Below, piece after piece: positions 1 to 64,000 of a stretch of DNA of 64,000 nucleotides; the first letter of the stretch is position 1; the number at the start of each line of letters is the position of its first letter. The position numbers and the translations under genes were made by a program. The notes beneath the pieces were generated by a model. It was given only the letters and a program-made list of their open reading frames with translations. It did not search any database and had not been told where the DNA came from. The DNA comes from Solirubrobacterales bacterium. Its GTDB lineage: Bacteria > Actinomycetota > Thermoleophilia > Solirubrobacterales > 70-9. Location of the stretch: NCBI GenBank assembly GCA_049585815.1, contig JBAVAR010000011.1, forward strand, positions 4,919 through 68,918, in the 5' to 3' direction.

Positions 1-558
1 CGAGACATCGTCCTGCTCGACGTTTCGCAGGACGTCCGGCAGGTAGAGGGCCATCACCTCATCGCCGATCAACTTGTCGATGATCGCGTCAGGGAACAGC
101 ACGTCCTCAGCACAGCGGTAGAAGCGGCGTAGGAGCCGCGACATCTCCTCGGGGTCACTGGACTCGCTCTGGGAGGTGAAGCCGCGAATGTCGGCAAAGA
201 GGATCCCGGCCCGCATGGTCATCCCACCGGGGGGCGACGTCTCGACGCAGGCCGCACAGACGGTCGGGTTCTTGCGCGAGGGCCTGTAGCCGAGCGGCCC
301 TACTACGAAGCGGCCGAATCCAGCAAAGGGAGCGCCGCAGCGGCCACAGCGGGGGCTGCTTGGCAGGGCGCGCCAGAACCTCCGCAACGCATGCATCATC
401 ATGGAGTTTTCCATCCCGTAGTAGGCGCTCCAATCCTCGGTCTGGAGCGGTTCGCCGCGCTTGCGCCCGGCATCCCTCCGCAGCTTGCGAAGCCCCATCC
501 GCTGCCACAGCGTGAGCTTTTCCCGCTCGGTGGCGGACCCTGCGGACCCCTCCTTCAT
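1..558 (-). CDS. Class III adenylate/guanylate cyclase, N-terminal part only. The gene runs off the left edge. A CxxC...CxxC zinc-ribbon-like segment precedes the catalytic domain.
   Basis: Hand translation of the reverse strand from ATG at 556-558 gives MKEGSAGSATEREKLTLWQRMG...CGRCGAPF...CAACVE...RAGILFADIRGFTSQSE...IIDKLIGDEVMALYLP. FADIRGFT and IGDEVMA are class III cyclase catalytic-domain signatures. It is absent from the ORF track because the frame is open at the window edge. Confidence 0.7.
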   Translation of the reverse strand, partial: MKEGSAGSATEREKLTLWQRMGLRKLRRDAGRKRGEPLQTEDWSAYYGMENSMMMHALRRFWRALPSSPRCGRCGAPFAGFGRFVVGPLGYRPSRKNPTVCAACVETSPPGGMTMRAGILFADIRGFTSQSESSDPEEMSRLLRRFYRCAEDVLFPDAIIDKLIGDEVMALYLPDVLRNVEQDDVS

Positions 559-824
559 GGTGCTGATGCTATCCCCGCCGTCAGGTCGCCCGCGGCAACT
601 TGTCTGGGTTTCGTCAACCCCTATCCAACGGCAAAGCTTTCTGCGCCCTGGGCATGGCGGCTGACTGATTCTCGCCATTCTGCAGCCATCAGCTTGCCGC
701 CCGGGGCTGAGGCGAGAGAATTGACCCCGCAGCTGACTCGAGGACCGCAACATTCACCGTCTTGCCGGTCTTGGCGTCGCTCAATCCTTGACACATTTTA
801 GGCCGCGAGTGCGATTTATCAGCA

Positions 825-1090
825 GTGGAACCCAATTACGCAAAGGCGCAAGACGCTGAACTGATCGGCGCAGGCCGCGCTGAAGCGTTCGCGGTGGTCT
901 ACGACCGGCATGCCGCTGCGATCTACAACTGGGCCCGGTCGAGAGTCGGCGACCACGCCCCCGATCTCACCGCCGAGACATTCGCCCGCGCCTGGCTCTC
1001 GCGAGGCTCGTTCAGGGACGGTGCCGAGGGCTCCGCGTTTCCGTGGCTCCTGGGCATCGCGCAAAACCTGCAGTCGCGGGCTAGACGGGG
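825..1090 (+). pseudogene. ECF-type sigma-70 factor, region-2 fragment only (probably truncated or decayed)
   Basis: ORF 825..1286 begins ...AEAFAVVYDRHAAAIYNWARSRVGDHAPDLTAETFARAWLSRGSFRD...FPWLLGIAQNL, which looks like sigma-70 region 2. After about residue 85 the frame becomes R/P-rich low-complexity sequence with no region 4. Confidence 0.45.
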
Positions 1091-1292
1091 TTTGGTGCGG
1101 AAATCCGCTCGACGATCCGCGGGCGGTAGCGAGAGACGAATCCCGCCCCCGCTATCGAGAAAAGGGCCTGCAAAGCAACCCCCCTTTCCCCTTTTCTTTG
1201 CTCCAAGCCCGATCTCACCCCGACTGCGTCGTCTCAATAGCGTCTTATTTTCTCCCAGGGACAGTTTGGCTGTGGGCCCAGGGTAGTGCCGA

Positions 1293-1640
1293 CTACTTCA
1301 GCGCCAGCTCGAGGCCGTAGGCGACTGCAAGCACTACGGCACTTGCCAGCGCCAACCTGAAGGCGAGTCCTCGGCGCCGACCGCTAAAGAGCGTGTAGAG
1401 GGCAGCGAGGAGGAAGCCGAAGCCGAGGAGGACGCCGGGCAGGCCGAGGACGGCGGCGTCGATCTGCTGGGCGGTCGAGTAGGTCGAGTCTCCATAGTGC
1501 CCGCGCAGGATGTGGATGAAGATGAAAAGCCCGATGAAGGTGACGATCTGGAAGAGGAGCGCGAGGACCAGCAGGCCGATCCGCCCGAGCGCCCCGGTTC
1601 GCGCACCCGCTGCTTCCTCCTCGCCCAGTTTAGGCGGCAT
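1293..1640 (-). CDS. Small integral membrane protein (3 predicted helices), function unknown
   Basis: This is the inner part of ORF 1293..1757. From ATG 1640 the product reads MPPKLGEEEAAG...GRIGLLVLALLFQIVTFIGLFIFIHIL...LGLPGVLLGFGFLLAALYTLF...LALASAVVLAVAYGL. The start choice is uncertain because there is no clear SD. Confidence 0.5.
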   Translation of the reverse strand: MPPKLGEEEAAGARTGALGRIGLLVLALLFQIVTFIGLFIFIHILRGHYGDSTYSTAQQIDAAVLGLPGVLLGFGFLLAALYTLFSGRRRGLAFRLALASAVVLAVAYGLELALK

Positions 1641-1674
1641 TGACGGGGAGCTGACGCTGTCGGCCACGGTTATC

Positions 1675-2098
1675 TCAGCAGCCTTTTTCGCCCAATGGGC
1701 GTAGGGGCTCGCTCCCCCGGCGGCGGAAGCCGGGCGGCAAGGGCCCTTGCAGGACATAGCGCAGCCGCGAGTAGATCGTCACGCCCCGGCATGGGATCTC
1801 GTCGCTGAGACCCACGGCCGCGGGGGCGGAAGACCTTGCCCTGGGCGCAGTCGGGACTACAGCCACGGACGTAGGCCCGCGCCCTTGCGTTGGCGACCGC
1901 GCCGCCGTAGCTCTGGTAGCGGATACCGGCGATCGCAAAGGTGCCGTCGGCGGAGAGGCCGATCGCGTGGGGGCGGTAGGTGAGTTCCTGGCTGACGATG
2001 TCGCGCTCGACGTAGACCCTGTGCGTTGCGCCGGTCGCGGTCGCGGTGCCGGTGGGTAGCACAAATGCAAAGACGGCAGTGATCAAGCGGCGCAGCAT
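1675..2098 (-). pseudogene. Small secreted hypothetical protein, apparently frameshifted
   Basis: From ATG 2098 the sequence is MLRRLITAVFAFVLPTGTATA (signal peptide) followed by THRVYVERDIVSQELTYRPHAIGLSADGTFAIAGIRYQSYGG...CSPDCAQGKVFRP. At the G5/C5 run at 1822-1826 the plausible sequence continues in the frame of ORF 1675..2070 (AAVGLSDEIPCRGVTIYSRLRYVLQGPLPPGF). The original frame turns into Arg-rich junk. Confidence 0.45.
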
Positions 2099-2399
2099 CG
2101 CGCGAGTGTACGGTGTCGCATTGCGGTGGTCGAATCGTCGATGTGAGTCGCCTCCGGAGTTCCATGGAATCTCATCGAGATCCCCGAATCTTCGTCGCCG
2201 CAAATGCGGCCAGCCGCAAGGACGGCGACGAAGCGCTGAGCGAGGGGCTGGCCTCGCTCATCCGCGCCGTTGATCCCGACGGCGAGGCTCCGCCGCCGGT
2301 GTGGCCGACCCTCAACCTCAAACGCCCATGTTGGGATCGCTGCCGTGGCCAACACGTCGACCGGCTTGCCGGCCAAGCGCTCCAAGCGCCACAGAGCAG

Positions 2400-2714
2400 C
2401 TGGTCGCGGAAGTTGAAGAGGCTCATGCCTTGGTTGGCCGTCCTCAAGCCCTCCGAGCGCACTGTTCACTCAAGGCGGTCGGCTTCTCATACAACGAGAT
2501 CGCCGAGTACCAGGGTTGGAGGCATACCAAGGTCAACCGGTGTCTAGCCGTGGGCCGGCCGTGCAGCGCTTCGAAGGGGCCGCCGCGAAGGGTGAAAAGT
2601 GGCCGATTTGCCTGCCGCCTTTCGGGTGCCCCAACTTGGCGGGATCCGCCTAGGTTTAGAACCCGCTCCAATAATGGGAGTAACTGGCTGGCGATACTCT
2701 CCGGCAACCGCTAG
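2400..2714 (+). pseudogene. Sigma-70 region-4-like HTH fragment, frameshifted
   Basis: LKPSERTV (frame of ORF 2113..2547) is followed, after a frame change near 2465, by LKAVGFSYNEIAEYQGWRHTKVNRCLAVGR (frame of ORF 2301..2714, nt 2469-2558). That is a typical sigma region 4.2 HTH. No intact upstream region 2 lies in the same frame. Confidence 0.4.
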
Positions 2715-2787
2715 GCGGCCCTTCCGTCATCGCCGCTAGGCTACTCACAAGGTGCTTGCGGTCCATCACAAAAAAAGGGGACGGTTT

Positions 2788-3240
2788 ATGCCGCTCAGGT
2801 TGGCCTCAATTCTGGCGTCGAGTTTTGTTCTGGTGCTTGCGGTCGTTGGGATTGCGCTCGCTGCGCAGCCGAAAGCGGGATACACGTACAGCACTCCGAG
2901 CACCACAAGCCCATCGGTTTACTTCAAAGCCGCGAGCGCCAAGAAGCTGACCGAGTTCTCGGCTGGGCTGGCGCTCAAGTGCAAGGCTAAGACCTGCGGC
3001 GGCTTTGGCGGGGTCAGGTCGCTTGCGAAAAACTCCGTCAAGGTCGCCAAGTCAGGCACCTTCTTGGTGCGCGGCAACATCCTCACGATCGACAACAAAA
3101 AGCTGGGGACCGAGACTGTGACCGGAAAGTTCGTGAGCGCGACCAAGGTAAAGGGGAAAGTCACGACGCATGCCAACCTCGGCCCGTACAAGGGCGTTAC
3201 CGAGAGCTACACGGCCACAGGCTTTCCTCCAAGCACGTAA
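2788..3240 (+). CDS. Secreted hypothetical protein (150 aa)
   Basis: ATG 2788 is preceded by aaagggga. The product starts MPLRLASILASSFVLVLAVVGIALAAQP (signal peptide) and continues as Lys/Thr-rich beta-type sequence with a CKAKTC pair. Confidence 0.65.
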   Translation: MPLRLASILASSFVLVLAVVGIALAAQPKAGYTYSTPSTTSPSVYFKAASAKKLTEFSAGLALKCKAKTCGGFGGVRSLAKNSVKVAKSGTFLVRGNILTIDNKKLGTETVTGKFVSATKVKGKVTTHANLGPYKGVTESYTATGFPPST

Positions 3241-3375
3241 GCGATCGCCCCAGCAATGGGTCTTGAGCCTCGGCTCATGGTGAGTGAAGGCGCACACCTT
3301 GAACATTTCGGCGCCTCGGAAGGCCAGCGATCACGATGCACTCGTGGGACCGTTCGTGGTCCCGGTCGAGTCCGG

Positions 3376-4209
3376 TTACGGACCGGTCCCTGCAGGGCGC
3401 TGGGCGCTGAGACCTCGCGCGAGGCGGAACTCCGCGGCGACCTCGCGTGTAGCCGCCTCGCCTCCGAGCGGGAAGACGTGAAGCGCATCTACGCGCGAGA
3501 TACTGGCAAGGCCCGCCGCCAATTCGCCCGCTAGGTGGATGCCACCGCCGCGACTGATCTGCGCCACGGCTCGCTGAGGAATCGCGACCCCCGGTAGCGC
3601 GCAGGCGCGCTCTGCCATTTGTGCGCTGCGGAGAAGCGCGACGCTGGCGTAGAACCGCACGCCCGCAAGGGTGTCCTCGGCGGCTGAGAGGAACGCTTCC
3701 AGGCGCCCCAGGTCGAAGATCATCTGCGACTGCACGAACGTTGCTCCAGCGGCGATCTTGCGCCGCAGGAGCCGCAACTCCCGGTCGACGTCCTTGGCGA
3801 AGGGATTGACGACCGCCCCGACCGCCAGCGGGTGCGGAGCACTCCATGCCGACGCGCTCGCAATGAGCTGCGTGGCCGTCATGTCGGCCACACGTTCGAT
3901 ACCAGGCACCGGATCCCCCTGCATACAGAGGACCGCCTCAGCGCCGAGCGCCGCCGAGCCTACGACCTGGGACTGCAGGGCAAGCCGGTTGCGATCGCGG
4001 CAGGAAACGTGGACGATTGTCCCCACCCCCTTCTCCCGCGCGAGGGCTACCGCAGCCAGCGGCGACATCCGCGGCTGCCCAGCGTGATTGTCGGTCAACC
4101 CGACAGCGTCGACGGTGTCGGCCAGAACAGCGATCCGGTCGCTGACGCGCGCGCCATCGGCCTCGGTCGGTAACGAAATCTCCGCGGTCGTCAGGGCGGT
4201 CAGCGACAT
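3376..4209 (-). CDS. Methylenetetrahydrofolate reductase family protein
   Basis: 277 aa. The blocks ...GLTDNHAGQPRMSPL...HVSCRDRNRLALQSQVVGSAALGAEAVLCMQGDP...VGAVVNPFAKDVDRELRLLRRKIAAGATFVQSQMIFD... match the conserved MTHFR (PF02219-type) blocks as I remember them. Confidence 0.7.
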   Translation of the reverse strand: MSLTALTTAEISLPTEADGARVSDRIAVLADTVDAVGLTDNHAGQPRMSPLAAVALAREKGVGTIVHVSCRDRNRLALQSQVVGSAALGAEAVLCMQGDPVPGIERVADMTATQLIASASAWSAPHPLAVGAVVNPFAKDVDRELRLLRRKIAAGATFVQSQMIFDLGRLEAFLSAAEDTLAGVRFYASVALLRSAQMAERACALPGVAIPQRAVAQISRGGGIHLAGELAAGLASISRVDALHVFPLGGEAATREVAAEFRLARGLSAQRPAGTGP

Positions 4210-4628
4210 GACCGCTGAGCCTAGCCCGTCGGTCCGTCAGGTCGACCCATACCTCGTTGTTAGGTGATTGATCGGCTGACAGAACTCGCTTGCCCGGTCG
4301 CGGCCGCCCGTGTCCGCCTCAACGAGCGTCTCGCCGCGCTCCTGGCTGGGGTGGGAAGCGCCGCCGGTCCTGGGAAGTCGGAGCTGCGCCGCATCGCCGG
4401 CGATCGGCCATATCTCCGACCGCGTATGCGCCGGCGAAGCCGATCGCCTCCCCGGGCTCGCGCCCGAACTGCCCGCGATCCTTGCCCCCACGAAGACCAA
4501 CGCTACAGAGAGACCGCCTAGTACAACTACACAATGGGGGACTCAGCACTGAACGCCCGAAGGTCACCGGCGCTGATGCTGGCCGGGGATTACTCCAGCG
4601 CCGGATTCAATGCGTCAGAGTTAGGGAG

Positions 4629-5138
4629 ATGCTCGTTGTGAGCCGATCGCATGTTCGCACCGTCGCGGTACCCGAGGCGATTCGAAGGCGCGAGGATCTG
4701 GCTGGGGCTGACCGGGTGATCGCATTTGAGCTCGCAACTGCTGACGCTCGGTCAATGAGCGCTGAGCAGTGGTCGCGCGCGACCTGGGAGGGGGCCCCAA
4801 CGATTGTCCGCTGGTTCCTGTTGCTAGGCTGGCGGCTGATTCTCAGGTTGCGGCTCACGCCTCAGCGATCCTCAACCTACGTGCTCGGCTGGCACCTGAT
4901 CGATGCTCACCCTGACACGGTGACCCTCGAGGCCCGCTCCACCCTCATCGGCGCTCACAACATCGTGATCGTCCAGGAGTCCACTGTGCTGTGGACCACG
5001 CTCGTCCGCTATGAGCGGACGATGGCGCGGCCGATCTGGCGACTCGTCGAGCTCGTCCACCGAATCGTGTTGCCGTACACCCTCACTCACGCCGACAAGG
5101 TGCGCCATCGTGGGCACGGCGGACGGGAGCAGGGTTGA
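4629..5138 (+). CDS. DUF2867-like hypothetical protein
   Basis: The inner start ATG 4629 has GGGAG directly upstream. The product is MLVVSRSHV...SAEQWSRATWEGAPTIVRWFLLLGWRLILRLRLTPQRSSTYVLGWHLIDAHPDTVTLEARSTLIGAH...TLVRYERTMARPIWRLVELVHRIVLPYTL. The upstream 113 codons of ORF 4290..5138 are R/P-rich and look non-coding. Confidence 0.5.
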   Translation: MLVVSRSHVRTVAVPEAIRRREDLAGADRVIAFELATADARSMSAEQWSRATWEGAPTIVRWFLLLGWRLILRLRLTPQRSSTYVLGWHLIDAHPDTVTLEARSTLIGAHNIVIVQESTVLWTTLVRYERTMARPIWRLVELVHRIVLPYTLTHADKVRHRGHGGREQG

Positions 5139-6183
5139 CGGGGGCACACGGCGCAAATCCGGCTGCCCTGAAGGCGCTTTCTCTCGGGTGAGGTCCCAAA
5201 ACGCATCAGGATCGAGTGGACGATCTGGGAAGGCTTAGCGATGCTCTGCACCACGACAGGCATGACAGTGGGGTTTTCCTTGCCGCGCACCTGACCGATT
5301 TCCCTCACCGAAGTCGGCGTGGCGCTGGCGCGCTCCGCCCGGCGCCTGCTGGTGGCGGCGCCGGGCCTTGTTTTCGCCAAGGCGATGCCATTCATTGGCT
5401 CCGGCGCGAGCTGCGGGTTCGGCGGCGGAGTGCCCCAGCTCTTGGGTATCAGGTACTGCTGGCGGTTTGGCGTCAGAAGGCCGGCTTCATGGATTTCTTC
5501 GGCCAGCCTCTTGGGCAGCATCTCGCCTCTAAGACGAGGCATTCTTGGTGGTCACTGTTCGAGGACATCTCAACCCGCGCCACATTCAACGGAGCCAAAC
5601 CACTCGTGGCGAGCACGCATCCAGACGGGCAGTCGTTCGCGGCCCTTACGCTGGGGCGAACCGGTCCTCTTTCTCTCCTTCGCTTCCTCCGCGAGGGCGC
5701 GCGGCTCGGTCCATGCGTGCGCGGGGCCCAGGCCTCGTGACCGCCTTCTCGGCCGGATGGCCGCTGACCGGAAACTTGGCGGGTGCTCTTGGCTAGAGGG
5801 GGTCAGCCGATTCGTCGCGAGCAAGGCGACCTGGACTTGACCCCGATCCCCGGCGGTATCGCGCTTGTCGGGGTGATCGAGTACGGGGATCGAGGTTGGC
5901 ACCCGGTGTTCGGCGCGATAGAGCTTGGCGGTGGCCCACCGAAAGACGTCGGCTGAGCCCAGGCTGGCCCTCTTGGAGTGGATCGCCGAGGGTTGCCGGG
6001 GTGCGGGATGGAGGGGGGATCCTCCTCAATTTCCGCGGCGGCTTCGCCAAGGGGGGGCAAGCTGTGAGGCGCGATCACCGTGGCCAGGACATATACCCTC
6101 GAGTGGCCGGAGCAGGGCCAGGGAGTGGATCCGCATGATCTATCCCTTATTCGGTTAGGCTGAGCCCGGACAGGAAGGTTGTT

Positions 6184-8106
6184 TTGAGGATAGGCTTCAC
6201 GACGGCAATAGCGGTGGTCGCCACCCTGCTCGGAGCACTGGCACTGGCGACGCCTGCGGGCGCGGCGCCAGCAAACGACGACATCGTCAACGCCCAGACG
6301 GTCGGTCCGGGGCTGCCCGTCTCGGTCGCCGCAAGTTCGGTTGGCGCCACCGGGGAATCGGGCGAGACCGTCTACGGCAACCCGGCCACCGAGTCTGTCT
6401 GGTTCCAGTGGACTCCGTCGACCTCCACTGCCGCAATCGTTGACCTCTGCTCATCCGGCTTCACCGGGGGAAGCGCCACTTTCGGCATCGGCGTCTACAC
6501 CGGCGGGACCACGTTCTCCAGCCTGACCAAGGTCGCCGACATCGCCGGCCCGTGCAAGCTCGAGTTCAGCGCAATCGCCGCGACCACCTACAAGATCCAG
6601 GTCGACTTCCTGCACGCACAGGGCAAATTCACCTTCACCCTGCGCACCCCCCAGCCCCCCGCCAACGACAACTTCGCCTCTGCCCAGAACCTCGGCACCA
6701 CCCTGCCAGTTTCGGTTAGCGGTACCACCATCGACGCCACCTGGGAGAGCGGCGAGCCGGCCGCCCTTGGCGGATTCGAAAACTCGCGTTCGGTCTGGTA
6801 CTCCTGGACCTCGCCGATAACCGGCCACGTCCAGCTCAGCGGCTGTCCCTTCGAAACCCAGCCGGGATCAGCAGCAAATAAGACGATAGGCGTCTACTCC
6901 GGCACCTCCCTCGGCACGCTGACCGAAGTCGTACAGACCAGCAACTGCACCGTCGAGTTCCCAGTCACCTCGGGGAGCGAATACAAGATCGCATTTAGCG
7001 GCAGCATTCGCGGTGAAGGGACCTTTACGCTCGGATTGCGCAATGCGCCGCCGCCGACCAACGATGACCTCGCCGACGCGACGGTGATTGGGCCGACGCT
7101 GCCGCTCGCCGTCCAGGGCGATAACAGCTTCGCGACGATCGAGGCCGGCGAGAGTGCCGTGCCGATCAGCGGTCTCACCGACGATTCCCACTCTGTCTGG
7201 TATCAATGGACGCCCAGCGTCAGCGAGCGGGTCAAGCTGAACGCCTGCCGCCTCGACCAGCCCAGGCTCGGGGTCTTCACCGGCACATCGATTTCCTCGC
7301 TGGTGGTGGCGACCGAACCGCAGAGCCGATCGCCCTACTGTGAAGTGGAACTGAGTGCGGTCGCCGGCACGACGTATGAGATCGCGATCGCCGGGGACTC
7401 GTTCAACGATGGGACCGGGCCGTTTGAACTCGAGATCCACAAGGTCAGCCGACCACTCAACGACAATTTCGTCGACGCGATTACGATCGGCCCCGACCTG
7501 CCGATCTCAATCGCCGGCAATAACACCGACGCGACCGTCGAGATGGGTGAGCCCTCCCCGGCCCTTAACTACGAACCAATCGCGACCGTCTGGTACAGGT
7601 GGGACTCAAACTTCAACGGGCCGGTCGACATCAGCACCTGCGGCTCGGAAACGTCTGACTTTGTATCGGTCCATACAGGCTCGACCTTTGCGGCGATGAA
7701 CCGGGTGGTGCCATCCGGAGAAGACGAACCCGGTGCCTGTGATCTGGCCCAGCAGGCCGGCTCCATTGAGCGCTTCGTCTCGGCAGCCGGCACCACCTAC
7801 TGGATCCAGGTGAGCAGCCTCTCCAGAGGCATCGAGGGCCCGTTCCGGTTGACGATAATCGATCCGAACGCCAAGCCCTCGCTGCCTCCCGTCATCGTCC
7901 CCGTGGTGACCAAATCCCGCTCCGGCCTGAAGCGGGCGATCGAACAATGCGAGGAGAAGTTCACCGGTAAGGGCAGGAAGAGTCTCCGGAAGCGGGCCGA
8001 TTGCATCAAGAAGGCCAGGCGTAAGGCCGCGATCGCCCGCTGCCACAAAATCGCGAACCCTTCGCAGAGGAAGCGGTGCATCCAGCGGGCGCGAAAGCCT
8101 TCCTGA
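6184..8106 (+). CDS. Secreted protein with four tandem ~130-aa two-Cys repeats (tentatively pre-peptidase-C-terminal/PPC-like beta-sandwich) and a Lys/Arg-rich, four-Cys C-terminal tail
   Basis: TTG start with caggaagg SD. Signal peptide MRIGFTTAIAVVATLLGALALATPAGA. The repeats start at N31, N161, N293 and N426 (P.ND(D/N)(F/I/L).(D/N)A..(V/L/I)G..LP(V/I/L).(V/I)...AT.E.GE....SVW(F/Y).W...). The tail is KSRSGLKRAIEQCEEKFTGKGRKSLRKRADCIKKARRKAAIARCHKIANPSQRKRCIQRARKPS. Confidence 0.85.
   Translation: MRIGFTTAIAVVATLLGALALATPAGAAPANDDIVNAQTVGPGLPVSVAASSVGATGESGETVYGNPATESVWFQWTPSTSTAAIVDLCSSGFTGGSATFGIGVYTGGTTFSSLTKVADIAGPCKLEFSAIAATTYKIQVDFLHAQGKFTFTLRTPQPPANDNFASAQNLGTTLPVSVSGTTIDATWESGEPAALGGFENSRSVWYSWTSPITGHVQLSGCPFETQPGSAANKTIGVYSGTSLGTLTEVVQTSNCTVEFPVTSGSEYKIAFSGSIRGEGTFTLGLRNAPPPTNDDLADATVIGPTLPLAVQGDNSFATIEAGESAVPISGLTDDSHSVWYQWTPSVSERVKLNACRLDQPRLGVFTGTSISSLVVATEPQSRSPYCEVELSAVAGTTYEIAIAGDSFNDGTGPFELEIHKVSRPLNDNFVDAITIGPDLPISIAGNNTDATVEMGEPSPALNYEPIATVWYRWDSNFNGPVDISTCGSETSDFVSVHTGSTFAAMNRVVPSGEDEPGACDLAQQAGSIERFVSAAGTTYWIQVSSLSRGIEGPFRLTIIDPNAKPSLPPVIVPVVTKSRSGLKRAIEQCEEKFTGKGRKSLRKRADCIKKARRKAAIARCHKIANPSQRKRCIQRARKPS
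6274..7863 (+). repeat. Four in-frame tandem protein-domain repeats (period about 390-400 nt) inside CDS 6184..8106
   Basis: Units begin at nt 6274, 6664, 7060 and 7459. Each contains the motif ND.F..A, AT.E.GE, SVWY.W, two Cys about 32-35 residues apart, (T/S)(T/E)Y.I and a terminal F.L.(L/I) strand. Confidence 0.8.
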
Positions 8107-8740
8107 TGCCGGGCTGCGTTGAGGCACTCGACAACTCAGTTCATACTCCCGGTGGTCCAAGAAGGTTTCATCCGGCGGTCCGATTCTTCATGTGCCAGAG
8201 GCCGGCCACCTCGACAACCTGCTCGCGGACGTTCTCGGGAGCAGGATTCGCGGTTGTAGGGGCCAATGCTGAGGCTGCTTTTCACGCTTCCATCTTGAGC
8301 ATTCGGCCGCAAGCCTGCCTTGCAGGTAACGCTTGGACGGGCCGGGCTCGGAAATTCGCTCGACCATCCGATGGTGGTGGTGAGGCGAATCCCCACGCTA
8401 TGTCTCTCGGTACTACTACCACCCAGAGACCTCCTCGGGAGGGCTTTCGTCTTCTTGAAGGATTCCGGGTCCGCCTCTGAGACACTCGGGGAGATCTAGA
8501 TCCATCGGACGACCTGGCCGCGGCGATCTGCAGGGTCTAAGGCGCCAGAGTCTTGCCGCTAAATCTCGGGGTTCGCCTCGGCCGGGACGCTCAGTCCGCC
8601 CGCACGGGCCACTCGACCAGCTTCTCATCTTTTCGCGCCCCGCATCCAGTGCCTTAAGACGGCTTCCTTCGCCCAATGTGGCTGCTCAATAAACTGGCCC
8701 AGAGTTCGGAAATCACCCATGCGTATTCTGAAGGAGCAAG

Positions 8741-9166
8741 ATGTCCACTTCGCCCGCAGACTTTAACGCCAAGATCATCGAGGAGTTCCACGCCAATGAA
8801 GGAATCGTCGGTGGCATGTTCGAAGGTATGCCGCTGTTGCTGCTGCACCATACTGGTGCAAGATCTGGCAAGGATCGCATCAACCCGCTTGCCTATCAGG
8901 TCGACGGGGGCCGATATGTGGTGTTTGCTTCCAAGGGTGGAGCACCGACGAATCCTGACTGGTACCACAACCTCAAGGCCAACCCAAACGTTACAATTGA
9001 GGTCGGGACCGACACGATCGACGTCGTTGCCAGCGAGGCTGGCAGCGAGGAGCGAGAGCGCCTCTTTCGCACCCAGACCGAACGGGTCCCCCAGTTCGCC
9101 GAGTACGAGAAGCAAACCGAAAGGGTCATTCCGGTGATCGTGTTAACGCCGAGCAGATCCGGCTGA
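8741..9166 (+). CDS. Deazaflavin (F420)-dependent nitroreductase family protein (DDN/PNPOx-like)
   Basis: 141 aa. FNAKIIEEFHANEG..GG.FEG.PLLLLHHTGARSGKDRINPLAYQVDGGRYVVFASKGGAPTNPDWYHNLKANPNVTIEVG...ERERLF is the canonical DDN-family pattern. SD ggagcaag is upstream. Confidence 0.85.
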   Translation: MSTSPADFNAKIIEEFHANEGIVGGMFEGMPLLLLHHTGARSGKDRINPLAYQVDGGRYVVFASKGGAPTNPDWYHNLKANPNVTIEVGTDTIDVVASEAGSEERERLFRTQTERVPQFAEYEKQTERVIPVIVLTPSRSG

Positions 9167-9604
9167 GCGAAGGAGAGTCGCCCAGGCAATCACTCAGGCC
9201 CCCTTGTTGGGGGAAAACGGCCACCAATCGGCGTCCACGATGCGAAGCCGGGTGGGCTACTTTGCATCACGCTTGCTGAAAACTACAGCGGGTGGTGGGG
9301 CTGAGCGGATGTAAGTCGAGGGCGGGGGAGAAGCTGGGGGAGGTGCTGGCGGAAGTCGAATTAAAGGCCGCGACCGCCGGGCCCCGTCCCAGGAAAGTGA
9401 GAGAGGTTGGCTGAGGAGGGAAAGCGCCAGTGGGGGCGGCGATGGAGAGGTCGCGGGAGGGGACCTTGGGGCCTCCGGCGCTTCGATCTGGGTCCAGGCT
9501 TGGGATTCTGGCATCAGACAGCTGTTGCGTCGTGTAGGCCCTCGTATTTGGCTGAATGCCATCTGAGCGCGGAATGGTCCCGCTCGAGTGGCTCTGCCGG
9601 CGAG

Positions 9605-10147
9605 CTACGCCGCCGTCCCGCCGATCGCCGCCGTCCCCGCACCCACGGCGGCGCCGACCCGGGCAGTGTCGACGGCCTGCTTGGCGATGTGACAGCAGAA
9701 GAGCAGGAGCAGGGGAGGCAGGTTGCCGGCGCCGGCCGCCTCGAGACGCACCGGGGTCGGCTCGGCGAGGGCCTCCAGCGTCGCTAGGGTTTCCCCCGCC
9801 TCAGAGACCGTGAAGATCCGGCCCAGCTGATGGTTGGCGCGCCAGTCCAGGGCCCGTTGCGGCAGACGCAGCTCGCCGCCGTAGATACCGCGAAGGCGCA
9901 GGAACCCCCGCGGGACGTAGCTCGCCACCAAACTTCCGTCCGCAGCGTTGACCGCGGTGATTGCCTGACCAAAACCCAAGAGCTTTCGCCGCAGTCTCCA
10001 GTTCTCCCCACCGGCCTCGATCAGCGCCCCGAAGCGCCGCTCGGTCTGGAGGGAGCCGAGGTCGCCGAGCACGTAGTGCCCGGGGCTGTCGCGGGTGAGC
10101 TCCAGGGAGGTCATCAATGATCGCGACGGTAGCAGTGCGCTCGACAT
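9605..10147 (-). CDS. Hypothetical protein with hydrophobic/Gly-Ala-rich C-terminus
   Basis: 180-aa ORF with good GC3 bias. I recognise no family. The C-terminal LPPLLLLFCCHIAKQAV...GAAVGAGTAAIGGTAA could be a membrane anchor. Confidence 0.5.
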   Translation of the reverse strand: MSSALLPSRSLMTSLELTRDSPGHYVLGDLGSLQTERRFGALIEAGGENWRLRRKLLGFGQAITAVNAADGSLVASYVPRGFLRLRGIYGGELRLPQRALDWRANHQLGRIFTVSEAGETLATLEALAEPTPVRLEAAGAGNLPPLLLLFCCHIAKQAVDTARVGAAVGAGTAAIGGTAA

Positions 10148-10541
10148 CCGCGCGGTCGTCTGAGATGGCTCTGCCCTCGTCTGAGTTCCCTACCCATCAG
10201 GAGAACCAAACCTCAATCTTTTTCAACCCCAGCGGTGAAGTGCCATGCTCACTGAAGTCCGGGGGGAAGGATCGGTGAACTCGCGGTCGGGCGGAGCCTC
10301 TGGAGCGAAAAGGTTCAGAGGGGGCGGTCGGCCACGGGCCCGGCCGGCCAAAACTTAGCGAATAGCTCGTTTAGCAAGGATGGAAATAGAGAGCTTCCAG
10401 CTGGAATGCGGCAAGGCACCAACTCAAATTCAGGAAACTGAAGACTGCAGAAGAGCGAGAAGTTTGTGCGCAGACGAGCGGGCTGGCCCTATGGTCTGAA
10501 TACGGGCGCCAGAATCGTCAGCGCCAGCGCGGCCGGAAATC

Positions 10542-10919
10542 TCACCCATTACGCTTGGCCGCATGGCGGCGGGAATAGAGCTTCTCCCGGATCGTCATAG
10601 CCCCCGGATGGCCCTCGCCGGGCCATGGCGTCAGCAGCAACAACAAGCGGGCCTTGGAGGAGGCGACGATTTCGTGACGCTCTGCCGGCGCAAACTCGAC
10701 CAACAGTCCCACGCCGCCGCCAACGCTAACCCCGGCGGTGGATTTGAACTCAACCTCGCCGTCGAGCACGATCAGCCATGCGCGCTCGTGAACCTCGTGG
10801 TCGGCAAGACTCTCACCGGCCGCCAAATCCAGCACGATCGCGCGCGCCGCATCGCTCGAAGAGAGTATTTCGGGAAGCCTAGGTTTGAGATCAAGCGCCC
10901 TGAGATCCCAGCTATTCAC
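10542..10919 (-). CDS. Cupin domain protein
   Basis: Part of ORF 10542..11018. A likely GTG start at 10919 gives VNSWDLRALDLKPRLPEIL...AIVLDLAAGESLADHEVHERAWLIVLDGEVEF...LVEFAPAERHEIVA, a two-motif cupin-like core. The start is uncertain. Confidence 0.6.
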   Translation of the reverse strand: MNSWDLRALDLKPRLPEILSSSDAARAIVLDLAAGESLADHEVHERAWLIVLDGEVEFKSTAGVSVGGGVGLLVEFAPAERHEIVASSKARLLLLLTPWPGEGHPGAMTIREKLYSRRHAAKRNG

Positions 10920-11087
10920 ATGTCTCTTTCTGTATTGCGGTCGTGGTCCCCGCCCGCCGCTTAGGCTAGCCGCAATTCCCGTCGCGCTGTGGATGACGAG
11001 TCCAGCTGCACCGATCACCCTGCGGATCGGTCCATGAAGTCTTGGGTCGGGTGCTACCGCGCTCCTCGTCTAGGCTTGCGAGGGAAG

Positions 11088-12125
11088 ATGGCTGACGATC
11101 GGGGTACGACGGTTCTGGTCACAGGTGGCTCCGGCTTCCTCGGCGGCTGGTGCGTGATCGGACTGCTGCAACGCGGCTACAGGGTGAGAGCGACGGTCCG
11201 CAGCCTCTCTCGCGAGGCTGACGTGCGAGCCACGGTCGGCTCTGAGTTGGACCCCGCGGATCGCCTAACGGTGCTCGCCGCAGACCTCACCAGCGACGTA
11301 GGCTGGCGGGAGGCGGTCGGGGGCTGCGAGTACGTGCTGCATGTCGCCTCCCCATTTCCCTCCAAGCAGCCAAAGGACCCGGACGAGTTGATCGTACCCG
11401 CCCGTGAGGGAACCCTCCGGGTTTTGCGTGCGGGCCTCGATGCCGGAGTAAAACGAGTCGTCCTCACCTCCTCGGTTGCCGCGATCAGGCTCAGCGGTGG
11501 AGCCGGCTCCAGGCCGCTCAACGAGGATGATTGGACCGACCCTGATGCTCCCGGCCTGACGCCCTACGTTCGCTCCAAGACAATCGCCGAGCGGGCAGCA
11601 TGGGATCTGGTGCGCGAACGGGGAGAGCAGGAGCGGTTGTCGGTCATCAACCCCGGCGCCATCATTGGACCGGTGCTGAACGACGACCTCTCCTTTTCTT
11701 TGCAGGCCGTGACGCGACTCCTGAATGGCATGCCTGGGATGCCGCGGCTGGGCTTCAGCCTGGTCGACGTCCGTGACGTCGCCGACCTCGAGATCACGGC
11801 AATGACAGCTCCCGATGCCGGCGGCCAGCGTTTCATCGCGGCCACCAAGTTCCTGTGGATGACCGAAATCGGCGCCGTCCTTCGCGAGCGCCTTGGCGAC
11901 GCGGCCACGAAGGTGCCAACTCGCACCGTCCCCGATCTCCTCGTGCGGGGCATGGCGCTATTTGATTCCGACATTCGATCCGTCATCGGCGGGCTTGGCG
12001 TGCGAACCGAGCTCTCCTCGGAGAAGGCGAGGGACACGCTCGGCTGGGCACCGCGCTCAATTGAAGACTCGATCGCCGAAACTGGCGAGAGCCTGATCCG
12101 TCAGACAGCTAGCGCTGCCGCTTGA
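11088..12125 (+). CDS. NAD(P)-dependent epimerase/dehydratase-type SDR (aldehyde reductase / dihydroflavonol-reductase-like)
   Basis: ATG 11088 follows gagggaag. The product reads MADDRGTTVLVTGGSGFLGGWCVIGLLQRGYRVRATVRS...VLHVASPF...YVRSKTIAERAAW (Rossmann TGxxGxxG and YxxxK). Confidence 0.85.
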   Translation: MADDRGTTVLVTGGSGFLGGWCVIGLLQRGYRVRATVRSLSREADVRATVGSELDPADRLTVLAADLTSDVGWREAVGGCEYVLHVASPFPSKQPKDPDELIVPAREGTLRVLRAGLDAGVKRVVLTSSVAAIRLSGGAGSRPLNEDDWTDPDAPGLTPYVRSKTIAERAAWDLVRERGEQERLSVINPGAIIGPVLNDDLSFSLQAVTRLLNGMPGMPRLGFSLVDVRDVADLEITAMTAPDAGGQRFIAATKFLWMTEIGAVLRERLGDAATKVPTRTVPDLLVRGMALFDSDIRSVIGGLGVRTELSSEKARDTLGWAPRSIEDSIAETGESLIRQTASAAA

Positions 12126-12401
12126 GCTAGGGGCACCCTGCGCCCACTTCCCCGGAGGAGGAGGCGTGTCAGTGCGCCTGCCAGCCTTGAGGTGGTCACC
12201 CGCAGGCAGAGCGCGGGACGGCGGCCATCGTGACGGACTCATCTCGATCGCGAGCGGGAAATCCGCTTGGGCCTCTGGGGAGCGAGCTTGCGAGACGCCG
12301 CCCGATCGCCCCATCGGTGACCTCCGCTGAGATCCAGCGATCATCCTTTCATTTGAGACAAGCACGCCGATCACCCCGACGGGTGCCTGCTGTCGGGCGG
12401 C

Positions 12402-12848
12402 CTAGGCGGCCAGCACGCGCGCGAGTGCCCGCCAACGGGCTTGGCGATAGCGATACATCAGCGCCGCGAACATTGCCGCCAGGGGCGTGAGCACCCGCCT
12501 GCGTGCTTGGATCTCGACGGTATCCGTGTAGCGACAGCTCGTGGGGGAGGTCGCTGCGAACGTGAGCCGGTGGTTCCACACTGCGATTGGCCCACCGTAC
12601 TCGTGCGAGACGATCTCCTCAGGCGTGAAGCGCTCAATGCGGATCTGATGCGTCCAACCAGGGATCATCCCCAGCCAGCGCAGATGCAGCGAAATGCACG
12701 CGCCCTCGACAATCCGCTCAGGCACCTGCGTCTCGGGGGTGATGGTCAGCCAGGGCCACAGCACATGCTGGATGGTCGCGGGGCGCTGCGCCAGCTCGTA
12801 CGCGCACCCGGCCGGGATGGAAAGTTCGGTGCCCACTGTGATTCGCAT
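12402..12848 (-). CDS. SRPBCC (cyclase/dehydrase-like) family protein
   Basis: 148 aa. ...HVLWPWLTITPE...ISLHLRWLGMIPGWTHQIRIERFTPEEIVSHEYGGPIAVWNHRLTFAA...CRYTDTVEI. It is divergent from a TetR gene. Confidence 0.6.
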   Translation of the reverse strand: MRITVGTELSIPAGCAYELAQRPATIQHVLWPWLTITPETQVPERIVEGACISLHLRWLGMIPGWTHQIRIERFTPEEIVSHEYGGPIAVWNHRLTFAATSPTSCRYTDTVEIQARRRVLTPLAAMFAALMYRYRQARWRALARVLAA

Positions 12849-12916
12849 CGCCGAGCGTATTATGAGTAATTATTCGTGTTTGACAACTCGCATTCGCATC
12901 GCCTGGGCCGGAGCAA

Positions 12917-13555
12917 GTGGCACAGCGCCTGAAGCCCTTGAAGGAGCCCAGGCAGGCTCGATCGCGAGAGACCTTTGATGCCATCCTGGCGGCAGCGGCT
13001 CAGGTTTTCGAGCGCCAGGGCTATGCGGGCGCGACCACAAATCGGATCGCGGAGCGAGCGGGCGTCTCGATCGGGTCGCTCTACCAGTACTTTCCCAACA
13101 AGGACGCCATCCTCTTCGCGTTGGCCGAGCGGCATCTGGAGCAGGGCAATCAGCTCCTCGCACCGCTCGTCGTTGACTTTGTGGCCGATCCACCACCGGT
13201 GCGCGAGGGCCTTGAACTGCTTTTTGGCGCGATGGTCGAGTTACACGCCGACTCACCACGCCTGCACCGGGTCCTCTTTGAGGAGTGCCCTCGCCCTGCC
13301 GCTCTACAGGAGCAACTCGATGCCACCTATCGAATCGCAGTCGAGGCGGTTGAGGTGTGGCTCTCCAGTCGCCGTGAGGTCGATGTTGCGGATCCGCGCC
13401 TTGCGGCGGAGCTCGTCATTCAGAGCGTCGAGGGGGTTACCCACGGCCTCGTGATCCATCCACGATCCGGCCGCAAGCCCACCGACTACGCTGCGGAGAC
13501 GGTGACCCTCCTTTCACGCTACCTCTGTCCGCGGGATCGCCGCGGCGGTGGCTGA
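12917..13555 (+). CDS. TetR/AcrR family transcriptional regulator
   Basis: RQARSRETFDAILAAAAQVFERQGYAGATTNRIAERAGVSIGSLYQYFPNKDAILFAL is the canonical TetR N-terminal HTH. Confidence 0.9.
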   Translation: MAQRLKPLKEPRQARSRETFDAILAAAAQVFERQGYAGATTNRIAERAGVSIGSLYQYFPNKDAILFALAERHLEQGNQLLAPLVVDFVADPPPVREGLELLFGAMVELHADSPRLHRVLFEECPRPAALQEQLDATYRIAVEAVEVWLSSRREVDVADPRLAAELVIQSVEGVTHGLVIHPRSGRKPTDYAAETVTLLSRYLCPRDRRGGG

Positions 13556-13617
13556 TCGAGGAACTCGAACCTCGCCTCCACAGGCAGTGGAAAACCTGCG
13601 GTCGAAGCGAGGGGGCG

Positions 13618-15648
13618 CTAAGGAAGGTTGAGGCGGAGCGCCTTCGACACCCGGGGTTCGTCGCCGCCGAGCGTGGCCTTGACGAGGACCAACAGTCTCC
13701 CTGGTAGCGCCTGGAGCCGCTTCCCGGCGCGGGTCAGCTTCAGGGTCACCTTCTCGGCGGCGCCGGTCTGGAGTGTCAGATTTGCATGGGCGACGATCAC
13801 GGCCCGCTTGCCTGAGCGGGCCGTCGCGATCAGCCTGCCGTGGCACGGCGCCGTGATGCAATGGACCTTGAACTCCAGGCGGCCGAGGTGCTTGAACGTC
13901 AGGTAAGGATGCTCGAGGCCGCCGGGAGCGGACGTAGTCGTGATGGTCCGGTCGGCGCCGAACGCGGTCCCGGTCCCGTTCGTCACCACCACGCGAAAAT
14001 GGTAGGTCGTTCCCGCAGTGAGTCCTGCGATTGCCGCGGCGAAGTGGACCCCGCGGGTGGTTGCTTCGATCGGCTTGGCAGGGGTCTTCGAGCCGTAGGC
14101 GGTGGTCGGTCCATATTCGAAGCTGACGCTGCCGGGCGCCAAATCTGGGTTGGTCGCCGCTCCGGCCAGACTCGCGCCGTTCATGCCAACCGCGCTTGCC
14201 GCTTCGGTGGTCGCGCTCGGTGTTGCCACCTCGAAGGCACCAATGTCACAGGCCGCGCCGGCCGGCCGCAGCACTCCCCGGCCGTCGGTGGCGGGGCAGC
14301 CCGCCGCGCCCCCGGCGTCGATCGCCGGACTGCCCTGCTGCAGAGCCGCCGTCTCCACCGGCCCGCCGTTTTCGGCAAGGGGCCCGACCTTCGGATCGGT
14401 TTCGACCTGATCTCCAGGTCCGTCGAAATCGCATTGGGTCAGGCTGTCGATGTTGTGGCCGAGCGAGATGAGTTCGCCGCCGGGATGAGGGATCGCGCAG
14501 TTCTGACCGCCCCCGCGGACGGTGCCTTCGGCGAAGAGCGAGTTCTCGGCTTCGACCCGTCCACCGGCGTAGAGGTCGCCGCCTTCCGTTGTCAGCGTCG
14601 TCCCTTCGCCATCGACCGCATTGCCGACCAAGGTCGAGTTGACGATAGTTGCAGTCCCGCCGGTGTCAAGACCTCCGCCGAGCGCCACCCCTTCTTTTAC
14701 GTTCTCGGTGATGGAATTGTCGGCGATCGTGGTGTTGATGATCGCCGTCCCCGTCCCGGCGATCAAGGCTCCACCCCCGTAAAGGCCGATGTGTTCTTCG
14801 GCGGTCGGTTCGTTCATAAACGCGCGGTTTCTGGCGATGGTGGCGCCTTCGATCGTGTCGTCGGTACCACCCAGGATCTCCAGTCCGGCGCCTTCCCCGA
14901 GGATCATCACGTTGCCGATCGGGCGGACTTCGTTGCCCGTGATCGCGACGTGTGAGATAGAGGCCTTCGTGCCGTCGAAGTAGAGGCCGCCGCCGAACAT
15001 GCTGAAACCTTCCGACGTGTTCCCTTTGATCGAACCGCCTTCGATCGTCAGGTTCGCACCTTCCACATTTACACCGGCGCCCCAGTTGTGGAGCCCGTGA
15101 ATTCGGTTGTCGGAAACGACCGTGTCACGGAGGGTGAGACTGGTGGCGCCGGAGGACGCGATGCCCGCCCCATATGGAAAGCCGGTGGAGCCGGTTTCGA
15201 TTTCGTTCTCGTCGAACAGGGAGTTGGCAACAGTCAGGTTGCCGCCCCTCTGATCGATCCCGGCGCCGGCGGCTTCCTGTCCCGGGAAGTCGAGTTTCCC
15301 TTCGGCGATCTGCACACCCTCGATCGTCACGGTCGGGGAGCCGTTGATGATGATCACCCGCGAGTGACGTCCTGCGCTGATCGTCGTCTGCCCGGCCCCG
15401 GCCCCTTCGATCGTCAGTGAGTTGAAGATTTCCAGCTGACCGCTGGTCAGTGAGATCTCGCCGACCGAGGCGGGGATCACGATTGTCCCGCCGGGGTCGA
15501 CTTCTTCGATCGCTTTGCGCAGCGAGCCCGCCCCAGAGTCGTTTCCGTTCTGAACCACGACTGTCGGCGCTGCCGCTGCCGTGCCGGCGGGGAGCAGGGC
15601 CAGTGTTCCCATCACGAGCGCCGTCTTGAGAGCGATTCGTTGCCCCAT
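13618..15648 (-). CDS. Secreted right-handed beta-helix protein (GSLR.AI N-terminal motif, choice-of-anchor-Q-like end), plus one Fn3-like YG.T.AYG unit and a ~100-aa C-terminal domain
   Basis: Signal peptide MGQRIALKTALVMGTLALLPAGTAAAA. This is followed by NGNDSGAGSLRKAIEEV, then many G-x-rich parallel beta-helix turns (N.I.GN..., GGG(L/A)...). The helix region ends ...CPATDGRGVLRPAGAACDIGAFEV. Next comes SVSFEYGPTTAYGSKT...GLTAGTTYHFRVVVTNGTGTAFG, and the protein ends ...VTLKLTRAGKRLQALPGRLLVLVKATL... Confidence 0.85.
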   Translation of the reverse strand: MGQRIALKTALVMGTLALLPAGTAAAAPTVVVQNGNDSGAGSLRKAIEEVDPGGTIVIPASVGEISLTSGQLEIFNSLTIEGAGAGQTTISAGRHSRVIIINGSPTVTIEGVQIAEGKLDFPGQEAAGAGIDQRGGNLTVANSLFDENEIETGSTGFPYGAGIASSGATSLTLRDTVVSDNRIHGLHNWGAGVNVEGANLTIEGGSIKGNTSEGFSMFGGGLYFDGTKASISHVAITGNEVRPIGNVMILGEGAGLEILGGTDDTIEGATIARNRAFMNEPTAEEHIGLYGGGALIAGTGTAIINTTIADNSITENVKEGVALGGGLDTGGTATIVNSTLVGNAVDGEGTTLTTEGGDLYAGGRVEAENSLFAEGTVRGGGQNCAIPHPGGELISLGHNIDSLTQCDFDGPGDQVETDPKVGPLAENGGPVETAALQQGSPAIDAGGAAGCPATDGRGVLRPAGAACDIGAFEVATPSATTEAASAVGMNGASLAGAATNPDLAPGSVSFEYGPTTAYGSKTPAKPIEATTRGVHFAAAIAGLTAGTTYHFRVVVTNGTGTAFGADRTITTTSAPGGLEHPYLTFKHLGRLEFKVHCITAPCHGRLIATARSGKRAVIVAHANLTLQTGAAEKVTLKLTRAGKRLQALPGRLLVLVKATLGGDEPRVSKALRLNLP

Positions 15649-15752
15649 TACCTTCTCCGCCCGATCCTAACCACTTCCCCCGGATAAACAAAGGGACTTG
15701 AAGACGACGGCCCGGAGTGTCGGCCCGGCCGTTCGCATTGCAATTCTAGTCA

Positions 15753-17024
15753 TCAGCTGACCGGAGCCGCGGTCGGACCTCGAGGACGGTCCTGGTGCGC
15801 TGGTGCACCCTCCATTGGCGGGCGACGTTTCCCCGCGACAGCTTGACACCATCTGCTGTAGCGACCCACCAGTGGCGAAGCAGAGAGCCCATGGAGAAAA
15901 ACCGAAAGACCGACCGTCAAGTAGGTGGCCGTGAGTAGTGTGTCCCCTTGGGCCCGATATGTGTCCTCGACGATAACCGCGAAGACGATCGATGCGAGCC
16001 CGCGTGGGCCAAACCAGCCGATGAATGCCACTGTCGCTCTCTGCGCATGAGTGCCCCACAACGAGATCGCCACCGGCACCATCCGCACGACGGTGAGACT
16101 CAGCAACGCGTACAGCACGATCTGCCAACTGACATGCTCAAGCATCGGGCCAAGCAGAACGGCACCGAAGACCAGGAATGTGATGGTGTCCAGCATTGCA
16201 CCACTCTCCTCGGTAAAACGCATCATCCGATCGACGTCGTGGTGGGCAAACAGGCCAAACAAAGCGCCCGCCGTGAAGGCGGCAATGAAGCCCGATCCGC
16301 CAAAAGCCTCCGCGATCCCGTAAGCAAGGACGGCCGCGGCCACCGGGATGATCTGACGCCATGAATCCTCGATCAGGCGCCTTGCGCCGGCGGCAACCAC
16401 GATCCAGGCAGCGAGTGCTGCCGCCATGAAACCCCCGATCAACCCATATCCGATCTCCTTGCCAATCACCTGTGCGGCGTGAGGTGGCCCGCCAGAGGAC
16501 GTGGCGAGGACGATCAACAGCAGCGGCACACAGATCCCGTCATTGAGGCCACTCTCGACGTTGAGCGACTGGCGCACACGCTGGGGGAGCCTCGTATCTG
16601 TGACAACCGCGCTGCCGAGACCGGCATCGGTCGGCGCGAGGATCACACCGAGAATCAAAGCCTCGCTGAGTGAAAACGAGCGAAAGAGGATGAGTGCAAC
16701 GGCTGCGCCAAGGACGATGGTCAGCGGCAATCCGACCCCAAGTAATCGACCAGGGAGTGATGCTTCGCGCCGCAGTGCGCGCAAATTGATGCGGGATGCA
16801 TCCGAGAACAGCACCACCGCAAGCGTTGCTTCGGCAAGCTTTCGCACCGTTGAGCTGGTTGGTCCCAATGTGAGGTCATTGAGCACCAGTGGGCCGACGA
16901 GAACGCCGACCGCCACCACCACCATCGCTGGCGTGATCGGCGAGGTCGACAATCGTTGCGAGACCCCGGCGAGGAGCAGCAGCGTAAGTCCGAGCGTCGC
17001 GAGGCCCCAGTTCACGGCTGTCAA
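15753..17024 (-). CDS. Cation:proton antiporter (Na+/H+ exchanger, CPA1-type)
   Basis: 423 aa and 10 or more hydrophobic helices. ...FSDASRINLRALRRE...PTDAGLGSAVV...LNVESGLNDGICVPLLL... are typical Na_H_Exchanger blocks. Confidence 0.85.
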   Translation of the reverse strand: MTAVNWGLATLGLTLLLLAGVSQRLSTSPITPAMVVVAVGVLVGPLVLNDLTLGPTSSTVRKLAEATLAVVLFSDASRINLRALRREASLPGRLLGVGLPLTIVLGAAVALILFRSFSLSEALILGVILAPTDAGLGSAVVTDTRLPQRVRQSLNVESGLNDGICVPLLLIVLATSSGGPPHAAQVIGKEIGYGLIGGFMAAALAAWIVVAAGARRLIEDSWRQIIPVAAAVLAYGIAEAFGGSGFIAAFTAGALFGLFAHHDVDRMMRFTEESGAMLDTITFLVFGAVLLGPMLEHVSWQIVLYALLSLTVVRMVPVAISLWGTHAQRATVAFIGWFGPRGLASIVFAVIVEDTYRAQGDTLLTATYLTVGLSVFLHGLSASPLVGRYSRWCQAVAGKRRPPMEGAPAHQDRPRGPTAAPVS

Positions 17025-18096
17025 GATATATCGCGGCCCGCCGCGTCCGGGAGGGCAGCATGAAGAGTCCTAACGGCTGGATCACGCTGATTGGGCTCAG
17101 TAGCCCTCCTCGGTAGCCCTCTGATCAGGAGGCCCGTCTTACGTAATGCCCTAAAAAGCTCCCGAACTTCGTTCGACTACCGGCTATGGAGGCGACGACG
17201 GTGGCGCACTTTACATCGCGTTTTGCCGTGAACTTTGACCCGTATGCGGCCCCTCTTGCACCGCAATCCGATAGGCGACGTCGGAGTCGGATCTTCGACT
17301 GGCGGCACGACATCGACGTGCAAGTCCTGTTCGGAGAGGAGATAATCAGGAGATTCCAGGGCAGCCGTGGAGGCGGGTGGGGCCGGGCGGGAATTCGAAT
17401 CGGTTTTGGCTGCGGTGAAATGGCTCGCGTAAAGACAGATTCAATAATCGTTGACACCTTCAAGGGCGAGGTGAAGGGGACCGCTCTGGGCAGATCCATT
17501 CCCAATCGATTCAAGGCTCCAGATGCAGCGTTCGGGGTGCCAGCCAGGAGGCGGTGGTGGCATATTCGGAGGATGCCCCGCGACTTCCAAGAGCCATAAC
17601 CAAACTGGGGGACAGGAGGTTCGCTGCGGAGGTGGGGGCGCAAGGGTGGCGGTCGCCGACCACGCGCAAACCCGGTTCGCCCGCAGGGCATTCGTTGTAT
17701 GAAACGGAGAGATTCTGGACCGCAGCGGCTGAGAGGTCTGGTGCTACGACGACACCTTCGATCGAGCCAGTTGTCGCAGATGCTGAAGCAGGGGCAAGGA
17801 AGAGCAGGAGGGCGACGGTGACCTAGACTGCGCAGCAGTCGACTCTTGGCCTCACGGGATAAGGGTAGTCAGGCATCTGAACGTGTCAAATTTGCCGGGG
17901 GTCGCCCCATTGGCAGGTTGCGCCGAGCAAAGGCGGGCAGAGGCGGGTCGGAGTCGTGGCCCAAGCCATTACCCGCCGGCGGTAGCGAGAGATGGATCTT
18001 CGCCCGCTATAGAGAAACGGCCTTTGCGTGTTTCGAGTTAGCTGCCGCGGATCGGAGCGAGGCCCAAAAGAGACGCCTTCTGGGAACATCTCGGCG

Positions 18097-19668
18097 ATGC
18101 AGGGCGGAGAGAGCATTGAGCGGGACGATCTTGCGGAGGTATTGGAGCGTCGCAAGTTGACCCAGGATGAGGCACGGCCGGATGCAGTCGAACGCCGCCA
18201 TGAGAGAGGTGCACGGACGGCACGGGAAAACATCGCCGATCTCGTCGACCCCGGGTCCTTCGTCGAGTACGGAAGGTTTGCGATCGCTGGTCAGCGAGCG
18301 CGCCGCGATCTCCAGGAACTAGTCGAGCGCACCCCGGCGGATGGCCTCGTGGCTGGTACGGCTCGCGTCAATGGACACCTTTTCGGAGAGGACTGCGCCT
18401 GCGCTGTGCTTGCCTACGACTACACCGTCTTGGCTGGGACTCAGGGTGTGCTGGGCCATCGGAAGAAGGATCGGCTCTTCGAGCTGATCGATCGCATGCG
18501 GCTACCGACGGTCTTCTTCGCCGAGGGCGGCGGGGGGCGACCGGGCGACTCGGACTATCCCGTCGTCTCCGCACTTGACACCAGAGCCTTTGCGCTCTGG
18601 GCCGGGCTTTCGGGCCGCGTGCCCCGCATCGCTGTTGTTGCGGGTCGCTGCTTCGCGGGAAACGCTGTGATCGCCGGATGTGCGGACCTGATTGTGGCAA
18701 CGGAGAACGTCTCGCTGGGCATGGGAGGCCCCGCCATGATCGAGGGAGGGGGCCTGGGCAAGGTCCATCCCGATGAGGTTGGGCCACTCGAAATGCAAGC
18801 GCGCAACGGGGTCATAGACGTAGCCGTCGTCAACGAGCAGGCCGCCACGGCGGTTACGAAGCGATTGCTGGCCTACTTCCAGGGCGCTACGGAAACAACG
18901 CACACGCCCGACCAAAACTACCTCCGGGAACTCGTCCCTGAACGCCAACGACGCGCCTACGCGGTGCAACCGATCATCGAAACGCTTGCCGACCATGAAT
19001 CGGTCACCTTCTTGCGGGAGCGCTTTGCGCCAGAGATGGTCACCGCGCTCGCGCGGATCGAGGGACGCCCGCTTGGTTTGATCGCAAACGACACCCGTCA
19101 CATGGCGGGAGCGGTAACCAGCGACGCCGCCGATAAGGCCGCCAGGTTTATGCAGCTATGCGACGCATTTGGACTGCCCATGGTTTCCTTGGTCGATACA
19201 CCAGGAATGATGGTGGGCCCTGAGGCGGAGGCGACTGGCTTGGTGCGGCACGCATCGCGACTTCTGGTCGCCGGGGCGGCGCTTCGTGTCCCACTCGTCG
19301 CCGTAATTCTGCGGCGGGGCTATGGCCTCGGCGCCCAGGCAATGGTGGGGGGCAGCCTGCATGAGCCGCTTCTCACCCTGGCCTGGCCGACGGCTCATCT
19401 CGGCCCGATGGGCCTGGAGGGTGCGGTCAGACTGGCGCTCCGCAAGGAGCTTGATGCCATCGCTGACGAGGGGGAGCGCGAGCAGCGGATCCGCGACCTC
19501 ACTGAGGCAGCAGAGCGAAACGCACAGGCACTGAACGCCGCAGCCTTATTCGAGATCGATGACGTCATCGATCCAACGGAGACGCGGTCTCTGATCGCCT
19601 CAACGCTCGGAGCGGCTGCGCAGGGGGCCGAGCCTGCGCGCTTGCGCAGATTCGTCGATACGTGGTAG
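18097..19668 (+). CDS. Acyl-CoA carboxylase carboxyltransferase (beta) subunit family protein
   Basis: From ATG 18097: ...RHERGARTARENIADLVDPGSFVEYG...ADGLVAGTARVNG...VLAYDYTVLAGTQG...GGARPGD...MVSLVDTPGMMVGPEAE...LVAVILRRGYGLG. Both carboxyl-transferase half-domains are present. Confidence 0.85.
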   Translation: MQGGESIERDDLAEVLERRKLTQDEARPDAVERRHERGARTARENIADLVDPGSFVEYGRFAIAGQRARRDLQELVERTPADGLVAGTARVNGHLFGEDCACAVLAYDYTVLAGTQGVLGHRKKDRLFELIDRMRLPTVFFAEGGGGRPGDSDYPVVSALDTRAFALWAGLSGRVPRIAVVAGRCFAGNAVIAGCADLIVATENVSLGMGGPAMIEGGGLGKVHPDEVGPLEMQARNGVIDVAVVNEQAATAVTKRLLAYFQGATETTHTPDQNYLRELVPERQRRAYAVQPIIETLADHESVTFLRERFAPEMVTALARIEGRPLGLIANDTRHMAGAVTSDAADKAARFMQLCDAFGLPMVSLVDTPGMMVGPEAEATGLVRHASRLLVAGAALRVPLVAVILRRGYGLGAQAMVGGSLHEPLLTLAWPTAHLGPMGLEGAVRLALRKELDAIADEGEREQRIRDLTEAAERNAQALNAAALFEIDDVIDPTETRSLIASTLGAAAQGAEPARLRRFVDTW

Positions 19669-19796
19669 AGGGGGGCGCATTCGGAGAGTCGCTGAGCCCG
19701 TCGGGACTCCCCTAACTTTTCGCGCTGAGCTGCCGATCACGGGTTGGCATGGAGGCTGGCTAGCCTCAAGGCAGCGATACTCCCACCGAGGGAAAG

Positions 19797-20302
19797 TTGG
19801 TTCGGGGTTGGCGTCTGACGAAGGACTCGTGGCGAGTGATCCGGCGGGACCCAGCGATGGTTTCGATCGCGTTGATGGGTGCAGGTTGCGCGTTGGCAGG
19901 AGCTGCCGCCATCTTTTACTTTCCGGCTACTTCAGCTCACCGGCCGATTCGCGGGGCGACATTACGCTGGCGGCCGCCAGCGCCATCTACCCGATGACCT
20001 TCCTCAGCGTCTTCTTCAACGTCGCCCTAGCCGGTGCAGCCGCGGCAAGCATTGACGGCCGACCGATCGGCATCCGCGAAGCGCTCGACATCTCTTGGAA
20101 GTGGGTGGGCCGGAGCGTGCAGTGGTCGCTGCTGGCGGCGGGAGTGAGTCAATCCTGGAGCAGATCGCCTCACGAATTCCCGGCGCCGGGCCTCGCGTCT
20201 TGGCTTCTAGGTGCAGCTTGGAGTTTGGCGACAATCTTCGCGGTGCCTTTGCTGGCGCTTGAGGGCGCCGGGCCGCTCAAGATCACCGAGTCACGCTGGT
20301 GA
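19797..20302 (+). pseudogene. DUF6159-like membrane protein, multiply frameshifted and 3'-truncated
   Basis: The family-like sequence is spread over three frames. They read GWRLTKDSWRVIRRDPAMVSIALMGAGCALAGAAAIFYF (frame 1), YPMTFLSVFFNVALAGAAAASIDGRPIGIREALDISWKWVGRSVQWSLLAAGV (frame 2), ILEQIASRIPGAG (frame 3, about 20148-20186), then back to ASWLLGAAWSLATIFAVPLLALEGAGPLKITESRW-stop. The usual downstream RWGE plus TM helices are missing. Confidence 0.55.
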
Positions 20303-20388
20303 CGGTTCGGCGACGGCAGGTCGGGCCCCAGGAAACGGTCGCTTCGGTGGTTGACAAAAGCCTTCTCGGAGGCGGTTGTTGCTAGCCG

Positions 20389-20790
20389 TCAGTCAGCCCA
20401 CCAGTCGCGCTGGCCATTGACGTCATCGCGCCGAGCCTCGCCCAGACTGGGCGCGCCGATTACGAGGATCTCGAGGCCCTCCTGTCCGGCCTCGTAGCCG
20501 CGCCAGGTACCGGCCGGCACGCGCACGGCGTCCCATTTCTTTACCTCGACAATCTCTTCGTCGAGTTTCATCCGCCCGCCCCCGCTTAGGACCACGTACA
20601 CCTCCTCCTGCTCTTTGTGGGTGTGGCCATACGGAAAGCGATAGCCGGGCGGGACGCGCTGGTAGCCCAAGCCGGATTTCTCGAGCTCGAGCGCCTCGGT
20701 CGCCAGGCGAAATTCTAGGTCCGGTGCGCCGTTGAACTTGGAGCCCACGTCCTCCAAGTCCTCCTTGAGGTTCCTCAGAGTGAACGGCAT
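20389..20790 (-). CDS. Cupin domain protein
   Basis: 133 aa. ...GYQRVPPGYRFPYGHTHKEQEEVYVVLSGGGRMKLDEEIVEVKKWDAVRVPAGTWRGYEAGQEGLEILVIG. It is a paralogue of 63102..63491. Confidence 0.8.
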   Translation of the reverse strand: MPFTLRNLKEDLEDVGSKFNGAPDLEFRLATEALELEKSGLGYQRVPPGYRFPYGHTHKEQEEVYVVLSGGGRMKLDEEIVEVKKWDAVRVPAGTWRGYEAGQEGLEILVIGAPSLGEARRDDVNGQRDWWAD

Positions 20791-21402
20791 GGCGCAATCC
20801 TATTGCACCCAGAGCTGGGGTCGCTGATGTGATCGCCTAGCACCCCGGCGGTGTCAAGTCACCGGGTCAGATTGTGAGCAGTGCTTCCCATCCAATGCAG
20901 TAACGCCCTATTCCCGAGTATCGGCATCGCGCATCCCTTGGCGCAAGAGGAGCGGTGTGCCGCCTTGCCCCGACCTGCTCAGGTCTGCCATCGGGTGAGC
21001 TGCTCGGCGAGCTCCTCGCAAAGGGAGTGGTTCCTACACTCAGATATTCCAAAAGCCCGAGGATTCGACCAACGACGTTCCCGTGAACCTCGAGAGAGAG
21101 AGAGGTACGTACGGGGCTCTTCTTAATTGGATGCACGCGGGGATGGAGTCGTCGCGATGGGGCGCGCAAAGCAGGGCGCTCGGTCAGCGACCTTGCCCGC
21201 GCCCCAAGCGCCACGAGAGTCCTCACTCTGGGTCGCAACAGCGCCGATCGGTTGGCCAGACTCGGCCAAGCCACCGGAAAGCGCCGATGTTCCGCTCACA
21301 TCGTCGCGGTGCACCCCCCAGCGTCCGCCCACAGGCATCGACGCCTGCGGCGGCCGGTAGCGACCGATCCTCGAATCCCGCTCAGCCCCCCCTTGGATCA
21401 GT

Positions 21403-21843
21403 TCACCGATGGCTCCCGGTGGCTGAGGGCCTACTCTTCTCGAAGCGTTGAAGGCCGTCATTGGGGATCGCGTCCCAGTGCGGAGCTGAGGATACCCACT
21501 GGCGCCAGGACGGCTGAATTTCGGGGTCTCCCTCCACTGCACCCAGCCGTACTCCAACTACCTGATCCAGTTCGGGGTCACCACTGAAAAGCTGCCCGCC
21601 GCAGTGAACGCAGAAGGACTTGGGTTGGCCGTCCGGTGGACGAAAGGTGTGGATCGCCTCAGCCCCTGCGACGATCTCAAACCCCTCTGCCGGGACGCGC
21701 GCATTCAACGTTGAGGTCGTCCCGCTTCGTCGCTGGCAGCGCTTGCAATGGCAATAACCAGCGGTCTCAAACGGCGCCGTAACCTGGAAGCGAACTCTGC
21801 CACACAGGCATCTTCCGCTCAGTGGTGCCTCTGCTGAAGGCAT
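21403..21843 (-). CDS. GFA (glutathione-dependent formaldehyde-activating / CENP-V) family protein
   Basis: GRCLCGRVRFQV....GYCHCKRCQRRSG....FCVHCGGQLF is the zinc-binding Cys pattern of the GFA family. Confidence 0.85.
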   Translation of the reverse strand: MPSAEAPLSGRCLCGRVRFQVTAPFETAGYCHCKRCQRRSGTTSTLNARVPAEGFEIVAGAEAIHTFRPPDGQPKSFCVHCGGQLFSGDPELDQVVGVRLGAVEGDPEIQPSWRQWVSSAPHWDAIPNDGLQRFEKSRPSATGSHR

Positions 21844-21897
21844 GGCTGAGAGGCTAGCTCACGATCTCCGCCCGATCGGTCAAGCTGTGGCGCACCG

Positions 21898-22557
21898 ATG
21901 GTGGCTTCTGAATCATGCCGGTGGCGGATCGCCAGTTTCGACCTCGACGGCACCCTGGTCCGCGGCACTACCGTGAGTCGGCATTTGGCTGACCGCTTCG
22001 GCGAGAGCGGGCCAATAGCTGAGCTCGAGCAAGGCTATGCATCAGGCGAGATATCCAACGCAATGGTCGCCTCCGAACAGGCGCGTAGCTTCCGCGGTGT
22101 TCCCCTCCAAGACATCGTCTCAAAGCTCATCGACATCCCATGCATTGCGGGCATCAATGCCACCCTTACCGCCCTGGGCGATCGGGGTATCGAGTCCCTG
22201 TTGGGTACGGTGACGTGGAGCTTCGCGGCGCGGGAGTTCGGTGGGCGCCACGGATTTGCCGCCGTTTCGGGGACGGAGATTGAGCTTGGTCTCGGCGATA
22301 TTCCAACCGGCGAGGTCAGCTGCCACTGCGATGAGAGGGACAAGTTGGAGTTCGTTGTCGCCCACTGCGAGGCCAGTGGCGTCGACCTGTCCGAGTGCAT
22401 CGCAATTGGCGACTCCCGATCAGACATCCCGCTCTTTAGGGCGGTCGGTTTCTCGATTGCATTAAACGCGACGCCACAAGCCCGCGAGGCGGCGTCGGTC
22501 TCCCTCGACACCGAGGAGTTAACCGACATTCTCGACCTCATTCCCTGGAATGGCTAG
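21898..22557 (+). CDS. HAD-IB family hydrolase (phosphoserine-phosphatase-like)
   Basis: IASFDLDGTLVRGTT (motif I DxDxT) ... DKLEFV...CIAIGDSRSDIPLFRAVGFSIALN (motif IV GDxxxD). Confidence 0.8.
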   Translation: MVASESCRWRIASFDLDGTLVRGTTVSRHLADRFGESGPIAELEQGYASGEISNAMVASEQARSFRGVPLQDIVSKLIDIPCIAGINATLTALGDRGIESLLGTVTWSFAAREFGGRHGFAAVSGTEIELGLGDIPTGEVSCHCDERDKLEFVVAHCEASGVDLSECIAIGDSRSDIPLFRAVGFSIALNATPQAREAASVSLDTEELTDILDLIPWNG

Positions 22558-22794
22558 GTGAGGGGCGAGATGGAGGATCGCTGGCGATCACGCGCTCCTA
22601 GGCTCCTAGCACCGACACAAGGCGAGTTCGACGCCCCCTCCATTGCTCGAACCCCGACCGGTGGATACCAAAAGCCAATTGAGAGGCGGTCGGGATGTAT
22701 CGCCTCGGCGCCGCCAGCTGATCACGAGTGCAGCCTTCACCGAACCTCAGCCCTCGCCATCCCTTCTTGATCGGGGCGCCTGCTTGGTCTCATC

Positions 22795-22992
22795 TCATGC
22801 TGTCGTTCTGCCAGCGGCTGGATGATCGCCATGCTCGAGTTCATCGGCATCTAGCACGGCCCAACCGACGCGCTCGACCAGCTGGCCTGAGAAGTGCTCC
22901 GACTCGAGATCGGTGAGGGCAACCCGCTCTCGATACACGACTGTGCTTGCCGCCTCCTCCGGAGGGTCGGTCACTACGAGGATCTGGGGCAT
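22795..22992 (-). CDS. Small acidic hypothetical protein (65 aa)
   Basis: ATG 22992 has a strong SD (GAAGGAGG; plus-strand cctcc at 22997-23001) 4-5 nt upstream. The product is MPQILVVTDPPEEAASTVVYRERVALTDLESEHFSGQLVERVGWAVLDADELEH... I recognise no family. Confidence 0.5.
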   Translation of the reverse strand: MPQILVVTDPPEEAASTVVYRERVALTDLESEHFSGQLVERVGWAVLDADELEHGDHPAAGRTTA

Positions 22993-23218
22993 GGTGCCTC
23001 CTTCGTTGTGGTGACTCCGGCAGCTTTTCGGCTGAAGCTTGGCGGCTGGTCAAAATTGGGTAAAGATTCGATTAGAAGCTCAGCGCCTGCAGATCGCCGT
23101 CCCCTCCCCGCGGTGCCCGCGGCGCACCTGGTCCCCGCGCCGCTGAATACGATGGGGTGGCGTCTTCATGTCACGATCTCCATGGTGATCGTGACCTTCA
23201 ATCCAGGACCCAGCGGGC

Positions 23219-23455
23219 GTGGCTGAGCAGGTGCCCGCAGTCTGCGATGTGCTCGACACGATTGAGCGTCGCAACTGGTCGCGACTGCGGCGGCTGCTGC
23301 ACCCCGAGGTTCATTGGACGACGGCGATCGAGGAGCACCTGCACGGGCCAGCTGCGGTGATGGCCTGCCTATCTCAGGATCCCCCGCCTTCACCCCCCGC
23401 ATTCCACGAGCTGCGCGAGGGGCGCATCGTTCGCTGGATCGATACGCCCGGTTGA
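23219..23455 (+). CDS. Short NTF2/SnoaL-like hypothetical (78 aa, possibly a fragment)
   Basis: GTG start. ...VCDVLDTIERRNWSRLRRLLHPEVHWTT...LREGRIVRWID resembles only part of an NTF2-like fold. Confidence 0.3.
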   Translation: MAEQVPAVCDVLDTIERRNWSRLRRLLHPEVHWTTAIEEHLHGPAAVMACLSQDPPPSPPAFHELREGRIVRWIDTPG

Positions 23456-23549
23456 GGGGTAGGGCGATGTTTCCATCGCGAAGAAGACCGGTCGGACTGC
23501 CTCCAGCTTGGCTCGAGCACTTCTCAGATATACAACCCCGAATCGAGGA

Positions 23550-23729
23550 TCACGTCTCCGGCTCGAAGTCACCCTTGCGGGCCCCGCACACTGGGCAAAA
23601 CCAGGTGTCGGGGATATCCTCAAACAGTGTCCCAGATGGGATGCCACCATCTGGATCCCCATGTGTCGGGTCATAGATGTATCCACATGAGGTGCAGACC
23701 CAGCGGACTGCGGTCGCGCTATCAGCCAT
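23550..23729 (-). CDS. Rubredoxin (59 aa, below the ORF-track length cut-off)
   Basis: Hand translation gives [59 protein letters not shown]-stop. It has the two CxxCG knuckles and the (Y/F)xxxPxxW(x)CPxC pattern of rubredoxins. Its ATG (23727-23729) overlaps the TGA (23722-24) of the upstream gene as ATGGCTGA. Confidence 0.85.
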
Positions 23730-24138
23730 CTGGGGACCGCTCGGGCATCAAGCCGACCCTCTCCAGCATCTGCTCATCGGTCAGGTAGGCGCGTGCCTCG
23801 AGGATTCCGCCACGGTCCCCTAGGCGGGCGAGCATCGCCGAGGGGGATAGGACGTCCTCGCCCATCAGCACTTCGGAGAGGACAAGGAACCGAGCCCGAT
23901 CCAGGACCCGCACTTCACGCACCCGGACCTGATGTTTGATTGCTGAAACGTCGAGATCCCTGACCCAGCGTCGCAGGCCGTCATGTCCGTGATAGATGCG
24001 GTCCTCCCCTGCCAGTGACGTGGGGTGGAACTCGATGGCCGGATCCGCCAGCGCTATGAGAGCCTCCGCGTCGCGTGAATTGAACCCATCGATAAAACGA
24101 AACCCGAGTGCCTCCACCGAGTCAGCTACCGTCGACAT
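23722..24138 (-). CDS. NTF2-like / SnoaL-like family protein
   Basis: 138 aa. ...[26 protein letters not shown]....[14 protein letters not shown]... is typical of the SnoaL_2/NTF2 fold. It is translationally coupled to the rubredoxin. Confidence 0.65.
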
Positions 24139-24209
24139 GGAGCCAGTGTAGGCGGGTCGCGAGCTCCGATGTGAAGCTCTAGCGCTTGACAGGTCGGTTG
24201 GCGAAGCCG

Positions 24210-25043
24210 CTATTCCAGCAACCGCCCGCCATCAACGACGATCTGCGCACCGGTCATGTAGTTGGAGAGCTCGCAGGCAAGGAACAGCGCCACCCGTCCG
24301 ATGTCATCAGCCTCACCCATGCGCCCCATCGGGATCATCGCCTCAAAGCCCTCCAGGTTCGCCTGGTCCATATCTCCAGCGCCGGGTGTCTTGATCCCAC
24401 CCGGCGCGATCGCATTGACCGAGATGCCATGGGGTGCGAGCTCCAGGGCGACGTTTTTGGTGAAGCCCCAGGCACCGTGCTTGGAGGCGTCATATGGGGC
24501 TAGGCCGACCATCGAGGGATGCAACGCGTCGATCGAGGTGACGTTGATGATCCGACCGCCCCTTCCCTGGGTGATCATCTGCGTCGAGACGGCTTTCGTG
24601 CACAGGAACAGCCCCGTCAGATTGACGTCGATCACTCGTTGGAACGTCTTCAGATCGAGCTCGCCCAAGGGCACCATCGGGTAGATCCCCGCGTTGTTGA
24701 CGAGGATCTCCACAGCGCCGAAGACATCGACCGCGTCGTGCACCATGCGCTCGACGCTTTCCGGATTGCTGATGTCAGCATGAACCGCGAGAGCGCTGTG
24801 GGCTCGCTGGGCCTGCAGGGTTTCGGCCGCGTCCTCGGCGGCCAACAGATCCAGATCTGCGATGACGACGCTCGCGCCAGCCTCGTGCAGGCGGCGGGCG
24901 ATGCCAAGGCCGATCCCCATCGCCGCGCCGGTGATGATCGCGTTGAGGCCGGTGAGATCGATGAGCGCTCCCAGCGCTGGTCTCTGTGGTGGGGGGATCG
25001 GATCCATCCACTGGAAGTTTCCACGCGGGCGCCGGATGGGCAT
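24210..25043 (-). CDS. Short-chain dehydrogenase/reductase (classical SDR)
   Basis: LTGLNAIITGAAMGIGLGIARRL (TGxxxGxG) ... NNAG ... SSMVGL..Y.ASKHGAWGFTK (YxxxK) ... PGGIKTP. The start may instead be ATG 25007. Confidence 0.85.
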   Translation of the reverse strand: MPIRRPRGNFQWMDPIPPPQRPALGALIDLTGLNAIITGAAMGIGLGIARRLHEAGASVVIADLDLLAAEDAAETLQAQRAHSALAVHADISNPESVERMVHDAVDVFGAVEILVNNAGIYPMVPLGELDLKTFQRVIDVNLTGLFLCTKAVSTQMITQGRGGRIINVTSIDALHPSMVGLAPYDASKHGAWGFTKNVALELAPHGISVNAIAPGGIKTPGAGDMDQANLEGFEAMIPMGRMGEADDIGRVALFLACELSNYMTGAQIVVDGGRLLE

Positions 25044-25213
25044 CCGTATTTGGCCGCTGGGTGAGGTTGCGAACTACTGACCAGAGCGGAAAGTCCTGCG
25101 AGTCTCGGCACCGAGCACATTCCTACTCTGGGAGATTTGGGTGGGGCTGGGTTCAGTTTAGATGTAGATTCCGATTAACAGAGACCGTGAAAGTGGCGCT
25201 CGGGAGGGGTTTG

Positions 25214-25576
25214 ATGCGATCCATTGAAAAGTTAACTGCGAGGAACAACCTCCGGAGGCCCTCGATCTGGGCGATTGCCGCGATCCTTGTGCTCGCCGTG
25301 GTTGGGACCTTGCCTGCGGGTGCCGCGGCAGAAGAAGCAGAAGAAACAACGGCGACAAACTGCAGCTCGGCGCCGCACCACATCAGCGATCTGGCCGAGA
25401 GTGGTTCGAGCTGCAAGAAGGCGCTCAAGGTCGCGAAGTACGCAATCAAGAACAAGAACAGCTTCAGCTGGACCCACGACGGTTTTCACTGCCATGGGGA
25501 GTCGACTGAGGGCATGCCGCCGATCTCCTTCACCTGCAAGAAGAGCATTTCCCGGATCTACTTCACCTACGAATAG
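25214..25576 (+). CDS. Small secreted Cys-containing hypothetical protein (120 aa)
   Basis: ATG 25214 follows gggagggg. The product has MRSIEKLTARNNLRRPSIWAIAAILVLAVVGTLPAGAAA (signal/anchor) and a mature part with 4 Cys (NCSS...SSCKK...FHCHG...FTCKK). Confidence 0.6.
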   Translation: MRSIEKLTARNNLRRPSIWAIAAILVLAVVGTLPAGAAAEEAEETTATNCSSAPHHISDLAESGSSCKKALKVAKYAIKNKNSFSWTHDGFHCHGESTEGMPPISFTCKKSISRIYFTYE

Positions 25577-25691
25577 CGATCCAATAACCCTCAGGGGCGC
25601 GCCTCTGCCTGCGTTGGGGCGGGTTCGCGACGCTGGGGCCGGGACAGAGCAGCGAGGTGGTGAGGCCGGTTCCGGCTAAACTCCCCGCGGC

Positions 25692-26066
25692 GTGGACTGG
25701 CGACTCGAATTGGTGCAGGTCCCCGTTTCCGACGTCGACCGAGCTAAGGCCTTCTACACCGAGAAAGCCGGTTTCAGTGCCGATATCGACGCCGATGTCG
25801 GCGGTGGGGTTCGCTTCGTTCAGCTGACCCCTCCAGGGTCGCCATGCTCGATCGCGATCGGAACCGGCCTCTCGACGATGGCGCCAGGCTCGGTCGAAGG
25901 CCTGCAGCTGGTCGTCGCCGACGTCGACACCGCCCGCGCAGAGCTCCTCCGGCGCGGGGTCGAGGTTGGTGATGTTCAGGAGTTCGCCTGGGGCAAGTTC
26001 ATTTACTTCAGCGACCCCGATGGCAATAGCTGGGCTGTGCAGCAACTTCCGCCACGCCCTGAGTAG
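25692..26066 (+). CDS. VOC / glyoxalase-bleomycin-resistance family protein
   Basis: LELVQVPVSDVDRAKAFYTEKAGF...VRFVQLTPPGS.CSIAIG...GLQLVVADVDTARAELLRRGVEV...FIYFSDPDGNSWAVQQ. Confidence 0.85.
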   Translation: MDWRLELVQVPVSDVDRAKAFYTEKAGFSADIDADVGGGVRFVQLTPPGSPCSIAIGTGLSTMAPGSVEGLQLVVADVDTARAELLRRGVEVGDVQEFAWGKFIYFSDPDGNSWAVQQLPPRPE

Positions 26067-26696
26067 CGCCCGCAAGCCACAGTATTTGCCGTCGAGTGCC
26101 AATCACCCTTCCGGGTTGCAGAGCAGGGGCATAAGAAGGAGAGGCGATGCGACACTGGCTATTGGGCGCTCGGCCTCCTGCGGTTAGCGTCCCGACGCAG
26201 TTGCGCCGGCGCGGCGAGGGCGCTGGTCCCATCTGTGTCCACGATCGAAGGAGGGAGTCGTATCCGACCTCACGCCAGGGCAAAACGCCATCTTCGGATT
26301 CCACACCACCCAGGCGGGACTCAATTCTGACCAACTGCTTCCGCTTGGAATGGGGCTGCGGCATCGGTTTTCGCGCGGCCCGCAGAGCTGTGTCGGGGAC
26401 TCAATGCCCGACACCTCCGACTGCACCGACATCGATGGCAGAACCCCCGACGGCGACGAGGGGAACGATTCGCTGAGCGAAAGCGAGCGCCACCGCATCG
26501 AGCACCGGCTAACTGTGTTACAAAAATCACATGGAACGCTATCGCCTTGACAATTTCATCGAGTACATCCTGAGCAGCCGCGGCAGAGAAAATATGGCTC
26601 TGTCCCTGATCGCCGCCGGCGGCGTTGTCGGGATGGTCGTCATCGCCCGGCTCTGAACTGAGCGCGCTGGGCGGCGCCGCCCCATTGCGCGAGTGG

Positions 26697-28070
26697 CTAC
26701 TCGCCCCGCCCGACCCCATTGGCCACCTCACATGCTTCCTCTGGCCCGATGAAGGGCGACAGGGCGATGTAGGCGCAGATCGGTGCGAGATGGGGAAGGG
26801 CCGCGGGGCCTTCACTTTGGATCTTTCGGTAGGCCAGCGTGTAAATGCCCCCCGTGATTACCTCCGTCGCGATCGGGGCCGCCGCGGGCGAGCGCTCATA
26901 GCCGATCTCGATCAGTCCTCTCAGAGAGGCCAGTGCCTCGGAGCGTCTTGCCAATGCCGCAGGTCCCGCAGCGTAGGCCTCCATGATCACCAGACGCGCC
27001 AGCGCCGGACGGGAGGCCAGGAAGCTAAACAGTGCCCCGAAGCCTGCCCGCATCGCATGCGGCCAGTCGGGCGCCCGTCGAAATACTGGTACCACCACCG
27101 CCACCATCTGCGCTCCGGCGCTATCGATCGCCGCCATCATTGCGTCCTCTTTGCCACGGAAATTTGCGTAGAACGTCGTCGCCGACATCCCTGCGCGCTT
27201 GACGACCTCATCGACCGTGGTCGCCGCGTAGCCTTTCTCCGCCGCCACGATTGCGAACGCTCGCAGTGCCCGCTCCGCGTGGTCGTGGGCCTCCAGGCTT
27301 TCCTCAGGTCCGGTCTTCGCCACTCGCCCCGTCAGGCGCAGGGTATGCGGGGGAGGTCGGTAGGAGATCATCAGCTCCCACAACTCGCCCATCAGCTTTG
27401 GCAGTTCTGCCTCGCGGCCTTCCCGCAGCCGGGTGCTGGTGATTTCGCGCATCGCCCCGACGTGGGCGGTGATCATCTCATCCGGCATCCCCGCTCGCTC
27501 GGGCGACTGGGCCAGCGTCTGGCGCGTCAACCACTCAAATCCCCTCGCCGCCGCTTGCAGTGGTGCCAGTGCCTCTGGTCCCGCGGCGAACGTCTCGACC
27601 AGCGCCATCCGCGCCGCCGCCGGCTGCAGCACCACGATTTCCGCGAAGGAGTCAAACCCCCTGCGCGCCTGCACCTCCCAGTTTTCCTCCTCAAGTGGCG
27701 CGGTCCTTTTCCCGCCAGCCCTCTGCTTTCGCGCGGCCGCCTCCTCGTCACGTTTTGCGGCGTAGGCAACCGCGGCGCCAATCATCGCTTCTAATGTCGC
27801 CAGGAAGCACCCCTTCTTATCCCCGAACAGGTCATAGAAGGTCCTGCTCGAGACTCCCGCGATCTCCGTCAGCTCGGCGACCGTGGTCCCCTCATACCCC
27901 TTCTTTGCCACGCACGCCACCATCGCCCCGTAGAGTCGCTCGCGCTGGTTTCGCTCCACCTTCTCCCGCGGTGTGCCGGGGCCCGGGGGAAGCCTTCGTT
28001 CCCGCAGCTCTTCTGACTCCCCCCAGGGTGTAGCGATCATTCCGGGGGCGGACCCTAACCCGCGTGACAT
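26697..28070 (-). CDS. Single-chain double TetR-family regulator (two TetR_N HTH domains in one 457-aa polypeptide)
   Basis: HTH 1 is RERLYGAMVACVAKKGYEGTTVAELTEIAGVSSRTFYDLFGDKKGCFLATLE. HTH 2, about 220 aa later, is AERALRAFAIVAAEKGYAATTVDEVVKRAGMSATTFYANFRGKEDAMMAAID. SD GGAGGAG lies 10 nt upstream of ATG 28070. The gene is divergent from the 28918 operon. Confidence 0.85.
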   Translation of the reverse strand: MSRGLGSAPGMIATPWGESEELRERRLPPGPGTPREKVERNQRERLYGAMVACVAKKGYEGTTVAELTEIAGVSSRTFYDLFGDKKGCFLATLEAMIGAAVAYAAKRDEEAAARKQRAGGKRTAPLEEENWEVQARRGFDSFAEIVVLQPAAARMALVETFAAGPEALAPLQAAARGFEWLTRQTLAQSPERAGMPDEMITAHVGAMREITSTRLREGREAELPKLMGELWELMISYRPPPHTLRLTGRVAKTGPEESLEAHDHAERALRAFAIVAAEKGYAATTVDEVVKRAGMSATTFYANFRGKEDAMMAAIDSAGAQMVAVVVPVFRRAPDWPHAMRAGFGALFSFLASRPALARLVIMEAYAAGPAALARRSEALASLRGLIEIGYERSPAAAPIATEVITGGIYTLAYRKIQSEGPAALPHLAPICAYIALSPFIGPEEACEVANGVGRGE

Positions 28071-28137
28071 CCGCTCGTTTCGCTCCTCCCCAGTGATAGG
28101 CCTGTTAGTTCAATCTTCCTGATCGAGCTCCAAGTCT

Positions 28138-28160
28138 AATCCCCCTGAATTTAGGGGATT
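28138..28160. promoter_or_regulatory. Inverted repeat AATCCCC-N9-GGGGATT upstream of the double-TetR gene (candidate operator)
   Basis: Read directly: aatcccc (28138-28144), ctgaattta, ggggatt (28154-28160). It lies 68-90 nt upstream of ATG 28070 on the regulator's side of the 848-bp divergent region. Confidence 0.3.
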
Positions 28161-28730
28161 TCCGGCTTTCCGACCAGGCACAACCAGCTCTTTGGCCGGC
28201 CTTGGTGCCAGTCGCTCGTAGGCAGGCCTGTCCTACCTCTCCAGCTCTGCCTCTTCCCCCTCCCAGCCACCTGGCGATAAGCCCGCCACGTCTTCGTTTG
28301 CGCCGCTACGCCGTCCCGCTCCTGGTTCCCGGGGTGGTGCGGAGTTCCGAGGTGCTCCTTCGATAGGGGCGAATTGGGGTCGGCGTGATGGTCCATGCTG
28401 CCCTGGCCTCGTTTTCGCTGTAGGCGTCGAGGGTTGATGGATCGCCCCGACGTGGGCGAGCTCCCGTGCCGCAAAGTGCTCGCTCGCCCATGCGGTCACT
28501 GGAATCGATCCACTACTCACCCAAGCCCAAGCGGGTTCAAGTGAGGTTCCTCGCCTGAACTGTCCGCTGAGGTGGTCCTCAACCTGCCGTTCGACGGACC
28601 TGGTTTCGCCCGAATTCAGATACGCAGATTTTTTTGTTCGCTCGCTAGCCTAAACTCTACTTTTCCCTGCGTCAAAGCCATTTTTCCCGAGCCTCCCACC
28701 CTGTGCGATTGATGAATCTCGCTTTCCCCC

Positions 28731-28759
28731 TTGCAACTGTAGGCATCTTGGTGTAATAG
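28731..28759 (+). promoter_or_regulatory. Candidate sigma-70-type promoter of the A1-B1-A2-B2 operon
   Basis: TTGCAA (28731-36), 17 nt, TAATAG (28754-59) with TG immediately 5' of the -10 element. It sits in an unusually AT-rich stretch about 160 nt upstream of GTG 28918. The prediction rests on the motif only. Confidence 0.35.
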
Positions 28760-28833
28760 TTTGAGCTGACGCTGCGCAGTGCGCCCGAGCAATCGGAAAG
28801 CGCATTGACGCCACGCCAAAGGGTTTCGGGAAG

Positions 28834-28913
28834 TCCACAGGGATCGGACCTCAGCGGGGTCCGAAAAAGGGAAATCCACAGGGATCGGACCCAGCCGGGT
28901 CCAAAAAAGGAGA
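28834..28913 (+). repeat. Two tandem 41-bp direct repeats, each containing a GGACC...GGTCC hairpin/palindrome followed by an A-run, directly upstream of the A1 SD
   Basis: R1 (28834-28872) is tccacagggatcggacctcagcggggtccgaaaaaggga. R2 (28875-28913) is tccacagggatcggacccagccgggtccaaaaaaggaga. The first 17 nt are identical. Stems are CGGACC/GGTCCG (28845-50/28858-63) and GGACCC/GGGTCC (28887-92/28897-902). R2 ends in the AGGAG SD of GTG 28918. Confidence 0.75.
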
Positions 28914-28917
28914 GGGA

Positions 28918-31900
28918 GTGGCAGCATCTATTTCGAGGATTGGGGGGGCTCGGGCGATCGCCTGTGCCGCGATTGCCGTCGGCCTACTCCTCCTCCTCGT
29001 CCTCCCGGTTTCGCAGAGCTTCGCCAGCGAACACACTGAAGTGACCGGCGAATACGGCAAGGAAGGCCCGAAATCCAGCGGGCTCGGCGTTGGCTGTCAC
29101 CTCGGCTACAACGGTTCCACTGGGCACCTCTATCTCGCGGCTGACGGCAAAATCTACGGTCTCGCCGTCAGTTCTGGCTCGGCAACCCCGCTCGGCGGCA
29201 AATTCCCCGTCACCACTGGAATCAGCACCGGATGCGGCGAACCCGACATCGAAGTCGAAAGCTCGGGCGCCGGCAACATCTACGGCGTCCAGTCCGGAGG
29301 GAACGGCGAAATCTATGGCTGGGACTCGAGCGGCAACGCCCTCGGGACGCCATGGCCGGTATCCGTCCCAGGTGGCGGGGAACTGTGTGGCGTCGACGTC
29401 GGCCCGGGCGGTGGGCCATGGGCCGGCGATTACAGCCAGCAGAAAATATTCAAATATTCCGCAGCGGGGACTGCGACTGGGACAATCAACGTTGGCTTCA
29501 GTCTCTGCAAGCTCGCCGTAGATCACGTCACCGGCGACGTTTACGCCTCCTCTTACGGGGGCGGCCAACTAGTCGAGTTCACCGCCTCCAGCGGCTACAC
29601 CGAAAAAATCACTTTCCCGGCGCCTGGCGGCGAACCCGGTCTTGCCGTCAATGACGCCGAACACAAGCTCTATGTCGGAAACGGCAGCTCCACCGTCAAG
29701 GTCTATAACACCGAAACCACGAGCCTGATCGAAACGATCACCCTCCCCGAAGAAGGAGGACATGGGCTCGCAGTCGATGAAGGGACCGACACCCTCTTCG
29801 TCGCCATCGGCTCGGGCTCCAGCGGCTACATCGTGGAATATCTCGGGCTCACAACCCCGAAGGCGACGACGGGAGAACCGACCGGGAACAGCGAAGTGAG
29901 CGGAACCGCGAACCCCAATGGCGTCGGCCCGATCACCGAATGCTACTTCGAATATGGACTCACCACGGCCTACGGAAGCAAACAGAACTGCGCCGAGTCG
30001 ACACCGATCTCAAGCGAAGAGACAGTTCACGCGAACCTGCCGGGCCTGATCGGCGAGGAAACCTACCACTACCGTTTGGTCCTGACGAACGGCGAACCGC
30101 ACGTCATTGGCAGGGGGGCCGATAAGACAATCACCCCGCACAACGTCAAAGGCCTGTTCACGGAAGCGGCGAGCGAAGTGACACAGGACTCAGCCATCCT
30201 TAACGCCCGTTTCGAAGGCACCAATGAAGATACCCACTACTACTTCGAATATGGGCAGACCACAAATTACGGTCACAAGACGGCGATCCCGCCGGGCGAA
30301 GACGTGGGCGCGACGACCGGGGCCACGCACATTTCCAGCACGATCGCCGGCCTGGAACCCGGTATTACCTACCACTTTCGCGTCGTCGCCGAAAATTCAA
30401 TCGGCCTATCGAAGGCAAACGACAATTCCTTCAGGACGAACCAATTGCCGGCGATCATCTCCGATACAACCAGTCACATCACTGAAACGTCCGCGGAGGT
30501 AGACGCGACGATTAATCCGCATGAATTCGAAACTGACTACTTTGTTGAATACGGACCGACCCCCCAATACGGCTCGATTGCCCCGATTCCTCACGGCATC
30601 CTCGCGCCAGGCAACAGCGCCGAAAGCGTCCCAATCCAGCTTACCGGGCTCCAGGGAATCCGCTATCACTTTCGGGTTGTTGCGGCCAATCGCTGGGGCC
30701 GTGTGGAAACTGAAGACCAGAGCTTCAACTTCTATCCACCATCCTGTCCAAACTCGATCGTGCGTCAGCAGAACGAAAGCGAGTACCTGCCGGACTGCCG
30801 CTCCTATGAGCTGGTCTCACCCGAAGAAACCGGTGCGGTTGAGCTGACCAATTCCGAATTCACCGCGGATCCCTACGCAACCAATCCTCCCCGGTTCGCT
30901 TTTGTGGGATTCCTGGGCGGGATCAACGGCACCGAACCAACCAACTCCGGTGACGATACCTACGTCGCCACGCGAACCAGCATCGGTTGGAAAACCCACC
31001 TGGTGGGAGTACGCGGCTTCGAAGGACAGGCTTCGGGCCCACTGTTTGCGAGCCCGGACTTCAGCAAGTTTTTGAATTTCGATGAACCGCCTTTCTTCGA
31101 AGGACAACCCCAGCCACCGCACAACATTCCGTACACCTGGGACAGCGAAGGCAATCCGCTAGGCCGCTTGCCGGCTAATTTCGAAAGCGTTCCGAAGGCA
31201 GAAGAAAACCTCGGCGCATACCAGCCGTCCCCGGATCTGAATCATCTCGCCTTTTCCTCTAGCAACATTGCCTTCACTTCCGAAGGACTGACGACTCCGC
31301 CCGGGTCTGCCTACGACTACAACGTGGCTACGGAAACCACGACATTGATTTCCAAAAAGGCAAACGGTGAAAACATCGAACAGGAGCCCGGAAACACCAG
31401 TGCCACCAAAGAGGAGATCCTCTTTCCAGGTGACAATCCCGAATATGGCGGATACGGCTATGGCTCGATGGCGCCTCCTTACCATCCGGGGGTGTCGACT
31501 GACGGTTCCCACATTCTGATGTCGACCGCGAGCGCGCCCTACAACCACTTCAACGAACCGCCGAAACCCACGCGACTCTACATGCGGGTAAACGACCTCG
31601 TAACGTACGAAGTCTCACAGGGGCACGACGTCAACTACGTTGGGATGACTGCCGACGGGACTAAAGTCTTCTTCACCTCCCCCGAACGGCTGACCTCCGA
31701 AGACACGGATAACAGCGTCGACCTCTACATGTGGAGCGAAGCAGGAAACAAGCTTACCCTGGTCTCCAAGGGCGGTGAAGGAGCCGAAGGCAGTGGAAAC
31801 AGCGACGAATGCAACGCAACGTGGGTGAGCGGATGCGGGATTCGGCCGCTTGAGACTCAGCATTACACGGATAACTCGATCGCTGGCGAAAGTGGCGAAA

Positions 31901-32784
31901 TCTACTTCTACTCGCCTGAACAGCTCGACAAAACAAAAGGCGTGCCGAACCAGCAGAACCTCTATGTCTACCGTGACGGCAGCCCCCAGTTCGTTGCGAC
32001 GCTCAGCCCGATCGGGGGCGAAGAAGGACCGGTGACGCGCGTCCAGGTGTCCCCCGACGGAAGTCATGCGGCGTTCGTCACCTCCAGTCAGGTGACCAGC
32101 TACAACAACGCCGGCATGGCGGAGATGTACTCATACGACCCCTCCCAGGGGTTGGTCGTCTGCGTCTCCTGCCGGCCGGACGGCTTGCCGCCGACGGTGA
32201 ACGTCGAAGCCAGCAAGATGGGCCTGTTCATGTCGAACGACGGCAGGACCTTCTTCTCGACCGAAGATCCGCTGGTGCCGACGGACACGAACGAAGCGCA
32301 GGACGTCTACGAGTACGTGGAAGGCAGGCCGCAGTTGATTACCCCGGGCACCGGTACGAGCCAGTCACATCTGGGCGGGTACGGCGGCAGCGGCAACAAG
32401 GGGTCCGAAGGGCTCGCTGGAGTCAGCGCCGACGGCGTCAATGTCTACTTCTCCACCCGGGACATCCTCGTTCCGCAAAACAAAAACGGGCCATTCCTCG
32501 CCTTCTATGACGCTCGCACCGACGGCGGTTTCCTCTATGAACCACCGCTGGCTCCGTGCGAAGCTGCCGACGAGTGCCACGGTGCCGGCAATTCCACCCC
32601 GGTGGAACCCACGGTGTCCAGCGAAGGCAGTCTCGGCTCTCGCGGCAACGCGCCAAACCCGAAGCGGCAGAGGGTCAAGCGAAGTCATCACCGGCGCCAC
32701 CACCGAAAGAGCCAGCGCCGCCATGGCAGGCGCCACCATCGCTCCAAGTTCCAGCGGCAGCAAGGAAGCTACCGCCATGCATAG
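28918..32784 (+). CDS. Giant secreted protein A1 (1288 aa), function unknown. It comprises a signal peptide, NHL/YVTN-like propeller blades, three Fn3-like YG.T..YG units, a PD40/TolB-like propeller region, a C-terminal DECHG Cys motif and a His/Arg-rich tail.
   Basis: GTG start with AGGAG SD. Signal peptide MAASISRIGGARAIACAAIAVGLLLLLVLPVSQSFA. Blades such as GNIYGVQSGGNGEIYGWDSSGN, GDVYASSYGGGQLVEF and HKLYVGNGSSTVKVYN. Fn3-like units run from aa ~316-606 (CYFEYGLTTAYG..YHYRLV; YYFEYGQTTNYG..YHFRVVAEN; YFVEYGPTPQYG..YHFRVVAAN). PD40-like repeats include DGTKVFFTSPERLTSEDTDNSVDLYMW and NDGRTFFSTEDPLVPTDTNEAQDVYEY. The end is FYDARTDGGFLYEPPLAPCEAADECHGAG...KRQRVKRSHHRRHHRKSQRRHGRRHHRSKFQRQQGSYRHA. 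Confidence 0.85.
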   Translation: MAASISRIGGARAIACAAIAVGLLLLLVLPVSQSFASEHTEVTGEYGKEGPKSSGLGVGCHLGYNGSTGHLYLAADGKIYGLAVSSGSATPLGGKFPVTTGISTGCGEPDIEVESSGAGNIYGVQSGGNGEIYGWDSSGNALGTPWPVSVPGGGELCGVDVGPGGGPWAGDYSQQKIFKYSAAGTATGTINVGFSLCKLAVDHVTGDVYASSYGGGQLVEFTASSGYTEKITFPAPGGEPGLAVNDAEHKLYVGNGSSTVKVYNTETTSLIETITLPEEGGHGLAVDEGTDTLFVAIGSGSSGYIVEYLGLTTPKATTGEPTGNSEVSGTANPNGVGPITECYFEYGLTTAYGSKQNCAESTPISSEETVHANLPGLIGEETYHYRLVLTNGEPHVIGRGADKTITPHNVKGLFTEAASEVTQDSAILNARFEGTNEDTHYYFEYGQTTNYGHKTAIPPGEDVGATTGATHISSTIAGLEPGITYHFRVVAENSIGLSKANDNSFRTNQLPAIISDTTSHITETSAEVDATINPHEFETDYFVEYGPTPQYGSIAPIPHGILAPGNSAESVPIQLTGLQGIRYHFRVVAANRWGRVETEDQSFNFYPPSCPNSIVRQQNESEYLPDCRSYELVSPEETGAVELTNSEFTADPYATNPPRFAFVGFLGGINGTEPTNSGDDTYVATRTSIGWKTHLVGVRGFEGQASGPLFASPDFSKFLNFDEPPFFEGQPQPPHNIPYTWDSEGNPLGRLPANFESVPKAEENLGAYQPSPDLNHLAFSSSNIAFTSEGLTTPPGSAYDYNVATETTTLISKKANGENIEQEPGNTSATKEEILFPGDNPEYGGYGYGSMAPPYHPGVSTDGSHILMSTASAPYNHFNEPPKPTRLYMRVNDLVTYEVSQGHDVNYVGMTADGTKVFFTSPERLTSEDTDNSVDLYMWSEAGNKLTLVSKGGEGAEGSGNSDECNATWVSGCGIRPLETQHYTDNSIAGESGEIYFYSPEQLDKTKGVPNQQNLYVYRDGSPQFVATLSPIGGEEGPVTRVQVSPDGSHAAFVTSSQVTSYNNAGMAEMYSYDPSQGLVVCVSCRPDGLPPTVNVEASKMGLFMSNDGRTFFSTEDPLVPTDTNEAQDVYEYVEGRPQLITPGTGTSQSHLGGYGGSGNKGSEGLAGVSADGVNVYFSTRDILVPQNKNGPFLAFYDARTDGGFLYEPPLAPCEAADECHGAGNSTPVEPTVSSEGSLGSRGNAPNPKRQRVKRSHHRRHHRKSQRRHGRRHHRSKFQRQQGSYRHA

Positions 32785-35581
32785 CAGTCGACACACATTC
32801 TCACTGCGATGGATTGGCGTGAAGCGCCGCCGCTCCCTTGGCCTTTCCGTCACGACGCTGATTGCGGCGGTCGCCACGGTGGCTGCACTGGCGCCCGGAC
32901 GTGCTGGGGCAGAATCTCCGATATACCAATTTGAAGTCACTCCGTCCACCACTCAGGCAGGCGGGCACCCGAATCTCCACACGCTGGTTTGGGTCGGGAA
33001 TCGCTATACGCAGCAGATTCCTCCGCCCAGCTGCGACTGCCAGGACCCGAAGGACGTGACTGTTGAAATGCCGACCGGCGTCATCGGGCTTCCGCAGGCG
33101 ATGCCGAAATGCAGCGCCGCCGACTTCGCCGACCAGGAATGCCCGCCGGAGACGCAGATCGGGGCCGCCGTCATCAGCATCAACGCGGAACCGCCCGGCA
33201 CCTCGGGTTTTGGCAGGATCGCAATTTTCAACCTCGAACCGCACCCGGGCGAAGCGGGGCTTTTCGGCTTCACTTTCCCGCTCCTGCGTTTTCCCGTATA
33301 CCAGTCGATCAACTCGCGGACCGAGAGTGACTACGGCCTGGATGTAGGCACGGTCAACATCACTCATCTTCTGCCGCTCGCCTTTGTCGAAGAGAACATC
33401 TGGGGCGTGCCGGCATCGCCCGAACACGATGCGGAACGGATGCCGACTGGATGGGAATCGTTCTTCGACGGGATAAATCCTCCGACGCCGTCCACCGAAT
33501 TGGAAGTCCCATTCATCAACAACCCGACCACGTGCGGTCAGCAAAACCTCACCGCGAATGTGACCGTCCTTTCTTACGACAAAGGAGTGACTCACGCCAG
33601 CCATCCCTATCCTCCGACCACAGGCTGCGATCAGCTCAGCTTCAATCCGAGCCTCTACGCACAGCCCACGACGACGGCGACCGACTCGGCCTCCGGCCTT
33701 GACGTCGATCTCCAGGTGCCCCAGCAGCTCAGCCCGGAAGTAGCCTCACCCTCGGAGATCCGTGCGACGACGGTCGCGCTGCCCTCCGGATTCTCCATCA
33801 ATCCCAACGCCGCCGATGGAAAGACGTCGTGCTCGAACGCCGAAGCGGAGATCGGCACCCGACTCGAAGCGCAATGCCCGGAAGACTCGAAGGTGGGCAC
33901 CGTGAGCGTGGACAGCTCGGCGCTGCCGGGACCGATTCCCGGCTACATCTATCTCGGTACGCCGTTGCCCGGCGATCGCTACCGGCTGATTCTCACCGCC
34001 AATGGCTACAACGTCCACGTCAAGCTGCCGGGTTCGGTTCTCGCCAACGAACAGAATGGCCAGGTCACCGTTTCCTTCCAGGACCTTCCCCAGACTCCGT
34101 TCTCCGCGTTCAACATGCACTTCTTCGGTTCCGAACGGGGACTGCTCGCGACCCCCGAAAAGTGCGGCACCTATGGCGTCAGCAGCACCTTCACGCCGTG
34201 GGACAACCTTCTCTCCGAACAGACCTCCACGCAGTACTTCACCCTGAGCAGCGGTCCTGGCGACAGTAGCTGTCCGGCCTCCAGCCGCCCGTTCAACCCG
34301 ACCTTCAGCGCAGGCGTGGCGGACAGGACCGGCGGAGCGCATTCGCCATTCTCGGTCGTTCTCAAGAGGCCCGACGGCGATCAGAACCTGAGCGGACTGG
34401 ACGTGACGACCCCGCCGGGGCTCGCCGCGACCCTCGCGGGCGTCTCCTATTGCCCCGATGCGACGCTCGCCGCGGCTGCCACATCGGTGTCTGGCCTATC
34501 CGAGCTTGCCAGCCCGAGCTGTCCCGCGAGCTCCCGGATCGGGACCGCCTCAACCGCCTCCGGTGCGGGCGATCATCCTCTCTATCTACCTGGTCAGGTC
34601 TACCTGGCGGGACCTTACAAGGGCGCCCCGCTCAGCCTCGCGGTGATCACCCCCGCCGTTTCCGGCCCCTATGACCTGGGCAACGTCGTCGTGCGCGCCG
34701 CGCTCCAGGTCAACCCGGTGAACGCCCAAATCACCGCGGTAACTGACCCCCTGCCCCAGATCATCGACGGGATCCCGCTGCGCCTGCGTCAGATTCAGGT
34801 CGATCTCAACCGGCCCCAATTTGCGCTCAACCCAACCAACTGCTCTCAGTTTGCAGTCCAAGCGAAGATTTTCGGCAATCAGGGGGCTGAGGCGGACCCC
34901 GCGGCGCCCTTCCAGGTCGCCAACTGCGCCGAAATGCCTTTTGGCGCGAAGCTGCAGCTGATGCTCCACGGGGGCACGAAGCGGGCTCAGACCCCGGCCT
35001 TGACGGCCGTACTCACCGCTCGTCCCGGAGAAGCGAACATCGCCAAGACCGTGGTCACGATGCCAAACTCGATCTTCCTCGACAACGCTCACGTCCGCGG
35101 GCCGTGTACCAAAGTACAGTTCGCGGCAAACAGCTGTCCGCCCGGCTCGATACTCGGCACCGCAAAGGCCGAATCACCGCTGCTGGCCCAGCCGCTTGAA
35201 GGAAATGTATATCTGGCCACCGGCTATGGCCACAAGCTGCCGGACATCCTCGCCGCGCTGAAAGGGCAGGTCAACATAAACCTCGATGGTCGCGTGGATT
35301 CGGTTCACCAGAGCCTGCGCACCAGTTTCGAAGCGGTGCCGGACGTGCCGGTGACAAGGTTCGTACTCAATCTGCGCGGAGGAAGTAGGGGCTTGCTGGA
35401 AAATAGTGCCAACCTCTGCGCCAAGGTGCAGCGAGCGACCGTCAATATGACGGGTCAGAACAACCTCCGCACCAACACGAAGCCAAAGCTGCAGCTTTCG
35501 TGTGGCGGACACGGCAACAGCAGCAACCTCAAGCGTAAGCAGCAAAGGCGCCCGGCTCCGACGGGGAGAGGGACAAGGTGA
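32777..35581 (+). CDS. Secreted four-module protein B1 (934 aa), function unknown. Paralogue of B2.
   Basis: I place the start at ATG 32777 (SD AAGGAAG), overlapping the A1 stop as ATGCATAG. The N-terminus is MHSSRHTFSLRWIGVKRRRSLGLSVTTLIAAVATVAALAPGRAGA (signal). The mature N-terminus is ...FEVTPSTTQAGGHPNLHT. A Cys-pair module recurs about four times (LP.G...NP...C....CP..S.(I/V)GT...P(L/I).G.(V/I)YL...(L/V)P..P(F/V)..F..........L...C). It ends in a basic C-terminus ...LKRKQQRRPAPTGRGTR. Confidence 0.85.
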   Translation: MHSSRHTFSLRWIGVKRRRSLGLSVTTLIAAVATVAALAPGRAGAESPIYQFEVTPSTTQAGGHPNLHTLVWVGNRYTQQIPPPSCDCQDPKDVTVEMPTGVIGLPQAMPKCSAADFADQECPPETQIGAAVISINAEPPGTSGFGRIAIFNLEPHPGEAGLFGFTFPLLRFPVYQSINSRTESDYGLDVGTVNITHLLPLAFVEENIWGVPASPEHDAERMPTGWESFFDGINPPTPSTELEVPFINNPTTCGQQNLTANVTVLSYDKGVTHASHPYPPTTGCDQLSFNPSLYAQPTTTATDSASGLDVDLQVPQQLSPEVASPSEIRATTVALPSGFSINPNAADGKTSCSNAEAEIGTRLEAQCPEDSKVGTVSVDSSALPGPIPGYIYLGTPLPGDRYRLILTANGYNVHVKLPGSVLANEQNGQVTVSFQDLPQTPFSAFNMHFFGSERGLLATPEKCGTYGVSSTFTPWDNLLSEQTSTQYFTLSSGPGDSSCPASSRPFNPTFSAGVADRTGGAHSPFSVVLKRPDGDQNLSGLDVTTPPGLAATLAGVSYCPDATLAAAATSVSGLSELASPSCPASSRIGTASTASGAGDHPLYLPGQVYLAGPYKGAPLSLAVITPAVSGPYDLGNVVVRAALQVNPVNAQITAVTDPLPQIIDGIPLRLRQIQVDLNRPQFALNPTNCSQFAVQAKIFGNQGAEADPAAPFQVANCAEMPFGAKLQLMLHGGTKRAQTPALTAVLTARPGEANIAKTVVTMPNSIFLDNAHVRGPCTKVQFAANSCPPGSILGTAKAESPLLAQPLEGNVYLATGYGHKLPDILAALKGQVNINLDGRVDSVHQSLRTSFEAVPDVPVTRFVLNLRGGSRGLLENSANLCAKVQRATVNMTGQNNLRTNTKPKLQLSCGGHGNSSNLKRKQQRRPAPTGRGTR

Positions 35582-38500
35582 CCTGCACGGGATCGACAAT
35601 CGGGCGACGCATGCGGGTTGCCATTCTGGGAGCCTGCCTGGCAGCGGGAGTGTCGCTGCTTGCTGCCGGGCCCGCGGAGGCGGTGCAGTGGACCCCCCAC
35701 TCCTATGAAAAGAGCATTAGCGGATGGTCGGGCGGTGGTAGGAGCGTTGCGGTTGATCAGCAGAGTGGGGACTTCTACATAGCCACAATCGAACCCGGGC
35801 TCCGTATCTACAAATTCAATGCTCAGGGTGAACCGAGCGCATTCAGCGCCCTCGGAGGGGCGAGCTATATCCAGGTTACGAGCGAAGAAGTCTGCAGCTG
35901 CAGTGAAGCTCGCGTCGTAGTTGATAATTCCGGAGGGTCAGATCAGGGGCGCATCTACGTAATCAGCAGTTGGCGTGACAAAACCTGGGCCTTCGAACCC
36001 AGCGGAACTCCGGTCGGCGGAGCCTTCCCAATAGACAGCTCTGAAGGGGAGCTGGCGATCAGCCCCACCACCGGCAATTTCTTTGTGACCGGAACGCCCC
36101 TGCTGGAACGCGCATATGAATACAATCACGCTGGGGAAAAGACAGGCAACTACGTCGATCTCAGTACGTGGGGAAGCACCGACATGGTGCTAAGTCCGAC
36201 TGGAAACTGGTACACCTACCATGGGTATCAGGAACCGCGTGGAATTCTTAAACAGAACGCGTCGGGCGAACTAATTGAACACCTGTATTCCCAATTTTCA
36301 GAAGCCTTCAACATCAATTCGAAATCCGGCAACGTGCTCTCCGCCCGAGAAGAAGAAATTGCTGAATTTGATCCCAACGGTAACGAATTACCGCGCTTCG
36401 AATACGAATCCGAAGGTGAAGCGAAAGCAGTCGCGGTAAACGCGGTCAACAATTACATCTATGTGCTAAAGAATTACGGCGGCAACGAGCTGAGCATCTA
36501 TGCACCGGGAGCTCCAGTAACGGCCCCGTCGGCCGAAAACGAATCGCCCACGAATATCAAAGGAACGTCTATGACGTTGCATGCCTCGGTTGAACCCGAA
36601 GGCGTGACGACGACCGAATGTGCCTTCGAATTCACAACCACAGAAGAATACGGCTATATAGATTACGAAGAACACAGAGTGCCCTGCGAACAGGGGAAAG
36701 CAATATCCGGCAGTTCTTCCACACCTGTCAGCGCGATGATTACTGGCTTGACCCAAGGAGCCACCTACCACACACGCCTTGATGTCGGCAACGCAAACGG
36801 CGAATTCCATACCAGGGACGCCAAGGTGATCCCCTCCGAACCCCCGGTCATCGAAAGCCCCTACATCGACAGCGTCCATACCGACAGCGTCGAATTCCAC
36901 GCTGAAATCACCCCGGAAGGGGCTCCGACCACTTTCCACGTGCTCTACGGAACGGCCAACTGCGCCGCCGAACCCGAAGCCTGTTCCCAGACCCCCGAGA
37001 CCTCCTCGATCGGAAACGGTCTACTGCCGATCGCGGTCAGCGCCCACGTGACCGGGCTGAAGCCGGGAACCACATACCACTACATAATCGTCGCGACCAA
37101 CCAGAGCGCCACCGTTGAATCGACAAACGGGACCTTCACCACGTTCCCCTATACACCGGTGCTCGAAGACAGCTGTCCCAATGCTCACGTTCGTCAACAG
37201 ACCAGCGCCGCGCTGCTGCCGGACTGCCGTGCCTATGAGCTGGTCTCGGCCGGCAGGGCCGGTGGATACGATGTCGAGTCGTTCCTCAACGCCGAACAGG
37301 AACCGTTCGGTGGCTATCCCTACGCGGAGAATCCGCCACGCGCCCTCTACGGCGTCCACGACGGAGCAATTCCCGGTAGCGGACACCCGACCAATCACGG
37401 TCTCGACCCCTACGTCGCGACCCGCGGTGAAGAAGGTTGGAGCACATCCTACGTCGGCATTCCGGCCAATCTTCCGTATTCGACTGAATCGTTCGCTTCG
37501 CCGCTGGCTGGCGCAGACTCCTCGTTGGACACGTTCGCCTTCGGCGGTCCGGGACTGTGCTCGCCATGCTTCGCGGACGGCACCACCGGCGTGCCGGTGA
37601 CACTTCCCAACGGCAGCTTGGTGCAGGGCATGGCCGGATCAGAGCAGCCTGGCGCCGGCGCGAGCGCCAGCATGCTCGTGAAGAAGCCGCTCTCCTCTGA
37701 CGGCAGGCACCTGATCTTCGGCTCGGACTCCGAATTCGAGGCCGGTGCCGGAAGCCCCGCGATCTACGATCGCAACCTCACCACCGACGTCACTCATGCG
37801 GTCTCGAAGCTGCCCGGAGGCGGAAGCATTCCCTGTCTGATGGACTGCAGCTCCGACGGTCTCGCGGAGCTCGATGTCTCCAGCGACGGCTCGCGCATTG
37901 TCATCGGGCAGTTGATCTCGAAAGATGCCGCGGGCAATCGCTACTGGCACCTGTACATGAATATCGGCGACTCTGGCCAGACGATCGACCTTACCCCTGG
38001 GGCGACGGAAGGTGCTCTCTACGACGGGATGACCGCCGACGGGTCCATGGTGTACTTCACTACGAAGAACCAGCTGACCGGCCAGGACACTGACAGCAGT
38101 GCCGACATCTACCGGGCCGACGTCACCACCTCCGGCGCGAACCTTTCGCTCGTCTCGATCGGCAGCGGCGGCAGCGGCAACTCCGAATCCTGCGAACCGC
38201 TCGGCGACTCCCAGAATGAACATTGGAACAGCGTCCAATCCACACCCAACTGCGACGCTGTCGCGGTCGGCGGCGGCGGCGGAGTCGCGGCGGCCGACGG
38301 AAGCATCTATTTCCTCAGTCCCGAACTGCTGGACGGAGGCGTCGAACCCACGGACGGCGTCGCCAACCAGCCCAACCTCTACATCTCCCGCCCCGGATCG
38401 CCCCCCAGCTTCGTCGCCACTCTTGAGTCGAGTGCCACCGGTCCGACGCCGCCGCTGGAGGAACATCGGTTCGCGAAGTACTTTGGCCCGAGCAGCAACA

Positions 38501-40113
38501 CCCAGTTCGTCGCAGTTGACAACTCCGGCGGGCCCTCCGACGGCGACGTCTACGTCGTCAACCGCAATGAACAGGTGATTCGCAAGTACGACTCCGAAGG
38601 CAACCTGGTGACCAGCTGGCAGAACAATGGCGTTTTCGATCCCAGTTTGGCGCACGAAATCGCCGGCATTGCTGTGGGAGGCCCGGAAAATGCTCTCTAC
38701 GTCGCGATCGACGAAGAAGTCAACTCCGGGGAAAACCGGATATTCGAGTACGACGAAAACGGCAACCAGCTCGCGTCAACTTCAAATGTTGAAAAGGCTC
38801 CGGAACCGATCGGAATCGCGGTCGACTCGCAAGGGAATGTCTTCTACGAGGGCTACGGCGTGGTCATGCGCTGGCAGAAGGGCAAAGGATCGACTGAAAT
38901 CGCTGGCGGCACTTACAACTCGCCGCCGCCGACGGGACTCGCTGTCAATCCGAGCACTGGCACTCTCTACGTGAGCTACGGCGGCCAAGAAATCTCGCGC
39001 TACGCGTTCAGCTCAGAAGGAAAGGTGATCGAACCGAGTGGCGAATGTGCGTCCCGCTGCGAACCAACGTCGACCTTTGGCGCCGGCGAAGTCTCGAACG
39101 CGAGCGGCATGTTCGTCGACCCCACCCGCGGCGAACTGTACGTCGACGAGGGCAACAAGATCATCCGCTTCCTCGGAACTGGCACCCGTGCCCCCGGGCC
39201 GGATGTTGGGGTCAAGAAGATCAACAACTCATCCTCGGTTGCGCTCAGCTCCTCCACCGATCTCTATGCAACTAACGCCGGCTCCGAAGGTGCCGACGTG
39301 GCGGCGTTCGGCCCGATCCGCCTGGCCCCCGATCCCCGCACCGACAATCCGCTCGTGCTCGACTCCGTGAACGAAGCAGGATCCCGGCGCACCGGTGATT
39401 TCCAGATCACACCGAATGGAGACAAGGCGGTCTTCCTCTCGACGATCGCCTACACCGGTCACGTGACCGGTCGGCGGGAGGAGGTGTTTCTCTCCGAATC
39501 GACGGGCGGGACGCTCGATTGCGTCTCCTGCAATCCGACGAATGCCCAGGCGCTCGGCGGGGCCTCGCTCGCCCGTGACGGGCTCAGCCTGACCGATGAA
39601 GGGAGGGTGTTTTTCAACTCGACCGATGTCCTCTCCCCCCGTGACTTGGATAACCGCGAAGACGTCTATGAGTGGGAGAACGGCAAGACCAGCCTGATTT
39701 CCACCGGCCTCAGTCCCTTCAACTCCACGCTGTTGACGGCGAGCGCTAACGGCAAGGATGCATTCTTCTTCACACGGGACACTCTGGTTCCCCAGGATCA
39801 GAACGGCAGCCTCGTAAAGCTCTACGACGCTCGCGAAGGTGGCGGCTTTCCCTATACGCCGCCGCCGGTGAGTTGCAAAGCGTCCGACGAGTGCCACGGT
39901 CCCGGTACGCAGGCAGCTCCGGCACCGGCCGTCAACTCGATCACCGGCACCGGTGGAAATCACGTGCAATCGACCCACGCGCTGAAGTGCCGACACGGGC
40001 AGGTTAAGCGGCACGGCCGCTGCGTCAGGCAGCACAGGCGCGGCCACCTCCGCCATCACCGGCGCGCCAAGAGCAAGCGAGATGGCGGGCAAAGCACGGG
40101 GGGGAGGCGATGA
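35578..40113 (+). CDS. Giant secreted protein A2 (1511 aa), function unknown. Paralogue of A1 with an extra internal NHL-like propeller block.
   Basis: GTG 35578 (SD GGGGAGAGGGA, GTGA overlap with the B1 stop). The alternative ATG 35611 gives MRVAILGACLAAGVSLLAAGPAEA. Blocks shared with A1: SCPNAHVRQQTSAALLPDCRAYELVS, NPPR..YVATRGEEGWS, LDCVSCNPTNAQ, DEGRVFFNSTDVLSPRDLDNREDVYEW, LYDAREGGGFPYTPPPVSCKASDECHGPG. The tail is LKCRHGQVKRHGRCVRQHRRGHLRHHRRAKSKRDGGQSTGGRR. Confidence 0.85.
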   Translation: MTCTGSTIGRRMRVAILGACLAAGVSLLAAGPAEAVQWTPHSYEKSISGWSGGGRSVAVDQQSGDFYIATIEPGLRIYKFNAQGEPSAFSALGGASYIQVTSEEVCSCSEARVVVDNSGGSDQGRIYVISSWRDKTWAFEPSGTPVGGAFPIDSSEGELAISPTTGNFFVTGTPLLERAYEYNHAGEKTGNYVDLSTWGSTDMVLSPTGNWYTYHGYQEPRGILKQNASGELIEHLYSQFSEAFNINSKSGNVLSAREEEIAEFDPNGNELPRFEYESEGEAKAVAVNAVNNYIYVLKNYGGNELSIYAPGAPVTAPSAENESPTNIKGTSMTLHASVEPEGVTTTECAFEFTTTEEYGYIDYEEHRVPCEQGKAISGSSSTPVSAMITGLTQGATYHTRLDVGNANGEFHTRDAKVIPSEPPVIESPYIDSVHTDSVEFHAEITPEGAPTTFHVLYGTANCAAEPEACSQTPETSSIGNGLLPIAVSAHVTGLKPGTTYHYIIVATNQSATVESTNGTFTTFPYTPVLEDSCPNAHVRQQTSAALLPDCRAYELVSAGRAGGYDVESFLNAEQEPFGGYPYAENPPRALYGVHDGAIPGSGHPTNHGLDPYVATRGEEGWSTSYVGIPANLPYSTESFASPLAGADSSLDTFAFGGPGLCSPCFADGTTGVPVTLPNGSLVQGMAGSEQPGAGASASMLVKKPLSSDGRHLIFGSDSEFEAGAGSPAIYDRNLTTDVTHAVSKLPGGGSIPCLMDCSSDGLAELDVSSDGSRIVIGQLISKDAAGNRYWHLYMNIGDSGQTIDLTPGATEGALYDGMTADGSMVYFTTKNQLTGQDTDSSADIYRADVTTSGANLSLVSIGSGGSGNSESCEPLGDSQNEHWNSVQSTPNCDAVAVGGGGGVAAADGSIYFLSPELLDGGVEPTDGVANQPNLYISRPGSPPSFVATLESSATGPTPPLEEHRFAKYFGPSSNTQFVAVDNSGGPSDGDVYVVNRNEQVIRKYDSEGNLVTSWQNNGVFDPSLAHEIAGIAVGGPENALYVAIDEEVNSGENRIFEYDENGNQLASTSNVEKAPEPIGIAVDSQGNVFYEGYGVVMRWQKGKGSTEIAGGTYNSPPPTGLAVNPSTGTLYVSYGGQEISRYAFSSEGKVIEPSGECASRCEPTSTFGAGEVSNASGMFVDPTRGELYVDEGNKIIRFLGTGTRAPGPDVGVKKINNSSSVALSSSTDLYATNAGSEGADVAAFGPIRLAPDPRTDNPLVLDSVNEAGSRRTGDFQITPNGDKAVFLSTIAYTGHVTGRREEVFLSESTGGTLDCVSCNPTNAQALGGASLARDGLSLTDEGRVFFNSTDVLSPRDLDNREDVYEWENGKTSLISTGLSPFNSTLLTASANGKDAFFFTRDTLVPQDQNGSLVKLYDAREGGGFPYTPPPVSCKASDECHGPGTQAAPAPAVNSITGTGGNHVQSTHALKCRHGQVKRHGRCVRQHRRGHLRHHRRAKSKRDGGQSTGGRR

Positions 40114-42926
40114 TGGCAGCTGGATCGACCAGGGAGCTCCGCCGCGCCGGGGCGACCGCGAGGTCACTACATCCGCGAGCGCCCCGTATCCTGCGCGTGC
40201 TCAGCCTCACGATTGGTCTCTCGCTGCTGCTGGTCGGCTTCACTGTCGGCACCGCACAGGCGACCGAGCGGATCGAATCATTCTCGACCACCACCTCGAC
40301 GACGCAGGCGGGGGGGCACCCGGATCTACACACCTCGTTTTCGCTCAACAGTCCGGGACTCCCTGAGGCCGCGGAAAACGTGACCGTCGAAACTCCGCAG
40401 GGCGTGTTCGGCAACCCGAACGCGATTTCGCAGTGCGCCTCGGTGGTCTTCGCTGACGAGGAATGCGCCCCCGCGTCCCAGGCGGGTGTGATCACGGTGT
40501 ACGCCCGCTATGAAGGCGATCCGAATTTTCTCCTGGGTACTGCGCCGATCTATGATCTTGTGCCGTCTGAAGGCGAAACGGCGCTGTTCGGCTTCATCGT
40601 ACCGATTCTGAACATCCCGATCCAGATCCCGGTCGCGGTGCGAACGGACAGCGACTACGGATTGCGCTTCAAGGTATCCGAGATCACCCAGGTCACGCCG
40701 CTGTCGGCGGCGAATCTCACCTTCTGGGGCTTTCCAGCGGAAGCAAGTCACGAATCCGAACGCTTTCCGCGGGGAGCCAGCGGGCTACCGGCCGGGTGTG
40801 CCGGGTTGGCGAACACGAGCTGCCTCGCCAACCCCACTCCGGTCTACATCGCGATCCATCCGCTCACCGATAATCCGACGACCTGCAATGGGCAGTCACT
40901 GATGACCACACTCAAAGTGCAGACCTATCAGGATCCCAATCACGAATCGGAAGCGCACGACGAATATCCCGCGACGACCGGGTGCGAAAAAGAGCTGTTC
41001 AAGCCGCTCCTGTACTCGCAGCCCACGAGCACCACCACCGATTCTCCCTCTGGCCTCGACATCACGCTTTCCGATACCCAGTTCCTCGGCTTCGCCGTCT
41101 CCCCTTCGGAGATCCGCGAATCAACGGTCGTTCTTCCGGCCGGCCTGACGATTAATCCGGACGCAGCCGACGGTCAGACGGCATGCACTGATGCCGAGGC
41201 GAACTTCGAAAGCGAAGCCGCCGCATCCTGCCCTGACAGCTCGAAGATCGGCACTGTCGCGCTGCACACTCCCGCCCTCGCCGGGCCGCTCGAGGGCTCG
41301 GTCTACATGGGCGAACCGAAGCCGAACGACCAGTACCGCCTGTTCATGGTGGTCGACGGCTTCGGTCTCCACGCCAAGCTTGTCGGCTCGGTCAGGCCTG
41401 ATCCTGTCACCGGGCAGGTGTCTGTCCACTTCGAAGATCTGCCCCAGGTTCCCTTCAACGAATTTGACCTTCATCTGTTCTCCTCCGACCGGGGCCTGAT
41501 GGCGACGCCGACTGTCTGCACGATCTACAACACGGAAGCGACCTTCGTGCCGTGGAACAATCTTTTGCCGACGGCCAGTTCGAGTCAGGTCTTCGGCCTC
41601 ACCGCCGGTCCCAACGGTGGGCCCTGTCCGGGAATAATCCGTCCGTTCCATCCGACCTTGGCCGCGGGAACCACTCACTCACTTGCCGGCGGCTTCTCCA
41701 GCTTCTCGCTGAAGTTGAACCGCGAAGACGGCGACCAGTACCTCGGCAAGTTGAACTTCACCATGCCTCCAGGCCTCACCGCCAACCTGCACGGCGTCAC
41801 CTACTGCCCCGAATCCGACATCACAGCTGCCGCCAACACCCTCGGCAAGGTCGAGCAGGCCGATCCCAGCTGCCCGGCCTCCAGCGAAATTGGCACTTCC
41901 AACGTCGCCGCTGGACCCGGATCGCACCCCTTCCACGCGGTGGGCAAGATCTACCTCTCCGGGCCTTTCCAGGGCGCTCCCCTCAGTCTGGTCGCGATCA
42001 CTCCCGCTCTCGCCGGTCCCTATGACTACGGCACGGTGGTTGTTCGTGTGGCCCTCCACATCGATCAGCGGGATGCGCACGTGGTTGCCGACTCCGAAAC
42101 GGTTCCCTCGATCATCGGCGGCATCCCGCTGCGGATGCGCGAAATCAGGGTCAACATCGAACGTCCAAACTTTATGATCAATCCGACAAACTGTTCGCCG
42201 TTCTCGGTCGCCTCACAGGGCATCGGCGACCAGGGAACGGTCGCCAACTTCAGCTCCTACTTCCACGTCAACGACTGCTCGACCCTCCCCTTCAACCCGA
42301 AGATGACGGTCACCCAGCTCGGTGGCCATAGGTTCACCGCCCGCGGCAAGGACCCTGCCCTGCAGTTTGACCTCAACACCACCGAAGGCGACGCCAACCT
42401 CAAATCTGTCTCGGTGACGCTGCCAAAGGCCTTTGAGATCGATCAGCGCCACCTCGGCAACCTCTGCTCCCGCTCCCAGCTTGAAAAAGAACACTGCGCC
42501 GGGCGCCAGCCGATCGGCTTCGTCAAAGACGAAACGCCGCTGCTCGAAAAGCCGCTCGAAGGCCCCGCCTACGCGGTCTCCGGTTTCTCCAATGGCAAAA
42601 ACGTCCTGCCCCACATCGCCTTCATCCTCGGCGGCCAGGTCACCGTCGTGCCCCAGGCCGAATCGATGACGCTTGGAGGCGGACGCCTCAAAACTACGGT
42701 CCCGGTGATCCCCGACGTGCCGATCGGCCACTTTCGCTTCACCCTGCTCAGTGGCGCTCAGGGCTACGTCTCAAACACCGAAAGCCTCTGCGCCGCCGAT
42801 CCGGTGATCGCCGTGCAGCTGAACGGCCAAAACGGCAAGTCGATCACCCAGCAGGTGAAGACGAGGACCGCCTGCAGGGCAAAGAAGCAACACAAGCGCA
42901 AGGCAAGGCGCCACCGCCGGCGCTGA
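40110..42926 (+). CDS. Secreted four-module protein B2 (938 aa), function unknown. Paralogue of B1.
   Basis: ATGA overlap with the A2 stop (40110-40113), SD GGGAGG. It has a hydrophobic N-terminal segment RILRVLSLTIGLSLLLVGFTVGTAQA. The mature N-terminus is ..FSTTTSTTQAGGHPDLHT. It is collinear with B1 throughout, for example VVLPAGLTINPDAADGQTACTDAEANFESEAAASCPDSSKIGTVALHTPALAGPLEGSVYMG. The tail is KTRTACRAKKQHKRKARRHRRR. Confidence 0.85.
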   Translation: MMAAGSTRELRRAGATARSLHPRAPRILRVLSLTIGLSLLLVGFTVGTAQATERIESFSTTTSTTQAGGHPDLHTSFSLNSPGLPEAAENVTVETPQGVFGNPNAISQCASVVFADEECAPASQAGVITVYARYEGDPNFLLGTAPIYDLVPSEGETALFGFIVPILNIPIQIPVAVRTDSDYGLRFKVSEITQVTPLSAANLTFWGFPAEASHESERFPRGASGLPAGCAGLANTSCLANPTPVYIAIHPLTDNPTTCNGQSLMTTLKVQTYQDPNHESEAHDEYPATTGCEKELFKPLLYSQPTSTTTDSPSGLDITLSDTQFLGFAVSPSEIRESTVVLPAGLTINPDAADGQTACTDAEANFESEAAASCPDSSKIGTVALHTPALAGPLEGSVYMGEPKPNDQYRLFMVVDGFGLHAKLVGSVRPDPVTGQVSVHFEDLPQVPFNEFDLHLFSSDRGLMATPTVCTIYNTEATFVPWNNLLPTASSSQVFGLTAGPNGGPCPGIIRPFHPTLAAGTTHSLAGGFSSFSLKLNREDGDQYLGKLNFTMPPGLTANLHGVTYCPESDITAAANTLGKVEQADPSCPASSEIGTSNVAAGPGSHPFHAVGKIYLSGPFQGAPLSLVAITPALAGPYDYGTVVVRVALHIDQRDAHVVADSETVPSIIGGIPLRMREIRVNIERPNFMINPTNCSPFSVASQGIGDQGTVANFSSYFHVNDCSTLPFNPKMTVTQLGGHRFTARGKDPALQFDLNTTEGDANLKSVSVTLPKAFEIDQRHLGNLCSRSQLEKEHCAGRQPIGFVKDETPLLEKPLEGPAYAVSGFSNGKNVLPHIAFILGGQVTVVPQAESMTLGGGRLKTTVPVIPDVPIGHFRFTLLSGAQGYVSNTESLCAADPVIAVQLNGQNGKSITQQVKTRTACRAKKQHKRKARRHRRR

Positions 42927-43023
42927 GCAGAGGGGCAAAGCGAACCTTTGAGCGTCAAAGCGGGTTTCAGCTGCTGGGACTCGCAAGCAATGAAAAGCCA
43001 GCGAGCAAGGAGCTAGAACACAG

Positions 43024-43653
43024 ATGAAGGCAAAGCTGAAGGGCAAGCTGACCTACGCCAACGTGGTCTCCACGCTGTGCCTGTTCGTGCTCTTGGGGGG
43101 AAGCGCCTACGCGGCCCTGAAGATCCCCCGCAACTCGGTCGGCACCCGCCAGCTGCAGGCAAAGTCGGTGACCAACGGCAAGCTCGCAAACGGCGCCGTC
43201 AACGGCGCCAAAATCGCCGAAGGATCGATCACCGGCCAAAACATCAACCTCTCTGCCCTTGGCACCGTGCCCAATGCCGCCAACGCAGTCTCCGCCCAAA
43301 ACGCCAACACCGTCGATGAACACTCGGCCTCCTGCCCCCAGGGAGCGACTCTGATCAGGGGCCTTTGCTTTGACGCCCAGCCCAACCCAGCGGTCTCAAC
43401 GGTCAAGGAAGCAGCCGACGATTGCGCCGCCAAGGGCGGCTACCTGCCCTCCCCGCTTGAGCTCTACTCGGTACGCGGCGTGCTCAACCTGGGCACAGGC
43501 GTCGGCTCTGATCATCAATACACCGATGAGTTCTACGGCAATACCAACGGCACCAACTACCGCACCGTCGTCGTCGACGGGACCGGGGCGATCAGTGAGT
43601 CTGAAATCAACGCCCCCTCCAAATACACCTGCGTTTATCCGCTGGTGCGGTAG
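43024..43653 (+). CDS. N-terminally anchored/secreted protein with short V/I-x-(T/N)-x-K/Q-(L/I) tail-fibre-like repeats and a Cys-containing C-terminal globular domain (possibly C-type-lectin/DUF1566-like)
   Basis: SD AAGGAG. The N-terminus is MKAKLKGKLTYANVVSTLCLFVLLGGSAYAA. The repeats read LKIPRNSVGTRQLQAKSVTNGKLANGAVNGAKIAEGSITGQNINLSALG. The C-terminal domain reads ...CPQGATLIRGLCFDA...VKEAADDCAAKGGYLPSPLELYSV...KYTCVYPLVR. The fold assignment is tentative. Confidence 0.7.
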   Translation: MKAKLKGKLTYANVVSTLCLFVLLGGSAYAALKIPRNSVGTRQLQAKSVTNGKLANGAVNGAKIAEGSITGQNINLSALGTVPNAANAVSAQNANTVDEHSASCPQGATLIRGLCFDAQPNPAVSTVKEAADDCAAKGGYLPSPLELYSVRGVLNLGTGVGSDHQYTDEFYGNTNGTNYRTVVVDGTGAISESEINAPSKYTCVYPLVR

Positions 43654-43989
43654 GACGGCTCGGTAGGCGTTTTGAGGCGCCATCGCCGGAGGAAGTTCAG
43701 CTGCGAATCCAGCTGACGCGCTTCCCCGGCTGGCGATGATCGAGGAAGCAAGTTGACAGCCCCAAGGCAGCCAAGGGAGACCTCCCAACTCTCCGCGCCG
43801 GGTCCGCTCCCGGTTTCTAGCCCACCCCAAGTAGATCTGCCCCTCCTAGGTTTACGGCCTGGGGACAGAGGTCCGGGTCCTATCCTCGGCGTAAGCCCCT
43901 ACCGTGAGGAGCGAAATTGATGAGGAACAAGGTGCATGACCTGGCTGCTAGTGGCGACTATGTTTCACTCCGAGGAGAGACGGACTGAG

Positions 43990-44754
43990 ATGCCCAAGAA
44001 GACGGTGATTGCTTTCACGCTGGCCTTGGTGGCGCTTGCGCTTGCCACCTCCGCCTATGCCCTGAAGCTGACAGCAGGGCAGATCGTGATCGAGGCCGAA
44101 GGCGGCTTTGCCCCCTCAGCACTGCCCAAACACGAAAACGCCCCGATCACCCTGCACGGAGGTGGCAGCGTCTCGACCCTCTCCGGCGCCCTGCCGCCAA
44201 TTCTGAGGACGATCACGATCGACTTCGATCGCCACGGCTCGGTCCAGACCACTGGCCTTGAAGTATGCACCTCCGCAAAATTGCAGGCGACGACCACTGC
44301 GGCCGCCCGCCACAACTGCCCCGGCGCGATTGTCGGTGAGGGCGCGGGCACCGCGACCATCGCTTTCCCCGAATCGGTCCCCTTCAGCCTCACCTCGCCC
44401 ATCACGATCTTCAACGGCCCCAAAGTTCACGGCGATGACACCGTGCTCGCCCACGCCTACCTCTCCTCTCCCGTCTCGACCACCTTCATCGTCCCAATCG
44501 TGATCGAACGGATCCACGACGGCGTCTACGGCTATCGCACCAAGGGCACGATTCCCACGATCGCCGGCGGATCCGGCATCCCAATCTCTGGCCACCTCAA
44601 GATCGGCCGGACGTGGACCTACCGGGGCAAGCACTACTCCTACGTCAATGCCCGCTGCGAAACGGGCCACCTCCAGGCTCGCGGCGAATTCGAATTCAAA
44701 GACGGCACCTTCCTTGAGGGGGACTTCCTCAAACCCTGCCGGGTTCGGGGGTAG
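43990..44754 (+). CDS. Secreted protein equivalent to a single copy of the B1/B2 module (254 aa)
   Basis: ATG 43990 follows gaggagag. Signal peptide MPKKTVIAFTLALVALALATSAYA. The stretch ...LEVCTSAKLQATTTAAARHNCPGAIVGEGAGTATIAFPESVPFSLTSPITIFNGP...IPISGHLKIGRTW...VNARC follows the same order of elements (C-x-CP-x-(I/V)G ... IFN.(E/G)P ... terminal C) as the first B module (KCSAADFADQECPPETQIGAAVISIN...RIAIFNLEP). Confidence 0.7.
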   Translation: MPKKTVIAFTLALVALALATSAYALKLTAGQIVIEAEGGFAPSALPKHENAPITLHGGGSVSTLSGALPPILRTITIDFDRHGSVQTTGLEVCTSAKLQATTTAAARHNCPGAIVGEGAGTATIAFPESVPFSLTSPITIFNGPKVHGDDTVLAHAYLSSPVSTTFIVPIVIERIHDGVYGYRTKGTIPTIAGGSGIPISGHLKIGRTWTYRGKHYSYVNARCETGHLQARGEFEFKDGTFLEGDFLKPCRVRG

Positions 44755-45120
44755 CGACCGCACCGCGGTTGGGACTGTCCGTGACTCCAACCGGTGGGTT
44801 CCGACCCGCGTGAACCTAAACTCCTCAGGGTCTTAGGATATTTCCGAGCCGAGCGCCAACCCCGGCTACCGAGCAGGCGAGTGCTACCCCTTCGTTCTTA
44901 ACGGTGAGCCGCACAGGAGTCGATGCCTCTAAAACGCAGTGCTCTGTATGCCACAGGCACGATCTGGCAGCCAGAGGCGCATTCCCTGGTCCATAGTGCC
45001 TGCAGTCTCCGGCGCTGTTTCCTCTGGAATAGCTCTTCAACCCCGTTGTTTGCGTGGACCCTGGACGCACTGGTTTGGATCGCGACGAAGATCGCCGGAG
45101 CCGGGTAATCTTTACGGTAG

Positions 45121-45594
45121 ATGGCTTCGGTTGAAGTGCAAGGCGTTGACGGGATGCAGGCATTGCTTGGGCGACAGATTGGGCCAAGCGGATGGCGCAC
45201 GGTCACCCAAGGAGATATCGACTCCTTCGCCGATATATCTGGCGATCACCAATGGATCCATGTTGACGTCGAGCGGTCTCGATCCGAGAGCCCCTTTGGG
45301 ACCACGGTGGCCCACGGCAACCTCACCCTGTCACTCGTTGATGGGTTCCGTGGCGAACTGATCGACGCTAGCGGTTTCGCACTCGGTGTCAACTACGGAT
45401 GGGACAAGATTAGATTTCCGGCCCCGGTTCCGGTTGATGCCAGGGTTCGCGCATGCGCCGAGGTTGTCTCGGTTGAGGAGAAGGGTGGCGGCTGGTGGCA
45501 GATTGTCACTCGTTTCACCCTCGAGGTTGACGACAGCGATAAGCCCTGTTTTGTTGGCGACTCCGTCACTCGCGTCTTGGTGCCCGCTGACTGA
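45121..45594 (+). CDS. MaoC-like (R)-specific enoyl-CoA hydratase/dehydratase
   Basis: ...ITQGDIDSFADISGDHQWIHVDVERSRSESPFGTTVAHGNLTLSLV... is the hot-dog MaoC motif (D.NP/QWIH.D...A....F...IAHG). Confidence 0.85.
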   Translation: MASVEVQGVDGMQALLGRQIGPSGWRTVTQGDIDSFADISGDHQWIHVDVERSRSESPFGTTVAHGNLTLSLVDGFRGELIDASGFALGVNYGWDKIRFPAPVPVDARVRACAEVVSVEEKGGGWWQIVTRFTLEVDDSDKPCFVGDSVTRVLVPAD

Positions 45595-45643
45595 CCGGCT
45601 CAATCAATATTGCCCTAAAAGGGCGGTGAATAGGCGCTGAGGA

Positions 45644-46072
45644 ATGGGCAGGTCGGCAGATACATCACCGGTTGAACTCGTCGCTGAGCTCCATCGGCGC
45701 CAAGGTCGGATGTACGCGGGGGGTGCCGTCGAGCCGGTGCTTGAGCTGCTCTCCCCTGACATAATCTGGCATGTACCGGGCATAAGCCCCATTGCGGGCG
45801 ACCATCGTGGCTTCGCTCAGGTGGTCGAATACTTTGAACGGCGTCGCCGCCTTGCAAGCACGACGATGCGCATGCGGCCAGGCGTCGCGAACGTCTACGG
45901 CAATGCGGTGGTCCAGTGCGTCGAGGGCACCGCTGTCCTTAATCGTGAGCCGGTCAGCTGGCAGACTCTAGGAATCTACTGCATCGCCATCGAACAAGCC
46001 GCAATCCGAGAGGCGTGGCTCGTACCGCTTGACAGTGATCTGTTCGACCGCATCTGGTCAGGCTTTAATTGA
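45644..46072 (+). CDS. NTF2-like/SnoaL-like family protein
   Basis: 142 aa. ...LLSPDIIWHVPGISPIAGDHRGFAQVVEYFERR......VVQCVEGTAVLNREPVSWQTLGIYCI..AAIREAWLVPLD. Confidence 0.6.
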   Translation: MGRSADTSPVELVAELHRRQGRMYAGGAVEPVLELLSPDIIWHVPGISPIAGDHRGFAQVVEYFERRRRLASTTMRMRPGVANVYGNAVVQCVEGTAVLNREPVSWQTLGIYCIAIEQAAIREAWLVPLDSDLFDRIWSGFN

Positions 46073-46587
46073 CACCATTTGGGCAGGCAGGGCACCCGGG
46101 GGGTGACTTTCTCCACTTACTCGAGATCGAATACCAAACTTCCGTCGGGTGACCATTGACCACCTGACCTCCCTCTCGATACGATGGCGCTTAAAAGCCG
46201 ATCGGGTGTGATAAATGCATCACAAAATCCGACTGGATTTTTTGGCTGGCTGGCCTTCAGCGTGAACTCTACGGTGCCCGCTCGGCATTCGGGCCTGGGG
46301 ACATTCGCTAGGTTGGCATCGAGGCCACGCCTTCGAGGATGACCGCGTGTCATATCTTCGGGAACCAGCGGCAGTTAATGGTTCGGATGGCCTTCCGGAG
46401 GCGGACGGGATCGCCGTCCGCAAATTGCGTGCTCGGGGGTTCGGCCCATGCAGGCACCAGCAATACTTGGGCCCTCGATCTCACCGATGAAATCATACGA
46501 TCTCGAGGTCAAACGGCCCCCTTTCCATTTGACAGGGTGAAGGCCATTCGGAGCACTGATGACAACCCGCGAAAGGGGATTACGCAG

Positions 46588-47133
46588 ATGACACCGCCAA
46601 GCGTCACAGCCAGCATCACAACTGCTGAGCAAGATGTAAAGAAGTCGAGCGTGGTCAAGACGAGGCACAATCTCAATAGGGCTGTCCGGTTCAGCCCATC
46701 TGAGATCAGGCAAGCAATGAGCGAGGTGAAGGGCTTTAACGCCAAGCTCGCGGTTGTCATTACTCACGCCGTGGGTTCGATGGCGATGGCGTACATCTTC
46801 TGCCTGATTGCGCTGACGAGCCTTCCTGCCGTCCTGATTGAGGCGGGTGTACTGACCAAGAACGATGTCCCCAAGTTCTTGACGAAACCGGGCCTCATCC
46901 TGATCGTTGCGTGGATCGCGCAGACCTTCATCCAGCTCGTCCTGCTATCGATCATCATGGTTGGCCAAGATGTGCAGTCGATTGCATCCGATGCACGCGC
47001 CGAAAACACCTTCAAGGACACGCAGGCGATCATCGATGCTCTGAATACCGAAACAGAGGGTGGTCTGAGGACGATCCTCGAAGCGATTCAATCCCAGGCC
47101 AAGCCCGCTCAGCAGCCGGGTTCCGGGGGGTAG
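46588..47133 (+). CDS. Two-helix membrane protein, DUF1003 / low-affinity-iron-permease-like (tentative)
   Basis: ATG 46588 follows gaaagggga. ...FNAKLAVVITHAVGSMAMAYIFCLIALTSLPAVL...LILIVAWIAQTFIQLVLLSIIMVGQDVQSIASDARAENTFKDTQAIIDAL. The gene sits in a visibly lower-G+C stretch. Confidence 0.55.
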   Translation: MTPPSVTASITTAEQDVKKSSVVKTRHNLNRAVRFSPSEIRQAMSEVKGFNAKLAVVITHAVGSMAMAYIFCLIALTSLPAVLIEAGVLTKNDVPKFLTKPGLILIVAWIAQTFIQLVLLSIIMVGQDVQSIASDARAENTFKDTQAIIDALNTETEGGLRTILEAIQSQAKPAQQPGSGG

Positions 47134-47242
47134 CCGGAAGAATTGTTGCCGGCGAAATCAGGCGGTCGCTGCCCACGGGCGGCGCTCGCATCGGATTCTG
47201 GTTCCCGAGGATGAACTGAGGCCTCGCCAGATCAATGGGTTT

Positions 47243-47275
47243 GGCCGATCAGGGAAGGGGGAAGAATGATCGGCC
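47243..47275 (+). terminator. Candidate intrinsic terminator after 46588..47133
   Basis: The 9-bp stem GGCCGATCA (47243-51) / TGATCGGCC (47267-75) has a 15-nt loop and is followed by cccTTT. The U-tract is short, so this is weak. Confidence 0.35.
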
Positions 47276-47367
47276 CCCTTTAGCATCCGCTCCGGCCCCT
47301 CAGGATCCGGCCGGAACGTTGTAGGCTCAAGCTCGGCCACATCCACGAGACCTAAGGGGACGCTGGG

Positions 47368-48204
47368 TTGAGAGGACAAAGAGAAACGTTCATGCGGCCT
47401 GCCTCGGTTGAAGCGGAAATCACCGTTTCATTCCAGGCGATGCGCGCGGAGTTCTGGATGGTGGCGTCGTTGCTCGCCGCGGCGGGACTGGCGTGGTGGT
47501 GGACCGCTGTTCGCATGGTGGGGATGGATGGAGGCCCAGGCGCCGATCTGGGCGCGCTCGGCTGGTTCACCGGAGTCTGGGCCGTGATGATGGCAGCGAT
47601 GATGCTGCCGTCACTCGCCCCGACAGCAGCTGTTCATGCCGCATTGGTGCGTCGCAACCCCAGCCGGATTCTATTGTTTGCAGTTGGCTACCTTCTCGTT
47701 TGGAGTGCGGCTGGTATTGCGGCCTACGGATTGCTCAAGCTTGGCAGCGTGCTCTTGGCCACCCCCTTGGCATGGAACAGGGGTGGGCGCTGGTTTGCGG
47801 CGGGTGTTCTGATATTTGCTGCTCTTTATCAGCTGACGCCGATCAAGGGCACCTTCTTGCTGAGGTGCCGTTGCCCACTCCGATTCCTGCGCGCGACGTG
47901 GCGTGACGGCCGATCAGGGGCCCTTTTGATGGGCCTGCGCAATGGGAGTTGGTGCCTGGGTTGTTCTTGGGCCCTGATGGCTGCGCTTTTCGCCCTCGGC
48001 CTCATGAATCTCGCCTGGATGGTGTTGATTGCCGGGTTGGTGTCCCTTGAAAAGATCGGTCCGTGGGGACGTGCGGCGCGGGCTGCTACTGCTGGGATCC
48101 TCGCTGTGCTCGCGCTGGCACTTCTGACCGTTCCTCACGAGCTGCCGGGTCTCGTGGTTCCGGGCTCGCCCGGATCGACGGGCTCGATGAGGGCGATGGG
48201 ATAG
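47368..48204 (+). CDS. DUF2182 family (predicted metal-binding) integral membrane protein
   Basis: WFTGVWAVMMAAMMLPSLAP ... CRCPLRFLRATWRDGRSGALLMGLRNGSWCLGCSWALMAALFALGLMNLAWMVLIAGLVSLEK matches the DUF2182 signature blocks. The start may be ATG 47440. Confidence 0.8.
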   Translation: MRGQRETFMRPASVEAEITVSFQAMRAEFWMVASLLAAAGLAWWWTAVRMVGMDGGPGADLGALGWFTGVWAVMMAAMMLPSLAPTAAVHAALVRRNPSRILLFAVGYLLVWSAAGIAAYGLLKLGSVLLATPLAWNRGGRWFAAGVLIFAALYQLTPIKGTFLLRCRCPLRFLRATWRDGRSGALLMGLRNGSWCLGCSWALMAALFALGLMNLAWMVLIAGLVSLEKIGPWGRAARAATAGILAVLALALLTVPHELPGLVVPGSPGSTGSMRAMG

Positions 48205-48389
48205 GTCTCGCTAGCATCGAGTCGCTGGTTGGGTGCGAGCCCTGATACCCAGGCGCACCGTGCTGGGGGCTGAAAAGTGATCTGCCTCGGGCATTCGCGG
48301 CGGTCGGTGAAAGAGGATCTCGGCAGGGTCCATTAACGGAGGAGCCCCGGGTTTGAAACATGCCACGCGCAACACTAGACTGAGCACCG

Positions 48390-49127
48390 TTGCCCGAAGA
48401 TCCTGATATCCGGTTCCCCGGCGAGAGCGATGATTACCGCCTAGAGCGCAGCAGACTTCTCGAGGCTGAGGTCGAGCTGAGACGTGCGACCGAGCGGGTC
48501 GCAGCCCAACGGCGCGCGCTGCCGCCGGGCGGCGTGGTTCCGGAGAACTACAGGTTTGAGGAGGTTGCCTCCGGCGACGGGGAGGTGAGGTTGTCGGAGC
48601 TCTTCGCTGCGGGTACCGACACCCTCGTCGTTTACAGCTTCATGTTCCCGCGATTCTCCGGTGACTCCAGGCCGGGGCCCGATGGACAGACCGGAAAGCT
48701 CCCCCTCGCGGAGACTCCATGCGCGTCCTGCACATCAATCCTTGACTCACTCGATGGCGCTTCTCCTCATCTTGCCCAGCAGATCAATCTCATCGTGGTT
48801 GCAAAGTCTGCCCCCGAGCGAGTTCGCACCTTTGCTCAGGAGCGTGGGTGGAAAAACCTGCGCCTACTTTCATCGCGGAACAACACCTACAACCGTGATT
48901 ATCACGCCGAAACAGGAGACGGTGAGCAGATCCCCATCCTGAACGTGTTCGTACGGGATGGCGACCAGATCCGGCATGCATGGGCCACGGAGCTCATGTT
49001 TGCACCTCGTGATGAGGGTGAGGATCCACGCCATGTCGATTCAATCTGGCCGATTTGGAGCGTGCTCGACATGACCCCGGGGGGCAGGACGACCAGGTCA
49101 GATATTCCAAAGCTGGCCTACCAATAG
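48390..49127 (+). CDS. DUF899 thioredoxin-like family protein
   Basis: TTG start. ...ESDDYRLERSRLLEAEVELRR...LPPGG.VPENYRFEE...LVVYSFMF.......PCASCTSILDSLDG..PHLAQQINLIVVAKSAPERVRTFAQERGWKNLRLLSS..NTYNRDY. Confidence 0.8.
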   Translation: MPEDPDIRFPGESDDYRLERSRLLEAEVELRRATERVAAQRRALPPGGVVPENYRFEEVASGDGEVRLSELFAAGTDTLVVYSFMFPRFSGDSRPGPDGQTGKLPLAETPCASCTSILDSLDGASPHLAQQINLIVVAKSAPERVRTFAQERGWKNLRLLSSRNNTYNRDYHAETGDGEQIPILNVFVRDGDQIRHAWATELMFAPRDEGEDPRHVDSIWPIWSVLDMTPGGRTTRSDIPKLAYQ

Positions 49128-49199
49128 GCTGCACATTGTGCGAAGCAGAGATTGGCCCCGACCCCGACTCTAAGCTGCCGAGGAGTTGGTGTGACGGAC

Positions 49200-49625
49200 C
49201 TAGAACACCTGTTTTTGGAGGAATCCGGCAACCAGGACCAGCCAACCGCCAATCTCAGCCACAATCAGCGTCACCATGAAGGAATGCGTTCCGGGTGCGG
49301 GCTCTCGGAACATGTTGTCGGTGTCGCGCTTCAGACCGTGGATGGCATATCCAGCAGTTGCCGCAAAGAAGTAGAGAGTCATGGCGCCGGCGGCAAGCAG
49401 ATTAACGAGGCCGCTCCAACCGCTCAGCTCGACGAAGGTCGCGATCAGAAGCAGGGCAAAGCTGTACAAAAGGGCCGCTCGATGCGCTATATCCACATAG
49501 GGATGGGCTTGGTGGGTCTCGGAGCTGACGATCTGGCGGAACTTCCAAACTCCGAGCAGCAGCGCGAAGAGGAACATCAGCGCGTCGGCCACTAAGACGG
49601 CTTTGGTGTCGGTGGCCAGGGTCAC
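49200..49625 (-). CDS. Integral membrane protein (4 helices), function unknown
   Basis: 141 aa. ...AVLVADALMFLFALLLGVW...AALLYSFALLLIATFVELSGW...LLAAGAMTLYFFAATAGYAI...FMVTLIVAEIGGWLVLVAGFL. Confidence 0.7.
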   Translation of the reverse strand: MTLATDTKAVLVADALMFLFALLLGVWKFRQIVSSETHQAHPYVDIAHRAALLYSFALLLIATFVELSGWSGLVNLLAAGAMTLYFFAATAGYAIHGLKRDTDNMFREPAPGTHSFMVTLIVAEIGGWLVLVAGFLQKQVF

Positions 49626-49670
49626 TTGGGGACCACATATCCAGCCCGCTCCCCGCCAGCAGGCTTCATC

Positions 49671-50321
49671 TCATCCGTCACTCGGCTTGGGGGGTCGGAG
49701 CATCAACCGCAGCGGTGGGCTGCCGAAGACGCGGAGCTCGCGGGTTACGTGGAAGCCGAGCCGCTCATAGAGCACCGCATTGCGCTCGCTCGATGCCTCG
49801 AGATATGCCGGTAACCCCTCGCGGTCGCAGCGGTCAAGGACCATCCCAAGTAGGGAGCTGCCGATGCCTTGCCCCTGCACGCGCGGCAGTACGCCGACAT
49901 CGCGCACGTAGTAGTGGGATTCGCGCACGCCGCGGGTGTGGTGCCATTCCATTGCCGCGCCCAACCTCGCCGCACGCCACAGGTAGACGCCGAAAGCGCT
50001 GCCCTCCATCAGGGTTGCCTGAAGGGGTGAGCGCCAGGCGCGCGGCGGCATGACTATCACCGCGCCGGTTCGCTCGCTGGTGGTAAAAACGCCGCCCCGC
50101 GGCGGGCCCATGTGGCGCAGCTCCAGCGCGAAAAAGCGGCGCAGCCGGGCCTCCCTTCTGCGATCGTCCGGCATCAGCCAGCCGAAGACCGGATCGTCCA
50201 AAAAGGCCTTCGCCAGCACGGAGGTCAGATGATTCATATCGTCTGCGTTTGCCGGCCGCAGGCCAGGGTCGGCCTGTCCGTAAGATGTACCGCGGTCTGC
50301 GCTGGGTGGCGCCTCAGGCAT
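49671..50321 (-). CDS. GNAT family N-acetyltransferase
   Basis: From ATG 50321: ...RPANADDMNHLTSVLAKAFLDDPVFGWLMP...HYYVRDVGVLPRVQGQGIGSSLLGMVLDRCDREGLPAYLEASSERNAVLYERLGFHV (Q/RxxGxG/A motif A). Its start overlaps the TetR stop as ATGCCTGA (50314-50321). Confidence 0.8.
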   Translation of the reverse strand: MPEAPPSADRGTSYGQADPGLRPANADDMNHLTSVLAKAFLDDPVFGWLMPDDRRREARLRRFFALELRHMGPPRGGVFTTSERTGAVIVMPPRAWRSPLQATLMEGSAFGVYLWRAARLGAAMEWHHTRGVRESHYYVRDVGVLPRVQGQGIGSSLLGMVLDRCDREGLPAYLEASSERNAVLYERLGFHVTRELRVFGSPPLRLMLRPPKPSDG

Positions 50322-51018
50322 CACTGCCCCCCTTTTCTTGCTTTCCTCCGGCCCGGCCACCAAGGCTGGGATCCGCCGCGGAGCTGCTCTCGCGTACCAA
50401 CGCTTCGAAGGCCTTAAACACAAGGGCGAGCATCTCTCCAAACAGCGGATCCGGGACCGCATCGGGGCTGAGCAGCTTCTCCAATGCGAGTCCGTTTCCA
50501 AGCGCGCTGATGAAGAGCCCAAGGTGCTCACCGGCCCCGGCCTCGGCTGGAAATCCTGCTCGCTGTGCGGCCTCCGAGGCTACCTGGGCACTCCCGGAGC
50601 GAAGCGTCGCGAAGAGTCCGGCGAGGCGCTCCCTCAGGCGTGGCTCACGAACTGCGTATGCCCAGAACTCGATCAGGAGGGGAAAGTAATTCGGGCGCTC
50701 GCGCAAAATCAGCATCCAATGATCGCCCGCCCCGCGGGCCTGCTCCTCCAGCGTGGCGCCTGCCGCGACGATCTCGGAGTATTCCCCAATATCGGAGGCA
50801 ATCCGCTCCTCAAAAAGTGCGAGAAATAGATTCTCCTTACCGGCAAAGTTGGAATAAAGAGCGCCGGTCGTCGCGCCGGCCTCCCGCGCGATCTCCTCCA
50901 TCGAGGCTCCGTGGAATCCATGTCGAGCGAACACCTTTTCGGCCGCATCGAGGACCCGACGGCGGGTCAGTTCCCGCTGTTCGTCGCGGAGAGACGGTTG
51001 CGTGAAAGCCTCTGGCAT
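50314..51018 (-). CDS. TetR/AcrR family transcriptional regulator
   Basis: RELTRRRVLDAAEKVFARHGFHGASMEEIAREAGATTGALYSNFAGKENLFLALFE is the canonical TetR HTH. Confidence 0.9.
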   Translation of the reverse strand: MPEAFTQPSLRDEQRELTRRRVLDAAEKVFARHGFHGASMEEIAREAGATTGALYSNFAGKENLFLALFEERIASDIGEYSEIVAAGATLEEQARGAGDHWMLILRERPNYFPLLIEFWAYAVREPRLRERLAGLFATLRSGSAQVASEAAQRAGFPAEAGAGEHLGLFISALGNGLALEKLLSPDAVPDPLFGEMLALVFKAFEALVRESSSAADPSLGGRAGGKQEKGGSDA

Positions 51019-51027
51019 CGAGCGATT

Positions 51028-51056
51028 AGTATCTCAGATAGCAAACCTTATGTCAA
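51028..51056 (-). promoter_or_regulatory. Candidate promoter of the TetR-GNAT pair (near-leaderless), with an overlapping small palindrome
   Basis: The minus strand reads TTGACA (51056-51051), 17 nt, GATACT (51033-51028), 9 nt, ATG (51018). The palindrome TATCTGAGATA spans the spacer/-10 junction. The prediction rests on the motif only. Confidence 0.4.
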
Positions 51057-51196
51057 ATATTGACCCCGAGGAACGGTTGGTGTGGGTGGCTGCTCGTCGG
51101 CGACGGATTAACGACCACAGGCAATGCACGTCCTCACGAAACTCCGAGCCAGCGGTGGGCGACGCAGACGCCGGGTTCACCAAAGCGCCAGCTTCA

Positions 51197-51220
51197 CAAA
51201 AGGGCCTGCCTCCGGCCCCT
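51197..51220 (-). terminator. Candidate intrinsic terminator after the ACAD gene (end of the thiolase-fabG4-htdX-fadE operon)
   Basis: The minus strand reads aaaaaaggacaaGGGGCCggaggcaGGCCCTtttgtg. That gives a 5-6-bp GC stem and a 7-nt loop, then a U-tract, starting 23 nt after stop 51241-43. The A-run upstream makes it roughly symmetric. Confidence 0.45.
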
Positions 51221-51240
51221 TGTCCTTTTTTGGCGACGTC

Positions 51241-52446
51241 CTAGCGAAGTTCGGCGGAACTCTTGCCCAGCAATTGCCGGGCAACGATCAGCAGCTGGAT
51301 CTGCTGGGTGCCCTCGAAGATGTCGAGGATCTTTGCATCGCGCGCCCACTTCTCCAGCAGCTCGGTCTCGCTGTAGCCGACGCTGCCGCAGAGCTCCACG
51401 CAGCCGAGTGTGACCTCAACGCAGGTGGACCCGGCCTTCGCCTTTGCCATTGAGGCCTGCAGCGAGTTCGGCCTGCCGTTGTCAGCCATCCACGCCGCCT
51501 GCAGGGTGAGAAGGCGCGCCGCCTCATAGTCGGCCTCCAATTCCGCGAAGCGGGCCGCGGCCGCCGCTTGGGAAAGGAGGGGCGCATCGTCGCCGATCTC
51601 GATCCCCACTTCCTCGAGGTGCCCTCGCGTCTGTTCCAGCGCAGCACGGGTGACGCCGACGGCCATCGCCGCGACCAGCGGTCGGGTGTTATCGAAGGTC
51701 TGCATCGCCCCACCGAATCCCTGCTTGGTGTCGATCTCTGGACTGCCGAGCAGCGCCTCCCTCGGCACCCTGCAGTCCTGCAAGGTGAAGTTTGCGGTAT
51801 CAGATGCCCGGATCCCCAGCTTGTGCTCCAGCCGGTCGAGCTTAAGCCCGGGGTTGTCTCGCTCGACAATGAAGGACTTGATCGCCGCCCTACCCTTTGA
51901 GCGGTCGAGCGTCGCCCAGACCACAATCAGGTCGGCGCGATCGCCTGAGGTGACGAAGATCTTCTCGCCATTAAGGACGTACTCCTCGCCGATCAGCTCG
52001 GCCGTTGTGCGGATCGCCGCTGAATCCGAACCCGCCTCAGGCTCGGTGATTGCCATAGCGGCCCACTTCCCACCGTAGCGCTCCAACTGCTCATCACTTG
52101 CCACCGAAGCGATTGCTGAATTTCCAAGGCCCTGCCGCGGCAGGGAGAGCAACAGCCCCAGGTCGCCCCAGCAGAGCTCAATGATCCCCAGCACCGTGGA
52201 GAGATTGGAGCCGTTGCGATTCTCGCCGTCCTCATTGGCGTCCCGCCGCACCCCCGCCGCGCCGGAGGCGCTTTCGGCTCCCTCGTTCATCCCGTCGATC
52301 AGCGAGGCCAGCATGTCTAGCTCTTTCGGATAGGTGTGCTCTGCCTCGTCGTACTTGCGAGAGATCGGGCGGAAGACCTCCGCTGCGACCTGGTGGGCCT
52401 GGTCGACGAGTGGCTTGAACTTCTTTGGCGTCTCAAGATCGATCAT
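51241..52446 (-). CDS. Acyl-CoA dehydrogenase
   Basis: 401 aa. ...WAAMAITEPEAGSDSAAIRTTA...NGEKIFVTSG...GFGGAMQTFDNTRPLVAAMAVG...YSETELLEKWARDAKILDIFEGTQQIQ are classical ACAD blocks. SD GAGGAG lies in the 22-nt gap from the upstream ACAD. Confidence 0.9.
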   Translation of the reverse strand: MIDLETPKKFKPLVDQAHQVAAEVFRPISRKYDEAEHTYPKELDMLASLIDGMNEGAESASGAAGVRRDANEDGENRNGSNLSTVLGIIELCWGDLGLLLSLPRQGLGNSAIASVASDEQLERYGGKWAAMAITEPEAGSDSAAIRTTAELIGEEYVLNGEKIFVTSGDRADLIVVWATLDRSKGRAAIKSFIVERDNPGLKLDRLEHKLGIRASDTANFTLQDCRVPREALLGSPEIDTKQGFGGAMQTFDNTRPLVAAMAVGVTRAALEQTRGHLEEVGIEIGDDAPLLSQAAAAARFAELEADYEAARLLTLQAAWMADNGRPNSLQASMAKAKAGSTCVEVTLGCVELCGSVGYSETELLEKWARDAKILDIFEGTQQIQLLIVARQLLGKSSAELR

Positions 52447-52468
52447 CTTCTGGTCTCCTCACCACTGG

Positions 52469-53797
52469 CTATACGAGCAGGGCGCCCTCCATCACGCCAG
52501 CTGCTCGCAGGTCGCGGTACCAGCGCTCTACGGGGTGCTCCTTGACGTAGCCATGGCCGCCGAGAAGTTGGACGCCGTTGGAGCCGATCATCATTCCCTT
52601 CGCGGCGCAGAGTCGGCGCGCCAACGCTGACTCGTGAGCAAAGCTCCTACCCTGATCGGCGCGACTCGCGGCACGGTAGGTGGCAAGCCGCATCCCTTCC
52701 AGCTCGATCGCAATGCTCGAGACCGCAAATGCAACGCCCTGGCGGTTGGCGAGCGGCTCACCGAATGCGGTGCGCTGACCCACATACGGGATCACATAGT
52801 CGAGCACCGCCTGTGCGGTACCGATCGCCAGGGCGCACCAGCCGATCCGCGAGCGCTGCACGCAATCCGCATAGGAATCGCGGCCCCCCTCCCCCAATAG
52901 CGCGCCGGCGGGAGCCCTGACGCCCTCGAGGATCAGCCGCCCCGTGCCCGCCGGGCGCAGGCCCATCGCCGGCTCAGGCTCAACCGAGAGACCGCCGCCT
53001 CCGGACTCGAGCAAAAAGAGCGCCGGGCCGTGGCCCTCCGCCTCGGCGGCGACGATGAAGAGCTCGCATGCCCCCGGCCGGGCGACCAGCGACTTGACGC
53101 CCTCGAGAATCCAATCTCCTCGATCGCGACGGGCGGTGGTCGACAGTCTGAACGGATCGAACAGCGGTGTTGGCTCGAGCATCGCCAGCGCCGCACCCGG
53201 TACGTCCTCGCCAACGAATGCGGGCAGGTAGGTCGCCTCCTGCTCGGCGGTCCCCCAGCGTCCGATTGCTGAGGCCACCGCGCCGGGGGCGAGCGCCGCG
53301 TATGCGATCCCCAGATCGCCGTGGGCAAGGGCCTCGCCGACCAACACCGCCGTGACAGCCGCTTGCTCGGGCATCACGCCACCAACCTCCTCGGGAATGC
53401 CGAGCATGTTCACGCCGAGCTCGTTGACCTGTGCAAGCAACTCCGCCGCCGTTGTGCACTCCTCGTCGGCCGCCAGCGCTGCCGGCCTCACCTTCGCCTC
53501 GGCGAAGTCGCGAACCGCCTCCTGGAAGAACTGCTGCTCGTCATCGGGGGTGATATCGAACAGCCCCCTCGGTTTGCCGGCTCTCTGACGGGCGGGTTTG
53601 CCCAGTCTCTGCGCTGCCTTGAAGGTGCGCCCAGCTGCGCTCGCGGTGCGGAAGCCGTTCTTGCTGGCCATGAAGACGAGTCGCTCAGCCTGCTTGCGCA
53701 GGCCCACCCGGTCAAGAAGGCTCGAGCCGGCGAGTTGATTGAGGGCCCGCAACCCGAGGCCCATGCTGCGGTCGGCGACGGTGTCGGCCCTCCTCAT
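52469..53797 (-). CDS. Acyl-CoA dehydrogenase family protein with N-terminal extension
   Basis: I place the start at ATG 53797, overlapping the htdX-like stop as ATGA. ...GVNMLGIPEEVGG...ALAMLEP....WILEGVKSLVARPG...QRTAFGEPLANRQGVAF...LGGHGYVKEHPVERWYRDLR. Confidence 0.85.
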   Translation of the reverse strand: MRRADTVADRSMGLGLRALNQLAGSSLLDRVGLRKQAERLVFMASKNGFRTASAAGRTFKAAQRLGKPARQRAGKPRGLFDITPDDEQQFFQEAVRDFAEAKVRPAALAADEECTTAAELLAQVNELGVNMLGIPEEVGGVMPEQAAVTAVLVGEALAHGDLGIAYAALAPGAVASAIGRWGTAEQEATYLPAFVGEDVPGAALAMLEPTPLFDPFRLSTTARRDRGDWILEGVKSLVARPGACELFIVAAEAEGHGPALFLLESGGGGLSVEPEPAMGLRPAGTGRLILEGVRAPAGALLGEGGRDSYADCVQRSRIGWCALAIGTAQAVLDYVIPYVGQRTAFGEPLANRQGVAFAVSSIAIELEGMRLATYRAASRADQGRSFAHESALARRLCAAKGMMIGSNGVQLLGGHGYVKEHPVERWYRDLRAAGVMEGALLV

Positions 53798-54684
53798 CCC
53801 TTCAGGCTCCCTTCCAAGTGCGGTGATCTTCTTGTCGAGTCTCTGACGAAGAAACGCAACTGGCCATCGGTCTCCTGGCTGCCGAACGCGACCCTTGCCG
53901 GCAGCACGATCGGGCGGCGGAACTTGACCGCGATCGTCAAGGCGTTGGGAAGGCGGCTCTCCAGGGCAGCCAGGCATCGCGCCATGGTCCACATTCCGTG
54001 GGCGATTGCGCCGGGGAAGCCGAGTGCCTTAGCACTAAGTGAGTACATGTGGATCGGATTACGATCACCAGAGACCGCGGCGTAGCGTCGACCGAGATCG
54101 CCGTCAAGGCGCCACTCAGCGCTGGCGGGGAAGGACTCCGCGTCGATCGGGTCCCCTTTGTGGTTCGGTTTCGCGCTGACAGACGTCTCCCCACCTCCTC
54201 GGTGCAGCATCGTGCTTGTGCTCTGCCAGACCTTCTCTCCATCGGCGCTCACCTCGGTCAGCAAAGAGAAGGTGCGGCCCATACGGTGGGGCATGAGTTT
54301 CGTTGGCTCGACATCCAGTTCCAGCTCCTCGCCAATCTCGATCCGCCGGCGCTGCTCGATTCGGTTCTCGATGTGAATGAGCCCGACCGCACCGAAGGGG
54401 AATCCCCCGTCAGCCATCACCGCCATGTGGAGAGGAAAGGCAAGCACGTGCGGGAAGGTGGGAGGGAGATGGTCGCGGAGAGCGAAGCCGCAGACCCTCG
54501 CGTAGGAGGCGAGCGCCTTGGGCTTTGCTCGGACCCCGGCAAGCTTCAGGTCCAAAGGGGGGATCTCACCGCCTCCACCTGGCAGGAAGGGCAACAGCGA
54601 GGCGCCGGGGATCAGCGGTGCCGCGGCGCGAACGTACAGCGGCAAGACGCTGGGGGAGCGCTCCAGGATGCGGGTGCTCATCAC
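53794..54684 (-). CDS. htdX: MaoC-like 3-hydroxyacyl-thioester dehydratase (HtdX-like double hot-dog)
   Basis: 296 aa. The C-terminal half reads YAAVSGDRNPIHMYSLSAKALGFPGAIAHGMWTMARCLA (MaoC motif). The GTG start overlaps the fabG4-like stop (54681-84). Gene order after a FabG4-type reductase is as in M. tuberculosis Rv0242c-Rv0241c, from my recollection. Confidence 0.75.
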   Translation of the reverse strand: MMSTRILERSPSVLPLYVRAAAPLIPGASLLPFLPGGGGEIPPLDLKLAGVRAKPKALASYARVCGFALRDHLPPTFPHVLAFPLHMAVMADGGFPFGAVGLIHIENRIEQRRRIEIGEELELDVEPTKLMPHRMGRTFSLLTEVSADGEKVWQSTSTMLHRGGGETSVSAKPNHKGDPIDAESFPASAEWRLDGDLGRRYAAVSGDRNPIHMYSLSAKALGFPGAIAHGMWTMARCLAALESRLPNALTIAVKFRRPIVLPARVAFGSQETDGQLRFFVRDSTRRSPHLEGSLKG

Positions 54685-56006
54685 GCGCCCAGCAGGCTCT
54701 GACCACAGACCCGCACCACGTTGCCGTTGACCCCGGTCGAGGCAGGGCAGGCAAACCAGGCGATCGTCTCGGCGACATCGGCCGCCAGTCCACCTTGAGA
54801 GAGGCTGTTCATCCGCCGGCCTGCTTCGCGAGGCGCGATCGGCATCGCCGCGGTCATCGCCGTCTCGATGAAGCCCGGCGCTACGGCGTTGATCGTCGCT
54901 TCTCGCCCGGCCAGCTCTGGCGCCAGCGCTTCCACCATTCCAATCACACCCGCCTTCGAGGTCGCGTAATTGGTCTGTCCCGGATTGCCCGCGATCCCCG
55001 ACATCGAGGAGACGCAGACAATGCGTCCGTTGGTGGCCAGCAGGCCACCACCAAGCAGTGCATCGTTGATTCGCTCCTCGCTAGAGAGGTTGATTTCCAT
55101 CAGCTCGTTCCAGCGCTCTTCGGGCATCTTGGCGATCGTTCGATCGCGGGTCACTCCTGCGTTGTGAACGACCACGTCGAGCCCGCCGTCGAAATGCTCG
55201 GCGATCCGCTGCGGCGCCTCGGCGGCGGTTATATCGAGCTCGATTGCCTCGCCGCCGATTTCCGCGGCCATGCTGCGCAGCCCCGCGGCAGCCTGCGGCA
55301 GGTCGAGCCCAACAACCTTGGCGCCCTCGCGCGCAAGCGTCACCGCTATCGCCGCGCCGATCCCCCGCGAGGCACCGGTAACCAGCGCCACCTTGCCGTC
55401 CAGGGGACGGTCCCAGTCGATCTCAGGGGTGGGGGAGACACCGATGCCGATCCGCAGCACTTGCCCGGAAACGTAGGCCGAGCGTGGCGAGAGGCCGAAG
55501 CGCAGGGTCGAGCCGAGCTGGTCCTCGGCGCCCGGTGAGACGAGGAGCAGCTGGGCTGTTGCACCCCGACCGCCCACCTCCTTGGCGAGCGAGCGGGTAA
55601 AGCCCTCCAACGCACGTTGGGCGGTTGCCGCACGCGTCGAGCCGGCCTCTGCCGGTGGCGTCCCCAAAACGATCACTCGCCCGTTGCGCTGCAGCCTCCC
55701 GGCCGTCGGGTAGAAAAAGCGCTGCAGCTCGACCAGCTGGGTCGAGTCGACGATCCCGGTTGCATCGAAGAGGAGAGCCTTCGCCGGGCCTTCGGCTCCG
55801 GCCCGTTCGGCTTTGATCTGATCGAGCAGAGCCGCCAGCTCCCTTCCGAGCCGCCCACCCGGTGCGGCGCCCGAGAGAACGCGGCCGGAGATGACCGCAG
55901 CGCCAGGCTCGTGGCGCTCAAGGGTCACCGGCCGCGGCAGTCCGAGCTGGCTGGCGATCGTCGAGATGCCCGGTGCATTGACGACCTGCGAATAGAGGTC
56001 TCTCAT
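54681..56006 (-). CDS. fabG4: High-molecular-weight 3-oxoacyl-(ACP/CoA) reductase, FabG4-type (SDR with N-terminal flavodoxin-like extension)
   Basis: The 441-aa product aligns along its length with my recollection of M. tuberculosis FabG4. Matching blocks: LYSQVVN..G, LLFDATGI, AQRALEGFTRSL.KE, SAYV.GQV, PLDGKVALVTGA.RGIGA.IA, NNAG(I/V)TRD, GQTNYAT(S/T)KAG(V/M)IG, INAVAPGFIET.MTAA(M/I)P, VRVCGQ...GA. Confidence 0.85.
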   Translation of the reverse strand: MRDLYSQVVNAPGISTIASQLGLPRPVTLERHEPGAAVISGRVLSGAAPGGRLGRELAALLDQIKAERAGAEGPAKALLFDATGIVDSTQLVELQRFFYPTAGRLQRNGRVIVLGTPPAEAGSTRAATAQRALEGFTRSLAKEVGGRGATAQLLLVSPGAEDQLGSTLRFGLSPRSAYVSGQVLRIGIGVSPTPEIDWDRPLDGKVALVTGASRGIGAAIAVTLAREGAKVVGLDLPQAAAGLRSMAAEIGGEAIELDITAAEAPQRIAEHFDGGLDVVVHNAGVTRDRTIAKMPEERWNELMEINLSSEERINDALLGGGLLATNGRIVCVSSMSGIAGNPGQTNYATSKAGVIGMVEALAPELAGREATINAVAPGFIETAMTAAMPIAPREAGRRMNSLSQGGLAADVAETIAWFACPASTGVNGNVVRVCGQSLLGA

Positions 56007-57289
56007 CAGGCGGGTCCCTCCAGAATCGCGACAACGCCCTGGCCACCGGCTGCACAGATACTGATCAGGCCGCGGCCGCCGCCGTCGCTGTGCAACTGCT
56101 TGGCGAGGCCGGCGACAATCCGGCCACCGGTTGCGGCGAAGGGATGCCCGGCGGCGAGCGAACCGCCGTTGACGTTGAGCTTGGCCCGGTCGATTGCGCC
56201 CAGGGGGCCATCGATGCCGAGCTTTTCCTCGCAGAACGCGGGGTCCTCCCAGGCTGCCAGGGTGCAGAGAACCTGTGCGGCGAAGGCCTCATGGATCTCG
56301 TAGTAGTCGAAATCGCCGAGTCGGAGCTCCGCTCGGTCGAGCATCGCCGGCATCGCGTAGGCCGGCGCCATCAGCAACCCTTCGCGCTTGTGAACATGGT
56401 CGACGGCGGCGGTCTGGGCCTCAGTGATGTAAGCGAGAACCGGCAGTTCACGGTCGGCCGCCCACCCCTCGGAGGCGAGCAGCACTGCGGCGGCGCCGTC
56501 GCTTAGCGGTGTCGAGTTGGCGGCGGTCATCGTGCCATCCGAGCCACCGAAGACCGGCTTCAGCGCCGCCAACCTCTCGGGGTCAGAATCAGCCCGCAGG
56601 TTCTGATCGCGCTCAAGGCCAAGGTAGGGCGTGAGCAGATCGTCGAGAAAGCCGCGCTCATATGCAGCCGCCAGATTGCGGTGACTGGCGAGCGCGAGCT
56701 GATCCTGTTCGACCCGTCCGATGCCCCACTCGGTCGCCATCAGTGCGCAGTGCTCCCCCATCGAGAGCCCGGTCCGCGGCTCCTCATTGCGGGGGATCGC
56801 CGGCACGATGTGGCTGGGTCGCACCTGCGCCAGGGCCCGCAGCCTCCCGACGGTAGAGCGTTGCCGGTTCGCCTCCAAGAGAGTCTCACGCAGCTGCTCG
56901 TTCAGTGCAATCGGGGCATCGGATGTGGTGTCCACCCCGCAGGCAATCCCAGCGTCGACCTGTCCCAGCGCGATCTTGTTGGCGATCAGGATCGTCGTCT
57001 CCAGTCCGGTGCCGCATGCTTGCTGGACGTCATAGGCGGGCGTCTCCGCGGCAAGCCGTGTGCTGAGGACGCTCTCCCTGGTCAGGTCGCGGTCGCGGGA
57101 GTGCTTGAGGACCGCCCCTCCGGCGACCTCGCCGAGCCGCTCACCCGCAAGCCCGAAGCGGTCGATCAGCCCATCGAGCGCGGCCGTGAGCATGTCCTGG
57201 TTGGTGGCGTGGGCGTAGGCGCTATCAGAGCGCGCGAAGGGAATCCTGTTGGCGCCGATGATGGCTACGCGCCGGGGACTGTCGATCAA
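56006..57289 (-). CDS. Acetyl-CoA C-acyltransferase (thiolase)
   Basis: TTG start, 427 aa. ...VAIIGANRIPFARS...QQACGTGLET (active-site Cys)...ANSTPLSDGAAAVLL...NVNGGSLAAGHPFAATGGR...ICAAGGQGV. Its stop overlaps the fabG4 start as ATGA (56004-56008). Confidence 0.9.
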   Translation of the reverse strand: MIDSPRRVAIIGANRIPFARSDSAYAHATNQDMLTAALDGLIDRFGLAGERLGEVAGGAVLKHSRDRDLTRESVLSTRLAAETPAYDVQQACGTGLETTILIANKIALGQVDAGIACGVDTTSDAPIALNEQLRETLLEANRQRSTVGRLRALAQVRPSHIVPAIPRNEEPRTGLSMGEHCALMATEWGIGRVEQDQLALASHRNLAAAYERGFLDDLLTPYLGLERDQNLRADSDPERLAALKPVFGGSDGTMTAANSTPLSDGAAAVLLASEGWAADRELPVLAYITEAQTAAVDHVHKREGLLMAPAYAMPAMLDRAELRLGDFDYYEIHEAFAAQVLCTLAAWEDPAFCEEKLGIDGPLGAIDRAKLNVNGGSLAAGHPFAATGGRIVAGLAKQLHSDGGGRGLISICAAGGQGVVAILEGPA

Positions 57290-57606
57290 CGCAGAACGCC
57301 TCTCTGGTCAAAAACATTGCAGGTTTCCGTGTAGAGGTTACACGAGCCGAGCGGGCGGCTGAACCCCTCGCCCTTGCGCCCTGCATCGAGGTGCTTGGGA
57401 CGCAGCGCAGGGCTCTGACCGCGGCTCTTTTCGGAGTCCCCGTCCCCAATCCCACTCGACGATGGCCGGATTGGCACGATCAATTTCCCGCTGCACACGG
57501 AGATCAAGCACAGGTTGGGAGCCCTGTGGGAGACCAGTTGATCTAGCCGACGTTCCTCCCTCCCGAGGGGGTCTTTGCTCAATCGGGGAGGACTTCATCC
57601 CCGGCG

Positions 57607-57861
57607 TCAGCGCAGCTCGTCGAGCGAGGCGACCTCGAGGTCGAACGCTTCATCGGCGGAGCGCCGACGTCGATACGGAGAGACGATCACCCGGTGGACC
57701 TCACCGCAGACGCAATGGATTTCGATCGGGCGCGTGTCGGTGGCCGGGTCGGTGTCGACCTTGAGCCGTCGGAGCTTGCCGGTGGGCTTACAGCCGAAGG
57801 AGATCACCCAGCCATAGTCATCGCGATCGGTGCGTTTGTTCCAGTGATTTGAATTGGCCAT
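57607..57861 (-). CDS. Small hypothetical protein (84 aa) with C...CxC..H cluster
   Basis: SD gagagga is upstream of ATG 57861. The product is MANSNHWNKRTDRDDYGWVISFGCKPTGKLRRLKVDTDPATDTRPIEIHCVCGEVHRVIV... I recognise no family. Confidence 0.45.
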   Translation of the reverse strand: MANSNHWNKRTDRDDYGWVISFGCKPTGKLRRLKVDTDPATDTRPIEIHCVCGEVHRVIVSPYRRRRSADEAFDLEVASLDELR

Positions 57862-57992
57862 CTGTACATCCTCTCGGGTTGAGAGTCGCGCCGCAGCCAG
57901 GACGTGGTGTAACCCAGTGGCTGGCGTCGACTGCAGAGTGCCTGCCTGCGATTAGCCGGGGTTGGGTGGGCTGGTTGGCTGCACTGCTCAGA

Positions 57993-58415
57993 TCAGAGCG
58001 GCGTGACGACGACGATCGGGATCAACCTGGAAGTCTGCTTCTGGTAGGCGCTGTAGCGATCCTGGTTGTTCTCGTTGACGAGCTTCCAAAGGCGATCGAA
58101 GTCGGGGTCTGATTGCTCGATCACCCTGGATATCGCCTTGAGGCGCTTGCGAGCGACCTGAACCCCGACTTCCGGGTTGGCCCGGAGGTTGTAGAGCCAA
58201 GCCGGAGGTCGCTCCGCGCCGCCGTTGGAGGCGACCAGGACGTACTCGGCTCCATCGAGCGCATATACGAGGGCATTTGTCCGCGCCAAGCCAGAGCGAC
58301 GCCCGGTGGTGCGAAGCAACAGCGTGGGCACGCCAATCATCCGGTGCCCGATCCGTCCATCGGTTGCCTTGTAGATCCACTCGTGAAGGCGCAGACCCTG
58401 GCCCATCAGGCTCAT
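57993..58415 (-). CDS. Deazaflavin (F420)-dependent nitroreductase family protein (DDN-like), second copy
   Basis: ...IYKATDGRIGHRMIGVPTLLLRTTGRRSGLARTNALVYALDGAEYVLVASNGGAERPPAWLYNLRANPEVGVQV....RLIPIVVVTP. Confidence 0.85.
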   Translation of the reverse strand: MSLMGQGLRLHEWIYKATDGRIGHRMIGVPTLLLRTTGRRSGLARTNALVYALDGAEYVLVASNGGAERPPAWLYNLRANPEVGVQVARKRLKAISRVIEQSDPDFDRLWKLVNENNQDRYSAYQKQTSRLIPIVVVTPL

Positions 58416-58515
58416 CAGGAGGGACCCTACGCGTTTGGGGCCGACCGCACACCGTTTTCATTGGGGCACGAATGGTGGCCCTCGCGCCGGCGCGTTCTAA
58501 TCTCGACAATGTCCC

Positions 58516-59346
58516 ATGAGCAACGAAGCCCAAAGTCTCGAGGAGGCGACCGCACTTTCTGGTGGAGATGGTCGCTACTCGATCCGGTTAAGTGAGGCGT
58601 GGGAGATCTGGGGACCGAGCGGCGGTTACTTGGCGGCGATCGCCCTCCGCGCTGGGGGTCTTGAGTCGCACATTCCGCGCCCGGCGAGCTTTTACTGTCA
58701 CTTCCTCAGCTCTCCGGACTTTGCCGACGTCGACGTTTCGGTCCAAGTCCACAGGCGAGGGCGTCGATCTGAGTCGCTAGCGGTGAACATTACCCAGAGG
58801 GATAAGCCGGTCCTCTTTGCTCTGATCAGGACGGTTGCCGACGCATGGGGTTTTCGACATCAGGAGCCGCAGCGGCCAGATGTGGCGGCGCCCGCTGAGT
58901 CAATCCCCTTCCAGCGAACAAAGGATGGAAAGCCCCTCTTTCGGTTCTGGAACAACGTGAGCTGTCGCCGGCCTCAATTGAGTTCGGGCGAGGAGACGGT
59001 ACGGCCCGTGATCCGGGAGTGGGTGCGCTTCGAGCCGAGGGCGCAATTCGCCGATCCATTTCTCGATGCAGCCCGTCCCCTGATTCTGCTGGATACCTTC
59101 GGTTTTCCGGCCGCTTGGCAGAAGTACCGGAGTGCGGATTACATCGCCCCTAACCTCGACACTTACGTGTGCTTTCACAGCCCCGCTGCCGACAGCGAGT
59201 GGCTCCTGGTTGATCACGAATGTCCGGTGGCCGCCGACGGCCTGCTGGGAGTTGGCGGGCGCGTTTGGGATGTGGCCGGAAACCTGCTCGCCAGCGGCAG
59301 TGCCCAGCTGTGCTGCATCCCGCGCCACCAAAGCGACGGTAATTGA
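58516..59346 (+). CDS. Acyl-CoA thioesterase-II-like (double hot-dog) thioesterase family protein
   Basis: 276 aa. ...WEIWGPSGGYLAAIALRAGG...FYCHFLSSPDF.DVDVSVQVHRRGRRSESLAVNITQ..KPVLFAL...GGRVWDVAGNLLASGSAQLCCIP. Confidence 0.7.
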   Translation: MSNEAQSLEEATALSGGDGRYSIRLSEAWEIWGPSGGYLAAIALRAGGLESHIPRPASFYCHFLSSPDFADVDVSVQVHRRGRRSESLAVNITQRDKPVLFALIRTVADAWGFRHQEPQRPDVAAPAESIPFQRTKDGKPLFRFWNNVSCRRPQLSSGEETVRPVIREWVRFEPRAQFADPFLDAARPLILLDTFGFPAAWQKYRSADYIAPNLDTYVCFHSPAADSEWLLVDHECPVAADGLLGVGGRVWDVAGNLLASGSAQLCCIPRHQSDGN

Positions 59347-59402
59347 GGCTGCGTCGGCCCGCCAACAGCCCATCGCCGCGCGGCTGGGCCCTATGGCAAA
59401 TT

Positions 59403-59828
59403 TCACCGTGCAGGAGCGATCTCCCGGTCGAATTCGGCCACGAGTTCGGCAAGTCCAACCGCGCGGATCTCGGCGCTCTCAGCGACACCGTCGTGGGCGG
59501 AAAGTGCGAAGAGCCTTTCGACAAACACCTGCCAGCGCAGCGCCGGTCGCATCTGGATTCGAAGGTGCGCAGGGCCCCCGCCGACATTGCGGGCGCTGTG
59601 CGGAGTGCCTGGGGGCGCGAGCAGCGTCTCGCCCGGCCCAGTCATTCGTTCCAGTCCGTCGACCCGAAAGCAAACGCTGCCGGCGATCACTTCCCACCTC
59701 TCCTCCATTGCCGGGTGGATGTGTTCAGGGGTCCGATGATCCGCATCAGCCCAGAAGTCGTCCATTTCCAAAAGCTCTCCGCCGGTTTCCTCGCCTGTAC
59801 GAAGAAAGACGATGCGCTCTCCAGTCAT
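59403..59828 (-). CDS. Cupin domain protein
   Basis: From ATG 59828: MTGERIVFLRTGEETGGELLEMDDFW......PEHIHPAMEERWEVIAGSVCFRVDGLERMTGPGETLLAPPGTPHSARNVG. Confidence 0.7.
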   Translation of the reverse strand: MTGERIVFLRTGEETGGELLEMDDFWADADHRTPEHIHPAMEERWEVIAGSVCFRVDGLERMTGPGETLLAPPGTPHSARNVGGGPAHLRIQMRPALRWQVFVERLFALSAHDGVAESAEIRAVGLAELVAEFDREIAPAR

Positions 59829-59865
59829 GGCGTTCTCAATCTCCCTCGGCGGGCGACCCACGCCC

Positions 59866-60624
59866 TCACTCAGCCCCAGATATGACCATGCGCAGTCCCA
59901 CATCCAGCTCGGTCATCTTGCGCAGGTACCCGTAGCGTTTCTCCCACGCTCCGCTATTTAGGTCGGCCGCGAGCCGCTCCCGGCCTGCGCTCCTCGCCTC
60001 CTCCGAGATGCTCTGCCAAACCCACATCGGCCGCACCACCTTCTCCTCGAAGAGCAGCTCGGGGCGCGCCCAAAGGGCCGCGAAGAAGTGGTCGGTGCAA
60101 TCCCGCGGCACCGGCAGCGGAATGCTGTGGGCAGGGGAGAGCCTCCGCGCCAACTCGGTGCTCGTGAGCGAAGACCGTCGCTTTAACCTCAGCATCTCCG
60201 GGAAGTAGTCGCGGGTGATCCAGAGACTGGTCAACGCGCCCGGGTCGAAGGCGACGATCAGGATGCGCCGCCGAGTTACGCGCCGCAGCTCCCTCAGCCC
60301 GGCAGCGGGGTCAGACCAGTGATGGACGGTCAGCACCGCCATTCCCGCGTCGAAGCTGTCGTCGGGGAATGGCAGGTTTTCGGCGCACGCCTGGATCACC
60401 GGAGCGCCGTCGGCGGGTCTTTGAGCGATCATCTCCGCGGAGGGCTCGACCGCCGTGACCTCCCGATCGGGAGGCTCATAGGAGCCGGCTCCCGCTCCCA
60501 CGTTCACGACGGTTCGGGCATTCCCAAGGGCAGCTTCGATGCGGGCGCCGATGCGGGGGTCTGACCTACGCATCTCGCTGTAGCCGCGACCAAGCTGATC
60601 ATATAAAGGAGCCCCGCTCACCAT
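59866..60624 (-). CDS. Class I SAM-dependent methyltransferase
   Basis: ...ARTVVNVGAGAGSYEP (motif I) ...TAVEPS..M......ENLPFPDDSFDAGMAVLTVHHW. Confidence 0.85.
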   Translation of the reverse strand: MVSGAPLYDQLGRGYSEMRRSDPRIGARIEAALGNARTVVNVGAGAGSYEPPDREVTAVEPSAEMIAQRPADGAPVIQACAENLPFPDDSFDAGMAVLTVHHWSDPAAGLRELRRVTRRRILIVAFDPGALTSLWITRDYFPEMLRLKRRSSLTSTELARRLSPAHSIPLPVPRDCTDHFFAALWARPELLFEEKVVRPMWVWQSISEEARSAGRERLAADLNSGAWEKRYGYLRKMTELDVGLRMVISGAE

Positions 60625-60738
60625 TGCCGTCGCTCATCGACATTGCAAGCGGTAGGTGCTGCCCGATGGCCTCCTCCCATCCCGGCCAAGCGTAATCCGC
60701 ACAAGCACGTCCCCGAGCCTGGGCGAGAACGCCAGGGG

Positions 60739-61155
60739 TTAGCTGAGCACCGATACGACAACACTGCGCTCCCTCGGTCTGTCGTCGAAGTCGATCAGGA
60801 CCAGCTGTTGCCAGGTGCCAAGCGCCAGCCGTCGATCAATCACGGGCAGAGTCTCGGAGGCACCCACAAGCGAGGCGCGCTGGTGCGCGTGAGAGTTGGT
60901 GTCATGGTTGAGGCGGTTGTGCTCATACTCGGCCTTCGCCGGGATCAGCCGCTCGAACATCTCGCGCAGATCGTGGACTGCGCCCGGCTCGAACTCCATT
61001 GTCGTGATCGCGGCGGTCGAACCGAGCACGAATACCAGTGCCTGCGCCTTGCCGACCGCAGCCTCCTCGACCGCCCCATTGACCGCTGCGGTGATGTCGA
61101 GGATTTCCGCTTCGCCATTTGTCGAGAAGCGTAGTTCGGCGGTATCTATCGCCAC
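60739..61155 (-). CDS. YjbQ/UPF0047 family protein (secondary thiamine-phosphate synthase-type)
   Basis: ...EILDITAAVNGAV......VFVLGSTAAITTMEFEPG...D........P....YEHN....DTNSHAHQRASLVGASETLPVIDRRLALGTWQQLVLIDFDDRPRER. Confidence 0.85.
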   Translation of the reverse strand: MAIDTAELRFSTNGEAEILDITAAVNGAVEEAAVGKAQALVFVLGSTAAITTMEFEPGAVHDLREMFERLIPAKAEYEHNRLNHDTNSHAHQRASLVGASETLPVIDRRLALGTWQQLVLIDFDDRPRERSVVVSVLS

Positions 61156-61294
61156 AGGCTCAACCTAGCGCAGCCTTTCCGGCGCGAGGGGGAATGGACT
61201 TGAACCGTGCTGTCAAGGCCAGGCGCGCGCACAGATGCGCAGTAGGCTCCAACCACGCGCCGAGTGGGATCGGCCCTAACCGTGAGGAGATCCG

Positions 61295-62878
61295 ATGTAT
61301 GACTACGTAATTGTCGGGGCGGGGTCGGCGGGTTGCGTGCTCGCGGCGCGCCTTTCCGAGGACCCCGAGGTGAGCGTCCTGCTGTTGGAGGCGGGACCAC
61401 CTGACACCAACGAGAACATCCATGTCCCGCTCGGCTACCTGAAACTCGCCCGCACCGAGGTCGACTGGGACTACTGCACAGCGCCAGAGCAAAACTGCGA
61501 CGGCCGCCGTCTCGCCCTCCCCCGCGGCAAAGTACTCGGCGGCTCCTCCTCGATCAACGCGATGATCTACATCCGCGGCAACCGCGCCGACTACGACGGT
61601 TGGGGGACGCCGGGTTGGAGCTGGGAGGACCTCTTTCCTTACTTTCTCAGGGCCGAGGACAATGAGCGCGGGGCTTCTGAGTGGCACGGGGTCGGGGGAC
61701 CGCTGCCGGTTTCCGATCAGCGTTCGGGCAACGTCATTACTCCGGCCTTCGTCGACGCCGGTGCCGAAGCCGGATTGGCCCGCAACGAGGACTTCAATGG
61801 CGCCCAGCAGGACGGGGTGGGGATGTACCAGGTGACGCAGAGGGGTGGGATGCGCGCCAGCGCCGCAGTTGCCTATCTGCACCCGGCGATGATGCGACCG
61901 AACCTGAGCGTGATGCCCTACATGCAGGTCAATCGCCTGATCTTCGAGAACGAGCGTGCGGTCGGGGTCGAGGCCACTCATCTCGGCAAGAGCGAGGAGT
62001 TTCGCGCCGAGCGGGAGGTGGTTCTCTGCGGCGGTACCTTCAATTCACCGCAGCTGTTGATGCTGTCGGGAGTGGGACCGGCCGAGCACCTTGCGATGCG
62101 CGAGATTGAGGTCCGCCTCGATAACCCCGCGGTGGGCGAGAACCTCAGCGATCATGCCGCCAGCTACTGCGTCTGGACGACCCCCGAGCCCGAGAGCTTG
62201 TTGCTGGCCCTGGAGCCGGCGGCGTTGGAGGAGTTCACGGCCGCCCAAACGGGTCCATTTGCCTCCAACCTGGCTGAGTCGGGCGGTTTCGCCCGAGTCG
62301 ACCCAGGAGCGGTGGCGCCTGATACGCAGTTTCACGTGGCCCCCGTCCACATCGTTGATGAGGGAATGGGTGATCCCCAGGCGCACGGGGTATGGATCTC
62401 TCCCTGCCTGCTGACCCCCCGCAGCCGCGGCTCGGTGAAGCTTGCATCCAAAGATCCGACGGCAAAGCCGATCGTCCGCAACGATTTCTACACGGCCGAG
62501 GAGGACATGCCGCGGATGATCGCCGGCATCGAGCTGATGCTGGAGATATGCGGCCAGCCGGCGTTGCGCCCCTACTGCGTCGAGCCATTCACGGCGCCGG
62601 CCGGCGACTCCGAGGAGGCGCTCCGGGCCCACGTCGCCCGCACCACCTTCCCGATTTATCACCCGGTCGGCACCTGTGCGATCGGCACCGTTGTCGACGC
62701 CGACCTCCGCGTGCTTGGACTCGACGGCATCCGCGTCGTTGATGCCTCGGTGATGCCAATGGTTCCGCGTGGCAACACCAACGCGCCGACGATAGCCGTC
62801 GTCGAGCGCGCCGCCGATCTGATCAGGGGAGTGACCCCGCTGAGGGCAGCTGCGGCGCCGTCGGGTGCCGGCGTCTAG
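61295..62878 (+). CDS. GMC family oxidoreductase (choline-dehydrogenase-like)
   Basis: MYDYVIVGAGSAGCVLAARLSEDPEVSVLLLEAGP...GKVLGGSSSINAMIYIRG...HPVGTCAIG....VVD..LRV.G..G.RVVDASVMP. Confidence 0.9.
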   Translation: MYDYVIVGAGSAGCVLAARLSEDPEVSVLLLEAGPPDTNENIHVPLGYLKLARTEVDWDYCTAPEQNCDGRRLALPRGKVLGGSSSINAMIYIRGNRADYDGWGTPGWSWEDLFPYFLRAEDNERGASEWHGVGGPLPVSDQRSGNVITPAFVDAGAEAGLARNEDFNGAQQDGVGMYQVTQRGGMRASAAVAYLHPAMMRPNLSVMPYMQVNRLIFENERAVGVEATHLGKSEEFRAEREVVLCGGTFNSPQLLMLSGVGPAEHLAMREIEVRLDNPAVGENLSDHAASYCVWTTPEPESLLLALEPAALEEFTAAQTGPFASNLAESGGFARVDPGAVAPDTQFHVAPVHIVDEGMGDPQAHGVWISPCLLTPRSRGSVKLASKDPTAKPIVRNDFYTAEEDMPRMIAGIELMLEICGQPALRPYCVEPFTAPAGDSEEALRAHVARTTFPIYHPVGTCAIGTVVDADLRVLGLDGIRVVDASVMPMVPRGNTNAPTIAVVERAADLIRGVTPLRAAAAPSGAGV

Positions 62879-63101
62879 AACCGGCCTCGTCCGGGACCTT
62901 GCTTAGAGCGCGCCTGCATCCCAAACGGCTCGATTCCACAGACAATTTGAGCCCACGGTGAGCTCGGCAGACGGGCGGTCGCTCCAACCACGACGCGACC
63001 ACTTACAAAACCACCCCCAGATCAGCGCAGCTGATCGCATCATGATGCTCCGAACCCGTCCTTGCCGGACGCGGTGCCGGATTGACGGGCGTGCGGTGCG
63101 C

Positions 63102-63491
63102 TTACTCGGCCTCAGCAGGCCAGCGGTCGGGGACCCGGACGCCGTCGCCGTCCTCTGGCTTTTTGCCTCCCACAGCGATCAGCACCAGTCCCTCGGGCCC
63201 AGCGTCAAAACCCCGCACAACGGGCGGTGCGACGCGGACGACGTCCCACTGGCGCAACTCAACTCTGTCGTCGTCGAGCTTGATCCATCCGGAGCCGCCG
63301 ACGACAACGTATGCCTCCTCCTGGGATTCATGGCGATGGCCATCGGCGGAGCGGTGCTCGGGCGGGTAGTGGAAGTAGCTGATCCCCAGTTCCCTTGAGT
63401 CGAGGTGCTTTCGGCCGAAGCGAGCCTCGACCGCCCTGCCCTGGGCTGAGTCCTCGACCTCCATCAGGTTCTTGATCGCGTATTCAGACAT
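63102..63491 (-). CDS. Cupin domain protein (paralogue of 20389..20790)
   Basis: ...LGISYFHYPPEHRSADGHRHESQEEAYVVVGGSGWIKLDDDRVELRQWDVVRVAPPVVRGFDAGPEGLVLIAVG. Confidence 0.8.
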   Translation of the reverse strand: MSEYAIKNLMEVEDSAQGRAVEARFGRKHLDSRELGISYFHYPPEHRSADGHRHESQEEAYVVVGGSGWIKLDDDRVELRQWDVVRVAPPVVRGFDAGPEGLVLIAVGGKKPEDGDGVRVPDRWPAEAE

Positions 63492-63539
63492 GCATCAAGT
63501 CTAGGGTGAGCGCCGGGGCGGCCCAGTGTTGGCGAAAAG

Positions 63540-64000
63540 CTAGGCGGGAACCAGCACCACCTTTCCGACGTTCAGGCGCTCGGCGATAAAGCGGTGAGCC
63601 TCGCCGGCTCGCTCGAACGGGAACGCCTCGGCGATCACGGGTTCCAGACGACCGGCCTCAAGATCTCCAATCAGCGGCGCGGTGACGCGCTCGAGGCTGC
63701 CCTCGCGGTCCCACCACTTCAGCATGTTGAGGCCGAAGACCCCCTTGTTCTCGTTCATCACGGCGAGACTCTTCCACCAGGGGAGCGTCGCCAGCGGCAT
63801 CTTCAGCAGGCTCCTCAGCGCCGCTGGAATGTCGCGACCTCGCTCGTTGGAGACCTCCGACAACCCGTACATCACCAATCGGCCGCCGGGACGCAGCAGC
63901 CGGTAGTCCTTGTGGAAGGATGTCGGGCCCAGCGCGTCGATGATCACATCGACTCCCTCGCCGGCAGTGATTCGCATGACCTCCACCTCGAAGTCGCGGT
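63540..64000 (-). CDS. Zinc-type/MDR alcohol dehydrogenase or quinone oxidoreductase family protein, C-terminal part (5' end beyond the right edge)
   Basis: ...GEGVDVIIDALGPTSFHKDYRLLRPGGRLVMYG......EAFPFERAGEAHRFIAERLNVGKVVLVP is the C-terminal Rossmann half of MDR enzymes. The frame is open to nt 64000. Confidence 0.8.
   Translation of the reverse strand, partial: RDFEVEVMRITAGEGVDVIIDALGPTSFHKDYRLLRPGGRLVMYGLSEVSNERGRDIPAALRSLLKMPLATLPWWKSLAVMNENKGVFGLNMLKWWDREGSLERVTAPLIGDLEAGRLEPVIAEAFPFERAGEAHRFIAERLNVGKVVLVPA

Follow-up and report, generated by a model that had tools for sequence, protein, structure and literature searches.

A multi-copy four-gene operon of Solirubrobacterales that may encode a wall-associated surface complex

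Results

Organization of the locus

Positions 28918-42926 of the window, the 64,000-nucleotide stretch of DNA analysed here, are filled by four co-oriented plus-strand genes, designated A1 (28918-32784, 1288 aa), B1 (32777-35581, 934 aa), A2 (35578-40113, 1511 aa) and B2 (40110-42926, 938 aa). An open reading frame read-out returned the same positions as the first-pass annotation of this DNA. A1 and A2 begin with GTG and B1 and B2 with ATG; the longest possible version of the B1 frame begins at 32441, and the ATG at 32777 was taken as its start. Stop and start codons overlap at all three junctions, namely ATGCATAG (32777-32784) between A1 and B1, GTGA (35578-35581) between B1 and A2, and ATGA (40110-40113) between A2 and B2. 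Each start is preceded by its own purine-rich, Shine-Dalgarno-like sequence: AAGGAG (28907-28912) for A1, AAGGAAG (32762-32768) for B1, GGGGAGAGGGA (35563-35573) for A2 and GGGAGG (40102-40107) for B2. The spacing of the last is better for a second ATG at 40113, which is the NCBI start for B2 (P0001, 937 aa) and which keeps the coupling to the A2 stop. The description of four intact, tightly coupled genes thus held, and in independent gene calls of related loci the junctions are also overlapping or tight. No plus-strand promoter or terminator signal above chance was found inside the operon.

More than 80 loci contain homologues with 60-75% protein identity, and GC content falls from GC3 (0.72-0.78) through GC1 to GC2, as it does in the neighbouring genes; on these grounds the four frames are judged to be real genes and not chance open reading frames. 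Their codon usage is native, with a bias no stronger than that of neighbouring metabolic genes, and nothing in it points to very high expression. An origin from a mobile element or phage was rejected on the basis of this native codon usage, the lack of any plasmid match and a search of 2.9 million viral contigs, which returned a single distant relative.

Upstream of A1, a divergent minus-strand gene (26697-28070) encodes a 457-aa regulator with two TetR_N helix-turn-helix domains (Pfam TetR_N in two stretches, E 1.2e-21; NCBIfam TetR-type matches in both halves). Homologues of this double-TetR protein were found in 18 related loci, in two of which (L075 and L086) the gene is again divergent and lies just upstream of an A gene; TetR-type genes flank many other copies of the cassette. 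The regulator and A1 are separated by an 847-nt non-coding leader on the plus strand (28071-28917), in which tandem hairpins precede the A1 Shine-Dalgarno-like sequence. The hairpin, GGATCGGACC-N-GGTCC followed by an A-run, occurs in two tandem copies (28841-28862 and 28882-28902), a pattern seen twice in the window against an expectation of 0. It was discounted as a conserved element, with 0 occurrences in 84 related loci, and Rfam matched no family anywhere in the window.

Apart from a regulator and a leader element, the first-pass annotation had recorded nothing accessory beside the operon, and this description proved incomplete. Starting 97 nt past the B2 stop, gene C (43024-43653, plus strand) encodes a 209-aa protein with an N-terminal signal or anchor, short tail-fibre-like repeats (PHROG tail-fibre match over aa 29-95, E 6e-9) and a Cys-containing C-terminal domain. 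In 21-22 of 76 loci a homologue of C with 59-70% identity begins some 100 nt past B2, making C a probable fifth gene of the cassette. Gene D (43936-44754, plus strand) encodes a predicted exported protein of 272 aa whose homologues, often in two copies, occur in 38-39 of the 76 loci, the median distance downstream of B2 being about 1.5 kb. Neither C nor D has a Pfam, NCBIfam or PDB match, and the possibility that D is a stand-alone B module was dismissed (hhalign probability below 3%). Judged by this recurrence, the cassette probably extends to these two small downstream exported proteins. The cassette's neighbours in the window comprise the TetR gene, an SDR gene and the genes of small exported proteins; none belongs to a tol-pal system. 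Chaperone-usher or sortase-assembled pili were rejected, with no usher, chaperone or pilin sortase among the flanking genes of the window scanned with Pfam or among the recurrent neighbours at the 76 loci.

A proteins carry variable heads on a conserved propeller

A1 and A2 are paralogues, as had been proposed, aligning at 30% identity over 678 columns (E 7e-47) and at 33% over a further 229 columns (E 1e-34). All of the motifs previously quoted for them were recovered, including the hinge SCPN..VRQQ..LPDCR(S/A)YELVS, CVSC(R/N)P and YDAR..GGF.Y.PP..C.A.DECHG. Both follow a common plan, in which a variable head composed of an NHL/YVTN-like propeller and Fn3-like units is followed by a conserved PD40/TolB-type propeller of about 650 aa. 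In A1, a signal-like N-terminus (aa 1-36) precedes the head, with its YVTN/NHL-like propeller and three Fn3-like units (aa 37-605; 29026-30732), the hinge and conserved PD40-type core (aa 606-1225; 30733-32592), a CEAADECH motif at aa 1214 and a polycationic tail (aa 1240-1288; 32635-32781). A2 also begins with a signal-like N-terminus, followed by a variable head (aa 36-528; 35683-37161) and a core in two parts (aa 529-950, 37162-38427, and aa 1266-1445, 39373-39912), which are separated by an insert that is itself a variable NHL-like propeller (aa 951-1265; 38428-39372). A CKASDECH motif lies at aa 1433 and a polycationic tail at aa 1460-1511 (39955-40110). The DECH motifs of A1 and A2 both fit an invariant C-x5-C-H pattern.

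An AF2 model of A1 aa 590-1240 (pLDDT 82.4, pTM 0.85) consists of a propeller alone with about 36 strands, and therefore roughly 9-10 blades. Foldseek returned 510 PDB matches at E<=1e-3, the best 50 listed being essentially all beta-propeller proteins, with probability 1.0 to POP, TolB, an S9 carboxypeptidase, sortilin and eIF3b at TM-scores of 0.2-0.46. The modelled core is thus assignable at superfamily level to the PD40/WD40-like beta-propeller fold. With propellers making up essentially all of the matches listed, membership in the S9 and TolB families was rejected. For S9 prolyl oligopeptidase/DPP proteins there is, in addition, no Peptidase_S9 Pfam match, and the A proteins end in a linker and basic tail; for TolB, about 36 strands fall in one domain, TM-scores to TolB are 0.20/0.30 and there are no tol-pal neighbours.

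Sequence profiles gave matches below their thresholds. The window A proteins stay below the Pfam PD40 threshold, and one homologue (P0303) carries a precomputed PF07676 match. Fibronectin type III (PF00041) fell just short, with 24.8 bits in A1 and 23.4 bits in A2 against a gathering threshold of 25 bits, and Pur_ac_phosph_N 27.6/27.7 bits against a cut-off of 30; many A homologues have precomputed PF00041 or PF16656 matches. NHL (PF01436) reached 16.7 bits in A2 against a threshold of 20 bits, the ScyF NHL equivalog reached 29 bits against a cut-off of 350 (E 5e-7), and faint or precomputed NHL matches recur in relatives. A PDB sequence search with A1 returned Fn3-like titin matches only, and PHROGs matched A2 only through generic propeller or esterase entries.

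No catalytic domain or motif was detected in the four proteins by Pfam, NCBIfam, Foldseek of the A core or a motif scan, and HEXXH, CXXCH, PEP-CTERM, LPXTG and thioester (TQXA or CGEQ) motifs were all lacking. This agrees with the earlier statement that the locus contains no catalytic motif, LPXTG signal, secretion ATPase or usher. NHL/SGL-type beta-propellers can be enzymes, and a catalytic A head is therefore conceivable.

B proteins consist of four beta-sandwich modules

B1 and B2 are 42% identical across 915 columns, in keeping with the paralogy first proposed, and both contain the motif TTQAGGHP(N/D)LHT. What had been described as four Cys-pair modules are four homologous modules of about 200 aa (hhalign probabilities 87-98%), each with a conserved Cys pair. 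B1 consists of a signal-like N-terminus, four predicted beta-sandwich modules and a basic tail; the modules of B2 span aa 52-298 (M1, 40263-41003), 299-514 (M2, 41004-41651), 515-729 (M3, 41652-42296) and 730-925 (M4, 42297-42884), with a basic tail at aa 923-938. The AF2 model of B2 is all-beta (pLDDT 81.4, pTM 0.71), and this pTM is more in keeping with a compact body of several domains than with an extended stalk.

Searches with the B2 model against the PDB and BFVD returned generic multi-beta-sandwich or multi-Ig matches alone, at TM-scores of about 0.1, the nearest folds being the legs and stalks of adhesion proteins (integrin alpha, MSCRAMMs, ice-adhesin extender, DUF11). Because these matches are generic and their TM-scores so low, membership in the integrin, complement, alpha-2-macroglobulin and MSCRAMM families was rejected. 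The alpha-2-macroglobulin/complement thioester class also lacks support from a C[GA]EQ motif, an A2M Pfam match or the fold comparison (TM 0.07-0.10, probability <=0.72), and the Gln of TTQAGG, considered as a thioester residue, lies outside the invariant or >=90%-conserved columns of the B family. Pfam and NCBIfam had no match in B1 or B2, and PDB sequence searches, including one with a B profile, found none. Pfam gave nothing meaningful for 41 B members, with no Cna, SdrD, Big or DUF11 domain among them, or for giant or extended relatives.

The B family is large: clustering at 50% identity gives more than 10,000 metagenomic clusters. It includes giant proteins of up to 7161 aa with 8-18 B-like stretches, in clusters named 'hypothetical protein' apart from one evidently spurious 'CusF' label, and one distant locus contains B-B-B gene arrays. 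The four internal repeats, the giant relatives, the arrays and the adhesion-protein legs and stalks among the nearest folds lead us to infer that B is a building block for long structures. Since distant B relatives occur without A, B in general does not depend on A.

Predicted export and polycationic tails

All four proteins have hydrophobic, signal-peptide-like N-termini, even numbers of Cys residues in their mature forms (14, 18, 22 and 18) and all-beta, acidic bodies, so that their exported appearance, remarked on in the first-pass annotation, was borne out. Each acidic body ends in a polycationic C-terminal tail; in A1, for example, the tail carries a charge of +18.5 and the body -87. Across 360 homologues, the median number of Lys and Arg residues in the last 30 aa is 13 for A, 10 for B2-type and 9 for B1-type proteins, and it is this polycationic character that is kept, not the sequence. 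Transmembrane segments were found neither in the four proteins nor in the tails of homologues. Sortase anchoring of the LPXTG class was rejected, as the four proteins lack LP.TG and LP.[TSA]G motifs and their final 90 aa contain the basic tail but no hydrophobic stretch of 8 or more residues, and SLH, CWB2 and SLAP anchoring domains gave no Pfam match at E<=0.1. By analogy, we infer that the tails act as an envelope-retention device, although DNA or metal binding is an alternative role, and processing might also cut them off.

Conservation of the cassette

Among 80 related loci, all from metagenome-assembled genomes of uncultured Solirubrobacterales, 71 have the order A-B-A-B, and each position is occupied by its own orthologue type: the first by an A1-type gene in 72/75, the second by a B1-type gene in 71/76, and the third and fourth by an A2-type and a B2-type gene, respectively, in 73/73 each. 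The metagenome-assembled genomes derive from the Danish MFD sites. The proposal that the A-B pair was duplicated as a unit stands, with one revision: the duplication is ancient, giving a fixed four-gene cassette, and not a one-off local tandem event. Co-occurrence of A and B in other genomes, which the first-pass annotation had left in question, proved to be the rule, as B follows 157 of 159 A cores and A precedes 97 of 103 B genes. At least 5-6 cassettes are present per genome, and chromosome-level records put genome size at about 2.5-3.1 Mb; in one 2.87-Mb chromosome, at least 5 copies of the 14-kb unit make up at least 2.4% of the genome.

Conservation is distributed unevenly. Of the four genes, B2 is conserved best, with 58-88% identity across 73 cassettes, and B1 orthologues at position 2 of related cassettes are 72-75% identical. 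In A2, over 66 cassettes, the core is 45-64% identical, the head 13-33% and the insert about 20% (occupancy 0.6-0.7). The best homologue of the A core is 55-56% identical, compared with 74-77% for B.

Natural fusions connect the two families. In four proteins (P0178, P0188, P0228 and P0237), a signal peptide, NHL propeller and Fn3 unit are joined straight to a B core; P0201 combines two Fn3 units with B, and P0385 and P0393 combine an A-like head with B. Two of these genes (P0178 and P0228) are located directly behind an A gene. The putative obligatory A:B complex proposed in the first-pass annotation is well supported by the synteny and these domain fusions.

Discussion

The account that we favour, although we place it slightly below an even chance, is that this lineage-specific, multi-copy operon encodes a heteromeric, wall-associated surface complex of the head-on-stalk type, with the copies providing a repertoire of binding specificities. 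The four genes would be co-transcribed and translationally coupled, probably under the control of the divergent double-TetR repressor, and the coupling would therefore yield the products in fixed proportions. All four products would be exported and disulfide-bonded. B1 and B2, with four tandem beta-sandwich modules each, would form the conserved stalk or scaffold, and the large PD40-type propeller of A1 and A2 would dock on the cognate B. The fast-evolving parts of A, that is, the N-terminal NHL/YVTN-like propeller, the Fn3-like spacers and the extra propeller in A2, would face outward as the ligand-binding surface, for example for polymers, particles or other cells. The Arg/Lys/His-rich polycationic tails may keep these proteins, which are very acidic, non-covalently on the anionic polymers of the envelope, and amplification of the cassette with divergent heads and local regulators would generate the repertoire.

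A wider version of this proposal, which we regard as doubtful, is that the cassette specifies a new surface organelle: an integrin-like A1:B1:A2:B2 heterotetramer with heads on stalks, held on the Gram-positive wall by a new sortase-independent signal, an Arg/Lys/His polycationic tail that follows a conserved Cys motif, and forming a programmable repertoire that would dominate the cell surface in one of the most abundant of the uncultured actinobacterial lineages of soil. If this were true, the B module would represent a large new family that current domain databases do not cover.

Several of the same observations would also fit an S-layer-like lattice of two or four components, in which basic tails hold acidic canopy and stalk proteins on the wall and the cassettes serve as layer variants for different conditions or for phage escape. 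The proteins are large, acidic, all-beta and apparently exported, with a non-covalent basic anchor; they are encoded in an operon of fixed stoichiometry with several divergent copies per genome; and propeller plus Ig-like layouts, as well as two-protein layers, have precedents. Many S-layer genes have a long 5' leader with hairpins, as does this operon. We nonetheless consider a lattice unlikely, since Pfam found no SLH, CWB2 or SLAP anchoring domain in the four proteins, codon bias is no stronger than in metabolic neighbours, at least 5-6 complete cassettes per genome, often with their own TetR-type regulator, exceed the usual S-layer variation systems, and the variability of the heads goes far beyond what a lattice-forming surface would be expected to tolerate. 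The variable heads might instead be the working parts of a secreted catalytic or substrate-capturing complex, their NHL/SGL/YVTN-like propellers being lactonase-, lyase- or phytase-like enzymes or polymer binders, set free or kept on display to process soil substrates, and each cassette being induced through TetR by its substrate in a manner loosely like that of polysaccharide-utilisation loci. Ligand-sensing TetR regulators do adjoin cassettes that exist in many paralogous copies, and the heads have weak matches to phytase-like NF045638 (E 0.018), ScyF NHL (E 5e-7) and PAL 3fvz (E 0.41), with faint SGL and SBBP matches in relatives; but every enzyme-type match falls far under its family threshold and no conserved catalytic motif was found. 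Across 76 loci, the cassette has no constant companion among transporter, hydrolase or other catabolic genes. For B and the A core, where conservation is highest, the only relatives among enzymes are S9 peptidases, and there only through their non-catalytic propellers. Such a function for the complex is, in our estimation, distinctly improbable.

The rapid divergence of exposed heads on conserved cores, the many copies in genomes of about 2.5-3.1 Mb and the phage tail-fibre-like repeats of the neighbouring protein C might be taken to indicate an inter-microbial device diversified by an arms race, either protecting the cell from phage or predators as a surface shield or decoy, or serving as the organ of attachment in an epibiotic lifestyle. 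We find this very hard to credit: A1, B1 and B2 match no PADLOC defence model or PHROG, the flanks lack toxin and immunity genes, and the one distant relative in 2.9 million viral contigs stands alone. Classification as a known anti-phage system or phage structural family was rejected, with no PADLOC match and with PHROG matches confined to generic ones in A2 and the tail-fibre repeats in C.

Knowing what the cassette does would show how these bacteria deal with their surroundings, whether by attachment, by capture or by the architecture of their envelope. Solirubrobacterales rank with the most common Actinomycetota of soils, and most members are uncultured. At 14 kb per cassette and many copies, the operon represents a large genomic investment. 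Neither Pfam nor NCBIfam has a model for the B family, for all its more than 10,000 clusters, and the family lacks a solved structure and any literature. The tails may represent a new form of non-covalent protein retention on a Gram-positive surface, and a functional assignment would allow thousands of 'hypothetical proteins' to be named.

Comparison with known systems

The first-pass annotation recognized no characterized system with this layout, and none emerged from Pfam, NCBIfam, PDB sequences, PDB and BFVD folds, PADLOC, PHROGs or the literature, a search of which found nothing relevant to the cassette. The closest architectural parallel is the integrin alpha chain, in which a beta-propeller head sits on several Ig-like beta-sandwich domains. 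Integrin alpha chains are the top PDB fold matches of B2 (E 3e-7, probability 0.99), although at TM-scores of only 0.12-0.14, and the natural fusions of heads to B give a head-on-leg layout in one chain. Unlike integrins, the cassette has no FG-GAP propeller, transmembrane segment or beta-subunit, and its head and stalk mostly reside in different chains; the likeness is one of architecture only, not of membership.

Surface-layer-related proteins of Methanosarcina combine YVTN beta-propellers with PKD/Ig-like domains, and two-protein S-layers are formed by SlaA/SlaB in Sulfolobus and TfsA/TfsB in Tannerella. The cassette shares with these systems large, acidic, all-beta proteins with export signals, the pairing of propellers with Ig-like domains, and two subunits encoded side by side that, in the cassette presumably, assemble on the surface. 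It differs in lacking any sequence or family match to them and in having polycationic tails, four genes and many copies per genome. Gram-positive adhesins (the MSCRAMMs ClfA and ACE, giant-adhesin extenders and DUF11 proteins) are likewise long exported proteins with tandem beta-sandwich modules, and 6xi3, 5jq6 and 2z1p (probability 0.98-0.99), together with a DUF11 protein, are fold matches of B2; the cassette, by contrast, has no LPXTG/sortase signal, and its B modules are about 200 aa long with a Cys pair.

The A core shares a PD40-type multi-blade propeller, with the blade motif DG..FF.S...L...D.N...DVY, with TolB, S9 prolyl oligopeptidase, tricorn and the Vps10 domain of sortilin. It has roughly 9-10 blades, however, compared with 6-7 in those proteins, and it lacks the TolB N-terminal domain, a tol-pal context and an alpha/beta-hydrolase catalytic domain. 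SusC/SusD-type loci of Bacteroidota contain a surface-gene pair in many divergent copies per genome, sometimes as tandem pairs and often with their own regulator. By analogy only, the cassette is also an amplified, conserved surface-gene pair with local regulators, whereas the proteins are unrelated, the envelope is of a different type and no catabolic enzymes or transporters are linked to it. The domains of A and B, that is, propellers, Fn3-like units and beta-sandwiches, are ordinary surface-protein folds, and the novelty of the cassette lies in the family and its organization.

An overlapping four-gene cassette

Four consecutive + strand genes, A1 (28918-32784, 1288 aa), B1 (32777-35581, 934 aa), A2 (35578-40113, 1511 aa) and B2 (40110-42926, 938 aa), encode propeller proteins (A) and beta-sandwich proteins (B). 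The first-pass annotation had described four co-oriented genes with overlapping junctions, and the reading frames and all three stop/start junctions were found as described: read directly from the sequence, A1/B1 is ATGCATAG, B1/A2 is GTGA and A2/B2 is ATGA. A purine-rich, SD-like sequence lies 5' of every junction start, and inside the block no promoter-like or terminator-like + strand sites occur above chance. For B2, the spacing from GGGAGG favours a second ATG (40113), which retains coupling to the A2 stop and is the start used by NCBI (P0001, 937 aa). The 100% identical NCBI record is a hypothetical protein from a Solirubrobacterales bacterium metagenome-assembled genome (MAG; locus-tag series WB507). 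B1 is entered in NCBI (P0121) as 837 aa, with a start ~97 codons downstream of the family-supported one; this shorter product lacks the signal peptide and the first conserved strand. The protein search returned no 100%-identity match for A1, so the source record may have no annotation for it or may list it as a pseudogene.

Homologues of the cassette proteins at 60-75% identity occur in dozens of loci, and the codon-position GC (GC3 0.72-0.78) and Nc (41-45) of the four genes resemble those of adjoining housekeeping genes, which together indicate that A1, B1, A2 and B2 are real genes. The rest of the window resembles an ordinary stretch of chromosome with metabolic genes (acyl-CoA dehydrogenases, thiolase, carboxyltransferase, SDRs and a Na+/H+ exchanger). 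All of the A and B motifs quoted earlier were present in the four proteins, and the proposed paralogy was borne out, with 30-33% identity between A1 and A2 across the C-terminal two-thirds (E 7e-47 and 1e-34) and 42% between B1 and B2 over their full length.

Conservation and amplification of the cassette

We gathered 83 related loci, 80 of them non-redundant, all from MAGs of uncultured Solirubrobacterales or Actinomycetes and mostly from soil. The order A-B-A-B on one strand, with the matched B last, was found in 71 of the 80 loci. Co-occurrence of A and B in other genomes, chosen beforehand as a test, was also present: B came next after the A core in 157/159 cases, and A directly preceded a B gene in 97/103. 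Position 1 was A1-type in 72/75 loci and position 2 B1-type in 71/76, while positions 3 and 4 were always A2-type and B2-type (73/73 each); the positions are not interchangeable. The closest cassettes (L004-L006) are 68-73% identical to A1, 73-75% to B1, 63-65% to A2 and 70-74% to B2, and B1-versus-B2 identity is ~41% in every cassette compared. Overlapping or very short junctions recur in three loci with independent gene calls.

Position-specific orthologues, the steady ~41% identity and the fixed order show that duplication of the A-B pair is ancient, that both pairs became non-redundant and that the whole cassette was amplified later. The earlier proposal that A-B was duplicated as a unit thus stands, but as an ancient event rather than a local one. 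The source MAG contains at least six B2-type paralogues, and several other genomes carry at least 5-6 cassettes each, including at least five on a closed 2.87-Mb chromosome; these counts are lower bounds, because they cover the best 80 of at least 570 matches. The cassette is a genuine four-gene unit, strongly conserved, specific to the lineage and amplified many times over.

Besides synteny, natural fusions of A-type heads to B suggest that A and B act together. In P0178, P0188, P0228 and P0237, for example, the B core is preceded without a break by a signal peptide, a propeller of NHL type and Fn3-like units, all homologous to the variable N-terminal head of A; the joint lies immediately before the TTQAGGHPD strand. 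Other fusions consist of two Fn3 units and B (P0201) or an A-like head of ~520 aa and B (P0385, P0393). Two fusion genes checked in context each overlap slightly with an A gene directly in front of them, so the fusions are real variants rather than read-through artefacts.

B proteins

B1 and B2 had no Pfam or NCBIfam match, 41 B-family members scanned one by one had no meaningful Pfam match, and searches of PDB sequences with single proteins and a profile matched nothing. Profile-profile comparison resolved B into four homologous modules of ~200 aa (probabilities 87-98%), as the Cys-pair modules noted previously had implied. Every module has a T..AG.H(P/S)-type strand at its start and a Cys...Cys-P-x-x-S-x-(I/V)-G loop, and the TTQAGGHPD N-terminus is nothing more than the opening strand of module 1. 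A 41-sequence alignment gave a confident, all-beta AlphaFold2 model (pLDDT 81.4, pTM 0.71). With this model, Foldseek returned only generic multi-beta-sandwich proteins at TM ~0.1, namely the legs of integrin alpha chains, MG arrays of complement and alpha-2-macroglobulin, MSCRAMMs, an adhesin extender, and viral DUF11, Ig and Fn3 proteins.

The B profile matched 10,029 clusters among 1.84 billion representatives at E<=1e-3; a stricter cut-off of E<=1e-30 left 4,063. The relatives include many proteins with N-terminal extensions of 150-700 aa and giants with 8-18 B-like stretches, the longest reaching 7,161 aa; the giants that were scanned had no significant Pfam domain match. P0361-P0368 (2,100-7,161 aa) carry 5-18 such stretches, corresponding to profile positions of about 280-910. 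All clusters looked up were unnamed or 'hypothetical', apart from one evidently spurious 'CusF' label. Taken together, the missing family matches, four modules, all-beta model and number of clusters show that B is a large family, so far undescribed, whose members are building blocks of tandem beta-sandwiches. At one distant locus, on an IMG/VR contig (L084, 4850-13596), three B-family genes stand in tandem at 33-37% identity to B1 and B2 with no A between them, so the family is wider than the cassette. Residues 601-650 of B2 (41910-42059; consensus GAPLSL..ITPA.AGPYD.G.VVVR.AL) are the most conserved stretch of the cassette (88% mean identity, 73 cassettes) and a candidate interaction surface.

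A proteins

The A core comprises the C-terminal ~650 aa, from the hinge SCPN..VRQQ..LPDCRxYELVS through C-x5-C-H-G. It was modelled as one domain of about 36 strands (pLDDT 82.4, pTM 0.85), and its Foldseek neighbours are exclusively propellers (probability 1.0, TM 0.2-0.46), among them prolyl oligopeptidase, TolB, S9 carboxypeptidase, tricorn, 9-bladed eIF3b and 10-bladed sortilin Vps10. The chain ahead of the core contains a propeller of YVTN/NHL-like type and two to three Fn3-like units, all with scores just below the Pfam cut-offs. An NHL-like propeller is inserted into the core of A2 (aa 951-1265).

Across 66 position-3 genes, with the window copy as reference, identity is 13-33% in the A2 head (aa 1-500), about 20% in the inserted propeller, which is present in 60-70% of cassettes, and 45-64% in the core; B2, compared over 73 cassettes, is 58-88% identical throughout. 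The C-x5-C-H-G motif is invariant at the end of the core, before the linker and basic tail (CEAADECHG, A1 aa 1214-1221, 32557-32580; CKASDECHG, A2 aa 1433-1440, 39874-39897). The motif, which is not a canonical CXXCH haem site, may serve as a disulfide cap, bind metal or mark a site of processing.

Export signals and basic tails

All four proteins have a basic n-region and hydrophobic signal-like N-terminus, and their mature Cys counts are even (A1 14, B1 18, A2 22, B2 18). The bodies are strongly acidic (net charge -87, -22, -97 and -35 for A1, B1, A2 and B2) and end in polycationic Arg/Lys/His tails (+18, +7, +15 and +11), in which a sequence scan found no hydrophobic segment and no LPXTG. 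Among 360 homologues the composition of the tail is kept but its sequence is not, with K+R in the last 30 residues at a median of 13 (A), 10 (B2-type) and 9 (B1-type).

Elsewhere in the window, a 640-aa predicted exported protein (6184-8106, +) with four ~125-aa repeats and no Pfam match has a long Lys/Arg/Cys-rich C-terminal tail, so basic C-terminal tails may be general among exported proteins of the lineage. A 676-aa predicted exported right-handed beta-helix protein (13618-15648, -) contains one Fn3-like unit of the 'FEYG.T..YG' type seen in A, 43-48% identical to the A1 units.

Leader, regulators and downstream genes

Divergently upstream lies a 457-aa regulator with two complete TetR-type units in one chain (26697-28070, -). 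Homologues occur in 18 loci, between cassettes, and are divergent from an A gene both at L075 and at the fusion locus L086; beside other cassettes lie regulators of the single TetR, MarR or GerE type. The leader (28071-28917) contains two tandem hairpins (28841-28862 and 28882-28902; GGATCGGACC-N-GGTCC followed by an A-run) immediately 5' of the A1 SD and start codon. None of 84 related loci contains this pattern, which occurs twice in the window versus 0 expected by chance; the ribosome-binding region may have been duplicated locally, or the hairpins may be a regulatory element specific to this cassette.

Gene C (43024-43653, +, 209 aa) starts 97 nt after B2 and encodes an N-terminal signal or anchor, short tail-fibre-like repeats (phage tail-fibre PHROGs, E 6e-9) and, at the C-terminus, a 4-Cys domain of lectin-like appearance by eye; a homologue directly follows B2 in 21-22/76 loci (about 28%). 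Gene D (43936-44754, +, 272 aa), overlapped by an antisense shadow ORF (44116-44790), encodes a predicted exported protein with homologues in 38-39/76 loci (about half), often in two copies. Neither C nor D had a Pfam, NCBIfam or PDB match, and D is not detectably related to B modules by profile comparison. As the first-pass annotation had reported for chaperone-usher, secretion ATPase and glycosyltransferase genes, no sortase, usher, secretion ATPase or glycosyltransferase was consistently linked in the flanks of 76 loci.

Discussion

The coupled operon, conserved B/A core, fast-evolving heads, fixed A-B arrangement, fusions and cationic tails on highly acidic bodies lead us to infer, tentatively, as the most likely of the readings considered, that the cassette encodes a wall-associated head-on-stalk complex. 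The four coupled genes would yield four exported, disulfide-rich, all-beta proteins, with B1 and B2 as scaffold, the conserved A propeller as docking module, the variable propellers as outward-facing ligand-binding heads, and the polycationic tails as non-covalent anchors to anionic envelope polymers. Many cassettes with local repressors would then provide a regulated repertoire of specificities.

An S-layer-like lattice with alternative variants would suit the acidity, two-subunit logic and long leader, but is unlikely given the number of regulated copies, the unremarkable codon bias and the very variable heads. Weak matches to enzyme-type propellers raise the prospect of a secreted catalytic or substrate-capture complex; this we consider quite doubtful, as Pfam and motif searches of A revealed no alpha/beta-hydrolase domain or catalytic motif, in agreement with the earlier reading of all four proteins as lacking catalytic and LPXTG motifs, and no catabolic genes are linked. 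It is very improbable that the cassette is a phage, predator or epibiosis interaction device; the diversifying heads would fit one, but no defence, toxin or phage association was found.

For the head-on-stalk complex, the folds (propeller, Fn3-like, beta-sandwich) are familiar extracellular ones; the B family is undescribed, the A1-B1-A2-B2 order is unusual, and the proposed polycationic retention signal is possibly new. We infer the function and demonstrate no new principle, and the scale of the family and its complete lack of annotation put the cassette well above ordinary interest. Pfam and Foldseek searches for a characterised family matched none, and the predicted folds hold at superfamily level only (PD40-type propeller, Fn3-like units, beta-sandwiches). 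The four proteins are not LPXTG surface proteins, A belongs to neither the S9 peptidases nor TolB, and features of thioester proteins, SLH/CWB2/SLAP-anchored S-layer proteins and sortase- or usher-assembled pili were not found. While a member of neither group, the locus would work most like the integrin alpha head-on-leg adhesion receptors and the propeller-plus-Ig surface-layer proteins.

Follow-up and report, generated by a model that had tools for sequence, protein, structure and literature searches.

Polybasic C-terminal tails on acidic secreted proteins of Solirubrobacterales: a possible polyanion-binding retention element

Solirubrobacterales are abundant, almost uncultured soil Actinomycetota. 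In a 64-kb stretch of DNA from this order (the window, by which we mean the whole stretch that was analyzed; 63% G+C), 37 proteins were called, and the original prediction held that five of them, all secreted, end in strongly basic C-terminal tails. The locus raises the question of whether these tails are a real and specific feature and, if so, what a cluster of positive charge could do at the end of an exported protein. The genes concerned are as follows.

28918..32784, + strand: gene A1, an open reading frame of 1288 aa
32759..32784, + strand: A1/B1 junction, the ATGCATAG overlap, read from the sequence
32777..35581, + strand: gene B1, 934 aa, a secreted all-beta multi-domain protein
35578..40113, + strand: gene A2, 1511 aa, a paralogue of A1
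40110..42926, + strand: gene B2, 938 aa, a secreted chain of beta-sandwich domains
6184..8106, + strand: gene of an unlinked repeat protein, 640 aa

A1, B1, A2, and B2 form one translationally coupled A-B-A-B operon, and the repeat protein gene is monocistronic. All five proteins begin with N-terminal n-h-c regions that resemble signal peptides. These calls combine sequence inspection with a heuristic, and both this heuristic and the gene caller are crude; an SDR and an epimerase, for example, were wrongly flagged as having signal peptides. The tails are located at the opposite ends.

32656..32781, + strand: A1 tail, 42 aa with 25 K/R/H (8 of them His), no D/E, and no Cys
35528..35578, + strand: B1 tail, 17 aa with 7 K/R/H, the weakest of the five
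39982..40110, + strand: A2 tail, 43 aa with 22 K/R/H and 2 Cys
42858..42923, + strand: B2 tail, 22 aa with 15 K/R/H and 1 Cys
7912..8103, + strand: repeat protein tail, 64 aa with 24 K/R, 1 His, and 4 Cys

Translation of these intervals returned sequences and counts identical to those originally reported, and a stop codon lies directly 3' of each of them. With the K/R/H frequency of the window itself as the reference (0.106), the binomial P values of the K/R/H content range from 1e-10 to 1e-14 for four tails, and the value for B1 is 1.6e-4. Polybasic 25-aa stretches, defined by at least 11 K/R/H and at most 2 D/E, account for 75 of the 13,186 sliding windows across the 37 proteins, and all 75 fall at the very C-terminal ends of four proteins, namely A1, A2, B2, and the repeat protein. 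The A1 tail, which contains HHRRHH runs, follows a Pro/Ser/Gly linker that ends in GSRGNAPNP. The B2 tail starts directly after C922, the last Cys of the protein and one that is invariant in the family. Both members of the coupled A-B pair are tailed. No tandem repeat was found by TRF in any tail, and a microsatellite or slippage origin was rejected.

The bodies that precede the tails are large and rich in beta structure. A1 consists of a signal peptide, a beta-propeller/NHL-like region, FN3-like repeats, and a TolB-like C-terminal half, with the motif PCEAADECHG about 25 aa N-terminal to the tail; it gave weak fn3, Pur_ac_phosph_N, and YncE matches in the Pfam/NCBIfam search and is 100% identical to WB507_01010 from a Solirubrobacterales MAG. 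The net charge of the body is −88 in A1 and −99 in A2. B2 has no Pfam, NCBIfam, or PDB sequence match; its AF2 model is all-beta (pLDDT 77.7), and Foldseek returned weak similarity to integrin-alpha leg domains and the streptococcal AgI/II C123 adhesin. The repeat protein (AF2 model, pLDDT 91) runs from its signal peptide through four CUB/PPC-like beta-sandwich repeats and a linker to a basic C-terminal domain with four Cys, and its Foldseek matches are the CUB domains of neuropilin and cubilin and the collagen-binding domains of ColG. These fold matches say no more than that B2 and the repeat protein are surface proteins of a binding or stalk type. Whole-chain TM-scores of the two sets of matches are 0.1–0.2, and the chains are generic beta-sandwich chains. 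Among solved structures, a sequence search found no relative of A, B, the repeat protein, or the 4-Cys domain apart from generic FN3/titin.

The carriers had been described as otherwise unrelated, which holds in part. A1 and A2 (~30% identity) and B1 and B2 (42% identity) are paralogue pairs within one operon, so the window contains three independent families rather than five. B2 and the repeat protein have no similarity to A-type bodies, and related genomes add independent families with Cys-loop tails, including bodies without detectable similarity to A, B, or the repeat protein. In all, the A-type, B, repeat protein, g0144-type, g0153-type, and g0571-type bodies are mutually unrelated.

Three forms of the basic end can be distinguished: a plain disordered tail, a disulfide loop plus tail (A2), and a folded basic helical mini-domain with four Cys (repeat protein). 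The plain form is illustrated by B2, in which residues 924–938 have pLDDT below 50 and are predicted to be disordered. The other two forms are defined by the following elements.

39988..40032, + strand: basic Cys loop CRHGQVKRHGRCVRQ in the A2 tail, a motif instance identified by alignment
7924..8094, + strand: basic helical mini-domain of the repeat protein, residues 581–637 of the AF2 model

The Cys spacing noticed originally is a real and sharply conserved motif. Its consensus is C[KR][KR]G[FQK]V[KR][KR]xG[KR]CV[KR][KR], with C, G, and C invariant and G, V, and V conserved at 90% or above. A profile of the loop matched 201 clusters at E<=1e-3 (1.84 billion representatives searched), nearly all within the last ~45 aa of the protein; cluster look-up showed that all of these are metagenome proteins. 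The loop, sometimes in tandem, is found C-terminal to FN3-like domains, C.ASDECHG modules, CEGE.CQG modules, and InlB-B-repeat-like domains. By its resemblance to EGF/TIL-type hairpins, it probably folds as a beta-hairpin.

The tail of the repeat protein, originally counted as a fifth tail of the same kind, is instead confidently predicted to be a folded three-helix domain (helices 581–592, 598–620, and 626–637) that follows a disordered linker (571–579). The four Cys lie at positions 13, 31, 44, and 56 of the tail (spacings of 18, 13, and 12 residues) and correspond to the invariant C589, C607, C620, and C632. Homologues from Solirubrobacterales/Thermoleophilia share the consensus FNLKKAIKKCKKI..KKKR..CIKKARKKAAIIKCKKL......KCIKKARKRFR, in versions with two or four Cys, and the 4-Cys mini-domain has no Pfam or PDB match. 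Distant homologues of the repeat protein in other phyla have a different C-terminal module at the same position, either ~70 aa ending in RFYR or an EF-hand/dockerin-like module. Such swapping is the pattern expected of an interchangeable anchor, which is a soft argument because the RFYR module is itself uncharacterized.

The tails are kept across orthologues and paralogues and across hundreds of homologues, whereas their absence from orthologues had been named as an outcome that would count against them: 114 of 120 B, 117 of 120 A, and 90 of 93 repeat protein homologues retain the feature. With a median of 20 residues in B and 34 in A, the basic region is ~58% K/R/H; K/R/H totals 0.58–0.59 ± 0.10 of tail residues, and D/E lies at 1–1.5%. 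Among full-length B proteins, 53 of 112 reach the strict tail threshold and 98 of 112 have at least 8 K/R/H in 25 residues. The fractions of K and R are anticorrelated (r = −0.71 in B, −0.73 in A), and the tails of A1 orthologues are 26% identical (22% in a shuffled control), compared with 68% for the preceding 200 aa. Judged from these alignments, selection acts on the charge of the tail rather than on its sequence. The passengers are unusually acidic, at −6.2 charges per 100 aa versus +1.7 in other signal-peptide proteins (Mann-Whitney p = 2e-27).

To see how specific the feature is, one can turn to the relatives that carry A/B loci, which are soil MAGs. Of the proteins encoded in the 1.8 Mb that surround the cassettes, a tail is present on 155 of 331 related to A/B, versus 5 of 459 unrelated ones. 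In control loci (321 kb, anchored on a housekeeping gene), the tail occurs in 1 of 272 proteins, a carrier without a signal peptide, and the background rate in relatives is ~0.4%. The concern that basic C-termini might be a composition effect shared by cytoplasmic proteins is not borne out; tails are all but absent from these (1 of 247 near cassettes, besides the 1 of 272 in control loci). Nor are tails a general mark of exported proteins: none of the 68 signal-peptide-like proteins of the control loci has one, and three secreted families adjoining the cassettes never do (s264, 25 members; s213, 14; s171, 10). The tail marks particular families, not the secretome. Retention, if real, would concern those certain secreted families alone. 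Single MAGs hold 14–16 B loci among the best 80 loci, most with tailed A and B genes.

Altogether, these observations show that the tails exist, are specific, conserve their charge, and lack a transmembrane segment, and that they are predicted to be disordered or folded. The best explanation is that several families of strongly acidic, beta-rich surface proteins, which Solirubrobacterales export by Sec, have gained a modular element. More specifically, we propose, with a confidence that falls slightly short of an even chance, that the tails are a lineage-specific polycationic element that retains acidic surface proteins non-covalently via an envelope polyanion. In this model, the cationic end of the exported protein would contact the polyanion by multivalent electrostatic binding; candidates are a wall glycopolymer with phosphate or uronate groups and the anionic lipids of the membrane. 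The linker, rich in Pro, Ser, and Gly, would bridge the wall, and the very acidic passenger, otherwise repelled and lost from the surface, would be held non-covalently. We infer both the ligand, an envelope polyanion, and the outcome, retention. The conservation of charge, the specificity and modularity of the element, and the acidity of the passengers speak for retention; the weakness of some B1-type tails, the share of B proteins below the strict threshold, and the confinement to particular families speak against it. The predicted structures fit retention, with a disordered tail in B2 and a compact basic helical module on a flexible linker in the repeat protein. According to PMC9110029, export of clustered Arg/Lys through Sec is costly and rare, and therefore the upkeep of the tails implies a benefit.

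A first alternative, fairly unlikely in our estimation, is assembly, in which the cationic tail would dock on the acidic body of the operon partner (A with B) or of a neighboring copy to build a surface lattice or fiber. Translational coupling links A and B in the conserved A-B-A-B unit, and tails on both coupled partners would equally fit such a role. The bodies have net charges of −26 to −99, and tail and body charge are weakly correlated in B (r = −0.40). However, there is no such correlation in A (r = 0.02), and the same kind of tail occurs on the unlinked, monocistronic repeat protein and on families without an A/B partner. The free drift of the tail sequence is also easier to reconcile with a generic polyanion than with a specific protein interface.

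If the polyanion were instead external, such as extracellular DNA, humic or clay surfaces, or polyphosphate, the tails would be adhesion or matrix-crosslinking ends rather than wall anchors. The charge evidence for this is identical to that for envelope retention, and the computed evidence does not separate the two. The organisms are soil MAGs, and the passengers resemble binding or adhesin modules (CUB/collagen-binding-like repeats; Ig-like chains similar to the AgI/II adhesin and integrin legs). Binding modules are, however, usually distal and anchors proximal, and a protein that has ligand-binding domains all along the chain and a cationic end behind a Pro-rich linker of the wall-spanning type looks more like an anchored one. 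We consider this reading, too, rather improbable.

A processed sorting signal, in which an enzyme would recognize the Cys loop or the upstream [SF]F.G.GN / C.A[AS]DECHG motifs, cleave the tail, and attach the protein covalently, seems quite unlikely. The tails show most of the descriptive features that Haft lists for tripartite C-terminal sorting signals, as given in bioRxiv 10.1101/2023.06.07.544157, and the invariant Cys is reminiscent of MYXO-CTERM-type signals. Against this, none of 373 tail-bearing proteins has a hydrophobic transmembrane segment in the last 70 aa (the highest Kyte-Doolittle mean over 17 residues is 1.32, so that all stay below 1.6). Signature residues are present in the Cys-loop form (C, G, V, G, C, V) and the 4-Cys helical form and in none of the plain A1, B1, and B2 tails, which are conserved no better than shuffled sequence. 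There is no LPXTG-like signal in 790 proteins, and neither full proteins nor, at E<=10, isolated tails matched the NCBIfam sorting-signal models (LPXTG, PEP-CTERM, GlyGly-CTERM, MYXO-CTERM, and others) or the Pfam wall-binding families (SLH, LysM, GW, CW_binding, SLAP). The statement that the tails are not a known sorting signal thus stands, and the suggestion of an unknown processing enzyme is not favored: the neighborhoods that we inspected contain no recurrent protease- or sortase-like gene next to the cassettes, where the neighbors are small secreted proteins of no assigned family, a double-TetR regulator, and DUF2600.

It is very unlikely that the basic ends are a kinetic device that slows the ribosome or SecYEG and so aids re-initiation on the next gene or folding and release of the passenger. 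The final codons of A1, B1, and A2 each overlap the Shine-Dalgarno region and start codon of the next gene; a Shine-Dalgarno-like AAGGAAG and the B1 start codon sit within the final A1 codons, and the last six residues of the B1 tail are encoded by the Shine-Dalgarno region (GGGGAGAGGGACAAGG) and the GTGA overlap with A2. Because of the start-codon overlap, in which an xAT-Gxx codon pair holds the ATG, related tails often end in ..HA, ..HG, or ..NG. Arg is also the slowest residue through SecYEG, according to PMC9110029. Yet the Shine-Dalgarno overlap explains only the last 2–6 residues, and the tail of B2 is among the densest even though B2 is the last gene of the operon, with a 97-nt spacer after it; translational coupling therefore cannot account for this tail. 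In the repeat protein, which is monocistronic, the basic domain is folded, and the exclusion of acidic and other purine-rich codons from the tails argues for selection on the protein, not on the mRNA.

Equally hard to credit is metal binding (Ni, Zn, or Cu), an earlier suggestion for the His-rich A tails. His makes up 13% of A tails versus 2% of the window proteome, and the HHRRHH runs of A1 would suit such a role, but its share of the tail varies between 0 and 33%, with 2% in repeat protein tails. In the close A1 orthologues P0135 and P0136, Lys replaces His to give Lys-rich, nearly His-free tails; the constant quantity is the K+R+H total. Finally, a functionless composition or annotation artifact of a high-G+C genome is effectively refuted by the background rate of 0.4% in real genes of relatives, the C-terminal-only location, and the residue make-up (Lys and His, whose codons are not GC-rich, exceed half of the basic residues), and the tails are kept in hundreds of independently assembled homologues, although out-of-frame ORFs in the 63% G+C window do encode Arg-rich peptides that reach 13 K/R/H in their last 30 aa.

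Returning to envelope retention, the element itself is most likely undescribed, with no Pfam, NCBIfam, PDB, or literature match; our literature search returned no paper that ties Solirubrobacterales to signal peptides and basic C-termini. A broader proposal, possible but doubtful, is a Thermoleophilia (Solirubrobacterales) class of surface display without a transmembrane segment, in which a polycationic module with a disulfide-loop or helical-hairpin core would have spread by domain shuffling onto many secreted families and would take the place of covalent anchoring by sortase; its partner might be a dedicated receptor or anionic wall polymer. The A-B cassettes, which encode the biggest secreted proteins, reach dozens of copies in a genome. 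Should the tail be a retention module, it would define the way in which a very high proportion of these proteins stays cell-associated, provide a simple sequence rule and two HMM-ready motifs for surface-proteome annotation, and add a class without a transmembrane segment to the bacterial C-terminal anchoring devices. The tails are also a natural counter-example to the rule, as given in PMC9110029, that Sec substrates avoid Arg and poly-Lys. Tailed proteins would be useful as substrates for studying the export of clustered positive charge, and a short, transferable cationic Cys-loop tag could serve surface display.

The known C-terminal signals offer a first comparison. Like the tripartite signals (LPXTG/sortase, PEP-CTERM/exosortase, GlyGly-CTERM/rhombosortase, and MYXO-/JDVT-/CGP-/Synerg-CTERM/myxosortase), the tails are extreme C-terminal up to the stop codon, occur in many copies per genome (five in this 64-kb window), end in basic residues, and sit on otherwise unrelated carriers with signal peptides whose homologues elsewhere lack the tail; the Cys-loop form shares an invariant Cys with the MYXO-CTERM group. 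According to bioRxiv 10.1101/2023.06.07.544157, the known sortase, exosortase, rhombosortase, and myxosortase-type signals all have a hydrophobic transmembrane segment, and tripartite signals end in a short basic cluster of 2–5 residues. The tails differ in having no membrane-spanning segment and a basic part of 15–45 residues.

The Cys loop has the spacing and G/aromatic/G pattern of the EGF/TIL-type hairpin (C-x2-G-[FY]-x4-5-G-x-C-[VI]), and its profile also matches eukaryotic TIL/EGF-like repeats and proteobacterial CPxGxVxxxGxCV repeats. TIL_2 scored E=0.23 against the isolated Cys-loop tail (11.7 bits, cut-off 24). Unlike TIL/EGF, the loop is a single isolated hairpin or 2–3 in tandem outside any multi-disulfide domain, K/R-saturated, always C-terminal, and followed by a polybasic end; with its two Cys, it lacks the complete TIL/EGF-like domain (e.g., 10 Cys in TIL). 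In the literature, the motif strings were found nowhere except in a frog TIL peptide ("GKCVKK").

The closest functional analogue of the proposed mechanism is the C-terminal TAB domain of the Lactobacillus S-layer protein SlpA, which is strongly positive and binds wall or lipoteichoic acid non-covalently via phosphate contacts (PMC11181022). By analogy with this precedent, cationic C-terminal retention is a known principle, and the best reading is that the tails would be a variant of it. In TAB, two SlpA motifs fold as a tandem that has a YxY...KxxN phosphate site, whereas the element here is a disordered tail, a disulfide loop of 15 residues, or a helical 4-Cys domain of ~56 residues, with no sequence relation to TAB. 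Within the actinobacteria, mycobacterial HBHA lies on the cell surface and binds sulfated polyanions electrostatically through a Lys-rich, low-complexity C-terminal tail; unlike the proteins described here, it is not known to have a cleavable signal peptide or a Cys loop, its tail has Lys/Ala/Pro repeats and methyl-lysines, its ligand is from the host, and it is a single gene rather than a multi-family module. The heparin-binding C-terminal tails of animal proteins (EC-SOD, long isoforms of VEGF/PlGF, class-3 semaphorins) differ in being eukaryotic, in binding heparan sulfate, and in often being cleaved by furin-type enzymes, and they are not known to have any evolutionary relation to the tails here. 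They are likewise secreted, polybasic, and often near Cys, and they hold their proteins on anionic matrix glycans, where charge matters over exact sequence.

The K/R/H-rich C-termini (tails) of five secreted proteins belong to a real C-terminal module family, which is conserved, statistically well supported, and apparently not yet described. Four of these proteins are encoded by a single operon on the + strand (28918-42926), and the fifth, the repeat protein, is unlinked to it:

28918-32784, + strand: A1, 1288 aa
32777-35581, + strand: B1, 934 aa
35578-40113, + strand: A2, 1511 aa
40110-42926, + strand: B2, 938 aa
6184-8106: repeat protein, 640 aa

The gene ends overlap along A1-B1-A2-B2 (ATGCATAG, GTGA, and ATGA), an arrangement typical of translationally coupled genes. 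A Solirubrobacterales MAG (Actinomycetota, class Thermoleophilia) encodes hypothetical proteins with 100% identity to B2 (WB507_01025), A1 (WB507_01010), and the repeat protein (WB507_00900). The operon is surrounded by ordinary housekeeping genes and a divergent gene upstream of A1 (26697-28070, - strand), whose 457-aa product has two TetR_N domains and is a candidate regulator of the operon; the retrieved cassette loci contain 10 members of this double-TetR_N family. Directly 3' of B2 are two small secreted proteins (43024-43653, 209 aa; 43936-44754, 272 aa) with neither a basic tail nor a Pfam match. Both families recur next to the cassettes of other genomes, the loci containing 14 and 25 copies, and the two proteins could serve the A/B system as accessory components. 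A-B-A-B itself is a conserved, translationally coupled four-gene cassette that has been massively amplified: of the 80 best B loci, 16 belong to MAG MFD00082.bin.1.126, in which a single 412-kb contig carries about ten of the 16, roughly 20 kb apart, and 14 belong to MAG MFD05521.bin.2.61; the query MAG has at least six B paralogues, each at >64% identity. This expanded paired family is perhaps of greater interest than the tails.

Translation of the five intervals stated in the original prediction gave every tail sequence and count listed there. K+R+H makes up 10.6% of the window proteome, and the tails are enriched with binomial P of 1e-10 to 1e-14 (B1, 1.6e-4). With polybasic defined as ≥11 K/R/H and ≤2 D/E per 25 residues (the strict threshold), 75 of 13,186 sliding 25-residue segments from 37 called proteins qualify, every one of them at a C-terminus, namely that of A1, A2, B2, or the repeat protein. 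No tandem DNA repeat lies beneath any tail.

For the background rate, genes were called from codon usage, and signal peptides were flagged by a crude test; the sample comprised the window plus 80 loci around B homologues (1.8 Mb, 790 non-redundant proteins). Polybasic C-termini were found in 155/331 A/B-related proteins, including 68/81 full-length A and, at the strict threshold, 53/112 full-length B (98/112 at ≥8/25 K/R/H). Among proteins unrelated to A/B, the count was 5/459, with 1/247 in the "cytoplasmic" class. The lone cytoplasmic positive is a MerR-type regulator (L071, 14679-15470) with the C-terminal end APKKRKKSARKGRR, which is presumably DNA-contacting and unrelated to the secreted-protein module. 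In a control sample of 36 loci at ≥67% identity to the window's carboxyltransferase, a housekeeping anchor (321 kb), 1/272 proteins had a polybasic end. A composition effect, which would have sunk the original prediction, therefore fails as an explanation because the background rate is low in unrelated and control proteins alike. The tail also fails as a general mark of exported proteins: it was found in 0/68 signal-peptide-like control proteins, and never in the secreted families s264 (25 members), s213 (14), and s171 (10) beside the cassettes. False positives of the signal-peptide heuristic (e.g., an SDR and an epimerase) only dilute the class with a signal peptide and no tail.

Database homologues (E≤1e-5 among candidates scored) numbered >1,632 for B, 467 for A, and 170 for the repeat protein; a basic tail was present in 114/120 and 117/120 of the matches listed for B and A, and in 90/93 of the closest matches listed for the repeat protein. 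The tails have a K+R+H fraction of 0.58-0.59 ± 0.10 and 1-1.5% D+E, with a strong negative correlation between K and R content (r = -0.71 in B and -0.73 in A). Tails of A1 orthologues share 26% identity with the A1 tail, compared with 22% for shuffled tails and 68% over the 200 residues preceding the tail. The conserved property of the tails is charge. As far as labelled matches show, the module is apparently limited to Solirubrobacterales/Thermoleophilia, and all 80 best genomic B loci are Solirubrobacterales. Distant repeat-protein homologues from other phyla are without the basic module; their C-termini carry a conserved ~70-residue module ending RFYR or an EF-hand/dockerin-like module. The ~70-residue (R)FYR module (database homologues P0338, P0339, P0344, P0354, P0356-P0358, and P0360) is beta-rich and matches no Pfam model at E≤1; it may serve another lineage as a C-terminal sorting or anchor domain that has yet to be curated.

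The module takes three forms. The first, a plain tail, is found in A1, B1, and B2; in the predicted B2 model, residues 924-938 have pLDDT <50. The B tail directly follows the final beta-sandwich's last Cys, an invariant residue, while the A tail is preceded by PC.A[AS]DECHG and then a ~25-residue Pro/Ser/Gly linker, often ending G.GN. The A-type pre-tail motifs (about 32560-32660 in A1 and 39880-39985 in A2) also include [SF]F.G.GN directly before the tail or Cys loop, and some relatives have CEGE.CQG in place of PC.A[AS]DECHG; possible roles of these motifs are those of a structural cap, a metal or disulfide site, or a recognition site. The second form, a Cys loop plus tail, is that of A2 (CRHGQVKRHGRCVRQ), with the aligned motif C[KR][KR]G[FQK]V[KR][KR]xG[KR]CV[KR][KR], probably a disulfide-closed beta-hairpin. 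Searched against 1.84 billion representative proteins, a 37-position profile of the loop matched 201 clusters at E≤1e-3. In nearly all bacterial matches, the loop lies within the last ~45 residues, preceded by FN3-like domains, the ECHG module, the CEGE.CQG module, or InlB-B-repeat-like domains, and sometimes repeated in tandem 2-3 times. The top matches also include a few unrelated proteins with EGF/TIL-like or CPxGxVxxxGxCV repeats; thus, the hairpin shape is generic, and its polybasic C-terminal version is not. The third form is the folded basic domain of the repeat protein (AF2 mean pLDDT 91), with a disordered linker (571-579), predicted helices at 581-592, 598-620, and 626-637 (pLDDT around 90), and invariant C589, C607, C620, and C632; relatives have a 2-Cys or 4-Cys version. 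Forms 2 and 3 are linked by the common pattern C[KR]K...[KR]C[VI][KR][KR].

The claim that the carriers are otherwise unrelated holds in part. A1 and A2 (~30% identity) and B1 and B2 (42%) are paralogues, and A-type domains occur in 56/57 Cys-loop carriers of ≥450 aa; unrelated bodies are seen in B, in the repeat protein, and in three or more other families (g0144-, g0153-, and g0571-type). In A proteins, NHL/YncE-like propellers and FN3-like domains occur together with a TolB-like half, the repeat protein has four CUB/collagen-binding-like jelly rolls, and the B2 model is a beta-sandwich chain weakly resembling integrin-alpha legs and streptococcal AgI/II C123. Tail-bearing bodies are strikingly acidic, with a median of -6.2 charges/100 residues vs +1.7 in other signal-peptide proteins (p = 2e-27); the net charge of the whole body is -88 in A1 and -99 in A2. 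The window also encodes a 676-aa secreted right-handed beta-helix protein (13618-15648, - strand) whose body is acidic (-30) and whose C-terminus has no polybasic tail; therefore, tail-less acidic secreted proteins are also present in this genome.

We tentatively favor the reading that the tails retain their proteins on an anionic component of the envelope by non-covalent electrostatic contacts. The tail would be a charge-selected, modular, polyanion-binding end of exported proteins whose body would otherwise be repelled by the surface. In favor of retention, the Pro-rich linkers seem to resemble wall-spanning segments, and Sec export of clustered Arg/Lys carries a cost and is normally avoided (PMC9110029). 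Tails that mediate A-B or lattice assembly are an unlikely alternative, and tails that bind external polyanions, e.g., eDNA or minerals, are no likelier. A processed sorting signal with a hypothetical enzyme of its own is more doubtful: the transmembrane segment is missing, and no enzyme gene recurs near the cassettes. In A1, B1, and A2, the final 2-6 codons coincide with the Shine-Dalgarno sequence and start codon of the gene that follows (32759-32784, 35560-35581, and 40090-40113), and this double use of C-terminal codons explains the recurrent tail ends ..HA, ..HG, ..NG, and ..GGRR. The overlap gives no account of the 15-45 basic residues upstream, and coupling does not explain the B2 tail because a 97-nt spacer follows B2; a kinetic or coupling device is improbable. 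His-based metal binding (tail His ranges from 0 to 33%) seems just as improbable, and an artefact is scarcely credible.

The original prediction also held that the tails are not a known sortase, lipoprotein, PEP-CTERM, GlyGly-CTERM, or LPXTG signal, and our searches agree: neither the proteins nor the isolated tails gave a Pfam, NCBIfam, or PDB sequence match. No hydrophobic stretch was found in the last 70 residues of any of 373 tail-bearing proteins (maximum 17-residue Kyte-Doolittle mean 1.32). The tails thus differ from sortase-, exosortase-, rhombosortase-, and myxosortase-type signals in being without the transmembrane part that defines them (bioRxiv 10.1101/2023.06.07.544157). Full-text searches gave no description of the module, and the one paper with a motif string in it is on a frog TIL peptide. 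The anchors listed in a wide-ranging review of how monoderms display surface proteins include no purely polybasic C-terminal one (PMC5817068). The SlpA TAB domain of Lactobacillus is a mechanistic precedent for cationic non-covalent anchoring and counts in favor of retention (PMC11181022); the principle is known, and the module apparently is not.

Follow-up and report, generated by a model that had tools for sequence, protein, structure and literature searches.

Two exported proteins, B1 and B2, encoded in the stretch of soil actinobacterial DNA (order Solirubrobacterales) analysed here (64,000 nt, called the window; all coordinates are positions in it), are paralogues that each consist of four diverged copies of one all-beta domain of about 200 aa. 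The domain represents an unnamed family, so far seen in Solirubrobacterales and related Actinomycetota, and a third protein of the same gene cluster, D, is a free-standing single copy of it, remotely related to the copies in B1 and B2. We propose, at a probability of roughly one half, that the domain is a stalk unit of a new kind, stapled by disulfides, in exported proteins that are associated with the envelope and have propeller proteins as partners. The genes and modules are collected in Table 1; the positions that a first-pass annotation of the window had given for B1, B2 and D were verified as correct.

Table 1. Positions of the cluster genes and of the modules of B1 and B2 within the window.
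Feature	Size or residues	Position (nt)	Strand	Remarks
A1	1288 aa	28918..32784	+	B1 partner gene; weak Pfam/NCBIfam matches, likeness to A2
B1	934 aa	32777..35581	+	signal peptide, four modules, basic tail
B1 module 1	aa 46-288	32912..33640	+	most divergent module; has insertion
B1 module 2	aa 289-503	33641..34285	+	module alignment and HMM
B1 module 3	aa 504-721	34286..34939	+	module alignment and HMM
B1 module 4	aa 722-919	34940..35533	+	module alignment and HMM
A2	1511 aa	35578..40113	+	A1 paralogue, B2 partner gene
B2	938 aa	40110..42926	+	signal peptide, four modules, polybasic tail KKQHKRKARRHRRR
B2 module 1	aa 52-296	40263..40997	+	Cys 109/119, 259/292; invariant QAGGHPD motif
B2 module 2	aa 297-510	40998..41639	+	Cys 359/374, 470/506
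B2 module 3	aa 511-727	41640..42290	+	Cys 566/588, 695/723; nearest module to D
B2 module 4	aa 728-925	42291..42884	+	Cys 786/796, 894/922
C	209 aa	43024..43653	+	phrog_892 match; comes after the final B gene in 18/32 B2-like loci
D	254 aa	43990..44754	+	signal peptide and one module (aa 24-254, nt 44059-44751)

The first-pass annotation had read B1 and B2 as four-fold repeats of a Cys-pair module and had suggested testing this with repeat-detection methods. BLASTP found no internal similarity within either protein even at E ≤ 10, so the repeat is hidden from simple software, and we regard BLASTP as too insensitive for its silence to count against a repeat. Profile methods did detect it. Whole-protein profile self-comparison (hhalign) gave significant off-diagonal matches when the chain was displaced against itself by one, two or three modules (P = 3.6e-17, 1.1e-17 and 1e-3, respectively), and when individual modules were compared as profiles, all six pairs matched in register (P = 1.5e-14 to 3.2e-4, with reversed-sequence controls at P of at least 0.0013). 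The four-fold structure was thereby borne out. The modules of each protein are about 200–245 aa long and 14–26% identical to one another, and the module HMM places those of B1 at aa 51-286, 289-475, 506-719 and 734-909. No DNA-level repeat was found inside either gene, and the duplication is therefore old. Between the two paralogues, identity over the full length is 41.5% (BLASTP).

The proposed kinship of D with the module became convincing only once the profiles were made more diverse and merged. BLASTP of D against the B proteins gave E values of 2.7–7.9 only, and single-module profiles built from close homologues alone did not match D significantly (P = 0.13–0.41). With diverse homologues the single-module matches were marginal, the best being to module 3 (P = 0.004); we did not accept this match (score 26) alone because reversed-profile controls reach about 20–29 by chance. 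The merged four-module profile, by comparison with its reversed controls (P of at least 0.17), matched D over 146 columns at P = 2.2e-5, with three Cys aligned. When 10,170 ORFs were searched at E < 0.1 with a HMMER model trained solely on B modules, it recovered 10 of 185 D-family ORFs and none of 9,834 others (Fisher P = 4e-18). Aligning the 4+4+1 modules, as had also been suggested, brought all four Cys into register: in the MAFFT alignment of the eight window modules with D, four Cys, two Pro and one Gly are present in 9/9 sequences, although D is only 13–23% identical to the B modules. The merged profile, the B-only model and the shared Cys, Pro and Gly residues together uphold the kinship.

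Searching with the module HMM for relatives, another of the suggested checks, recovered a large family of 7,099 protein clusters (at 50% identity). Its members carry from 1 to 31 copies of the module and include giants such as a protein of 7,161 aa with 31 modules. The four-fold architecture of B1 and B2 was thus read correctly at first pass, but the module is a general repeat unit whose number varies widely between proteins, which that reading missed. The named family members are annotated as ‘hypothetical’, with one annotated as CusF, and their hosts are Solirubrobacterales or Actinomycetota. Paralogues resembling B2 are numerous within a genome, with, for example, four on one 412-kb contig and three on one 679-kb contig. 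The first-pass statement that the module matches nothing named also stands. Against Pfam-A, NCBIfam and PHROG, neither B2 nor D gave a match above curated cut-offs, and what B1 gave was noise. PDB sequences searched with a profile yielded no hit at E ≤ 10, and the giant multi-module relatives contain no Pfam domain above cut-off. A literature search on the module family in Solirubrobacterales or Thermoleophilia found nothing. The matches that do exist are to generic beta-sandwich folds.

The four cysteines of the domain are conserved almost without exception. Eighteen Cys are invariant across 121 family members, with a periodic spacing in which a first and a second pair recur in every module of B2 (Table 1); module 1 holds an additional pair (230/238) in an insertion of about 45 aa. 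All four Cys are retained in 611 of 619 complete module instances, a degree of conservation that made loss patterns uninformative when we tried to derive the Cys pairing from them. In D, the invariant residues are Cys 93/110 and 223/250. Structure prediction, likewise proposed at first pass, was in agreement with the sequence alignments. The AlphaFold2 model of B2 (pLDDT 81.7, pTM 0.71) has four all-beta blocks with one shared order of elements, and that of D (pLDDT 86.2) is all-beta with an element order and Cys positions that match the B2 modules. A module of about 200 aa has about 11–12 strands and a helical insert. According to the prediction, this short insert follows the third strand and is flanked by the first Cys pair, while the final beta-hairpin is flanked by the second. 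The disulfide cross-links that we propose are putative, deduced from the invariant Cys pairs, and the tandem beta-sandwiches are predicted. A pTM of 0.71 for a chain of four predicted domains may indicate a compact arrangement instead of an extended rod.

Foldseek searches with the B2 model returned integrin alpha thigh and calf domains, AgI/II C123, ClfA and complement MG domains (E = 1e-7 to 1e-4). All form the legs or stalks of surface proteins with several domains and belong to a generic multi-beta-sandwich class; because the TM-scores are very low (about 0.12), they assign B2 to ‘large beta-sandwich’ and no further. The D model gave nothing significant against PDB and viral structures.

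The genes lie in a conserved order, A-B-A-B-C-D(-D), and the A-B-A-B arrangement was found again in other genomes. In 76 of 77 cases a propeller gene A stands upstream of B, so that B is tied obligately to the propeller protein A and not to D. Each junction in the A-B-A-B part of the window is an overlap: 8 nt between the A1 stop and the B1 start (ATGCATAG), GTGA between the B1 stop and the GTG start of A2, and ATGA between the A2 stop and the B2 start. Promoter and terminator scans gave counts no higher than in shuffled sequence, and the operon boundaries therefore depend solely on gene spacing. A-like and four-module parts are fused in 10 of 158 representative proteins, where the A-like propeller/Fn3 part is N-terminal, the four modules follow and a polybasic tail ends the chain; fusions of an NHL propeller with a D-like part were also found.

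The first-pass observation that a multi-module and a single-module protein share one operon is conserved in part of the family. Among the 32 B2-like metagenome loci with sufficient downstream DNA, 18 end in C-D or D (13 of these read C-D-D) and 10, about one third, have neither C nor D. Of 13 loci with D near B, 12 have it downstream of B and in the same orientation (binomial P = 6e-7). In loci selected for D, however, tandem D arrays are frequent and 67 of 80 have no B within 10 kb. With about one third of the B2-like clusters lacking C and D, and most D genes found away from A-B clusters, D is not obligatory to the cluster.

A1 consists of a signal peptide, an NHL/YncE-like propeller, three Fn3-like domains, a second propeller-like half and an Arg/His-rich C-terminal tail in which K, R and H make up 18 of the final 30 residues. 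Its weak Pfam and NCBIfam matches are to fn3, Pur_ac_phosph_N, YncE and the LpqB propeller, the last a faint hint in the second half, where S-x-DG repeats were spotted by eye. A2 is 30–33% identical to A1 (BLASTP), has an additional NHL-like propeller region and also ends in an Arg/His-rich tail. C comprises an N-terminal hydrophobic segment, a phage-tail-fibre-like repeat stretch (aa 29-95 match phrog_892, E = 6.4e-9) and a C-terminal four-Cys domain; the module HMM does not match it, so that C is a conserved cluster member and not a module. The tail-fibre-like repeat led us to consider a prophage origin, which we rejected because the genes scanned nearby serve ordinary metabolism and regulation, and neither B2 nor D matches a PHROG.

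All six proteins (A1, B1, A2, B2, C and D) have one N-terminal hydrophobic segment, and signal peptides are conserved across the family. Exported actinobacterial proteins are folded oxidatively by MdbA (PMC9974433). The six lack both a C-terminal membrane segment and an LPXTG motif. Pfam and NCBIfam searches linked none of them to a known pilin family or to an SLH or other known S-layer or wall-binding module, and no recognised adhesive or catalytic domain was found in them. Neither the cluster proteins nor the scanned flanking genes include a sortase, usher, chaperone or polymerisation gene. The B proteins end in a strongly basic stretch: across 120 homologues, the median K/R/H content is 44% in the last 25 residues and 8.9% overall. 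D has no basic tail.

On this evidence we favour a model in which the domain would serve proteins of the cell envelope as a ‘stalk’ or spacer, stapled by disulfides. The overlapping stop and start codons argue that B is made in step with the A encoded upstream, and the two proteins may work as one assembly, with A providing propeller heads and B a four-module leg. The fusions of A-like and four-module parts that end in a polybasic tail suggest that the head points away from the cell and the tail lies next to it, with the modules in between. By virtue of its charge, the tail could keep the protein attached to the anionic envelope of a Gram-positive cell with no need of a sortase. C, with its tail-fibre-like repeat and Cys-containing head, and D, with its single module, would be exported accessories whose genes lie at the 3′ end of many clusters. 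Such an assembly would most likely serve surface adhesion or ligand capture, with module copy number setting its reach.

The first-pass annotation had instead pointed to the major/minor-subunit or cap/shaft logic of fibre and adhesin systems. Spelled out as a fibre or pilus, this would make B the shaft, D the cap or minor subunit and C a tip fibre, with the subunits polymerising into a surface filament. Such a pilus could explain the conserved B-C-D(-D) order at many cluster ends, the downstream, same-strand position of D near B, the membership of D in the module fold family and the tail-fibre-like repeat in C. We nonetheless consider it improbable. The cap/shaft assignment has no direct support: the constant partner of B is A and not D, most D-selected loci have no B nearby, and about one third of the B2-like clusters manage without C and D. 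The six proteins are also without LPXTG or pilin motifs, the cluster and scanned flanks are without a sortase, usher or chaperone family, and the models of B2 and D give no hint of a donor or missing strand.

The same basic tails and the abundance of paralogues per genome could belong to an S-layer-like coat, a lattice in which A/B pairs have a structural role and bind anionic wall polymers through their tails with no specific ligand, as might be expected of large, beta-rich exported chains without a recognisable enzymatic domain. This, too, seems unlikely to us. S-layers usually come from a single strongly expressed gene or a small number of them, unlike the dozens of diverged pairs here; SLH and other known S-layer anchoring domains of Pfam and NCBIfam are missing, and a range of 1–31 module copies fits stalks that set reach better than a lattice. 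We also give little credence to an extracellular enzyme or substrate-capture complex, in which the propellers of A would be catalytic or substrate-binding and B and D would bind carbohydrates or other polymers. Propellers do have such functions in some lyases and peptidases, the two propeller regions and Fn3-like domains of A are of a kind that neighbours phosphatases and glycosidases, and the hosts are polymer-degrading soil bacteria. Yet no catalytic domain appears at any curated threshold, the modules match no known carbohydrate-binding family, and their conserved residues (Cys, Pro and Gly) are structural.

The disulfide-stapled stalk that we favour has its closest parallels among the Gram-positive stalk adhesins, for which we compared the 51-domain Mobiluncus mulieris adhesin, Cpe0147, pilin domains of the Cna-B/SpaA type and the DEv-IgG domains of AgI/II and ClfA. 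In their general architecture, Gram-positive adhesins typically carry an N-terminal adhesive domain on a repetitive stalk of internally cross-linked, Ig-like domains (PMC10619420). Like them, the proteins described here are exported, come from a Gram-positive lineage and are predicted to form tandem beta-sandwiches, each of which may have internal covalent links (here putative disulfides); copy number varies widely, up to dozens, and a specialised part lies N-terminal of the repeats. AgI/II C123 and ClfA are also among the best Foldseek matches of B2. In contrast to these adhesins, the modules match none of their families in sequence, are larger (about 200 aa) and would be cross-linked by two putative disulfides in place of isopeptide or ester bonds. 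Head and leg are usually encoded by separate, translationally coupled genes, and a polybasic tail takes the place of the LPXTG motif and C-terminal hydrophobic segment of sortase-anchored adhesins and pilins (MSCRAMM, Cna-B and SpaA). In those proteins a short basic tail completes the C-terminal signal, and it is the one element of the three with a counterpart here.

Integrin alpha chains, whose ectodomain sets a seven-bladed FG-GAP propeller head on thigh, calf-1 and calf-2 beta-sandwich legs, offer a second comparison. They are the top Foldseek matches of B2 (E = 1e-7 to 1e-6), and the fusions of A-like and four-module parts share with them a plan that begins with a propeller and continues into a leg of large, Cys-bearing beta-sandwiches; with TM-scores of about 0.12, this is a resemblance of domain class and not a superposition. 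The propellers of the bacterial proteins are of the NHL/YncE type or faintly LpqB-like, with no FG-GAP match in Pfam or NCBIfam, there is neither a transmembrane segment nor a counterpart of the beta subunit, and we see no sign of common descent. Long repeat adhesins with Ig-like spacers, of the Bap/SasG and RTX types (the latter including MpIBP), similarly have tandem beta-sandwich units whose number sets length, as well as giant members, but differ in domain family, anchoring and secretion route. Their repeats are near-identical in DNA, unlike the diverged B modules.

Repeat stalk domains in surface proteins are of a familiar kind, and the present family does not touch a long-standing open question. 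It does newly define a lineage-restricted domain that places four Cys within about 200 aa and has no entry in Pfam or NCBIfam, and links it to a conserved gene cluster and a constant propeller partner. Solirubrobacterales are abundant in soil and seldom cultured, and to our knowledge almost nothing is known of their cell surface. Annotators gain a domain model, and experimenters a set of proteins with which to study adhesion, sortase-free anchoring and extracellular disulfides. A more far-reaching reading, which we put forward tentatively and think rather unlikely, is that the A-B pairs form a previously unrecognised two-gene, sortase-independent surface receptor of soil Actinomycetota, with A as its head and B as a disulfide-stapled leg held at the wall by polybasic Arg/His tails, with dozens of paralogous pairs per genome and with D and C as docking or capping partners. 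If this is true, the pairs would in their architecture be a bacterial counterpart to head-on-leg receptors of the integrin kind, made from a domain family that is itself new.

The first-pass annotation, which had claimed a four-fold internal repeat in B1 and B2 and proposed checking it by self-comparison and AlphaFold prediction, is borne out. The two paralogues share 41.5% identity over their full length, and BLASTP detects no internal similarity in either one, even with a cut-off of E ≤ 10. An alignment of 121 B family members contains 18 invariant, strictly periodic cysteines: each module, an all-beta domain of about 200 residues, has one close pair (109/119, 359/374, 566/588 and 786/796) and one wider pair (259/292, 470/506, 695/723 and 894/922), and an extra pair (230/238) is confined to the first module. 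Profile–profile comparison of the four segments, based on close homologues, matched three of the module pairs (P = 3e-11, 4e-8 and 2e-5). When the profiles were widened with more distant paralogues from related loci, each of the six pairs gave an in-register alignment (P = 1.5e-14 to 3.2e-4), with reversed-sequence controls at P = 0.0013 or weaker and mainly short. The whole-protein profile compared with itself gives off-diagonal alignments at one-, two- and three-module shifts (P = 3.6e-17, 1.1e-17 and 1e-3) and no others. The AlphaFold2 model of B2 (pLDDT 81.7, pTM 0.71) is all-beta, with the same element order in four blocks. Identity is 14–26% between module positions, as against 32–51% for corresponding modules of the two proteins, and no DNA-level repeat was found within either gene. 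Thus, the four-module protein is old, and older than the split between B1 and B2.

D, which had been claimed to be one module, has its own large family (2,289 matches) with four invariant cysteines (93/110 and 223/250). It initially gave no significant match to single-module profiles of close homologues, and matched more diverse profiles marginally (third module, M3, P = 0.004, or 4.8e-4 with secondary structure); we did not accept the M3 match alone, because reversed controls score similarly. A profile merged from the four modules aligns with D across 146 columns (P = 2.2e-5), with three cysteines in register (566/93, 588/110 and 695/223) and reversed controls at P ≥ 0.17. A HMMER model built from B modules only was run on 10,170 ORFs from 162 related loci and the window. 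At E < 0.1 it retrieved 10 of 185 D-family ORFs versus 0 of 9,834 others (Fisher P = 4e-18), and at E < 10 54 D-family ORFs versus 15 others (P = 2e-83); D-family ORFs among the matches listed align to similar profile ranges. The proposed alignment of the eight window modules with D (MAFFT) places four cysteines, two prolines and one glycine in register in all nine sequences. In the D model (pLDDT 86.2) the elements follow the order predicted for the module: three strands, Cys, two short helices, Cys, about six strands, Cys, a hairpin and Cys. The merged-profile match, the HMMER retrieval and the MAFFT alignment together settle the question at the level of sequence: D is a remote single-module relative.

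The statement that the module matches nothing nameable also held. B1, B2 and D have no Pfam, NCBIfam, PHROG family or PDB sequence match. Foldseek returned for the B2 model only multi-domain beta-sandwich proteins (integrin alpha legs, streptococcal AgI/II C-terminal domains, ClfA and complement MG domains; E 1e-7 to 1e-4, very low TM-scores), and for D by itself it gave no significant structural match in the PDB or among viral models. A module HMM, suggested earlier as a route to family members and their contexts, was searched against 1.84 billion representative proteins and found 7,099 clusters at E ≤ 1e-3 (2,117 at E ≤ 1e-30). Among the best 158 representatives, proteins carry 1 to 31 copies; 114 have four, and the largest reach 7,161 aa. 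All four cysteines are kept in 611 of 619 complete module instances. No Pfam domain scores above cut-off in the large module proteins, and all named members, from Solirubrobacterales or Actinomycetota assemblies, are annotated 'hypothetical protein' save one mislabelled CusF. Given this breadth, range of copy number and lack of a family match, the module is not peculiar to the window's operon; it is an undescribed, lineage-restricted repeat domain. Three giants with tandem modules from Actinomycetota assemblies (P0241, 7161 aa, 31 copies; P0246, 6729 aa, 26; P0244, 4362 aa, 20) have no other recognisable domain.

Features of the gene row and its surroundings in the window
Feature	Position	Strand	Remarks
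A1	28918-32784	+	1288 aa
B1	32777-35581	+	934 aa
A2	35578-40113	+	1511 aa
B2	40110-42926	+	938 aa
C	43024-43653	+	209 aa
D	43990-44754	+	254 aa
3′ end of A1 (polybasic tail)	32680-32784	+	without hydrophobic segment
3′ end of B1 (polybasic tail)	35500-35581	+	without hydrophobic segment
3′ end of A2 (polybasic tail)	40000-40113	+	without hydrophobic segment
3′ end of B2 (polybasic tail)	42870-42926	+	without hydrophobic segment
41-nt motif, A1	29935-30572		three times
41-nt motif, A2	36613-36653		once
Divergent ORF	26697-28070	−	two TetR_N matches
ORF with stretch like the A1 Fn3-like region	13618-15648	−	676 aa
Antisense ORF	32801-33604	−	
Antisense ORF	37639-38655	−	
Antisense ORF	39229-40167	−	

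A1, B1, A2, B2, C and D form a close-packed row. The A1/B1, B1/A2 and A2/B2 junctions overlap (ATGCATAG, GTGA and ATGA), each with a purine-rich stretch immediately 5′, and gaps of 97 nt and 336 nt separate B2 from C and C from D. The mechanical ORF of B1 begins within A1 at 32441; a start at the ATG at 32777, leaving 32441-32776 upstream, agrees with the signal peptide and the family alignment, and makes B1 overlap the end of A1 by 8 nt. All six proteins have a single N-terminal hydrophobic segment, and none of the six scanned has a C-terminal membrane segment or LPXTG motif. The closest relatives are all in Solirubrobacterales or Conexibacteraceae metagenome-assembled genomes, and scanned flanking genes are of an ordinary kind (a TetR regulator, dehydrogenases, a carboxyltransferase and acyl-CoA dehydrogenases). 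Long antisense ORFs, such as those tabulated, resemble high-GC shadow ORFs. The divergent TetR_N ORF lies upstream of the cluster; at L002, a related locus, a TetR gene (9227-9802) is divergently upstream of a lone D homologue. Across 26000-46000, GC skew is persistently negative, AT skew mostly positive and G+C slightly reduced (0.57-0.63 versus about 0.65 elsewhere), which may stem from protein amino-acid composition rather than foreign DNA.

The row recurs elsewhere. In 80 B-selected metagenome loci, B is directly preceded by an A-type gene in 76 of the 77 cases that could be tested, commonly as A–B–A–B, an order also found at one genome locus. Polymodular and single-module forms had been noted to share one operon; in the 32 B2-like loci that have 1.8 kb or more of DNA downstream, C–D–D follows in 13, D in 5 more, C only in 3 and none of A, C or D in 10. 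The window's A–B–A–B–C–D row is therefore a recurrent cluster. The link from D to B is looser: B lies within 10 kb in only 13 of 80 D-selected genome loci, and 46 of the 80 have two or more tandem D-family genes. Of the 13 loci with B, 12 have D 3′ of it on the same strand (binomial P = 6e-7), and at least two of the 13 have a fusion of an NHL propeller to a D-like module between B and D. The fusions, of about 600 aa with the D-like module C-terminal, are at L075 (6399-8204) and L077 (5801-7624), both in Solirubrobacterales genomes.

The module HMM finds no module in A itself. An A-like part, either an NHL propeller with Fn3 or the second propeller-like half, is fused to four modules in 10 of the 158 representatives (among them P0350, P0345, P0327, P0279 and P0306). 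Gene calling across the 4-nt overlap may have produced some of these, but most hold only part of A. A 41-nt motif (TxxCYFEYG-type) recurs in A1 at a spacing of about 297–300 nt, inside three tandem Fn3-like domains. The 676-aa ORF has a stretch resembling the A1 Fn3-like region (aa 413–512, E = 5e-12), and may encode another exported protein of A1's general kind.

B proteins end in polybasic tails, with a median K/R/H content of 44% in the last 25 residues versus 8.9% overall (120 homologues). The tails of A1 and A2 are Arg/His-rich (K/R/H in 18 of the last 30 residues of A1), and D has none. Such a tail may be a sortase-independent envelope anchor. C, a conserved member of the A–B–A–B–C–D–D cluster, matches phage tail-fibre repeat families over residues 29–95 (phrog_892, E = 6.4e-9), followed by a four-Cys C-terminal domain; there are no phage genes nearby.

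These data establish that B is an exported protein of four modules with a one-module relative, that its constant partner is a propeller protein and the translation signals of the two are coupled, that natural fusions occur, and that the cysteines and the basic tails are conserved. We propose that the modules would serve as a stiff leg or spacer, by analogy with the repeat Ig-like stalks of Gram-positive adhesins (PMC10619420), with A supplying distal propeller heads, basic tails keeping the complex on the anionic envelope without sortase, and C and D acting as accessory exported partners. The cysteines would form two disulfides per module, a plausible view given the oxidative folding of exported proteins in Actinobacteria (PMC9974433). 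We give this leg, head and basic-tail reading even odds (about 0.5), with its structural part close to certain and its functional part tentative. A polymerising fibre with D as its cap, in keeping with the cap/shaft logic of the first-pass annotation, seems unlikely to us, as do an envelope lattice and a substrate-capture or enzyme complex.

The leg reading likens the B modules to the stalk regions of Gram-positive repeat adhesins in their working, and the A–B system to the integrin alpha chain in overall plan. The A–B proteins fit neither group, having neither LPXTG nor a match to known stalk domain families in the one case and no FG-GAP propeller in the other. The module of the A–B system is best regarded as a new family of domains belonging to a familiar class, the surface proteins built of beta-sandwich repeats.
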